Source: Xanthomonas campestris pv. campestris str. ATCC 33913
GTDB lineage: Bacteria > Pseudomonadota > Gammaproteobacteria > Xanthomonadales > Xanthomonadaceae
Length of the DNA: 32,000 nucleotides
Reading direction: 5' to 3'
Assembly: GCF_000007145.1 (NCBI RefSeq)
Contig: NC_003902.1
Location: forward strand, 2,426,497 to 2,458,496
Shown here: in pieces, positions 1 to 32,000 of the stretch
How the letters are laid out: each line of letters opens with the position of its first letter
Position numbering within the stretch: the first letter of the stretch is position 1
Notes under the pieces: generated by a model
Seen by the model: only the letters and a program-made list of their open reading frames with translations
Told to the model about the DNA's origin: nothing
The model's database searches: none
Made by a program: the position numbers and the translations under genes

Positions 1-9626: not shown

Positions 9627-9711
9627 TTCGCTGGTGTCGTCCTTGTGGACCACACCCCGCCCCCCGGTTCCCCTCCGGGGCCCGGGTCAAGGGGTAGGGG
9701 ATAGGGGCTTC

Positions 9712-9879
9712 ATGGACACACACGCACTCGCACTGCTCAGCGCCTCCGCGCTGACCGTTGGCTTCGGGCTAGTCCGCCTCGCCGGCTGGGTGCGTGATCG
9801 CAAGCATGCCGCGATGGTCGCGCAAATTGAGCAAGCCGCGCTGGTCGCAATCGCATATCGCGAGGTGCGACGTGGCTGA
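9712..9879 (+). CDS. Small hydrophobic phage protein (55 aa), coupled to Rep
   Basis: The ATG at 9712 follows a G-rich RBS region. There is a TM-like segment ([22 protein letters not shown]). The stop TGA at 9877-9879 overlaps a candidate Rep GTG start at 9872 (GTGGCTGA). Confidence 0.45.
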
Positions 9880-10912
9880 CGGCACCTGCTCGTTCTGCGG
9901 TGAACCCACCGTCTACTTTTTCCCCGGTGGCCTCTGCGTTTCTTGTACGTCGAAGAACGCACGCATCCGCATGCAGGAACAGCCCACGCAATCGCGTGAG
10001 CTATCCGCGTTTGATGCATCTGTGGGCGTCATGCAGGCCGCTACGCGCCGCACTGAAATTGCCGCAGAGAAGATCCAAAAGAACAAGCGTGTGGTCGGCA
10101 CAAGCGTGCGTGAGTTCGACGCTGCCCATCCCATCGCATTGACCCCAGAGGGCCAGCGCGCAGCGCTGGCCCTTGGGCTTGTCCATTACAAAACAAGTGA
10201 CACGCGGGCCTCTACAACCGGCACCGTGACCATCGAAATTGACCCGCTACAAGCGCGGGCGCAACGGCTGCGCAAGTCCGTGATTACCGGAGCACGTCTG
10301 CATGACCAGGAAGCGAAAAAAGGCTCCTTCCGTGGTGCGTGGTATTTCCTCACGCTCACCTACCGTGATGGAAGCGACAGCAGCCCTCGTGACGTTAGCG
10401 AACTATTTAAACGCATGCGCGGCCACTTCAATCGCCTTAAATCTGGGCGCGCACGGTGGAACCGTGAAAGCTTTCGTTACGTATGGGTCGGAGAGCTCAC
10501 CCAACGATTCCGACCGCACTACCACGTGATGTTGTGGGTGCCTCAGGGCATGTTTTTTGGCAAGGTCGATCAACGCGGATGGTGGCCCCATGGCAGCAGC
10601 CAAATCGAGAAGGCCCGCAACTGCGTCGGCTATCTCGCCAAATACGCAAGCAAGTTCACCGCCATTACAGCTGCTGCTTTTCCCAAGGGATTTCGCACAC
10701 ACGGCTGCGGTGGACTCAACACCGAATCCAAGCGCGAATTGCGCTGGTGGAAAGCACCCAAAGACGCGCGTGAAGCTCTCGGCGGGGAAGCGGATATCCG
10801 CAAAGCAAAGGGCGGATGGTTCGACAGGCTTACCGGAGAGTTCTGGCCGTCTCCGTGGAAAGTCACATTCATTTTCGGCCGGACATTCGCCTGGAAGGTA
10901 GTCCAACTATGA
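9794..10912 (+). CDS. Rolling-circle replication initiator (gene II / phage CRI-type Rep)
   Basis: It has a HUH-type motif ([11 protein letters not shown]) and a catalytic Tyr motif ([10 protein letters not shown]). There is an N-terminal four-Cys zinc ribbon (CSFCG...CVSC). The true start may be the GTG at 9872, coupled to the upstream ORF, rather than the ATG at 9794. Confidence 0.8.
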
Positions 10913-11205
10913 AAGTGCAGATCATGAGTTCCGCTGTCGCTGTTCGTTCGTTCCCCGCGCGCGAGGGTAAGCCCGCGACGCATTTCCGTGAGCAGACCGC
11001 CGCTGTGCTGCGTGAGGGCGATTTCCCACTGCCGTTCACCATCGGTCTGGACGAGGATCAACCGCCGTATGGCGAGGGCTTCTACATCATCGATCCCAAG
11101 TCGTTGCAGAACAATAAATTCGGCGGTCTCGAGTTCGGCCGTCGCATTCGTCTGATTCCGGACCTCACTGCGAAGCTGCAACAGCAGCCCGCAAAGGTCG
11201 GGTGA
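10909..11205 (+). CDS. ssDNA-binding protein (gene V-like, 98 aa)
   Basis: The ATG at 10909 overlaps the Rep stop (ATGA). The position directly after Rep and the size match inovirus gV. Confidence 0.6.
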
Positions 11206-11208
11206 TTC

Positions 11209-11460
11209 ATGGCGATGTGCGTAGCCCTGCAAGTGGATGGCACGTTGGTGCCCACCGGCCAATCGGTCGGCGAGTGCAGCGGCTACGTGCTCGTCAGTGG
11301 TAGCGAATACAGCGTGTATGCGCTGGTGCAAGAAGCGTTCGCAATGCCCAGCCAGGAGGACGCCGTAGCGTGGTCCACCGGCTGCTGTGGCCTGGTGATC
11401 GTGTGGTTCGTCCTGGGGCGCCTTGCCGGCAGCGTCGCGGGCATGTTCAACGACCGGTAA
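11209..11460 (+). CDS. Hypothetical small phage protein with a C-terminal TM (83 aa)
   Basis: The ORF starts 3 nt after the gV-like stop. It has a hydrophobic C-terminus (CCGLVIVWFVLGRLAGSVAG). It sits where minor coat or morphogenesis genes are expected. Confidence 0.45.
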   Translation: MAMCVALQVDGTLVPTGQSVGECSGYVLVSGSEYSVYALVQEAFAMPSQEDAVAWSTGCCGLVIVWFVLGRLAGSVAGMFNDR

Positions 11461-11487
11461 ATCAATCAATCAAATAGGAGAGACAAC

Positions 11488-11616
11488 ATGGGTGACATTC
11501 TGACTGGCGTGAGCGGTGCTGAAGCTGCTACCGCGATGATCGCAGCGGCCGCAATCATTGCCTTGGTGGGCTTCACCAAGTGGGGTGCCAAGAAGGTTGC
11601 AAGCTTCTTCGGCTAA
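11488..11616 (+). CDS. Major coat protein (gene VIII-like, 42 aa). It falls below the ORF-track size cutoff.
   Basis: A strong RBS (AGGAGAGACAAC) precedes the ATG. The translation is MGDILTGVSGAEAATAMIAAAAIIALVGFTKWGAKKVASFFG. It has an acidic/neutral N-terminus, a hydrophobic core and a basic C-terminus, which is the classic inovirus coat layout. Confidence 0.8.
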   Translation: MGDILTGVSGAEAATAMIAAAAIIALVGFTKWGAKKVASFFG

Positions 11617-11674
11617 TGGTGGTGAGGGCAGGGCGGCGCTTCGGTGTCGCCCTCTCTCTTTCTGGGGTGGGGCG

Positions 11675-11749
11675 ATGATTATTTTGTTGTTCTGTGGATT
11701 CATGGGCGCGCTGTGCGGTTGGGCAGGCGTCAAGGGGTTGGACGCGTGA
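11675..11749 (+). CDS. Possible 24-aa hydrophobic minor coat protein (gVII/gIX-like)
   Basis: The ATG at 11675 follows GGGGTGGGG. The translation is [24 protein letters not shown]. The stop TGA overlaps the GTG start of the next gene (GTGA, 11746-11749). Confidence 0.35.
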
Positions 11750-12804
11750 TTCGCGTTTCGTTGGCAATGCTGATTCTTTTAGCGCTCACGTTCTCTCCTA
11801 TCGTGCATGCTACGTGCGTGCAGACTGAGCCATCAACGTCTGCAAATAACGGTTCGTGGGCCTGTAGCGATCAGGGAGAGGCATTCGCGAAGGCGTCTTC
11901 CATGGGTGTGCCTGCTGATCTTTCGGTGTGTCGTATGAAATCCATCCGTGCGGTGTCTTCTGGTCCTGGCGTTTTCTCGCAGCGCATGACCTATCCCGGC
12001 GACACATGCGGGATCGGGTATGACCTCGATATTGGCACCGGCAATGCCACGTATCCGGACACTGCTACCTGTGCAAAGCGACCGTCCCAAAGCGGCTGGA
12101 CTAATCCGACAGCACCCACGCCATCTGACGTTTGCAACGATGGCTGCTACTACACGTATGCCGTCGATGCTGGTGGCCCCAAGGGCTACACCTATGTGCC
12201 TAGTGGCGCCACGTGCACTACGGATGATGCAGCGCCTCCTATCGATGACGGTGGTGATGGCGATGATGATGGTGGTGGAGACGGTGGCGGCGATGGTGGT
12301 GGAGACGGTGGCGGCGATGGCGGTGGAGACGGCGGTGGAGACGGCGGTGGAGACGGCGGTGGAGATGGTGGTGGAGACGGCGGTGGAGATGGTGACGGCG
12401 GTGGTGATGGCGATGGCGATGGTGACGGTGATGGCGACGGCGACGGTGATGGCGATGGTGATGGTGATGGCGGAACGCTTCCCGGCGACGGTGATGGCGA
12501 GGAAGGCGGCGAGGGCGCACCCATGTCTGAGCTCTACAAGAAAAGTGGCAAGACTGTTGAGTCTGTGCTGAGCAAATTCAATACGCAGGTGCGCGGCACG
12601 CCCATGGTGGCCGGTATCGGCGATTTCATGAAAGTACCCTCCGGCGGATCGTGTCCTGTGTTCTCGCTGGGTGCGTCGAAGTGGTGGGACGCCATGACGA
12701 TCAATTTTCACTGTGGCGGCGATTTCCTGGCGTTTTTGCGCGCGGCTGGCTGGGTGATTCTCGCCATTGCTGCGTACGCCGCAATTCGCATTGCTGTGAC
12801 CTGA
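11746..12804 (+). CDS. Adsorption/minor coat protein (gene III-like) with an acidic Gly/Asp repeat linker
   Basis: The GTG at 11746 gives the signal peptide (M)[21 protein letters not shown]|TC. There is a Cys-rich N-domain, then (GGGD)x10 and (GD)n linkers, and a C-terminal membrane anchor ([18 protein letters not shown]). The ORF track shows the frame open from 11644. Confidence 0.75.
12244..12474 (+). repeat. In-frame tandem 12-nt (GGxGGxGGxGAy) and 6-nt (GGyGAy) repeats inside the gIII-like gene
   Basis: I read this directly. It encodes [12 protein letters not shown](GGGD)n...(GD)n. Confidence 0.9.
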
Positions 12805-12814
12805 GGGCGACGCT

Positions 12815-13135
12815 ATGCAAGCAGGTTGGTTCAACGATTTGACCGCGTGGCTGTGGCGTGCGGTCAAGATGGTGTGGCAGGCGATTGTCGATTTTGTGGG
12901 CGACTTGTTTGTGATGTGGCTGGAACAGTCGCTGTCGGCAATTCTCTATGTGCTGACGTTGCTGCCCATGCCCGACTTCATGAAGGGGCAGAGCATTGGC
13001 GGCATGCTCGGTAATGCGGGTAGCACCATCTTGTGGTTTGCCGATGTATTCATGATTGGTCCGGCGCTGGTGATGATCGGCGCGGCCATGATTTTTTTTC
13101 TCCTTCGCCGCGTGCTGACGCTCGGGATTTGGTGA
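12815..13135 (+). CDS. Minor coat protein (gene VI-like, 106 aa, multi-TM)
   Basis: It lies between the gIII-like and Zot-like genes. It is hydrophobic, and its stop is 1 nt before the zot ATG. Confidence 0.6.
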   Translation: MQAGWFNDLTAWLWRAVKMVWQAIVDFVGDLFVMWLEQSLSAILYVLTLLPMPDFMKGQSIGGMLGNAGSTILWFADVFMIGPALVMIGAAMIFFLLRRVLTLGIW

Positions 13136-13136
13136 C

Positions 13137-14459
13137 ATGCTCGTATTCAATGAAGGTGTGCCGCGTGCCGGCAAGAGTTACGACGCGGTAAAGAATCACA
13201 TTCTTCCGGCGCTCAAAAAGGGGCGTCGTGTGTTTGCGCGATTGAATGGGTTGCGCTTTGACCGCATCGCCAAGCACCTGGGCATGGCGGAGAATGATGT
13301 TCAGCACTTGCTTGTGCTGGTGGACACCAAGGACGTGTCGAAGTTGTTTGCGTGCACGCAGGACGAGTCGGGCAAGTGGTGTATCCCGGACGAGTTCAAA
13401 GACGCATTGGTTGTGATCGATGAGGTGCATGAGTTCTACGTCAACGAGCGCAAGCCGCTCGCGCCGGCCGTCGAGAATTTTTGGGCGCTGCTTGGCCAGA
13501 ACGGCGGCGATGCCGTGATCATGACGCAATGGATCAACCGCTTGCACTCGGCGGTCAAGGCGCGCATCGAGAAGAAAAACACGTTCCAGAAGCTCACCGC
13601 TATCGGCATGAAGGGCCGCTATCGCGTGACGTATTTCCACACGACCTCACCGGGCAAGTTTGAGAAGGTCGGCGGTCAAACGCTCAAGTACGACCCGGCC
13701 ATTTTTCCGCTCTATGACGGCTATGCGCCTGGTGCCGAGAACACCGAGGTTTACGAGGAGGGCGGTAAAAACGTCTGGGCCGCGATGGCTGTGCGCGCTG
13801 CCATCTTCCTCACACTCGGCGGGGTCGGCATCTACTTCTTCATGCACTATTTCACCAAGGATCGCGCCGATCCCAACAAGCCTATGGCATCTGCCAGCCA
13901 GACCACCAAACCCACGCACGTTGGCGCGGGGTTTGCTAACGGTGCGCCGAGTGTGCCGATTCAGCCGCCTCCGCCTGATCCGCTCGCAGACCTCACGCAA
14001 GAGCAGCGCTATGTGGCTCAGCTTGCCGACAAGGGCCGCATTCGGCTCTCCGCGCGGGCGCGCGTAGGTGATCAGGACCGTGCGTGGATTCAGTGGATTG
14101 ACGCGAGCAACAACGTCGTGGAGGAGTTGGATCTGTCGCAGTTGCGCGCCCTGGGTTACAGCGTCAGCGTCGTCACGTATGGCGTGCGTCTTTCGGCCGG
14201 CAAGCACATCATGGTGGCCACCGCGTGGCCCTGGACCGCGCCCATTCGTGAGAAGGACGCACGGCTTTACAACATGGCCCCAGACGGGAGCGGCGGCGCT
14301 GCTGGCGTTGCGACCGCAGGGAGTGACGGCGGCGGCGCTGACCGCGACCAGGTGCGCGGCGGCGTGATCGAGTACGGACCGCGCACCCAAGGCACGTTCC
14401 CGGACAACAAGGGTTACAGTTCAAGCACCAGCACGCCGGCCACCACGTTGCAGATGTAG
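13137..14459 (+). CDS. zot: Zot / gene I-like phage assembly ATPase (440 aa)
   Basis: An N-terminal Walker A motif (FNEGVPRAGKSY) and a Walker B-like motif (LVVIDEVHEF) are present. There is a central TM (AAMAVRAAIFLTLGGVGIYFFMHYF), then a ~190-aa C-terminal domain. Confidence 0.85.
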   Translation: MLVFNEGVPRAGKSYDAVKNHILPALKKGRRVFARLNGLRFDRIAKHLGMAENDVQHLLVLVDTKDVSKLFACTQDESGKWCIPDEFKDALVVIDEVHEFYVNERKPLAPAVENFWALLGQNGGDAVIMTQWINRLHSAVKARIEKKNTFQKLTAIGMKGRYRVTYFHTTSPGKFEKVGGQTLKYDPAIFPLYDGYAPGAENTEVYEEGGKNVWAAMAVRAAIFLTLGGVGIYFFMHYFTKDRADPNKPMASASQTTKPTHVGAGFANGAPSVPIQPPPPDPLADLTQEQRYVAQLADKGRIRLSARARVGDQDRAWIQWIDASNNVVEELDLSQLRALGYSVSVVTYGVRLSAGKHIMVATAWPWTAPIREKDARLYNMAPDGSGGAAGVATAGSDGGGADRDQVRGGVIEYGPRTQGTFPDNKGYSSSTSTPATTLQM

Positions 14460-14462
14460 TTT

Positions 14463-14476
14463 CGTGACGCGTCACG
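14463..14476. promoter_or_regulatory. Perfect 14-bp palindrome CGTGACGCGTCACG between the convergent zot and 102-aa genes
   Basis: I read this directly. It is mirrored at 16070-16083. It could be a bidirectional stop signal or a protein-binding site. Confidence 0.3.
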
Positions 14477-14478
14477 AT

Positions 14479-14787
14479 TTAGCACGGATCGTTTGGCAAT
14501 TCTTGCCATCCATTAGATAGCCGACGGAAGCGCTTGTGTTGAATGCATCGTTCGTTCGATTCCAGCGCTCGTAGTTGCAGCGTCGGCAGTTCTGCAGGTT
14601 GGGTGCGGGGCCTGTACAGCGGTTGCGGGGCGACTGGTAGCGCTGCACTGACGCTGCGCATGGTGAAGTAGCCCAGGCATAGCGCCACCACGCCGGCAAG
14701 CGCTGCGGTCATCAGCTGGCCTACGAAAATGCCTAAGGCGATTTCCCACCAAAGCCCATCATGGTTGTTCTGCGGTCTGTAGCTCAT
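14479..14787 (-). CDS. Phage membrane protein with a C-terminal two-Cys motif (102 aa), unknown function
   Basis: The ATG at 14787 follows a GGGGG RBS. There is a hydrophobic N-terminal segment (WWEIALGIFVGQLMTAALAGVVALCLGYF). The C-terminus is ERCIQHKRFRRLSNGWQELPNDPC. An identical copy is at 15759-16067 and a paralog is at 8368-8808. Confidence 0.65.
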   Translation of the reverse strand: MSYRPQNNHDGLWWEIALGIFVGQLMTAALAGVVALCLGYFTMRSVSAALPVAPQPLYRPRTQPAELPTLQLRALESNERCIQHKRFRRLSNGWQELPNDPC

Positions 14788-14824
14788 ACGGCCCCCTGTG
14801 ACGATGAGCGGGCATTGTAGGGGT

Positions 14825-14843
14825 GTAGGGGCATAGCCCCTAC
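14825..14843. promoter_or_regulatory. Hairpin GTAGGGGC-ATA-GCCCCTAC preceded by the direct repeat TGTAGGGG TGTAGGGG
   Basis: I read this directly. It lies between the DUF3653-like stop and the 102-aa gene start. It is mirrored at 15703-15721 with a different loop. Confidence 0.4.
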
Positions 14844-14853
14844 GGATAACGCC

Positions 14854-15180
14854 TCACACGCGGCCTTTGCGCCTCCGCGCCGGTGCTGATGATAATCCTG
14901 CGCATTTCGCCGCTGGACCCGTATCCACCCGTTGCAAACCCGCCTTTTTCTCCTGCCGTTTTCTGAACTGGTCACGGAGATAGATCACGCCGGCCGGCCG
15001 TTTGGGCGGTGTCTTGGCGCGGCCCTCGGCCATCATGGTTGACCACTCACGGGCTATCGTGCAGGTCAGCGATAGCCACTGTAGATCCGATGGTGCGATG
15101 GATCTGCCTTCGGGCGTGATGAGGTGGCCACCCTGGAACGAAAAACCGGCCCAAGGGCCGGTGAGTGTTTTATTTCGCAT
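14854..15180 (-). CDS. DUF3653-like phage protein, variant 1 (108 aa)
   Basis: The ATG at 15180 has GGAG upstream. The translation is MRNKTLTGPWAGFSFQGGHLITPEGRSIAPSDLQWLSLTCTIAREW... with a basic C-terminal tail. It is homologous to, but diverged from, ORF 15354-15692. The family name is from memory. Confidence 0.6.
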   Translation of the reverse strand: MRNKTLTGPWAGFSFQGGHLITPEGRSIAPSDLQWLSLTCTIAREWSTMMAEGRAKTPPKRPAGVIYLRDQFRKRQEKKAGLQRVDTGPAAKCAGLSSAPARRRKGRV

Positions 15181-15252
15181 CCGCCAAACTCCATGTGGCG
15201 GGCCATGGTCGCCGCCGCGGCGTGATCGCAGCAGCAAGCCATGCCAGTAGCC

Positions 15253-15280
15253 TCCTGACATAATATACATTATGCGAAAT
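15253..15280 (-). other. Complete dif-like XerCD site B. The minus strand reads ATTTCGCATAA-TGTATA-TTATGTCAGGA.
   Basis: The layout is 11-6-11, with the same central TGTATA and inner arm bases as E. coli dif (GGTGCGCATAA-TGTATA-TTATGTTAAAT). It sits at the junction of the two prophages. Confidence 0.75.
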
Positions 15281-15353
15281 GGACTGTATTGACGCTCCTG
15301 TGCCTCGTGGCGGTCTATCAATGGTTGTCCCTCCACAGGAAGCGGACCGGACA

Positions 15354-15692
15354 ATGCAGCTAGACACCTACGATCACGTAGACCTGACCGGCCCCTGGGC
15401 CGGTTTTGGTTTTCAGGGCTATCGATTCTTCACCCCGGAAGGCCGCGAAGTGCGGCCGGAAGAAATGCGGTGGTGGTCGCTGACATGCACCATCGCGCGC
15501 GAGTGGGCGCTGATGATGGCCGAAGAGCGGGAGCGTGTGTGGCATCCCCGCCCGGCCGAAGTCATCTACCTGCGGGACGTGATCCGGCGCAGGCGTGAAA
15601 GGCGGTTATCAGTGGTGGATGGCGCGGGGTCCGCCGACAGGGCGCGAGTGATCCGAGCAACGCGGGGGCCAAGAGATCCACGGCGCGGGTGA
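15354..15692 (+). CDS. DUF3653-like phage protein, variant 2 (112 aa)
   Basis: The ATG at 15354 has an AGGAAG RBS. The translation is MQLDTYDHVDLTGPWAGFGFQGYRFFTPEGREVRPEEMRWWSLTCTIAREW... The ORF-track start at 15279 lies inside site B and is less likely. Confidence 0.6.
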   Translation: MQLDTYDHVDLTGPWAGFGFQGYRFFTPEGREVRPEEMRWWSLTCTIAREWALMMAEERERVWHPRPAEVIYLRDVIRRRRERRLSVVDGAGSADRARVIRATRGPRDPRRG

Positions 15693-15758
15693 GGCGTTAT
15701 CCGTAGGGGCTCTGCCCCTACACCCCTACAATGCTCGCTCATCGTCACAGGGGGCCGT

Positions 15759-16067
15759 ATGAGCTACAGACCGCAGAACAACCATGATGGGCTTTGGTGG
15801 GAAATCGCCTTAGGCATTTTCGTAGGCCAGCTGATGACCGCAGCGCTTGCCGGCGTGGTGGCGCTATGCCTGGGCTACTTCACCATGCGCAGCGTCAGTG
15901 CAGCGCTACCAGTCGCCCCGCAACCGCTGTACAGGCCCCGCACCCAACCTGCAGAACTGCCGACGCTGCAACTACGAGCGCTGGAATCGAACGAACGATG
16001 CATTCAACACAAGCGCTTCCGTCGGCTATCTAATGGATGGCAAGAATTGCCAAACGATCCGTGCTAA
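15759..16067 (+). CDS. Phage membrane protein with a C-terminal two-Cys motif (copy 2)
   Basis: The translation is identical to 14479-14787. Confidence 0.65.
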   Translation: MSYRPQNNHDGLWWEIALGIFVGQLMTAALAGVVALCLGYFTMRSVSAALPVAPQPLYRPRTQPAELPTLQLRALESNERCIQHKRFRRLSNGWQELPNDPC

Positions 16068-16086
16068 ATCGTGACGCGTCACGAAA

Positions 16087-17409
16087 CTACATCTGCAACG
16101 TGGTGGCCGGCGTGCTGGTGCTTGAACTGTAACCCTTGTTGTCCGGGAACGTGCCTTGGGTGCGCGGTCCGTACTCGATCACGCCGCCGCGCACCTGGTC
16201 GCGGTCAGCGCCGCCGCCGTCACTCCCTGCGGTCGCAACGCCAGCAGCGCCGCCGCTCCCGTCTGGGGCCATGTTGTAAAGCCGTGCGTCCTTCTCACGA
16301 ATGGGCGCGGTCCAGGGCCACGCGGTGGCCACCATGATGTGCTTGCCGGCCGAAAGACGCACGCCATACGTGACGACGCTGACGCTGTAACCCAGGGCGC
16401 GCAACTGCGACAGATCCAACTCCTCCACGACGTTGTTGCTCGCGTCAATCCACTGAATCCACGCACGGTCCTGATCACCTACGCGCGCCCGCGCGGAGAG
16501 CCGAATGCGGCCCTTGTCGGCAAGCTGAGCCACATAGCGCTGCTCTTGCGTGAGGTCTGCGAGCGGATCAGGCGGAGGCGGCTGAATCGGCACACTCGGC
16601 GCACCGTTAGCAAACCCCGCGCCAACGTGCGTGGGTTTGGTGGTCTGGCTGGCAGATGCCATAGGCTTGTTGGGATCGGCGCGATCCTTGGTGAAATAGT
16701 GCATGAAGAAGTAGATGCCGACCCCGCCGAGTGTGAGGAAGATGGCAGCGCGCACAGCCATCGCGGCCCAGACGTTTTTACCGCCCTCCTCGTAAACCTC
16801 GGTGTTCTCGGCACCAGGCGCATAGCCGTCATAGAGCGGAAAAATGGCCGGGTCGTACTTGAGCGTTTGACCGCCGACCTTCTCAAACTTGCCCGGTGAG
16901 GTCGTGTGGAAATACGTCACGCGATAGCGGCCCTTCATGCCGATAGCGGTGAGCTTCTGGAACGTGTTTTTCTTCTCGATGCGCGCCTTGACCGCCGAGT
17001 GCAAGCGGTTGATCCATTGCGTCATGATCACGGCATCGCCGCCGTTCTGGCCAAGCAGCGCCCAAAAATTCTCGACGGCCGGCGCGAGCGGCTTGCGCTC
17101 GTTGACGTAGAACTCATGCACCTCATCGATCACAACCAATGCGTCTTTGAACTCGTCCGGGATACACCACTTGCCCGACTCGTCCTGCGTGCACGCAAAC
17201 AACTTCGACACGTCCTTGGTGTCCACCAGCACAAGCAAGTGCTGAACATCATTCTCCGCCATGCCCAGGTGCTTGGCGATGCGGTCAAAGCGCAACCCAT
17301 TCAATCGCGCAAACACACGACGCCCCTTTTTGAGCGCCGGAAGAATGTGATTCTTTACCGCGTCGTAACTCTTGCCGGCACGCGGCACACCTTCATTGAA
17401 TACGAGCAT
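16087..17409 (-). CDS. zot: Zot / gene I-like assembly ATPase (copy 2)
   Basis: The translation is identical to 13137-14459. Confidence 0.85.
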   Translation of the reverse strand: MLVFNEGVPRAGKSYDAVKNHILPALKKGRRVFARLNGLRFDRIAKHLGMAENDVQHLLVLVDTKDVSKLFACTQDESGKWCIPDEFKDALVVIDEVHEFYVNERKPLAPAVENFWALLGQNGGDAVIMTQWINRLHSAVKARIEKKNTFQKLTAIGMKGRYRVTYFHTTSPGKFEKVGGQTLKYDPAIFPLYDGYAPGAENTEVYEEGGKNVWAAMAVRAAIFLTLGGVGIYFFMHYFTKDRADPNKPMASASQTTKPTHVGAGFANGAPSVPIQPPPPDPLADLTQEQRYVAQLADKGRIRLSARARVGDQDRAWIQWIDASNNVVEELDLSQLRALGYSVSVVTYGVRLSAGKHIMVATAWPWTAPIREKDARLYNMAPDGSGGAAGVATAGSDGGGADRDQVRGGVIEYGPRTQGTFPDNKGYSSSTSTPATTLQM

Positions 17410-17410
17410 G

Positions 17411-17731
17411 TCACCAAATCCCGAGCGTCAGCACGCGGCGAAGGAGAAAAAAAATCATGGCCGCGCCGATCATCACCAGCGCCGGACCAATCATGAATAC
17501 ATCGGCAAACCACAAGATGGTGCTACCCGCATTACCGAGCATGCCGCCAATGCTCTGCCCCTTCATGAAGTCGGGCATGGGCAGCAACGTCAGCACATAG
17601 AGAATTGCCGACAGCGACTGTTCCAGCCACATCACAAACAAGTCGCCCACAAAATCGACAATCGCCTGCCACACCATCTTGACCGCACGCCACAGCCACG
17701 CGGTCAAATCGTTGAACCAACCTGCTTGCAT
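17411..17731 (-). CDS. Gene VI-like minor coat protein (copy 2)
   Basis: The translation is identical to 12815-13135. Confidence 0.6.
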   Translation of the reverse strand: MQAGWFNDLTAWLWRAVKMVWQAIVDFVGDLFVMWLEQSLSAILYVLTLLPMPDFMKGQSIGGMLGNAGSTILWFADVFMIGPALVMIGAAMIFFLLRRVLTLGIW

Positions 17732-17741
17732 AGCGTCGCCC

Positions 17742-18800
17742 TCAGGTCACAGCAATGCGAATTGCGGCGTACGCAGCAATGGCGAGAATCACCCAGCCAG
17801 CCGCGCGCAAAAACGCCAGGAAATCGCCGCCACAGTGAAAATTGATCGTCATGGCGTCCCACCACTTCGACGCACCCAGCGAGAACACAGGACACGATCC
17901 GCCGGAGGGTACTTTCATGAAATCGCCGATACCGGCCACCATGGGCGTGCCGCGCACCTGCGTATTGAATTTGCTCAGCACAGACTCAACAGTCTTGCCA
18001 CTTTTCTTGTAGAGCTCAGACATGGGTGCGCCCTCGCCGCCTTCCTCGCCATCACCGTCGCCGGGAAGCGTTCCGCCATCACCATCACCATCGCCATCAC
18101 CGTCGCCGTCGCCATCACCGTCACCATCGCCATCGCCATCACCACCGCCGTCACCATCTCCACCGCCGTCTCCACCACCATCTCCACCGCCGTCTCCACC
18201 GCCGTCTCCACCGCCGTCTCCACCGCCATCGCCGCCACCGTCTCCACCACCATCGCCGCCACCGTCTCCACCACCATCATCATCGCCATCACCACCGTCA
18301 TCGATAGGAGGCGCTGCATCATCCGTAGTGCACGTGGCGCCACTAGGCACATAGGTGTAGCCCTTGGGGCCACCAGCATCGACGGCATACGTGTAGTAGC
18401 AGCCATCGTTGCAAACGTCAGATGGCGTGGGTGCTGTCGGATTAGTCCAGCCGCTTTGGGACGGTCGCTTTGCACAGGTAGCAGTGTCCGGATACGTGGC
18501 ATTGCCGGTGCCAATATCGAGGTCATACCCGATCCCGCATGTGTCGCCGGGATAGGTCATGCGCTGCGAGAAAACGCCAGGACCAGAAGACACCGCACGG
18601 ATGGATTTCATACGACACACCGAAAGATCAGCAGGCACACCCATGGAAGACGCCTTCGCGAATGCCTCTCCCTGATCGCTACAGGCCCACGAACCGTTAT
18701 TTGCAGACGTTGATGGCTCAGTCTGCACGCACGTAGCATGCACGATAGGAGAGAACGTGAGCGCTAAAAGAATCAGCATTGCCAACGAAACGCGAATCAC
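17742..18800 (-). CDS. Gene III-like adsorption protein (copy 2)
   Basis: The translation is identical to 11746-12804, including the repeat length. The GTG start is at 18800. Confidence 0.75.
18072..18302 (-). repeat. Gly/Asp-coding tandem repeats inside gIII-like copy 2
   Basis: It is the mirror of 12244-12474. Confidence 0.9.
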
Positions 18801-18871
18801 GCGTCCAACCCCTTGACGCCTGCCCAACCGCACAGCGCGCCCATGAATCCACAGAACAACAAAATAATCAT
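18797..18871 (-). CDS. Possible 24-aa hydrophobic minor coat protein (copy 2)
   Basis: It is the mirror of 11675-11749. Confidence 0.35.
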
Positions 18872-18929
18872 CGCCCCACCCCAGAAAGAGAGAGGGCGAC
18901 ACCGAAGCGCCGCCCTGCCCTCACCACCA

Positions 18930-19058
18930 TTAGCCGAAGAAGCTTGCAACCTTCTTGGCACCCCACTTGGTGAAGCCCACCAAGGCAATGATTGCGGCCG
19001 CTGCGATCATCGCGGTAGCAGCTTCAGCACCGCTCACGCCAGTCAGAATGTCACCCAT
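18930..19058 (-). CDS. Major coat protein (gene VIII-like, 42 aa, copy 2)
   Basis: It is the mirror of 11488-11616. CAT at 19056-19058 confirms the start. Confidence 0.8.
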   Translation of the reverse strand: MGDILTGVSGAEAATAMIAAAAIIALVGFTKWGAKKVASFFG

Positions 19059-19085
19059 GTTGTCTCTCCTATTTGATTGATTGAT

Positions 19086-19337
19086 TTACCGGTCGTTGAA
19101 CATGCCCGCGACGCTGCCGGCAAGGCGCCCCAGGACGAACCACACGATCACCAGGCCACAGCAGCCGGTGGACCACGCTACGGCGTCCTCCTGGCTGGGC
19201 ATTGCGAACGCTTCTTGCACCAGCGCATACACGCTGTATTCGCTACCACTGACGAGCACGTAGCCGCTGCACTCGCCGACCGATTGGCCGGTGGGCACCA
19301 ACGTGCCATCCACTTGCAGGGCTACGCACATCGCCAT
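19086..19337 (-). CDS. Hypothetical small phage protein (83 aa, copy 2)
   Basis: The translation is identical to 11209-11460. Confidence 0.45.
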   Translation of the reverse strand: MAMCVALQVDGTLVPTGQSVGECSGYVLVSGSEYSVYALVQEAFAMPSQEDAVAWSTGCCGLVIVWFVLGRLAGSVAGMFNDR

Positions 19338-19340
19338 GAA

Positions 19341-19637
19341 TCACCCGACCTTTGCGGGCTGCTGTTGCAGCTTCGCAGTGAGGTCCGGAATCAGACGAAT
19401 GCGACGGCCGAACTCGAGACCGCCGAATTTATTGTTCTGCAACGACTTGGGATCGATGATGTAGAAGCCCTCGCCATACGGCGGTTGATCCTCGTCCAGA
19501 CCGATGGTGAACGGCAGTGGGAAATCGCCCTCACGCAGCACAGCGGCGGTCTGCTCACGGAAATGCGTCGCGGGCTTACCCTCGCGCGCGGGGAACGAAC
19601 GAACAGCGACAGCGGAACTCATGATCTGCACTTTCAT
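19341..19637 (-). CDS. ssDNA-binding protein (gene V-like, copy 2)
   Basis: It is the mirror of 10909-11205. Confidence 0.6.
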
Positions 19638-20752
19638 AGTTGGACTACCTTCCAGGCGAATGTCCGGCCGAAAATGAATGTGACTTTCCACGGAGACGGC
19701 CAGAACTCTCCGGTAAGCCTGTCGAACCATCCGCCCTTTGCTTTGCGGATATCCGCTTCCCCGCCGAGAGCTTCACGCGCGTCTTTGGGTGCTTTCCACC
19801 AGCGCAATTCGCGCTTGGATTCGGTGTTGAGTCCACCGCAGCCGTGTGTGCGAAATCCCTTGGGAAAAGCAGCAGCTGTAATGGCGGTGAACTTGCTTGC
19901 GTATTTGGCGAGATAGCCGACGCAGTTGCGGGCCTTCTCGATTTGGCTGCTGCCATGGGGCCACCATCCGCGTTGATCGACCTTGCCAAAAAACATGCCC
20001 TGAGGCACCCACAACATCACGTGGTAGTGCGGTCGGAATCGTTGGGTGAGCTCTCCGACCCATACGTAACGAAAGCTTTCACGGTTCCACCGTGCGCGCC
20101 CAGATTTAAGGCGATTGAAGTGGCCGCGCATGCGTTTAAATAGTTCGCTAACGTCACGAGGGCTGCTGTCGCTTCCATCACGGTAGGTGAGCGTGAGGAA
20201 ATACCACGCACCACGGAAGGAGCCTTTTTTCGCTTCCTGGTCATGCAGACGTGCTCCGGTAATCACGGACTTGCGCAGCCGTTGCGCCCGCGCTTGTAGC
20301 GGGTCAATTTCGATGGTCACGGTGCCGGTTGTAGAGGCCCGCGTGTCACTTGTTTTGTAATGGACAAGCCCAAGGGCCAGCGCTGCGCGCTGGCCCTCAG
20401 CGGTCAACGCGATCGGATGGGCAGCGTCGAACTCACGCACGCTTGTGCCGACCACACGCTTGTTCTTTTGGATCTTCTCTGCGGCAATTTCAGTGCGGCG
20501 CGTAGCGGCCTGCATGACGCCGACAGATGCATCAAACGCCGATAGCTCACGCGATTGCGTGGGCTGTTCCTGCATGCGGATGCGTGCATTCTTCGACGTG
20601 CAAGAAACGCAGAGGCCACCGGGGAAAAAGTAGACGGTGGTGTCACCGCAGAACGAGCATGTGCCGTCAGCCACGTAGCACCTCGCGATATGCGATTGCG
20701 ACCAGCGCGGCTTGCTCAATTTGCGCGACCATCGCGGCGTGCTTGCGATCAC
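19634..20752 (-). CDS. Rolling-circle replication initiator (copy 2, N-terminal variant)
   Basis: It matches 9794-10912 except for substitutions in the first ~118 codons (for example D26Y, EP37-38DT, P118A). An alternative GTG start is at 20674. Confidence 0.8.
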
Positions 20753-20834
20753 GCACCCAGCAGGCGAGACGGACTAACCCGAAGCCAACGGTCAGCGCGG
20801 AGGCGCTGAGCAGTGCGAGTGCGTGTGTGTCCAT
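20667..20834 (-). CDS. Small hydrophobic phage protein (55 aa, copy 2)
   Basis: It is the mirror of 9712-9879 with two substitutions (G25C, R53L). Confidence 0.45.
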
Positions 20835-20918
20835 GAAGCCCCTATCCCCTGCCCCTTGACGCGGACCCCGGAGGGGAGCCGGGGGCGCGGTGTCATACGG
20901 CGTAGGACACGAGGCGCA

Positions 20919-20947
20919 TGTAACATGAAGCAGGACACTTCTGTCAA
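20919..20947 (-). promoter_or_regulatory. Putative promoter of the Rep/structural operon of prophage 2 (TTGACA-N17-GTTACA on the minus strand)
   Basis: It has the same geometry as 9598-9626. It lies 13 bp from the divergent repressor-2 GTG. Confidence 0.4.
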
Positions 20948-20959
20948 ACGGTATATGAC

Positions 20960-21424
20960 GTGGACACCATAAATAAATTGCTTGACACAGCGCGAAAAGC
21001 ATGCTCGCGCGACTCAGACAACAGCGTTGCGCTGTCGCTTGGCGTGTCGCGGAATTCGGTTTCCGTGTGGCGCAAAGGCGGAAAAATCACCGACGCACAT
21101 CTGATGGCGCTTATCGACCTGGCACAGGCTGACCCTGCGCTAGCAGTGAAAGTGCGAGAGGAAGAAGCCGGATCGGCCGTCGAACGCAAGGCGTGGAGTG
21201 CGCTGTGGGACAGACTGTCCCCGGTCACTACGGTGATCGGGGGCCTGGTCCTGGCAATCGGCATGATGCCGGCGACGGGTCGGACGAAAGGCCTTGATAT
21301 TCAACAGCTTGCACGGGTTGACGGCGCATATTCTGTATATTATGTCATAATAACGCCTGCAGGAGCATCAGTTCAAACCATTGCGTACGACAACCCAGTC
21401 AAAGCCGTCAGATGGCCGCAGTAA
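20960..21424 (+). CDS. Putative phage immunity repressor 2 (HTH N-terminus, hydrophobic C-terminal segment). The 3' end reads through att site C.
   Basis: It has a GTG start and an HTH-like segment (SDNSVALSLGVSRNSVSVWRKGG). ERKAWSALWDRLS is followed by the hydrophobic helix VTTVIGGLVLAIGMM. Codons GAYSVYYVII are encoded by site C. The last 52 nt overlap the convergent TraX-like gene. Confidence 0.6.
   Translation: MDTINKLLDTARKACSRDSDNSVALSLGVSRNSVSVWRKGGKITDAHLMALIDLAQADPALAVKVREEEAGSAVERKAWSALWDRLSPVTTVIGGLVLAIGMMPATGRTKGLDIQQLARVDGAYSVYYVIITPAGASVQTIAYDNPVKAVRWPQ
21323..21350 (+). other. XerCD-type hybrid att site C: GGCGCATATTC-TGTATA-TTATGTCATAA (phage arm + centre + dif XerD arm)
   Basis: I read this directly. 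The right 14 nt match the XerD side of site B (TGTATATTATGTCA). Confidence 0.7.
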
Positions 21425-22023
21425 TACATGTAGAACGCTCTACCCGTCCGCGGGATGGCCCATGACAGGTAAGCCAAACCTGCAACCGGCAGCGCAAGCA
21501 GCGGCCACAACGTCCGGTTCACCAAGCACAAGAGCACTAGCGGAATCACCAAGAGCACAACAACCGACACTGCCCTTGGCCATCGCCAGCCCGCTGGATT
21601 GCGCCAGAACAGCCAGGCACCGAGTACAACAGCCAGCCCGTTCCACCGATAGTCAACCAGGTAAGGTGCCGGCAACAGGCAGAACGCCAACACAATCCAT
21701 TTTCGTTCTTCGATCGCACGAATACAGACAGCTGCCAATGCGAAGGACAAGAGAATATTGAGCGGCAGTGCCCGATTGAATGCGATCGCCGCAATCGGTG
21801 TCGCAACGAGTCCCCACAGGAACAAACGCTTGATCAACTTGGCGACATCAGCACCCGGCTGCGCCAAATTGTAGGCAAACACCAGTGCGAACAATGGAAA
21901 TGCCACGCGGCCCAGTTCTGCAATGACCGGCATATAGCCCAGGTGCAAAATCTTCAAGGTGTGGTCGCCTGTCATAAACAGCAGCGCGAGCCACTTCACC
22001 AATTCACGGCCTCCGCTTGTCAT
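21373..22023 (-). CDS. TraX-family membrane protein
   Basis: A 216-aa polytopic membrane protein with an N-terminal LVKWLALLFMTGDH motif typical of the TraX family. The family is from memory. Confidence 0.55.
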   Translation of the reverse strand: MTSGGRELVKWLALLFMTGDHTLKILHLGYMPVIAELGRVAFPLFALVFAYNLAQPGADVAKLIKRLFLWGLVATPIAAIAFNRALPLNILLSFALAAVCIRAIEERKWIVLAFCLLPAPYLVDYRWNGLAVVLGAWLFWRNPAGWRWPRAVSVVVLLVIPLVLLCLVNRTLWPLLALPVAGLAYLSWAIPRTGRAFYMYYCGHLTALTGLSYAMV

Positions 22024-22151
22024 GCGATCCCTCCTTGTTCGACGACGGCTCGATGAGCTAATGCGGATTTACTGATCAATTTATCTAACTCTGGAGCTGC
22101 CAGCAGTTCTGCAGCACCGGCCACCAATCCCAGCCATTCTTTGCAGCCCTG

Positions 22152-23945
22152 CTATCTCACAGCCCCATTGTCTTCCTGCAACTCCCGCTTGAACGGCACA
22201 TCCGGTGGCGGCCTTGCGGTGGCTGGTTGATCGTTGAGATTCGGGTCGCTCAGGCCGCAGCCGCCGCCGAATTGCAGCAACGACACCACGCAGCTGATCT
22301 TGGTCGTGGTGCCGGGAATGGGAATTTCGATCTTCTTCAATCCGCGCCGCACCCATTCCTGCAGCAGCGTCTGGTTCGGCATCCAATACTTGTCCAGCGA
22401 CGTCGGCGTGTAACCGTACGGCGGCCGCTTGAGCCAGGTGCCGCCTTGCGCAATCTGGTCACGCGTCCAGGTGTCGGTATCGCTGCCCGGCGGGCCGCGA
22501 TCGCCAGCGCCATTGCCGGCCTCGCCACCGGCGGCAACCCGCACGCTGCCGTCGTTGTTGAACATGCCGTCGCGTTTGCCATCGGCACCGGTTGCCTGCC
22601 CGGGACGGTCGCGGGTCGATTTGCTCCAGTCGTCCGCGTTGGCCGCCACATCCCATCCGCCACTGCGATCAACCGGTTTCGGGCCGGCACCGCTGCTGGC
22701 CGCCGGCTTGCTGGATGCAGCGGCCGCTGACGCCGGTTTCGCAGATTGCGCAGCCGTCTGCTGGTTGGTCTGATTAGCGGCTGACGGCGCGCTGGAAGGT
22801 GCCGGCGCCGCAGGCGCTATGGGTACCGCCGCGTCCGAAGGCGTCTGCACGACTGTCGGTTGCGCCGGGGGTGTCTGCGCCGGCGTCGGCTGTGGCGCCG
22901 GGTCCGGCACGTTCGGCAGCTCCGCAGCACGCACCGCCAGCTCGGGCATGCGAACCGTGGGAACCAACTCACGTGCACGCACTGTGGGCGCGGTGACCCT
23001 AGCCTGTTCGGGCACGACGATCTCGCGCTCGCGCACGGTGGGTGCCGCGGCAGCGCGCACGGCAACGGCGGCAGTCGGTTGCTGCAGTTCGCGCACCTGT
23101 GGCCGCTCGGTAACCGTCTGGATCTCGCGCTGGCGTACCTGCGGTGCAGCCGGCTCGATCGGGCGTGGCGCCACAGTGATGGTGGGCGGTGGCGGGACGA
23201 CGAAATCCGTGGTCGGCACCGGTGTTTCAGTCACCTGCAGCGGCGATTCCAGCGTGACCTGCGGCACCTGCACACGGATCTGCGGGATATCGGGCGTACT
23301 GGGTTCCGCCGCCGCAGCCACAACAAGTTCGGGCGCGACGTCCGGCACGTCGGCTGCCGGCTCCACTGGCTCGGCCACTGTGGATGCGGTGCTTGCCGGC
23401 GACGCTGCTGCTGACGACGCGGCTGCCGCAGATGCCGCCGCTTGCTGAGCGCCAGATGCCGCTGTGGCTGGCGCAGCGTCCGCGGCCGGCTCGCCTTCGC
23501 CACCGCCCTGATCTGCGGCGCCCTCGCCTACATAGGTCAGGCGCACCCGCGCCTCGTCGCCCTGTTTGGTGTCGTCCGGGGCCCAGCGCACGCTGACCAC
23601 CCACAGCAACAAGGCGATAAATCCCAGGTGGATCAGCGCACTGCCGAGTACAGCCCCCCAGTGCAGCGGGCGCTCGTCGCGCGGGCGCGGGTCCCAGTGT
23701 TGCCACCACAGGCTGCGGAATGCCTGGAACGGACTCAGTCTTCCCGCCATGCCGTCTCGAGGTCGCGGCGCAGGACGCGCCAACAGCGCGTCCGTCAGTT
23801 GGTCGTCATCAAACCGTGCTGGCGTACCCAGCCGCCCCCGCATCCAGATGCCCCAGCCATAGGGCAACCCGGTCCGCCGATCCAGAATGAGCTTGCCCGG
23901 CATGCGCGCCAACAGCGCCTGCAGGAGATCGGCAGCGGTTGTCAC
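22152..23945 (-). CDS. Pro/Ala-rich repetitive transmembrane protein (597 aa), unknown function
   Basis: It has a TM helix (WGAVLGSALIHLGFIALLLWVV) and a long A/P/T/V-rich region with repeated xVRxRE[IL] units. The C-terminal domain is globular-looking. It starts 13 bp downstream of the nfuA stop on the same strand. Confidence 0.6.
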   Translation of the reverse strand: MTTAADLLQALLARMPGKLILDRRTGLPYGWGIWMRGRLGTPARFDDDQLTDALLARPAPRPRDGMAGRLSPFQAFRSLWWQHWDPRPRDERPLHWGAVLGSALIHLGFIALLLWVVSVRWAPDDTKQGDEARVRLTYVGEGAADQGGGEGEPAADAAPATAASGAQQAAASAAAASSAAASPASTASTVAEPVEPAADVPDVAPELVVAAAAEPSTPDIPQIRVQVPQVTLESPLQVTETPVPTTDFVVPPPPTITVAPRPIEPAAPQVRQREIQTVTERPQVRELQQPTAAVAVRAAAAPTVREREIVVPEQARVTAPTVRARELVPTVRMPELAVRAAELPNVPDPAPQPTPAQTPPAQPTVVQTPSDAAVPIAPAAPAPSSAPSAANQTNQQTAAQSAKPASAAAASSKPAASSGAGPKPVDRSGGWDVAANADDWSKSTRDRPGQATGADGKRDGMFNNDGSVRVAAGGEAGNGAGDRGPPGSDTDTWTRDQIAQGGTWLKRPPYGYTPTSLDKYWMPNQTLLQEWVRRGLKKIEIPIPGTTTKISCVVSLLQFGGGCGLSDPNLNDQPATARPPPDVPFKRELQEDNGAVR

Positions 23946-23958
23946 CGGTGGTGCGGAA

Positions 23959-24558
23959 TCAGGCCGCGCTGTCGCGCGGAATGTAAGGCGCGTCGCCAGT
24001 GGCGTGATCGGTCGCGTCGCGCACGGCGATTACGCCGGGCAGGCGCCCCATCAAGGTCTTCTCGATGCCCTGCTTCAAGGTGACATCGGCCATGCCGCAG
24101 CCGTGGCAGCCGCCGCCGAAGCGCAGCAACACCACGCCCTCGGCCGAGACTTCCTGCACCGCGACGCGCCCGCCATGCGAGGCCAGCTGCGGGTTGATCT
24201 CGTTCTCTACCACCCAGCGCACGCGTTCCACCATCGACGCCGACTCAGCCGGTGCCTCGCCCTTGATCTTGGGCGCCTTGATGGTGAGTTGCTGGTTGCC
24301 GGTGGACTGGGTGACGTAGTCGATCTCGGCGCCATCCATCCACGGCACGCTGGCGGCCACGACATACAAGGTGAAGCCATCGCAATCGATGGCCCATTCG
24401 TCGCCGGACAAGTCGGCCGGCTCGGCGAACTCGAGTTTGGCGTCTGCACGCGGGGTGCCCGCGTCCACCGCGCTCAGGCGCACGCCCATGCCGGGCACAC
24501 CCTCGCGCTCGATGAGCTTGCGGAAATAGGTCTGGGCTTTGTCGGATATCTGGATCAT
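23959..24558 (-). CDS. nfuA: Fe-S cluster biogenesis protein NfuA
   Basis: From the ATG at 24558 it reads [15 protein letters not shown]..., with a C-terminal Nfu domain ([20 protein letters not shown]). It is collinear with E. coli NfuA. Confidence 0.85.
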
Positions 24559-24650
24559 GCGGGTTATTCTACCGCTCAATGCGCCCCCGCTCATGGAACA
24601 CCGTGATCCTGGTGGGTGCTTCTGTTCGCCACTTCGCGAGGCCGCCTGTC

Positions 24651-25007
24651 ATGACCGATCTCATCCCCCTGGAACAGGCCCATTGCCTGCCCCGCAAGGG
24701 CAGTGACCACAAGCTGGGCGAAGCCCGCCTGGCCGAGCTGTTGCCCCAGGTCCCCGGCTGGGAGCTGGCCGAAGCCGGCATGGCCATCACACGCACATTT
24801 CGCTTCGCCGACTATTACCGCACCCTCGCCTTCGTCAATGCGCTGGCCTGGATCGCCCACCGCGAAGACCACCATCCGGACCTGGGCGTGCATTACGACC
24901 GCGTGGTGGTGCGCTATTCCACCCATGACGTGGGCGGGCTGAGCGAGAACGACTTCATCTGCGCGGCCAAGGTAGCGCAGCTCTTCGATCAAGGAATCAC
25001 CGCATGA
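24651..25007 (+). CDS. phhB: Pterin-4-alpha-carbinolamine dehydratase
   Basis: The ATG is at 24651 and the product is 118 aa. It has the EDHHPD...V.....THD signature ([25 protein letters not shown]). Confidence 0.8.
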
Positions 25008-25426
25008 ACCAGTATCGCGCCCTGCTTGCCGGCCTGTGCGTCGCCGGCGCCCTCGTCGGCTGCGGCAAGCCATCGCAGGAGGCCGCCACGCCCGGCGTGG
25101 CTCCCACCGAGTTGGCCGCCCTGAAGACGCCCCCGCCTGAATACTCACCGCAGCTGGCCTGTGTAGGAATCGGTGGCAAGACGGTGCTGCGTGTGGTGGT
25201 TGGCCCGCAAGGCTCCCCTACCGATGTCACCGTCGCCCAGAGCAGCGGCCAGCCGGTGTTGGATGAGGCGGCGCAGACGCGCGTGCGCGAGTGGCAGTTC
25301 AAGGCCGCCACCCGCAATGGACAGCCGGTGCCGCAGACCATCCAGGTGCCGGTGGACTTCAAGCCGCCGGTCCCCAAGCCTGACGAATGCTTCGCCATCG
25401 AAGAGCGCGCCCGCCGCGGCGGCTGA
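25004..25426 (+). CDS. TonB C-terminal-domain lipoprotein
   Basis: The ATG overlaps the phhB stop (ATGA). There is a lipobox (LVGC). The C-terminal part resembles the TonB C-domain ([42 protein letters not shown]). Confidence 0.65.
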
Positions 25427-25553
25427 CCACCACGCATCCATCATCGCGCCATGGCCATCCTGCGCCAGCGGATGGCCGAGCGCAGACACGCGCAGCTGAA
25501 CTCGCCACGCACTCCGCCGGATCGCCATTCTTTTCGACGAGGTCGTTGCGTCA

Positions 25554-26372
25554 ATGCTTGAAGTGTCATCGCACAATGTCTGGACCGCGCTTGCGGTTAC
25601 TCTTGCCGCCGGCCTGGCGACCGGCCTGGGCAGTCTCATGGTCGTCTTCGCCAAGAAGCCCAACCCGCGCCTGCTGGCCTTCGGGCTGGCGTTTGCCGGC
25701 GGCGCCATGGTGTTCGTGTCGCTGTCGGAGATCCTCAACAAGTCGATCGCCTCGTTCTCCAACGCCTACAACGACAAGCTCGGCTTCACCTACGGCACGC
25801 TGACCTTCCTGGGCGGAATGCTGTTGATCATGGTGATCGACCGCCTGGTGCCCAATCCGCACCAAAGCCTGTCCACCGACGACCCGCAATTTCGCGACGA
25901 CAACCGCGCCTATATCCGGCGCGTGGGACTGCTGACGGCAGTCGCCATCACCGCGCACAACTTTCCCGAAGGCCTGGCCACGTTCTTCGCAACGCTGGAA
26001 AGCCCGGCGGTGGGCATGCCGCTGGCGTTCGCCATCGCCATCCACAACATTCCCGAAGGCATTGCCATCGCCGTGCCGGTGTACTTCGCCACGCGCAACA
26101 AGTTCTATGCGTTCGGGGCGAGCCTGTTGAGCGGCCTGGCCGAACCGATCGGCGCGGGCATCGGCTACCTGCTCTTGTCCAGCGTGCTGTCCGAGGCCGT
26201 GTTCGGAGCGGTGTTCGGGGTGATCGCCGGGGTCATGGTGTTCCTCGCCCTGGACGAGTTGCTGCCAGCCGCCAAGCGCTACGCACAAGGACACGAGACG
26301 GTCTACGGCCTGGTGTCGGGCATGGGCACGCTGGCGATCAGCCTGGTGTTGTTCCGTTATGCGGCGCCTTGA
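25554..26372 (+). CDS. zupT: ZIP-family zinc transporter ZupT
   Basis: It has the motifs HNFPEGLATF and HNIPEGIAIAVPVY, and it is collinear with E. coli ZupT. Confidence 0.85.
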   Translation: MLEVSSHNVWTALAVTLAAGLATGLGSLMVVFAKKPNPRLLAFGLAFAGGAMVFVSLSEILNKSIASFSNAYNDKLGFTYGTLTFLGGMLLIMVIDRLVPNPHQSLSTDDPQFRDDNRAYIRRVGLLTAVAITAHNFPEGLATFFATLESPAVGMPLAFAIAIHNIPEGIAIAVPVYFATRNKFYAFGASLLSGLAEPIGAGIGYLLLSSVLSEAVFGAVFGVIAGVMVFLALDELLPAAKRYAQGHETVYGLVSGMGTLAISLVLFRYAAP

Positions 26373-26758
26373 GCCTGCAGCCAATTGCCACTGCTGATGA
26401 GTGCTGCCCTGCCCCACAGCTGCCTGGTCTGCTGTTACAGGGATGCAGCGATGCCCGATACATATCGAGCCAAATCGGCGCGCGCCTGACATGCGCACGG
26501 AAACTCACGCGAGGCGCGCTCTAGCAGGGACCCACGACAGAGGTAGCTGAGGCAGCTACCGGGCTAGACCTGCTAGCCGTTCCTCAGTGACAGCGGGGGA
26601 ATGGACCTCAGCATTTCATGCCGCCGCGTTTGCCATCCCGGGGCAGCGAAAGATCTGACGTTGAACCCGAAGGGTGCGCACGCGCCGCGCATCAAGCACG
26701 ACGCGTGCGTACTTTCCCGTGCCAGCGAGGAAACCATCGCCTCATGCGAAGCCGCGAC

Positions 26759-27742
26759 TCAACCCAGCCGATCCAGCGCCTCAGCCAACTCCGGCGCCAA
26801 CGGTGCGTTGAGCACATACGGCGTCTTGCCGTTGTCCAGCGCGAACTCCAGCGAGGCGGCATGCAGGAACAGGCGGCGCAGGCCGACCTGGTCGCGCAGG
26901 CGCTTGTTCACCTCGGGGTCGCCGTATTTGTCGTCGCCGGCAACCGCATGACCGAGGTGCTGTGCATGCACACGGATCTGGTGGGTGCGCCCGGTCTCGA
27001 TGCGTACCTCGCAGTAGGAATGCCCGCCGCGACGCTCCAGCAACCGGAAGTGGCTCAGCGACGGCTTGCCGATCGCATTGACCTGCACATGCCGCTCGCC
27101 GCCCTGGCGCAGGCCGATGTGCAGCGGCGCATCCACACTCATCACCCCGTCGGGCATCCGCCCTACCAGCAGCGTGAGGTAGCGCTTGGTGATGCTGCGC
27201 CCGTCCACCCTGTCGTCTTCGCGCATCAAGGCCTGCAGCTCGGTCAGCGCTGAACGCTTTTTGGCCACGATCAATAGGCCCGATGTATCGCGATCCAGGC
27301 GATGCACCAGCTCCAGCGTCTGGTTCGGACGTAAGGCGCGCAGGGTCTCGATCGCCCCGAAGCTGATCCCGCTGCCGCCATGACTGGCCACGCCGGTGGG
27401 CTTGTTGAGCGCCAGCAGGCGCGCGTCTTCGAACACGATGGCCGCTTCCAGCCGTGCCTGGAACGCGGACGGCGGCGCGGCCTTGTCGCCCTCTTCGGTG
27501 AGACGCACCGGCGGGATGCGCACTTCTTCCCCACCCTCCAGCTTGCGCTCGGCCTTGGCCCGCCCGCCGTTCACGCGCACCTGCCCGCTGCGCACCAGCT
27601 TGTAGATCAGGCTGCGTGGCGCGCCCTTCAATTGTCCCAGCAGGAAATTGTCCAGCCGCTGCCCAGTGCGGTCTTCCGGAACTTTGAGAATGCGCACGCC
27701 CACACGGTCGGCGGGAGGCTTGGGGGGCTGGGGGTCGGTCAT
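26759..27742 (-). CDS. rluC: 23S rRNA pseudouridine synthase RluC (RluA family with an N-terminal S4 domain)
   Basis: It has the catalytic motif HRLDRDTSGLL and an S4-like N-terminus. It is divergent from rne, as in E. coli. Confidence 0.8.
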   Translation of the reverse strand: MTDPQPPKPPADRVGVRILKVPEDRTGQRLDNFLLGQLKGAPRSLIYKLVRSGQVRVNGGRAKAERKLEGGEEVRIPPVRLTEEGDKAAPPSAFQARLEAAIVFEDARLLALNKPTGVASHGGSGISFGAIETLRALRPNQTLELVHRLDRDTSGLLIVAKKRSALTELQALMREDDRVDGRSITKRYLTLLVGRMPDGVMSVDAPLHIGLRQGGERHVQVNAIGKPSLSHFRLLERRGGHSYCEVRIETGRTHQIRVHAQHLGHAVAGDDKYGDPEVNKRLRDQVGLRRLFLHAASLEFALDNGKTPYVLNAPLAPELAEALDRLG

Positions 27743-28145
27743 CCGGCTCTTTATTCTGTTACACTCGGCGAGCGAGATAAGGGTTTGATTTCGTTGGAAG
27801 TTGATTGGCCAGAAGCCTGACTTCCGATGATTCCGGCACAGTGCGCGACCACCGCCCCCGGGGCGGCCATGTTAGCGGCTCACCGGCCTACCCGGCCATC
27901 GCCAGCGGTTTTTTAGCCGTTGCGCTGAACATGTCCCGTGCGCTGTCCCGGTTGTCCGGACGCAGCTGCCGGCCCTGAAACACCTTTAAAAAACTTAAGA
28001 GAAGCGCTCCCGCGGCCTGCCGTGGTGTTGCAGCGCTGGAAACCCTAGCCAGGCCTGTCCGCGCGTTGCGCGAAAGGCCGGCGACCCGTTCCAGAGGCGA
28101 AACGTCACGGCGTTCCGCGCGGTAGAGCGCGCGAGGAACGCAACA
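27743..28145 (+). promoter_or_regulatory. rluC-rne divergent promoter region and long rne 5' leader (candidate autoregulatory leader)
   Basis: A 403-bp non-coding gap lies upstream of rne. This is inferred by analogy with the long structured E. coli rne leader. No specific structure was verified. Confidence 0.4.
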
Positions 28146-31100
28146 ATGAAGCGAATGCTGATCAACGCAACGCAGGCCGAAGAGCTGCGCGTGGCGATTG
28201 TGGACGGCCAGACCCTGTACGACATCGACATCGAACAGCCGTCCAAGGAACAGAAGAAGTCCAATATCTACAAGGGTCGCATCACGCGGCTCGAGCCCTC
28301 GCTGGAAGCGGCGTTCGTGGACTATGGCGCCGAGCGCCATGGCTTCCTGCCGCTAAAGGAAATCTCTCGCGATTACTTCCAGGCCGGTGTCGACCACAAC
28401 AAGTCGACCATCCGTGAGCTGCTGCGTGAGGGCCAGGAAGTGGTGGTCCAGGTCGATAAGGAAGAGCGTGGCAACAAGGGCGCCGCCCTGACCACGTTCA
28501 TCTCGCTCGCCGGCCGCTACATGGTGCTGATGCCCAATTCGCCGAGCGCCGGTGGCGTCTCGCGTCGGATCGAAGGCGAGGACCGTGCCGCACTGAAGGA
28601 CGCGCTGGACAAGCTCGACATCCCAGACGACATGGGCGTGATCATCCGCACCGCCGGCGTTGGCCGCGATGCCGAAGAGCTGCAGTGGGATCTGGATTAC
28701 CTGCTGCAGACCTGGAAGGCGATTGCCGAGGCCGCGCTGAGCAAGCCGGCGGCGTTCCTGATCTACCAGGAATCGCGCCTGATCATCCGCGCCCTGCGCG
28801 ACTACCTGCGCGCCGACATCGGCGAAATCCTGGTCGATACGCCGGAGCTGTACGCCGACGCCCAGGAGTTCATGCAGCAGGTCATGCCGCAGAGCCTGCG
28901 CAAGCTCAAGCACTACACCGACGACATCCCGCTGTTCAACCGCTTCCAGATCGAGTCGCAGATCGAAGGCGCCTACGAGCGCAATGTGCGCCTGCCGTCG
29001 GGCGGCTCGATCGTGGTCGACCAGACCGAAGCGCTGACCGCCGTCGACGTCAACTCCTCGCGCGCCACCAAGGGCAGCGACATCGAGGAAACCGCGTTCC
29101 AGACCAATCTGGAAGCGGCCGAAGAAGTGGCGCGCCAGTTGCGCCTGCGTGACCTCGGCGGTCTGGTGGTCATCGACTTCATCGACATGGCATCCACCAA
29201 GCACCAGCGCGAAGTCGAGAACAAGCTGCAGAACGCGCTCAAGTACGACCGTGCACGCGTGCAGTTGGGCCGGATCTCGCGCTTCGGCCTGATGGAAATG
29301 AGCCGCCAGCGTCTGCGTCCGAGCCTGGGCGAGTCCAGCCAGATCGTGTGCCCGCGTTGCGACGGCCATGGCCGCATGCGCAGCGTGGAATCGCTGTCGC
29401 TGTCGATCATCCGCGTGGCCGAAGAGCACGCCATGAAGGAGAACACCGGGCAGGTGCTGGTCCAGGCTCCGGTGGAGATCGCCAATTACCTGCTCAACGA
29501 AAAGCGCAGCGCATTGCGCGAGATCGAGCAGCGCCATGAGTCGCCGATCATCATCGTGGCCGACGAGCAGCTGCATACCCCGCACTACGAAGTCACGCGC
29601 CTGCGCGAGAACGAGCTGGGCGAAGACAGCGGCAAGCCGAGCTATCAACGCGGCACGCCGCGCAAGTTGCCGGTGCATGCGCTGACGAAGGCGCAGTTGA
29701 ATATCCCGGTCGCGCCGGCGGTGACTTCGATCAAGCCGAGCCAACCGGCTCCGGTGCGTGAAGAGGCCCCTGCCGCGGCACCCGCCCCGGCGCCGGTGGT
29801 GGCACTGCCGCTCCCCGCGCCGGTCACCGGCGTGGTGGGCTGGTTGAAGCGCATCTTCGGCGGTGTCGATGCCCCGGCCGCAGCGCCGGAAGCGTCGCAG
29901 CAGCAGCGCCCGCGTCAGAACGACGCCGCGCGTGGCAACCGCAATGATCGCGGCGAGCGTGGCGGACAACGCCGTGATGGTCGCGATGCACGCAATGGCA
30001 ATGGCGGCCAGCACCGCGGCAATGGCGGCAATGGCAATGGCAACGGCGCCAACAAGGAGCGCCGCGACGAGCGTCGCCAGCCGACCGCGCCGCAAACTGG
30101 CAACCAGCCGCAGCAGCAGCAAGTGCAAGTGGCCAAGCCAGCGCGCAACGAGCCGCAGGCACCCAAGCAGCCGCAGCAGGGTCAGCAGCCGAAGCAGACG
30201 AAGCAGCAGCAAAACCAGCAGCCGCGTCCTCCGCGCCAGCAGGATGGTGCGCCGGCTGAAAAGCAACAGCGTCCCGCACGTCAGGACGATGCAGCAGTGG
30301 CACAGGCCGTGACCGCGACTGCAGCGACCGCCACCACCGCAAGCGTGGCAGCGGCCATTGCCGATACCGCCACGCCGGTGTCCAGGACGGTGCAAGCGCA
30401 CGAGACCGACGCCGCACATCCGGTCGACGTGACGGTGACGCCTGCCGCCTCCGAGGCACCTGCCGATGCCGCCGCCGAGGGCCATGCCCAGGACGCACCG
30501 GCAGGCGATGACGGCGCCAATGGCGAGGGCGGAAGCCGTCGCCGTCGCGGCCGTCGCGGTGGTCGCCGCCGTCGTCGTGGTGCAGGCGCCACGGGTGAAG
30601 GTGGGACCGGAGCGGATGGTCTTGAGTCCGATGATCTGGACGGTGATCTGGATAGCGACAACGACGATGCCGGTACGCCAGCACCGACGTCGTCCGCACC
30701 ACGCGCCGGGCAGCCCGAGTTCGACTTCGATGACGATGCCGGCACCCCGCCCGCTCGGGTCCAGGCAAAGGTCGAGCGCAGCCCGGAGCAGCAGACGCCG
30801 GTGACGCCACGTCCGGTGCCGAAGGAGCGAGCCGAAACCCAGCCGCCGGCTGATACGGCAGCGGCAGCGGCACCGTCGGTCAACAGCGCACCGACTACCC
30901 CGCAGCAGTCGGTGATCACCGCGCAGTCGGCACCGGTTGCTTCGCCCGAAGCCGCCGTGTCGTCGCAGGCGGGATCCTCGCAGGCAGCATCGCAGGAACC
31001 CGCTGCAGCACCGCATGCCGCTTCGGCATCGATCGAGGCTGCGCCGGCACAGGAGCAGCAACGCGCTCCCGTGCAGGACGCCCCGCGTGTTGCTCCGGAG

Positions 31101-31709
31101 GCAGCGGCTCCAGCTCCGGCAGCGGTGCAAAGCGTTCGTCCTGAAGTGACTGCCCCGGCCTCCCCGGTGCAGCCTGCAGCACCGACGCAGCCTGCCGCGA
31201 CAGCGTCGGTTGAGCCGTCGCCTGCAGCGCAGGTCACGCCGGCGCCCGTTGCGCCGGCCGAAGCTGCCGTGGTCACGGTCACCGCACCGCATGCCGAACC
31301 GTCCAGCACGGCCGGCAAGGACGTGGATGTCGCAGTGACCTCGACCGCCGCGGTTGCGCAGCCGGCCACCGACACCGCGCCAGCGGCGCCGGTGCGCAAG
31401 CCCTACGCGCCGGTGCAGACCACCCTGCTCGATGCATTGGCTCCGCAAACGCCGCAAGCGGCAGCTCCGCAGGCTCAGGCCGAGACTGCTCCGGCAGCCA
31501 AGGTATCTGAGCACTCCACGCCGGCCGCTGCTGTGGCACCTGTGGCTGCGCAGCAACCCGCAGAGGCACGGCAGCCGACGGTAGTCGTGTCGGAGGCGTC
31601 CACGCCGGCGGCGCCGTCTGTTGACGCTGCTGATGCAGCAGACGACAAGGACGACACCGAGGCTGCAGCGTCGAAAGACGATGCCGACAAGCCGCGTAGC
31701 GATCACTGA
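28146..31709 (+). CDS. rne: Ribonuclease E (1187 aa)
   Basis: The N-terminal half is collinear with the RNase E catalytic domain ([17 protein letters not shown]..., S1 domain, Zn-link CPRCDGHG). The C-terminal ~670 aa are low-complexity, with Arg-rich, Gln-rich and Ala/Pro-rich stretches. Confidence 0.9.
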
Positions 31710-31757
31710 TCGTTACGCGTGACTGACGCTGTCCTGGGCAACCCGGATGGTGGCGAC

Positions 31758-31787
31758 AAAAAAAGCGGCCTTCGGGCCGCTTTTTTT
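31758..31787. terminator. Bidirectional rho-independent terminator
   Basis: The sequence is A7-GCGGCC-TTCG-GGCCGC-T7, between the convergent rne and the minus-strand ORF ending at 31791. Confidence 0.85.
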
Positions 31788-31790
31788 GTG

Positions 31791-32000
31791 TCATCGACTG
31801 ACAGTCGCAAACTGCATGGAGTTTGCAGCTGCCTGGCACGCGAATTCAAACTTCGACAGGTATTGCCCATTACCGCTTCGATCAGACCGCGCTTTGAGCG
31901 TGTCGAGAAACCACGTCGCCGTTGCCACATCGAACAAACAGAAGTTCAGCGCCTTGATCAGATCGGCGAGTACCTGCACCGTCACCGCATCGGTGAGCAT
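31791..32000 (-). CDS. Hypothetical protein, 3' part (runs off the window edge)
   Basis: The ORF is open to the window end. The stop lies 4 nt from the bidirectional terminator. I recognise no family. Confidence 0.3.
   Translation of the reverse strand: MLTDAVTVQVLADLIKALNFCLFDVATATWFLDTLKARSDRSGNGQYLSKFEFACQAAANSMQFATVSR

Follow-up and report, generated by a model that had tools for sequence, protein, structure and literature searches.

The head-to-head inovirus prophages at the replication terminus of ATCC 33913, a Xanthomonas campestris pv. campestris (Xcc) strain, are very probably an array of IMEX, elements that exploit Xer, in which two sibling phages used opposite halves of dif and the spacer between them was then inverted. 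We analyzed a 32,000-nt stretch of contig NC_003902.1 (the window), whose features are collected in the table. The arrangement itself is already known. "Symmetrical head-to-head" Lf prophages around dif of ATCC 33913 (AE008922) were published by He 2007 (PMC2246292, citing da Silva 2002) and again in Darrasse 2013 (PMC3826837), and the 12,151-bp block from S1 to S3 is the "phiLf-homologous sequence" deleted by Yeh et al. In these accounts, the two prophages are copies of one phage. None of the three (PMC2246292, PMC3826837, and Yeh et al.) mentions that the attP sites have opposite polarity, that dif is built from phage DNA, that the spacer is inverted, or that D1 (phiLf-UK ORF9) belongs to the other prophage; Yeh et al. 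remark only that ORF9 differs from phiLf ORF112. The mechanism, together with the flip polymorphism, is a modest new insight.

Two sibling phages in a mirror-image pair

A repeat search of the window returned a single inverted repeat with arms of 5,202 nt and 821 nt between them. Checked base by base about the axis x+y=30546, positions 10148-14810 and the reverse complement of 15736-20398 form an unbroken, 100% identical run of 4,663 nt. The outer 487 nt of the arms hold 20 mismatches (9668 to 10147) and the inner 52 nt hold three (14811, 14834, and 14858). A preliminary description of this DNA had proposed a 4.66-kb identical repeat around a spacer of about 0.9 kb, with the first differences at about 10147 and at 14811/14834. 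The exact runs are indeed separated by 925 nt, and the first mismatches fall exactly where proposed. Each left-arm ORF is mirrored on the opposite strand by an ORF of equal length, including the Zot, gIII, gVI, 83-aa, and 102-aa ORFs, for which counterparts at 30546-x had been proposed. Cruciform or hairpin toxicity is unsupported, as the arrangement is kept in many strains. Pfam matches confirm the inovirus gene set, while a Pfam search with the 102-aa membrane protein gave no match. Within gIII lies a Gly/Asp-rich 12-nt tandem repeat (12220-12513) that differs in length among strains but is the same in both window arms.

Features of the two prophages and their att sites (window coordinates)
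Feature	Coordinates	Strand	Evidence or remarks
R1, phiLf 18.2K repressor-like gene, DUF3693	9099-9653	-	PF12472, E=7.5e-16; MH206184 annotation
S1, attL-type hybrid site	9199-9226	+	ATTTCGCATAA TGTATA GAAGGTGCCGT
Left arm of inverted repeat	9661-14862	+	exact core 10148-14810; outer 487 nt phiLf-type, inner 52 nt phage-B-type alleles
gII replication initiator, 346 aa	9872-10912; mirror 19634-20674	+; mirror -	PF23343, E=5.8e-31
gV ssDNA-binding protein	10909-11205; mirror 19341-19637	+; mirror -	PF02303, E=4e-38
83-aa Inovirus_G7P_1 protein	11209-11460; mirror 19086-19337	+; mirror -	PF17091, E=3e-31
gVIII major coat protein, 42 aa	11488-11616; mirror 18930-19058	+; mirror -	PF25631 on homologous 42-aa gene of related loci
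gIII adsorption protein	11644-12804; mirror 17742-18902	+; mirror -	
gVI minor coat protein	12815-13135; mirror 17411-17731	+; mirror -	
gI/Zot assembly ATPase, 440 aa	13137-14459; mirror 16087-17409	+; mirror -	PF05707, E=3e-68
102-aa membrane protein	14479-14787; mirror 15759-16067	-; mirror +	
Segment between exact runs, 925 nt	14811-15735	.	non-repeated spacer 14863-15683 plus two 52-nt inner arm ends
D1, DUF3653 gene, 108 aa (phiLf-UK ORF9)	14854-15180	-	PF12375, E=1.7e-8
S2, sole complete dif	15257-15284	-	ATTTCGCATAA TGTATA TTATGTCAGGA read on - strand; inverted vs S1, S3
D2, phiLf ORF112, DUF3653	15354-15692	+	PF12375, E=2.5e-5
Right arm of inverted repeat	15684-20885	-	mirrored phage genes; outer alleles B-type, inner alleles phiLf-type
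R2, phage B DUF3693 repressor-like gene, 154 aa	20960-21424	+	PF12472, E=3e-14
S3, attR-type hybrid site	21323-21350	+	GGCGCATATTC TGTATA TTATGTCATAA

Outside the core, the outer modules R1 and R2 (both DUF3693) differ, as do the inner modules D1 and D2 (both DUF3653; ORF9 and ORF112 share 66% nucleotide and 62% amino acid identity according to Yeh et al.). The 3' end of R1 runs through S1 into host DNA, and that of R2 runs across S3. The pair consists of two different sibling phages, phiLf and a phage that we call B (R2, the same core, and D1). Phage B occurs alone, with the same R2-core-D1 structure, in at least three genomes. An inverted (palindromic) duplication of one phiLf prophage whose ends diverged later would account for the identical core and the perfectly mirrored gene order. 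However, the modules are different, the attP sites are of opposite types, B is also present as a single lysogen, and the divergence between the arms is sharply modular instead of gradual; we consider duplication almost certainly wrong. The preliminary description had likewise argued for two different phages, and the R and D modules, the att sites, and the single lysogens of each type bear this out.

The free phiLf record MN263053, which carries an UNVERIFIED flag in GenBank, reads cagtcc-ATTTCGCATAATGTATA-gaaggtgccg, joining the reverse complement of the window running on from 15279 to the window sequence starting at 9202. Its first 823 nt (nt 1-823) align to window 16086-15264 without a mismatch, and D2 is native to phiLf. 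The left inner flank matches free phiLf for 403 nt only, with 3 mismatches, and the match ends before D1. As it stands, the left element has 100% identity to MH206184, a sequence synthesized from AE008922:2435698-2441774.

Relative to the window core, that of B in single lysogens carries only 2 substitutions and that of free phiLf 3. Wherever B and phiLf cores are found, only 2 to 9 substitutions per 4.66 kb separate them, so most of the arm identity requires no in situ conversion. The identity had been attributed to recent gene conversion or recombination; allele linkage upholds a reciprocal crossover, but most of the identity is older than the co-residence of the two phages. Among the loci compared, the window arms are the sole pair with zero substitutions and a hypervariable pIII repeat of equal length, which fits added gene conversion. 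Repeated exchange or conversion probably brought the arms to 100% over 4,663 nt, with in situ conversion as the last step only.

Opposite attP polarity and a dif built from phage DNA

Of the three dif-like sites in the window, S1 and S3 lie on the + strand and S2 on the - strand. S1 agrees with dif in its XerC arm and central region, and its XerD side is a degenerate phiLf arm; its right half shows no difference from free phiLf attP (MN263053 nt 807-834), and at all Xcc loci compared the site adjoins host flank X1. S3 is mirror-symmetric to S1 (30546-9212=21334), with a degenerate XerC side from phage B and the central region and XerD arm of the host. The spacer carries the chromosomal dif, which was missed in the earlier reading of the sequence: dif of ATCC 33913 is listed at S2 (PMC2731167), and within the window the 23-nt core conserved in >120 species is found at S2 only. 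S2 fits the lineage-wide consensus, GC skew switches there, and KOPS-like motifs converge on it. S2 is thus the predicted functional dif of the chromosome. phiLf supplied its XerC arm and phage B its XerD arm, so that both arms are phage DNA.

The attP of phiLf copies the XerC arm and central region of dif on the gene strand, as do those of phiXv2, XacF1, and Cf1c. At the homologous position of its genome, phage B has an attP that copies, on the opposite strand, the central region plus the XerD arm. This design is shared with Cf2, a filamentous phage of X. citri whose integration is described as XerD-dependent in Yeh 2020 (Virology 548:160). The B attP (GGCGCATATTC TGTATA TTATGTCAGGA) and the Cf2 attP (TGCGTATAGTC TGTATA TTATGTCAAAG; MK512531) both have a degenerate XerC side with a conserved center and XerD arm, and in both phages the site sits in the DUF3693 repressor gene, at its 3' end and opposite in strand to gII-gI. 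In contrast, the B core is that of phiLf (2 substitutions per 4.66 kb) and has only about 79% identity to Cf2. Phage B attP is of the Cf2 type; use of XerD by B is putative.

In our model, phiLf inserts so that a complete dif re-forms on its right, at the DUF3653 end. Phage B, with an attP of the other polarity, inserts in the opposite orientation and on the other side of dif, which it re-forms on its left. Either order of integration yields host - S1[C d] - phiLf -> - S2[C D] - <- B - S3[c D] - host. By its sequence, this product is a mirror image whose sole complete dif is built from one arm per phage; the recombinase presumed to catalyze each integration is XerC or XerD. The mirror geometry follows from the opposite attP polarity, and the long inverted repeat from the nearly identical 5-kb core in both phages. 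Homologous recombination within the repeat then flips the short D2-dif-D1 segment.

Inversion of the spacer among Xcc genomes

The two spacer orientations were compared in a map of 19 distinct Xcc assemblies. D2 occurs with phiLf-type phages and D1 with B in free phiLf, five single lysogens, and six unflipped multi-lysogens. Single phiLf-type lysogens read HL-[S+Cd]-R-core-D2rc-[S+CD]-HR and single B lysogens read [S+CD]-D1rc-core(rev)-R2-[S+cD]-HR, with R2 always adjoining the HR flank in B lysogens. In the six multi-lysogens, every site is direct, the forward phage carries D2, and B carries D1. D1 is native to phage B, as its linkage in nine genomes shows; in the unflipped and single-B state it adjoins the B core. 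In eight genomes (the window, 8004, and CP155999 among them), D1 and D2 are exchanged and S2 is inverted, although the flipped examples HG764958, HF570389, and CM002574, short-read scaffolds in which arm genes are truncated, may contain assembly errors. Across the map, S2 orientation and spacer orientation correlate perfectly. The head-to-head layout recurs in related genomes, and complete Xcc genomes show both isomers, in line with the inversion expected earlier from such a repeat. The same geometry is present in X. vasicola and X. floridensis.

In the window, the left arm has phiLf-type outer alleles and B-type inner alleles (14811, 14834, and 14858), and the right arm is the reverse. From these diagnostic SNPs, the crossover lies within the identical core. 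ATCC 33913 is in the inverted state, in which the two prophages have traded their DUF3653 modules and S2 points opposite to S1 and S3; the segment inverted relative to the primary integration product spans at least 14811-15735.

Xer site-specific recombination could have made this arrangement directly, without homologous recombination, by integration in either orientation or by inversion between inverted sites. The arms of dif are close to palindromic, Xer action on a pair of inverted sites would flip the intervening DNA, and CP012145 has a whole phiLf-type prophage reversed between inverted and direct complete sites. However, the SNPs of the inner arms move together with the D modules, so the exchange points lie within the long arms, outside 14811-15735. 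The unflipped isomer has no inverted dif-like pair around the spacer, all three sites being direct, and in the flipped 8004, whose arms are 87% identical, a 674-nt exact tract abuts the spacer just where a homologous crossover is needed. We regard a Xer-only origin as highly unlikely. A point against the inversion reading is that the left phage of 8004 would need D2 before the flip, whereas other phiLf2-type prophages have a third DUF3653 variant.

The chimeras R1-core-D1 and R2-core-D2 might instead have arisen by RF-RF recombination in free phages and then integrated, with no chromosomal inversion. Filamentous phages recombine readily, and a synthetic R1-core-D1 genome (phiLf-UK) is viable. 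Yet this leaves the S2 inversion in exactly the module-swapped genomes unexplained, a D swap without attP-R would require a second crossover in the approximately 28-bp att site, and integrated chimeras would still yield direct sites. This route is scarcely credible.

An assembly artifact, either a fold-back that made the second arm or an arbitrary orientation of the 821-nt spacer, is extremely unlikely. The preliminary description had raised this concern. A spacer cannot be oriented across exact repeats that exceed Sanger or short-read inserts; with exact arms of 4.66 kb, the 2002 Sanger assembly's choice of orientation may in principle have been arbitrary, and several related short-read scaffolds show odd truncations. 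However, the outer and inner flanks differ between the arms, each belonging to a phage type that occurs alone elsewhere, and Yeh et al. physically removed the block that corresponds to S1-S3 of ATCC 33913. The independent assembly CP155931, which has another chromosome length and other coordinates, shows 0 differences in 20,339 nt from window 5354-25692, and its spacer is oriented alike. Genomes whose arms are only 87 to 97% identical (89 to 97% in the unflipped CP142009), and whose assembly is therefore unambiguous, also show the head-to-head layout, with either spacer orientation. On the CP155931 identity and the shared layout, fold-back misassembly was rejected.

Related systems and consequences of the inversion

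In Vibrio cholerae, the dif1 IMEX arrays (TLCphi-RS1-CTXphi; VGJphi) consist of integrase-less filamentous phages that exploit host XerCD (PMC5357621). With its conserved XerC arm and center and divergent XerD arm, phiLf attP resembles TLCphi attP as given there. As at V. cholerae dif1, several elements are stacked at the Xcc dif, one re-creating a usable dif for the next. The Vibrio arrays are, to our knowledge, co-oriented, whereas the Xcc pair is head-to-head with dif between, arises from attP classes that mimic opposite dif halves, and has its dif subsequently flipped by homologous recombination. Plastid genomes also form isomers by flip-flop inversion between large inverted repeats, which are homogenized by copy correction. 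Both systems have long near-identical inverted repeats around a short unique segment found in both orientations; the Xcc segment differs in bearing the chromosome dimer-resolution site and phage modules, and its isomers are seen between strains.

Since each prophage now lies between inverted att sites, Xer should be unable to excise it. From our model, chimeric phages such as phiLf-UK would be expected to arise, and the orientation of dif would be expected to be polymorphic.

The mirror-image repeat and its gene content

A repeat search identified two inverted-repeat arms of 5,202 nt each, 821 nt apart, and base-by-base comparison about the axis x + y = 30546 recovered an unbroken complementary run of 4,663 nt within them. 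A SNP count between the arms, which the preliminary description had called for, gave 23 differing positions: 20 in the outer 487 nt, 3 in the inner 52 nt (14811, 14834, and 14858), and none within the 4,663-nt core. The long mirror-image repeat is real as first described, its arms, exact run, and mismatch positions having been reproduced. The mirrored ORF map bore out the claim that every left-arm ORF has an opposite-strand partner of equal length.

Pfam searches of the window's own proteins identified the inovirus set REP_ORF2-G2P, Phage_DNA_bind, Inovirus_G7P_1, and Zot, with a DUF3693 repressor-like gene at each outer end (R1 and R2) and a DUF3653 gene at each inner end (D1, which is phiLf-UK ORF9, and D2, which is phiLf ORF112). 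The full inovirus gene set is present in both arms. This Pfam set, with identity to MH206184 (100%) and MN263053 (98.8%), places both elements among Inoviridae (Lophivirus-like) prophages. The 6.06-kb phage genome is wholly covered by 11 annotated features, and no recombinase domain that would mark an element-encoded integrase was found by Pfam in 10 proteins representing all main genes of the unit, small unannotated ORFs aside. The gIII gene carries a 12-nt tandem repeat coding for Gly/Asp, which differs in length among nearly all strains and phages compared and is equally long in the two window arms.

The left host flank holds a very large ORF with Glycoamylase/GH94 domains that resembles a cyclic beta-1,2-glucan synthase-like gene; its length is 2,638 aa within the window, and related loci have 2,885 aa. 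Directly right of the third dif-like site lies a TraX-family gene, within a stretch of low GC content (0.57 to 0.58 over 21001-22500, compared with about 0.65 in the flanks). Because the TraX-family gene adjoins dif in all loci of X. campestris pv. campestris (Xcc) examined, it either belongs to the host or was fixed there long ago.

Coordinates of the repeat, the dif-like sites (S1 to S3), and flanking genes in the window
Feature	Position	Strand	Sequence	Description
Left arm	9661-14862			inverted repeat
Right arm	15684-20885			inverted repeat
Core	10148-14810			left copy of the unbroken run
Core, mirror	15736-20398			right copy of the unbroken run
gIII tandem repeat, left	12220-12513
gIII tandem repeat, right	18034-18333
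S1	9199-9226	+	ATTTCGCATAA TGTATA GAAGGTGCCGT	XerC arm good, XerD arm none
S2	15257-15284	-	ATTTCGCATAA TGTATA TTATGTCAGGA	XerC arm good, XerD arm good
S3	21323-21350	+	GGCGCATATTC TGTATA TTATGTCATAA	XerC arm none, XerD arm good
Large ORF	4-7920	+		Glycoamylase/GH94 domains
TraX-family gene	21373-22023	-

The dif-like sites and the attP classes of the two phages

The ATCC 33913 pair of Lf prophages facing each other across dif is already known, first from the genome paper (da Silva 2002). He et al. 2007 (PMC2246292) describe symmetrical head-to-head Lf prophages around dif, and Darrasse et al. 2013 (PMC3826837) describe “two contiguous and symmetric copies.” S2 is a 28-bp site with a consensus XerC arm, a 6-bp center, and a XerD arm, while S1 and S3, whose positions are mirror-symmetric, each lack one arm. 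Among the three sites, only S2 contains the 23-nt core TTCGCATAATGTATATTATGTCA, which occurs once per stretch in 120 loci of other species (Xanthomonas, Rhodanobacter, Dyella, Stenotrophomonas, and even betaproteobacteria). GC skew changes sign across the locus, from positive values in 1-8000 to negative ones in 22000-32000, so that S2 lies at the switch in strand-composition polarity expected of a terminus. For ATCC 33913, Carnoy and Roten (PMC2731167) named TCCTGACATAATATACATTATGCGAAAT as dif and placed it 257 bp from the maximum of GC skew; this sequence is S2. All eight GGGNAGGG motifs (E. coli KOPS-like, which may not be the Xanthomonas KOPS) point to S2, lying on the + strand at 4687, 6991, 8229, 9692, and 11626 and on the - strand at 18913, 20847, and 26407; the sample is small, and two of the eight are mirrored duplicates, so this convergence would be weak support for a functional dif. 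Two motifs lie within each prophage, and their direction implies that each phage's insertion keeps FtsK-type polarity converging on the dif rebuilt by that phage.

To compare layouts, we mapped the window modules and sites onto 19 distinct Xcc assemblies, retrieved via the two DUF3653 proteins and rotated to a common orientation. In the single phiLf-type lysogens CP155951 and CM002632, the order is left host flank (HL), the host segment abutting S1 (X1), a + site with a good XerC and a degenerate XerD arm, repressor, forward core, reverse-complemented D2, a complete + site, and right host flank (HR). The right prophage of the window corresponds to a second phage, B (R2, core, and D1), found alone in CP067005, CP155978, and CP124745 as a complete + site, reverse-complemented D1, reversed core, R2, a + site with a degenerate XerC and a good XerD arm, and HR. 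These layouts imply that the host dif is + in window orientation and that dif is regenerated on the right by phiLf-type phages and on the left by B. We rejected a natively - host dif with S1 and S3 as odd sites, since single lysogens have both sites +, abutting HL/X1 and HR. We likewise rejected a left prophage delimited simply by a pair of 15-mer dif cores, the layout of the GenBank record for phiLf-UK, because those cores are mutually inverted.

Scanning described phages revealed two attP classes. The first has the XerC arm and center on the gene strand (phiLf, phiXv2, XacF1, and Cf1c). The second has the center and XerD arm on the opposite strand, as in Cf2 (TGCGTATAGTC TGTATA TTATGTCAAAG), which is reported to be a XerD-dependent integrative phage (Yeh 2020). 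The attP of B, reconstructed from S2 and S3 of unflipped genomes (spacer not inverted) and single lysogens as GGCGCATATTC TGTATA TTATGTCAGGA, is of this class: center and XerD arm are conserved, the XerC arm is degenerate, and the site and the structural genes are on opposite strands. Integration of phiLf at dif is on record (Lin 2001, as cited in PMC2731167). The arm make-up of S1, S2, and S3 matches the attP × dif products of single lysogens, and the elements fit the IMEX class (integrative mobile elements exploiting Xer) by their dif-like attP, their insertion at the chromosomal dif, and the hybrid dif-like sites at both prophage ends. With two attP classes of opposite polarity, a mirror image is the expected product of sequential Xer integration in either order. 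On these arm sequences, phiLf is the source of the XerC arm of the central dif, and B is the source of the XerD arm. The earlier view that two different phages are present, rather than a plain duplication, holds, given the opposite attP types and the occurrence of each type alone in other Xcc.

The suggested comparison with related genomes showed that the head-to-head geometry around dif recurs in other Xcc, X. vasicola, and X. floridensis. Other Xanthomonas loci (X. floridensis on a 4,969-nt contig, X. vasicola, and Xanthomonas sp. LMG 31884) have DUF3653 genes diverging from dif, either on one side or on both, and the X. vasicola order of dif, D1-like gene, 102-aa gene, and reversed Zot is the geometry of B. 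A dif XerD arm ending in CAGGA may, in some species, mark a resident B-type phage.

The record fSU1 (PQ067315; 10,956 nt, “complete genome”) holds S2-like and S3-like sites, along with 672 nt of 99.6% identity to the TraX flank of the host (window 21329-21999). With two att-type sites and host flank, it looks like a prophage region, not a packaged genome, and we rejected it as a free form of B. It further supports linkage of D1 to the XerD-arm site.

Orientation of the spacer and identity of the arms

The attP of free phiLf (MN263053), cagtcc-ATTTCGCATAATGTATA-gaaggtgccg, joins the D2 side to the R1 side. Nucleotides 1-823 of MN263053 match window 16086-15264 with 0 mismatches, while for the window's left inner flank the match extends over just 403 nt, contains 3 mismatches, and ends at D1. 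Native phiLf is thus left-outer, core, and right-inner sequence. The unflipped state, in which all three sites are direct, D2 is on the forward phage, and D1 is on B, was found in CP142009, CP124534, CP077958, CP155990, CP066972, and CP156004, the last a triple lysogen. The flipped state, with D1 and D2 exchanged and S2 inverted, was found in the window, CP155931, 8004 (CP000050), CP155999, CM002574, HF570389, the triple lysogen HG764958 (whole middle prophage inverted), and the rearranged CP012145. Across the 19 assemblies, module linkage and the orientation of S2 agree in every case. Both spacer orientations thus occur among complete Xcc genomes, in line with the expectation that the repeat should drive inversion.

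At the 23 differing positions, the left arm is of phiLf type at all 20 outer sites and of B type at the 3 inner ones, and the right arm has the reverse. This pattern marks a single reciprocal crossover within the identical core, hence an inversion by homologous recombination, and it agrees with the proposal that the two phages had recombined. A programmed switch, with an invertase acting at short inverted repeats, does not fit: Pfam found no recombinase domain among the proteins scanned, and the inner-arm SNPs move with the spacer, placing the crossover within the long homologous arms. Both isomers occur in genomes with arms diverged enough for reliable assembly: flipped 8004, with arms 87% identical overall, and unflipped CP142009 (89 to 97%). 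A 674-nt perfectly identical inverted tract in 8004 (8784-9457 of the fetched locus) abuts the spacer, spans the Zot 3′ end and the 102-aa gene, and is likely a crossover or conversion footprint. The independent assembly CP155931 matches the window exactly over 20,339 nt.

The arm identity had been attributed to recent conversion or recombination. Relative to the window core, B from a single lysogen has 2 substitutions, free phiLf has 3, phiLf in CP156004 has 6, and an R3-type relative has about 250. The low divergence of the B and phiLf cores implies one core with alternative immunity and att modules, and most of the arm identity, as read from these sequences, predates ATCC 33913. In situ gene conversion as its entire cause was accordingly downgraded, as no more than 2 substitutions separate single-lysogen B from the window core. 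What stands of that attribution is that the window arms are the only pair compared with zero substitutions and equal pIII Gly/Asp repeat length, this hypervariable repeat giving 4 to 97 alignment gap columns in every other pair. Some in situ homogenization of the window arms is likely, although not proven.

The anticipated hairpin or cruciform instability found no backing. There is no sign of palindrome toxicity, and hairpin-driven instability fits poorly with a spacer of 0.8 to 0.9 kb and with a layout that has persisted in many strains. One-arm deletions occur in some Xcc genomes, several of which are short-read scaffolds. The derivatives CP012145, HG764958, HF570389, and CM002574 have a large one-arm deletion or a whole reversed phiLf-type prophage, the latter between one inverted and one direct complete dif-like site; some of the four are short-read scaffolds in which collapse artifacts are possible.

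Exemplar genomes and expected consequences of the flip

The left element, 9202-15264, is phiLf-UK (MH206184) at 100% identity. That genome was synthesized from ATCC 33913, AE008922:2435698-2441774 (Yeh et al., bioRxiv 10.1101/2023.12.30.573655), corresponding to window 9202-15278. The window is accordingly from the terminus of the ATCC 33913 chromosome. The same authors deleted a 12,151-bp “phiLf-homologous sequence,” which maps to window ~9200-21350, and read the 62% amino acid identity of ORF9 and phiLf ORF112 as a strain difference. The RefSeq/ICTV exemplars phiLf-UK (MH206184/NC_073754) and phiLf2 (MH218848/NC_073753) were synthesized from flipped-isomer prophages and carry D1, which in all unflipped genomes is a B gene, the DUF3653 gene of the neighboring Cf2-type phage. 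The MH206184 junction tgacat-AATTCGCATAATGTATA-GAAGG is the XerD-arm side of S2 fused to S1. Both exemplars thus appear to be chimeras with the neighboring phage's DUF3653 gene. Such synthetic genomes are infectious, as published, which implies that DUF3653 modules are interchangeable. A third DUF3653 variant, D3 (127 aa), is on some forward phages among CP156004, CP155990, and CP066972, and the replication module of phiLf2 is of another kind (Rep_trans, 369 aa). Across this group of phages, DUF3653, attP, repressor, and Rep modules are freely reshuffled.

In the accessible literature, outside da Silva 2002, Qian 2005, and Yeh 2020, we found no attP-polarity explanation, phage-built dif, or interstrain dif-flip polymorphism, and a literature search on IMEX, inversion, and homologous recombination returned no account of dif being flipped.

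In the flipped state, each prophage would lie between inverted att sites, so that Xer recombination could not excise it, and dif would be inverted relative to its native orientation. An inverted dif works in E. coli. We give an even chance to the following model: in Xcc multilysogens, the sole complete dif is a phage-assembled hybrid on a segment toggling by homologous recombination between mirror-image prophages, and each flip would invert dif, turn the att sites from direct to inverted as a lock on Xer excision, and swap DUF3653 modules, giving new viable chimeras. The phiLf-UK and phiLf2 genomes as deposited would be products of such flips.

If true, this would be a natural, recurrent dif-inversion polymorphism in an IMEX array, and we know of no IMEX array for which one has been described. 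The two attP classes, mimicking opposite dif halves, in themselves provide a simple rule for why the prophages face each other, with the presumed functional dif made of phage DNA. Exemplars that are apparently chimeric affect comparisons that take “ORF9 versus ORF112” as strain divergence. Finally, both dif orientations occur within the same flanks in natural isolates, which offers a ready-made test of whether dif orientation or Xer-mediated prophage excision matters in vivo.

Follow-up and report, generated by a model that had tools for sequence, protein, structure and literature searches.

Integrative filamentous phages affect the virulence of plant (Xanthomonas) and human pathogens, and the subject here is how they begin assembly without the pIX and pIV of Ff. 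In Ff (M13/f1), point mutations in pVII, pIX and pI lift the requirement that the packaging signal (PS) be intact, a finding of Russel and Model (1989) that Yeh et al. cite in their preprints (10.1101/2023.12.30.573655, 10.1101/2024.03.19.585677). The same preprints deal with phiLf-UK, map its PS within gII and characterise a single protein, PSB15, which binds PS DNA, cardiolipin and thioredoxin (TrxA) and whose DUF3653 motif itself cross-links to PS DNA. Virion production needs PSB15, its knock-out having an assembly defect; integration is unaffected, with attL and attR forming normally. When 100 pseudorevertants of PS-defective phage were sequenced, 54 carried suppressors in PSB15 and 28 in ORF11, a protein on which work is called 'underway'. 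A second described relative is XafT (VC1465) of Vibrio cholerae TLCphi, a DUF3653 protein that acts as Xer recombination activation factor (PMC6744903).

We analysed 32,000 nucleotides of Xanthomonas campestris pv. campestris ATCC 33913 (hereafter the window). This locus is the source from which phiLf-UK was synthesised, positions 9202-15264 being 100% identical to that phage, and it is where the first packaging-signal-binding protein was described. A preliminary description of the DNA had pointed to two reverse-strand genes beside attP, with counterparts in a second prophage. The open reading frames are indeed there, as are their mirror copies on the plus strand, and the start of the DUF3653 gene lies 73 nt from a dif-like core situated upstream of it. 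The genes and intergenic elements that concern us are the following.

8368..8808, minus strand: copy 3, long-form homologue of ORF102, 146 aa
8885..9098, minus strand: frameshifted pseudogene, DUF3653-like partner of copy 3
9099-9584, minus strand: 18.2K repressor gene
14479..14787, minus strand: ORF102 (phiLf-UK ORF11), 102 aa, single-pass membrane protein, phrog_3073
14482-14484, 14524-14526, 14545-14547 and 14548-14550: ORF102 codons for C102, R88, C81 and R80, respectively
14825..14843, minus strand: palindrome/stem-loop GTAGGGGC-TAT-GCCCCTAC, lying after the DUF3653 stop and ahead of the ORF102 start
14854..15180, minus strand: DUF3653 copy A (phiLf-UK ORF9/PSB15), ATG-started form, 108 aa, PF12375
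15354..15692, plus strand: DUF3653 copy B, 112 aa, PF12375
15703..15721, plus strand: mirror palindrome, with loop TCT, not TAT
15759..16067, plus strand: second copy of ORF102, identical, within a homogenised inverted repeat
20960-21424, plus strand: repressor B, DUF3693

phiLf-UK carries an equal minus-strand trio, annotated as an XRE repressor, a DUF3653 protein and a third member labelled putative chloride channel. Its ORF9/PSB15 and ORF11 are identical in sequence to the window's genes (copy A matches NC_073754 gp09 at 100% over 108 aa; phiLf-UK ORF9 is nt 4983-5309 of MH206184), and the published suppressor positions map exactly onto the window: T5291C and T5246C correspond to T7A and T22A in copy A, and C4678A and G4655A to R80L and R88C in ORF102, the latter two within the C-terminal motif singled out in the preliminary description. 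Both genes have already been described in the Yeh et al. preprints, and the cassette itself is no discovery. What goes beyond those preprints is the invariant cysteine pair, the wider family, the long form and a flipped dif segment.

On balance, the cassette is probably the module by which Xanthomonas filamentous phages of the phiLf type initiate assembly. In the Yeh et al. preprint, which deals with this exact sequence, PSB15 is shown to bind the packaging-signal hairpin of phage ssDNA via its LTG/WAGFxF/TPE motif; its basic helix and tail deliver the DNA to the cardiolipin-rich inner membrane, and thioredoxin then releases it. Copy A contains the corresponding parts, namely an LTGPWAGFSF motif, a TPEGR motif, a basic helix and a basic tail. 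In a Pfam HMM search the suspected DUF3653 likeness proved correct for both genes, copy A scoring 34.1 bits and copy B 25.0 bits against PF12375 (gathering threshold 22.4 bits). Copy B is 54-62% identical to copy A at the amino-acid level and keeps the LTG, WAGFxF and TPEG motifs; from this gene to the core, 497 nt are 100% identical to classical phiLf (MN263053), including phiLf ORF112.

ORF102/ORF11 may be the membrane-resident partner of PSB15, joining pI (Zot) and pVII in a PS-dependent checkpoint that would start extrusion; the suppressors at R80 and R88, the adjacency of the genes and their conservation are what suggest this role. Among the functions floated in the preliminary description, control of extrusion comes closest to the evidence, PSB15 being an assembly factor and ORF11 the site of suppressors of PS defects. 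The likeness to Ff lies in the use of small inner-membrane proteins together with a Zot-type ATPase, ORF11 filling the genetic slot of pIX, of which phiLf-type phages have no homologue. The differences are that ORF11 resembles no Ff protein in sequence or fold, is three times larger, lies on the opposite strand and has a two-cysteine beta module.

Some observations argue against an assembly role. The support for ORF11 consists of two suppressor alleles, and suppressors could act indirectly; the functional data come from preprints. The invariant cysteines, whose spacing varies, point to a disulfide in the periplasm, and a module placed there is less easily connected with a DNA signal in the cytoplasm. 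ORF102 is also missing from several related phages, although the long form may take its place there. Finally, an intact long-form gene beside a frameshifted partner in a decayed remnant hints at a role outside assembly.

ORF102 matches PHROG 3073 over its full length (E 1.8e-64, residues 1-102 against profile positions 1-103). It has a predicted transmembrane helix at about residues 12-42 and a conserved C-terminal module at residues 75-102, with L75, R80, C81, G93, W94 and C102. Both cysteines are fixed throughout a set of 18 homologues, and among 63 diverse homologues theirs are the sole invariant columns; R80, likewise invariant in the 18, is kept by at least 90% of the 63. Exactly two cysteines follow the helix in 149 of 154 family members, and none precedes it in 150 of them, the spacing of the pair varying among homologues. 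The cysteines flank the sites of the published ORF11 suppressors. Selection on this motif, as the preliminary description had supposed, is real and acts on the protein: ORF102 as a whole has a dN/dS of 0.05-0.18, and within the C-terminal motif five of six pairs give a dS of 0.6-2.3 and the closest pair one of 0.19, with dN of at most 0.05, so that synonymous sites are heavily substituted while the amino acids stay fixed.

Two AlphaFold2 models, with pLDDT of 80-90, consist of a transmembrane helix and a three-stranded beta module (for ORF102 itself, a helix at 10-49 and three strands within 79-97), and the C-terminal motif is accordingly predicted to form such a module. A disulfide-bonded extracytoplasmic module is plausible, given that the cysteine pair is exact and variably spaced and that the charges lean weakly towards N-in (59 versus 29), although the residues nearest the helix point to the opposite orientation. 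The cytoplasmic location of PS DNA argues against an extracytoplasmic position. We give about equal odds to a module stapled by a disulfide in the periplasm and to a basic one facing the cytoplasm. A type IV pilin-like protein, with its transmembrane helix at the N-terminus and a disulfide loop at the C-terminus, was considered as well and rejected: where the helix begins, a prepilin peptidase would require G|F/M-x-x-x-E, and HDG-LWWE/Q lacks Phe/Met at +1, and the Glu/Gln at +4 is not conserved as Glu.

One might go further and imagine ORF11 as a trans-envelope checkpoint, its short N-terminus and transmembrane helix sensing the PSB15/PS complex on the cytoplasmic side while a periplasmic, disulfide-stapled basic beta module gates the access of pI (Zot) to the host secretin. 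We consider this elaboration rather unlikely as a whole. If it were true, ORF11 would stand in for the functions of Ff pIX and pIV, which phiLf-type phages lack, and the two-cysteine module of about 30 residues, which more than 150 proteins carry behind one of two different N-terminal chassis, would be a new, widespread assembly/export adaptor of dif-integrating filamentous phages.

The second of these chassis is that of copy 3, which consists of a conserved N-terminal MERQEPTLG..VEFRPR, a transmembrane helix, a helical linker and a C-terminal two-cysteine module as in ORF102. The preliminary description had recognised here a third, diverged membrane protein keeping the C-terminal pattern, and this is borne out: copy 3 is homologous to ORF102 across the C-terminal 36 columns, the cysteines are invariant, and independently built short-form and long-form profiles align with an hhalign probability of 99% (E 5.7e-18). 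Searched directly against PHROG 3073, copy 3 matches with its C-terminal part only (E 0.009), so that it joins the family by profile-profile comparison. Read across two frames, the pseudogene next to it matches the intact 117-aa genes that prophages of X. albilineans and X. vesicatoria carry; it has no match in Pfam, and this comparison alone identified it. Neither ORF102 nor copy 3 matched anything in Pfam or NCBIfam above chance, PDB sequences searched by profile gave chance matches only, and a Foldseek comparison of the ORF102 model with the PDB gave no match with E below 1.

The cassette was expected to be conserved in related phages, and it is in several of them: the order DUF3653 then ORF102, convergent with Zot, recurs in X. 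vasicola and X. bromi as well as in phiLf, phiLf2, Cf2 and fSU1, a proteobacterial MAG with proteins of about 54-56% identity has it too, and a related-locus search with the closer alignment (A1) returned seven loci. Conservation does not extend to all Xanthomonas filamentous phages, however. ORF102 is found in phiLf, phiLf-UK, phiLf2, Cf2, Xf409 and fSU1 but is absent from Cf1c, XacF1 and Xf109. The long-form homologue may replace ORF102 in phages without it; intact long-form genes hold the equivalent position in XacF1-like prophages, with a DUF3653-like partner alongside.

In the replicative form, the minus strand carries the genes of the 18.2K repressor, PSB15 and ORF11 in succession, with the PSB15 start overlapped by the repressor stop. 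Because attP lies inside the repressor gene (like the overlap, seen in phiLf-UK and Cf2), integration parts PSB15 and ORF11 from that gene, a separation that may have a regulatory consequence. In the window, two oppositely integrated prophages meet, and the Xer sites that bound them are these.

9194..9220, plus strand: left junction ATTTCGCATAA-TGTATA-GAAGGTGCCG, inside the 18.2K repressor gene, at its 3' end
15254..15280, minus strand: full dif-like Xer site ATTTCGCATAA-TGTATA-TTATGTCAGG, flanked by the tails of the two prophages
21322..21349, plus strand: outer junction on the right GGCGCATATTC-TGTATA-TTATGTCATAA, where repressor B has its 3' end

The left junction is made up of a host XerC arm, the central region and a degenerate phage arm. 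The central site is the only full dif-like one that the window contains, against 0 expected by chance, and its XerD-type arm comes from the tail of copy A. A 5202-nt inverted repeat spans both ORF102 copies and contains 23 mismatches in all, with a perfectly identical block of 4.66 kb (10148-14810). Since both ORF102 copies are in this block, their identity is evolutionarily uninformative, and the DUF3653 genes are diverged because two oppositely integrated prophages meet around a flipped dif centre. As an observation, the contrast that the preliminary description drew, divergence in the DUF3653 gene against identity in the membrane gene, is correct; differential selection is not its cause, repeat homogenisation and module swapping being responsible.

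The dif-containing centre (14863-15683, about 820 bp) is flipped relative to other strains. A flip via homologous recombination between the prophage bodies fits the junction sequences and was confirmed in other genomes. Two other accounts of the odd central junction, in which prophage B had integrated at a secondary site within prophage A or an Xer-mediated inversion had occurred, did not fit these sequences. Across the window and eight other Xcc genomes, A-type DUF3653 always abuts the XerD-type arm and B-type always the XerC arm, wherever each occurs, the native pairs being A-type with GGCGCATATTC-TGTATA-TTATGTCAGG and B-type with ATTTCGCATAA-TGTATA-GAAGGTGCCGT. The flip explains the origin of 'phiLf-UK' and 'phiLf2' and matters to users of those synthetic phages.

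This strict pairing is one reason to take seriously a different reading of the cassette, in which the DUF3653 protein acts like XafT, activating XerD for FtsK-free integration and excision at dif, with ORF102 as passenger or helper. The DUF3653 domain is common to both copies and XafT, and both systems adjoin the Xer site of a dif-integrating filamentous element. Moreover, in a survey of dif-integrated phages of the Xanthomonadales a DUF3653 gene adjoins dif in all cases, its position and orientation depending on subclass (Midonet et al., PMC6744903). XafT combines an HTH with DUF3653; here no N-terminal XRE HTH is fused to the domain, the HTH (DUF3693) repressor being a separate, overlapping gene, and a fused repressor-DUF3653 frame is annotated in phiLf2 gp09 and phrog_34897 only, where it recalls the XafT arrangement. 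The match to NCBIfam NF040522 (VC1465_fam) is weak (E 4.5e-10), and at 39.6 and 25.3 bits neither DUF3653 copy reaches the curated cut-off of 70 bits. The motif binds, and cross-links to, packaging-signal DNA, a knock-out of PSB15 still integrates with normal attL and attR (preprint), and nothing ties ORF102 to Xer. Keeping in mind that the negative integration test used a synthetic phage with a chimeric tail/attP combination, we treat an Xer accessory function, which the preliminary description had raised, as a tentative possibility: the homology to XafT holds, and the loss of PSB15 left integration intact. Accessory and assembly roles could also coexist. DUF3653 has two published, apparently conflicting roles (XerD activation and PS binding), and the arm pairing together with the chimeric test phage show a way to resolve them.

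A further reading concerns the membrane proteins. Following the palindrome there is a TACAAT (14814-14819) and then a GGGGG ribosome-binding site, and palindrome and box together could give the downstream gene independent, regulated expression. The TACAAT box is a promoter element by resemblance only, and a sigma-70 promoter scan of 14300-16300 found no site. If ORF102 and the long form were expressed in the lysogen, they might block superinfection, at uptake or assembly of the incoming phage, rather than serve assembly. Small inner-membrane exclusion proteins exist in other filamentous phages, such as PfsE of Pseudomonas Pf4, a protein of about 30 aa that acts on the type IV pilus protein PilC. 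PfsE and ORF102 are alike in being small membrane proteins encoded by integrative filamentous phages and in having a conserved aromatic motif; homology between them was found in none of our searches. The survival of an intact gene at 8368-8808, with its partner frameshifted and the rest of that phage gone, would also be expected of an exclusion function, but the remnant may simply be young. Suppressor genetics links ORF11 to packaging and none of the PADLOC defence models matched, and we judge superinfection exclusion distinctly unlikely.

That the C-terminal motif merely reflects an overlapping nucleotide signal (terminator, origin or packaging signal), as its position 19 nt from the gI stop beside a small hairpin might suggest, or that the protein is the 'chloride channel protein' named in NCBI and phage records of its homologues, is extremely improbable and effectively refuted by the sequence comparisons: amino acids are fixed where dS is high, the packaging signal lies in gII, and ORF102, with 102 residues and one predicted transmembrane helix against about 18 in CLC/EriC, shares with these channels the name alone, having no PDB structural match and no match to Voltage_CLC (E up to 0.1) or any other channel family in Pfam or NCBIfam.

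Two minor observations concern nucleotide structure within the assembly-initiation cassette proposed above. The intergenic palindrome recurs in short-form and long-form cassettes with 97% of cells paired, and one compensatory UA to CG pair is seen, in two sequences. Within the DUF3653 gene, a GC hairpin followed by a T run, encoding TGPWAGF, resembles a terminator, and its folding energy is ordinary for its composition (z -1.0 and -2.2).

The preliminary description had set a reverse-strand pair of genes, one DUF3653-like and one encoding a membrane protein, beside attP, with a counterpart of the pair in the second prophage. This is correct as written: two minus-strand ORFs fall within 14479-15180, both have mirror copies, and the dif-like site adjoins them, flanked by two divergent DUF3653 genes.

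Cassette genes and dif-like site
14479-14787, minus strand: ORF102, the 102-aa membrane-protein ORF
14854-15180, minus strand: DUF3653 gene, copy A (ATG-started form, 108 aa)
15254-15280, minus strand: dif-like site ATTTCGCATAATGTATATTATGTCAGG, the sole complete one in the window (none expected by chance)
15354-15692, plus strand: DUF3653 gene, copy B (mirror ORF)
15759-16067, plus strand: ORF102, mirror copy (ORF)

The DUF3653 assignment is borne out by Pfam HMMs, with both proteins passing PF12375 (34.1 and 25.0 bits against a Pfam threshold of 22.4). A Pfam search placed ORF102 in no family; its full-length match is to PHROG 3073 (E 1.8e-64). Phage phiLf-UK (NC_073754 / MH206184, 6062 nt) is 100% identical to window positions 9202-15264, and its record gives it as synthesised after the coordinates of a prophage in X. 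campestris pv. campestris ATCC 33913, AE008922.1; the window is the source locus of phiLf-UK. In that record the DUF3653 gene is gp09 ('phiLf ORF112 protein'), its start is overlapped by 11 nt by the XRE/DUF3693 '18.2K' repressor gene, attP is annotated within the repressor gene, and ORF102 is unannotated. Phage Cf2 carries the same three minus-strand genes in identical order, its 102-aa homologue being labelled 'chloride channel protein EriC'.

This very sequence is treated in two preprints by Yeh et al. (bioRxiv 10.1101/2023.12.30.573655, 10.1101/2024.03.19.585677). In the 2024 preprint, 100 pseudorevertants of a packaging signal (PS) mutant were sequenced: 54 carried suppressors in ORF9 (T7A, T22A), whose product was named PSB15, 28 in ORF11 (R80L, R88C), 10 in gI and 8 in gVII. 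By direct mapping, the published C4678A and G4655A produce R80L and R88C in the window's ORF102, and T5291C and T5246C alter T7 and T22 of its DUF3653 protein; ORF102 is therefore ORF11 and the DUF3653 gene encodes PSB15. A description of the cassette in this same phage, with part of its characterisation, thus exists already. According to the 2024 preprint, PSB15 binds PS DNA, to which its LTG/WAGFxF/TPE segment cross-links, and brings it to the inner membrane; it binds cardiolipin by means of its basic helix and tail and thioredoxin via its linker, and is needed in trans for virion production. Mutations of ORF11 at R80 and R88 bypass a defective PS, and characterisation of ORF11 is described as 'underway'. 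ORF11 would act as the membrane partner in PS-dependent initiation, alongside pI and pVII. The phiLf-type phages lack pIX, and ORF11 probably holds the genetic slot that pIX occupies in Ff phages (M13/f1). The remaining value of the finding lies in an invariant Cys pair that flanks the published suppressor sites of ORF11, in a larger family built on two chassis (short and long form), and in a flip of the dif segment that bears on the question of DUF3653 function.

The two oppositely oriented prophages, A and B, make up a 5202-nt inverted repeat whose arms mismatch at 23 positions, 20 at 9668-10147 and 3 at 14811-14858. ORF102 is indeed identical in both, as had been noted, but this identity carries no selective meaning because the whole stretch 10148-14810, ORF102 included, is identical. 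What differs is an 821-nt centre (14863-15683, with the two DUF3653 genes and dif), as do the repressor genes at the outer ends. Between its DUF3653 gene and the core, prophage B DNA is 100% identical to classical phiLf (MN263053); repressor B is Cf2-like and has DUF3693. The Xer sites at 9194-9220, 15254-15280 and 21322-21349 are oriented +, - and +, an order that simple integrations cannot produce. When the centre is flipped in silico, the result is a full phiLf prophage, 98.9% identical over 6035 nt and bounded by direct cores at 9200 and 15266, and both centre states are seen among other complete Xcc genomes.

State of the centre in other genomes
CP142009, CP124534, CP156004: every core in one orientation
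CP142009, CP124534: repressor B and A-type DUF3653 gene on the TraX side; B-type gene linked to another repressor
CP000050 (strain 8004), CP155999: flipped order, as in the window
Single lysogens L027, L029: B-type gene adjoins a direct pair of cores

The in silico flip, together with the occurrence of both orientations, suggests that the centre inverts naturally, and we infer that it is flipped, and the 'tails' swapped, when the two inverted prophage bodies undergo homologous recombination with each other. Assembly choice could contribute to the orientation in some genomes. If the centre inverts, 'phiLf-UK' and 'phiLf2', whose synthesis in each case followed database coordinates, would be tail-swapped hybrids.

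The A-type DUF3653 gene always abuts the XerD-type arm CCTCCTGACATAA and the B-type gene the XerC arm TTATGCGAAAT/G (window 15238-15290; comparison loci L022-L029 around 7911). This strict pairing, along with homology and position, lends support to a rival reading, a Xer role for the DUF3653 protein like that of XafT, the DUF3653 Xer activation factor of Vibrio phage TLCphi. Against such a role, the 2024 preprint reports that neither RF replication nor integration needs PSB15. However, the tail and attP in that negative integration test were chimeric, so that a dual function, in packaging and in recombination, is possible. The two attP classes (phiLf versus Cf2/phiLf2) have opposite polarity relative to the genes, and the prophages therefore integrated in opposite orientations. 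Both DUF3693 repressor genes, 9099-9584 (minus) and 20960-21424 (plus), run into Xer junction sites, so that integration replaces their last roughly 30 codons and parts them from the downstream DUF3653/ORF102 gene set, which they overlap in the replicative form.

The third membrane-protein gene, at 8368-8808 (copy 3), is a member of a long-form family, 62 clusters in size, that has only the C-terminal module in common with the short form; independent profiles of the two match over 36 columns (99% probability, E 5.7e-18). X. albilineans and X. vesicatoria harbour XacF1/Cf1c-like prophages in which an intact long-form gene occupies the equivalent position, is convergent with Zot (or Zot-TraX) and has a diverged DUF3653-like 117-aa gene upstream of it. 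Upstream of copy 3 lies a counterpart of the latter.

Pseudogene upstream of copy 3
8885-9098, minus strand: DUF3653-like pseudogene carrying a frameshift, homologue of the 117-aa gene

Pseudogene and copy 3 are what survives of a third filamentous prophage, to the left of attL. Because long-form pairs hold the equivalent place in these prophages and survive as a relic here, the cassette is conserved in two phage lineages, with two and a half copies in the window. The persistence of copy 3 in a decayed remnant is the sole observation to suggest a host-protective or exclusion role for it or for ORF11, and PADLOC returned no defence family match. In Stenotrophomonas humi (L013 5111-6462) a dif-like site ACTTTACATAATATACATTATGCGAAAA at 5469 sits between two divergent DUF3653 genes; one side carries a long-form membrane gene, and other phage genes are absent. 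This is the tail-to-tail arrangement of the window centre, reduced to remnants.

An exhaustive profile search brought the ORF102 family to 114 representative clusters. Among 18 close homologues (alignment A1), R4, W13, I16, G19, I20, L75, R80, C81, R86, G93, W94, P101 and C102 are invariant; among 63 diverse ones (A2, down to 20% identity) only C81 and C102 are, with L75, R80, G93 and W94 conserved in at least 90%. Exactly two Cys follow the TM helix in 149 of 154 distinct members and none precedes it in 150, while the distance from W94 to the last Cys varies. Overall dN/dS is 0.05-0.18 (phiLf-UK, Cf2, Xf409, fSU1). A nucleotide-level signal, which the preliminary description had weighed against its own motif, is excluded because, over residues 75-102, five of six pairs have a dS of 0.6-2.3 (the closest pair 0.19) with dN of at most 0.05; the two-Cys motif is, by these rates, under selection at the protein level. 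NCBI names the close family 'chloride channel protein' (29 clusters; Xanthomonas, Stenotrophomonas, Pseudoxanthomonas), an identity we reject, as Pfam and NCBIfam searches lend it no support. AF2 models of both forms predict a TM helix and, after it, a three-stranded beta module (pLDDT about 80-90), to which neither fold nor sequence searches of the PDB found anything similar. A periplasmic module would fit the exact Cys pair, set at varying distances, and a charge balance that leans weakly towards N-in (59 vs 29). Arguing for a cytoplasmic one are the very high basicity, the loss-of-arginine suppressors, the cytoplasmic location of PS DNA, PSB15 and thioredoxin, and a helix immediately preceded by acidic residues and immediately followed by basic ones.

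Two further elements recur in the cassettes.

Palindromes and hairpins
14825-14843 and 15703-15721: palindrome or stem-loop GTAGGGGC-N3-4-GCCCCTAC, between the DUF3653 and membrane-protein genes
15145-15162, minus strand, and 15386-15405, plus strand: DUF3653-signature codon hairpin

The palindrome, compared across the window copies and loci L003, L005, L008, L011, L013, L014 and L019, has TACAAT and then a GGGGG ribosome-binding site after it and is kept in short- and long-form cassettes. It shows one compensatory UA->CG change, in two sequences, and the copy upstream of the 8368-8808 remnant gene is degenerate; the palindrome could serve as an operator or form an RNA stem-loop. The T-G-P-W-A-G-F codons (ACC GGC CCN TGG GCC GGT TTT) make up a 7-8-bp GC hairpin with a T run after it, a terminator-like arrangement. 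Most Xanthomonas homologues retain the rare codons GGT and TTT, the loop wobble base varies, and folding z-scores are weak.

The Gly/Asp-rich linker of pIII, the adsorption protein, is encoded by a 12-nt tandem repeat (GGT/GAC-rich) at 12220-12513 and 18034-18333. At this linker a preprint by Yeh et al. reports 19 additional residues relative to phiLf. Finally, a TraX/TrbP-like gene (21373-22023, minus) and a family-less 597-aa ORF (22152-23945, minus) flank the XerD side of dif and have the same placement in other Xanthomonas genomes. TraX also adjoins Zot inside Xf409- and XacF1-like filamentous phages, and the two genes may be an older phage remnant.

Follow-up and report, generated by a model that had tools for sequence, protein, structure and literature searches.

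Site B, the complete dif-like site between two filamentous prophages of Xanthomonas campestris pv. campestris ATCC 33913, is a hybrid att junction common to both of these Xer-exploiting elements. The locus was analysed in a 32-kb window (the whole stretch of DNA studied, 32,000 nucleotides), whose sequence was compared with phage records and with other X. campestris dif loci. The ancestral site, the make-up of both phages, the two naturally occurring isomers and the recombinant alleles all emerged from these sequence comparisons. They point to a history in which two phages with opposite Xer arms would have integrated at dif, after which homologous recombination, and not Xer-mediated inversion, would have flipped the segment between them. 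We consider this history highly probable (approximately 0.88).

Organization of the dif locus in the window

On the plus strand, site B (15253-15280) reads TCCTGACATAA-TATACA-TTATGCGAAAT and, on the minus strand, ATTTCGCATAA-TGTATA-TTATGTCAGGA. Its anatomy is that of a 28-bp dif site, in which XerC and XerD arms of 11 bp each flank a central region of 6 bp. As proposed in the initial annotation, it is the sole two-armed Xer site within the 32-kb window, motif scans having yielded no other. A search for CATAA-N6-TTATG with at most one mismatch gave a single match in the window, at 15259-15274 in site B, and the only other XerD-arm-like site in the window was found at 21334-21350. The 15-mer TATACATTATGCGAA occurred exactly twice, at 15264-15278 (plus strand) and at 9202-9216 (minus strand), which matches the positions and the inverse orientation around the left prophage reported before. 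Approximately 0.01 matches to this 15-mer are expected by chance, and two copies were found in 0 of 100 shuffled sequences. Its identity as the attP/dif core of Cf1c, phiLf, and XacF1 agrees with the literature (PMC4076744; Yeh et al., bioRxiv 10.1101/2023.12.30.573655). Sites A and C, which border the prophage pair, are one-armed and both lie on the plus strand, so that site B is inverted relative to them. The features of the region are as follows.

8368 to 8808, minus strand: chromosomal gene of the left flank, encoding 146 aa; 9199 is the last chromosomal position before site A
9200 to 9227, plus strand: site A, ATTTCGCATAA-TGTATA-GAAGGTGCCGT, with chromosomal XerC arm, central TGTATA and degenerate phiLf arm; attL of phiLf
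9653 to 9099, minus strand: DUF3693 HTH regulator gene (Pfam DUF3693, E = 7.5e-16), its N-terminal part in the A-adjacent module, crossing site A into the chromosome
9217 to 9660, plus strand: A-adjacent module of phiLf, 99.8% identical to U38235 and MN263053, where it directly follows attP
9661 to 14862, plus strand: inverted repeat, left arm; contains the phage genes from gII through gI/zot; phiLf-type alleles at 9668-10147, perfect core at 10148-14810, D-type alleles at 14811, 14834, and 14858
14854 to 15180, minus strand: DUF3653 ORF (108 aa; Pfam) of B-left
14863 to 15252, plus strand: B-left module of the XerD-arm-type (Cf2-like) phage, joined directly to the prophage on the TraX side in single lysogens (L013, L010, L016)
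15253 to 15280, minus strand: site B, with XerC arm at 15270-15280 (phiLf-derived), central region at 15264-15269, and XerD arm at 15253-15263 (from the D-type phage)
15281 to 15683, plus strand: B-right module of phiLf, with 100% identity to U38235 and MN263053; there, attP and the A-adjacent module come immediately after it
15354 to 15692, plus strand: DUF3653 gene ORF112 of B-right (Pfam)
15684 to 20885, minus strand: right arm of the inverted repeat; phiLf-type alleles beside the spacer, core at 15736-20398, D-type alleles at the gII end
20886 to 21322, plus strand: C-adjacent module of the XerD-arm-type phage, contiguous with rc(B-left) and the phage body (X) in single lysogens
20960 to 21424, plus strand: DUF3693 regulator gene of the C-adjacent module (Pfam), crossing site C into the chromosome
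21323 to 21350, plus strand: site C, GGCGCATATTC-TGTATA-TTATGTCATAA, with degenerate phage arm, central TGTATA and chromosomal XerD arm; attR of the XerD-arm-type phage
21373 to 22023, minus strand: TraX-family gene (Pfam TraX, E = 2e-69), chromosomal right flank; adjoins dif in prophage-free genomes

Two inverted filamentous phage bodies thus occupy the interval between sites A and C (arms at 9661-14862 and 15684-20885). Direct comparison of the two arms revealed 23 mismatches in 5202 nt, 20 of which were located at 9668-10147 and the other three at 14811, 14834, and 14858; the perfect inverted repeat between these clusters comprises 4,663 nt (10148-14810 in the left arm, equal to 15736-20398 in the right arm). 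The 821-nt spacer between the arms consists of B-left (14863-15252), site B, and B-right (15281-15683), and B-left and B-right are only weakly alike. Within site B, the XerD arm is continuous with the left prophage and the XerC arm with the right prophage, in line with the composite structure previously suggested. No recombinase family was found in the gene content of either window prophage. The regulator ORF stays open across all four junction combinations and does not tell natural from non-natural junctions.

The two phages and their attachment sites

The region was cut into modules and each module was compared with phage records. In authentic phiLf (U38235, from cloned RF DNA, and MN263053), the order is X, rc(B-right) with 100% identity, attP, the A-adjacent module with 99.8% identity, and X again. 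Its attP, ATTTCGCATAA-TGTATA-GAAGGTGCCGT, joins the B-right segment to the A-adjacent segment, and phiXv2 pairs the same modules (84% and 81% identity). From the module order in phiLf and phiXv2, the A-adjacent end belongs naturally with B-right, a module found beyond site B in the window. The free circular form of phiLf, as represented by RF-derived U38235 and by MN263053, carries the attP predicted from attL and attR.

For the second phage, Cf2 provided the closest comparison. Its order is a B-left-like module (72% nucleotide identity over the region adjoining the Cf2 attP), the annotated attP TGCGTATAGTC-TGTATA-TTATGTCAAAG, and a C-adjacent-like module; Cf2 was the sole phage-database match of the C-adjacent module, with 66-67% nucleotide identity. 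The second phage, assigned by module comparison as B-left plus X plus C-adjacent, appears to be Cf2-like. Its attP, as reconstructed from attL, attR, and the empty site, reads GGCGCATATTC-TGTATA-TTATGTCAGGA and would have a XerD arm only, since the left arm of this D-type attP matches the XerC arm in register at 3 of 11 positions. The left arm could conceivably be a XerC arm shifted by 2 nt. A search of IMG/VR, JGI metagenomes, and the fetched X. campestris loci returned no match to the reconstructed D-type attP; we therefore infer its free form, for which support comes from the homologue Cf2, and the attP itself rests on attL, attR, and the empty site.

Both attP sites predicted in the initial annotation, which had joined the ends of each prophage as it lies in the window, were mis-paired. 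That annotation had named differing episomal junctions as evidence against its reading, and for phiLf the junctions in U38235 and MN263053 do differ from its prediction. For the second phage, single lysogens and empty sites gave GGCGCATATTC-TGTATA-TTATGTCAGGA in its place. Neither of the two earlier predicted sites had a match in IMG/VR.

Approximately 30 loci, retrieved by exact-protein look-ups of three window genes, were mapped with the window modules (C-type, XerC-arm-type; D-type, XerD-arm-type; ctr, central region). They comprised the following arrangements.

Empty site (CP066921.1, JAHBQN010000001.1, JAHBQP010000001.1, CP066923.1): window left flank, ATTTCGCATAA-TGTATA-TTATGTCAGAA, window right flank (TraX)
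Single XerC-arm-type lysogens (CP155951.1, CM002632.1): left flank, XerC arm-ctr-GAGGGTCTGTC, X on the plus strand, rc(B-right), ACTTCGCATAA-ctr-TTATGTCAGAA, right flank
Single XerD-arm-type lysogens (CP155978.1, CP067005.1, CP124745.1, CP142085.2, and the fSU1 record): ATTTCGCATAA-ctr-TTATGTCAGGA, rc(B-left), X on the minus strand, C-adjacent module, GGCGCATATTC-ctr-TTATGTCA(G/T)AA, right flank
Multiple lysogens with all sites direct, state S1 (CP155990.1, CP077958.1, CP066972.1, CP124534.1, CP156004.1, CP142009.1): modules in unflipped order, ungapped chromosomes
Flipped, state S2 (window, CP155931.1, strain 8004 [CP000050.1], CP155999.1): inner site inverted, B-left and B-right exchanged

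Comparison with the empty dif of related strains, a check that had been suggested earlier, defined the ancestral site and its orientation from four genomes, which were retrieved with the left-flank protein. In the prophage-free loci L149, L150, L154, and L156, the left-flank gene lies approximately 440 nt from TraX with dif alone between them. Up to 9199, the sequence left of site A is identical to that left of the empty dif, and from 21351 the sequence right of site C matches that on the right of the empty dif. The alignment thus puts the ancestral dif, ATTTCGCATAA-TGTATA-TTATGTCAGAA, in the interval from 9199 to 21351, and its XerC arm was the left one. Site B is identical to this ancestral site at 27 of 28 positions and has the inverted orientation.

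Single lysogens of both kinds (C-arm, L022 and L024; D-arm, L013, L010, L016, L151, and fSU1) each showed the expected attL and attR, and the two kinds of prophage were inserted in opposite orientations at the same dif, indicating that the D-type phage integrates in the opposite sense to phiLf. The 'phage' record fSU1 is a prophage with chromosomal flanks. Throughout the single lysogens, B-right was paired with A-type ends and B-left with the C-adjacent module. CP156004.1 contains a canonical phiLf prophage, in which the A-adjacent and B-right modules of the window (100% identity) are contiguous. In S1 genomes, the inner XerC arm often carries the phage variant ACTT/AGTT and site A keeps the chromosomal ATTT, which confirmed that the inner arm is phage-derived. 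Among the flipped genomes, CP155931.1 shows no mismatch to the window over 20,339 nt (100% identity) and is possibly not an independent assembly. Three further flipped loci (L009, L011, L021), in which N gaps flank the spacer, were left out of the evidence.

As the marker alleles of the arms show (see below), each window prophage is a reciprocal recombinant of the two phages. The left one is 100% identical to the phiLf-UK record (NC_073754/MH206184), which was synthesised from ATCC 33913 (AE008922.1:2435698-2441774; Yeh et al., bioRxiv 10.1101/2023.12.30.573655). The phiLf-homologous block of 12,151 bp described in the same study (Yeh et al., bioRxiv 10.1101/2023.12.30.573655) corresponds exactly to 9200-21350 of the window. 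According to these authors, ORF9/ORF112 is the main point of difference between phiLf-UK and phiLf (Yeh et al., bioRxiv 10.1101/2023.12.30.573655). The module comparison identifies this difference with the exchange of B-left for B-right, as the phiLf-type ORF112, with 100% identity, sits just across site B. The attP sites in the records, AATTCGCATAA-TGTATA-GAAGGTGCCGT for phiLf-UK and TCTTCGCATAA-TGTATA-TTATGTCAGGA for phiLf2, result from cutting the prophages together with the bordering 15-mer.

Probable inversion of the inner segment

The 23 arm mismatches were typed against three C-type and four D-type references. At the gII end (9668-10147), the left arm has phiLf alleles and the right arm D-type alleles at all positions but one, as judged against both phiLf references. 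The left allele was also present in three of the four D-type references at two of these positions, and the more distant C-type phage of L022 has the D-type allele at many of them and is uninformative there. Near the spacer the assignment is reversed: at all three positions (14811-14858), every reference gives D-type alleles for the left arm and phiLf-type alleles for the right arm. This allele pattern reads as the signature of one reciprocal crossover inside the 4,663-nt perfect core. Consistent with such a crossover, S1 and S2 differ only in the segment between the inverted bodies, so that the inversion ends must lie inside the repeats; in the window they lie between 10147 and 14811 and do not coincide with inverted recombinase sites.

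Strain 8004 carries a different phage pair, whose arms are identical for only 674 nt beside the spacer. Read outward from the spacer, its left arm follows the D-type reference up to 723 nt and changes to the phiLf2 type at 724 nt; in its right arm, the first 51 nt are of the phiLf type, and the D type is evident from 311 nt onward. The change of parentage thus falls, in both arms, inside the 674-nt stretch of identity or at its edge, which marks the 8004 flip as a second, independent event.

In the proposed history, two phages with complementary one-armed attP sites would have entered the ancestral dif by crossover in the central TGTATA, presumably through catalysis by XerCD. Both attP sites have the central region; beside it, the phiLf attP has a XerC arm on the left and a degenerate arm on the right, whereas the reconstructed attP of the Cf2-like phage is degenerate on the left and has a XerD arm on the right. 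The good arm occupies the same genome position in both phages, directly after the zot-side DUF3653 module, and is XerC in phiLf (ATTTCGCATAA-TGTATA) and XerD in the other phage (read as TCCTGACATAA-TATACA). Because the XerC and XerD arms are near mirror images, a small difference in the arm would suffice to reverse the sense of integration, and with one good arm of the XerC type and the other of the XerD type the two genomes would enter the chromosome head to head. Sequential integration, in either order, would then give S1, a head-to-head array with three direct sites. Of these, site A would combine the chromosomal XerC arm with a degenerate arm and site C a degenerate arm with the chromosomal XerD arm, and the inner site, composed of the phiLf XerC arm and the XerD arm of the D-type phage, would be a complete dif. 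The chromosomal half-sites would thereby be pushed outside, leaving a sole complete site built from two phage halves.

A reciprocal homologous crossover in the 4,663-nt repeat, presumably RecA-dependent, would invert everything between the crossover points and yield S2. Along with the inner site, both end modules and 52 nt from either arm would change direction. As a result, site B would be reversed, both prophages would be chimeric, and Xer excision would be precluded until the segment flips back, a reversal that homologous recombination would presumably allow. The earlier conclusion that Xer recombination cannot excise the left prophage as configured extends to either prophage, since the outer and inner sites are mutually inverted in S2. 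Circles carrying either of the natural attP sites would be released by all-direct cells only, and the attP pair of this model stands against circle junctions of the form TCCTGACATAA-N6-GAAGGTGCCGT or ATTTCGCATAA-N6-GAATATGCGCC. The 4.66-kb identity of the arms needs gene conversion or prior phage-phage recombination.

Three other accounts of the locus were weighed against this history. The initial annotation had suggested that prophage 2 was inverted as a whole by XerCD, through antiparallel synapsis helped by a partly palindromic core. Site B does have palindromic inner arm bases and palindromy at 4 of 6 central bases, and sites A and B are in inverted orientation. However, the arm alleles place the ends of the inversion inside the homologous arms, with the allele switch between 10147 and 14811 and not at Xer sites, and in 8004 the switch falls within or at the edge of the 674-nt identical stretch. 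Inversion by Xer would moreover leave intact phage genomes, which were not seen: an intact inverted prophage 2 would have the composition B-right plus X plus C-adjacent, a pairing that never occurred alone. In addition, all unflipped genomes have three direct sites, at which Xer would excise rather than invert. Inversion by Xer is therefore very improbable. The alternatives listed in the same annotation, integration in the reverse sense and inversion by homologous recombination, have both become part of the answer, through the lysogen orientations and the arm alleles, respectively. An equally slim chance is given to the account in which the window prophages are genuine phages (phiLf-UK, and B-right plus X plus C-adjacent) that integrated directly as they lie. 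Synthetic phiLf-UK, made from exactly the left prophage, does give infectious, lysogenising virions (Yeh et al., bioRxiv 10.1101/2023.12.30.573655). However, the synthetic construct took in the 15-mer of site A and thereby acquired the phiLf-like attP AATTCGCATAA-TGTATA-GAAGGTGCCGT; as this attP was made by the position of the cut, viability of the construct is uninformative about the natural junction. Direct integration would further need a target with two XerC or two XerD arms, which is absent from the empty locus, and the junctions predicted by this account were not found in IMG/VR.

Somewhat less improbable, but still unlikely, is an assembly artefact, in which the genome would truly be all-direct and the 821-nt spacer would have been placed the wrong way round between long inverted repeats. 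The orientation in ATCC 33913 rests on deposited assemblies, and a perfect inverted repeat of 4.66 kb is hard for Sanger or short-read assembly; at 4,663 nt, it exceeds the lengths of Sanger reads and small inserts. The N gaps beside the spacer in the draft-like flipped records L009, L011, and L021 also fit an artefact. Against it, CP155931.1, although possibly not an independent assembly, has the same arrangement with 0 mismatches over 20 kb, and the phiLf-UK record, derived from AE008922.1, shows the same contiguity of A-adjacent module, X, and B-left. Furthermore, 8004 and CP155999.1 are flipped with an identical stretch of only 674 nt, which is easily spanned and too short for assembly ambiguity.

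Inversion by homologous recombination, the preferred reading, raises the question of whether the head-to-head C-arm/D-arm pair acts as a RecA-driven reversible switch, with cultures of ATCC 33913 and 8004 being mixtures of two isomers. Such a switch is rather doubtful. If it operated, both prophages would be Xer-excisable and dif would have its native polarity in one isomer, and in the other both would be locked in and dif would point backwards. The share of cells with the capacity for phage release would then be determined by the flip, which would also keep reshuffling regulatory and attP modules into new viable chimeras such as phiLf-UK and phiLf2.

Relation to known systems and probable function of site B as dif

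Inversion between inverted repeats is known from plastid genome isomers and from inversions across bacterial termini that are mediated by prophages or rRNA operons. As in these flip-flop systems, homologous recombination at the X. campestris locus would act on inverted copies, and both isomers occur in nature; the locus reveals no new recombination mechanism. It differs from plastid and terminus isomers in that the flipped segment is only approximately 0.9 kb and carries dif, so that the flip changes dif polarity and prophage excisability.

Like IMEX att junctions, the locus combines elements without an integrase of their own, dif-like borders, and mutually consistent sets of attL, attR, and empty sites. 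IMEX arrays at dif of Vibrio cholerae (TLCphi-CTXphi-RS1) likewise consist of integrase-less filamentous elements that integrated successively through XerCD, with hybrid att sites between elements and with one element supplying a functional dif-like site for the next element and for the host (PMC5357621; Das et al., 2013). However, Vibrio arrays are head-to-tail, whereas the pair in the window is head-to-head and one partner has a XerD arm only. A further difference is that both halves of the complete inner site in the window come from phages, and that homologous recombination can turn this site around. Among Xer-exploiting elements, the CTX, VGJ, TLC, and GGI classes covered in that review all keep the XerC arm (PMC5357621). 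The phiLf attP resembles those of TLCphi and GGI in anatomy, with a XerC arm and central region identical to dif and an unrelated right arm; that class is characterised by XerD-first catalysis with a phage activator (XafT) or FtsK. The first phage corresponds to phiLf, grouped here with Cf1c, XacF1, and phiXv2; identity to phiLf amounts to 99.8-100% for B-right and the A-adjacent module and to 98.8% for the body, and the phiLf attP includes the 15-mer core. In the window, however, the phiLf genome is split, with its B-right end beyond site B on the other prophage.

The second phage shares the attP anatomy of Cf2 (NC_073752), with XerD arm and central region conserved, XerC arm degenerate and not in register, and integration in the opposite sense. 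The two also share the order zot-side module, attP, DUF3693 module. The second phage is nevertheless a different phage from Cf2, with a phiLf-like body and no free-phage record. In work by Yeh in 2020, integration of Cf2 was reportedly XerD-dependent.

Integration of filamentous phages at Xanthomonas dif and the 15-mer core are well known (PMC4076744; PMC2731167). Our literature search found no recognition of head-to-head C-type/D-type pairs at dif, of homologous recombination between such pairs that flips dif, or of ATCC 33913 and 8004 being in the flipped state. The analysis settles the build of the locus for these two reference strains of the black-rot pathogen, and it shows how opposite single-arm attP sites lead to head-to-head filamentous prophages, with long inverted repeats straddling dif, outside the CTX, VGJ, and TLC classes. 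The GenBank/ICTV exemplars phiLf-UK (Lophivirus LfUK) and phiLf2 (Lophivirus Lf2) were cut from flipped loci, and each is therefore chimeric, with parts from two phages. For the actual second phage of these strains, there is no database record.

Site B is very probably the working dif of the cell, to judge from its sequence and position. The site that most likely resolves chromosome dimers in ATCC 33913 and 8004 would then consist of wholly phage-derived halves. Sister copies of site B on a chromosome dimer would stay direct repeats whichever way the site points, and this, together with the 27/28 identity to the native site, makes it most likely that site B still serves as dif, with dimer resolution presumably proceeding in either orientation. 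In vitro, FtsK stops at XerCD-dif from either side (PMC2800217), and the inverted orientation therefore need not disable site B. The occurrence of both dif orientations in natural strains would readily allow the in vivo importance of dif polarity to be tested.

In ATCC 33913, TCCTGACATAATATACATTATGCGAAAT at 2441762 was previously predicted as dif (Carnoy and Roten, 2009; PMC2731167), and this position corresponds to site B. The same study located the skew switch at 257 bp from the dif of this strain (PMC2731167). In a scan of genome contigs, the 21-nt core of site B was, among the matches listed, the common proteobacterial dif core. As expected of a dif at the replication terminus, GC skew was positive to the left of the locus and negative to its right, and KOPS polarity, read from GGGNAGGG, switched at the locus, with five copies on the plus strand to the left and three on the minus strand to the right, a small count.

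Origin of the phiLf-UK and phiLf2 reference genomes

The reference genomes of phiLf-UK (NC_073754) and phiLf2 (NC_073753), the exemplars of Lophivirus LfUK and Lophivirus Lf2, originate from the flipped loci of strains ATCC 33913 and 8004, respectively, in which the segment between the two prophage bodies is inverted (window 9202-15264; locus L017, 3565-9927, was compared). Each of these genomes is therefore a composite: one phage contributed the body and a single end, and another contributed the B-left end, which adjoins the complete inverted dif site B. The attP sites in both records are a product of the inclusion of the bordering 15-mer. No record of the XerD-arm-type (D-type) phage of ATCC 33913 and 8004 was found in the phage database, in which the only match to its module adjacent to the right-hand site C was Cf2 (67%).

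Regulator genes spanning attP

In both phages, a gene for a DUF3693 helix-turn-helix (HTH) regulator extends through attP:

9099-9653, minus strand, DUF3693 HTH regulator gene
20960-21424, plus strand, DUF3693 HTH regulator gene

Integration consequently replaces the final 26-35 residues by chromosome-encoded sequence. The DUF3693 reading frame was open in all junction combinations tested, including chimeric ones. The same feature, a gene that runs through attP, has been described for ORF12 of XacF1 (XacF1 paper, PMC4076744).

In the D-type attP (region 21312-21333 of the window), the left arm (GGCGCATATTC) had been called 'degenerate'; moved outward by 2 nt, it agrees with the XerC arm in 7 of 11 positions (ACGGCGCATAT-TC-TGTATA). 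Cf2 shows this 7/11 agreement as well, in the left arm of its attP and with an identical 2-nt shift. In the D-type attP, a XerC arm could be followed by a central region of 8 nt. Since the DUF3693 reading frame passes through this arm, a coding constraint is also conceivable and could equally be the source of the shifted match.

Chromosomal context of dif and atypical loci in other strains

Only the final 634 nt of the left flank of the window were common to all strains (loci L007, L008, L013, L015, L019, and L022 versus L014, L017, and L025). Beyond this shared segment, some chromosomes carried a methyl-accepting chemotaxis gene; others resembled the window, with a 146-aa gene and a cyclic glucan synthase gene. 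Still other contexts were observed to the left of site A, the left-hand one-armed site, in L010, L016, L151, L152, and L155. These differing contexts therefore place a breakpoint of large chromosomal rearrangements directly beside the dif/prophage locus. Immediately to the right of dif, the G+C content decreased to 0.57-0.58 over a TraX-family gene (window 21001-22500; chromosome ~0.65). Retention of this gene next to dif in prophage-free strains indicated that it is resident; it may represent an old insertion at dif.

Locus L026 (CP012145.1, 8448-15588) contained an inverted, complete chromosomal-type dif (ATTTCGCATAA-TGTATA-TTATGTCAGAA), located 8 nt past what remains of the zot end (680 nt); the B-left module was absent, and a phiLf body lay in reverse sense. 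At its TraX flank, a second two-armed site (GATTCGCATAA-TGTATA-TTATGTCAGAA) was detected. This arrangement resembles the outcome of a flip with subsequent deletions. In a triple lysogen (L021; HG764958.1, 2284-15864), the inverted segment seems to cover the entire middle prophage and two sites, and the inversion appears to have occurred by recombination between phage bodies 1 and 3. Because 500 N were present in gaps adjoining the repeats, this locus was excluded as evidence.

Repeats in gIII and hairpins beside site B

The minor coat protein gene gIII contained a Gly/Asp-rich repeat of ~290 nt with a period of 12 nt (window 12220-12513 and 18034-18333), which was the chief length-variable portion of the phage body and encodes 19 additional residues relative to the Taiwanese phiLf (Yeh et al., bioRxiv 10.1101/2023.12.30.573655). 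Site B was flanked, at ~100 nt on each side, by two copies of a hairpin rich in G+C (AAAAACCGGCCCAAGGGCCGGT and the corresponding sequence; window 15139-15160 and 15389-15410). This hairpin was the best-conserved segment between the B-left and B-right modules, the remainder of which had diverged, and it may act as a terminator or as a phage cis element.
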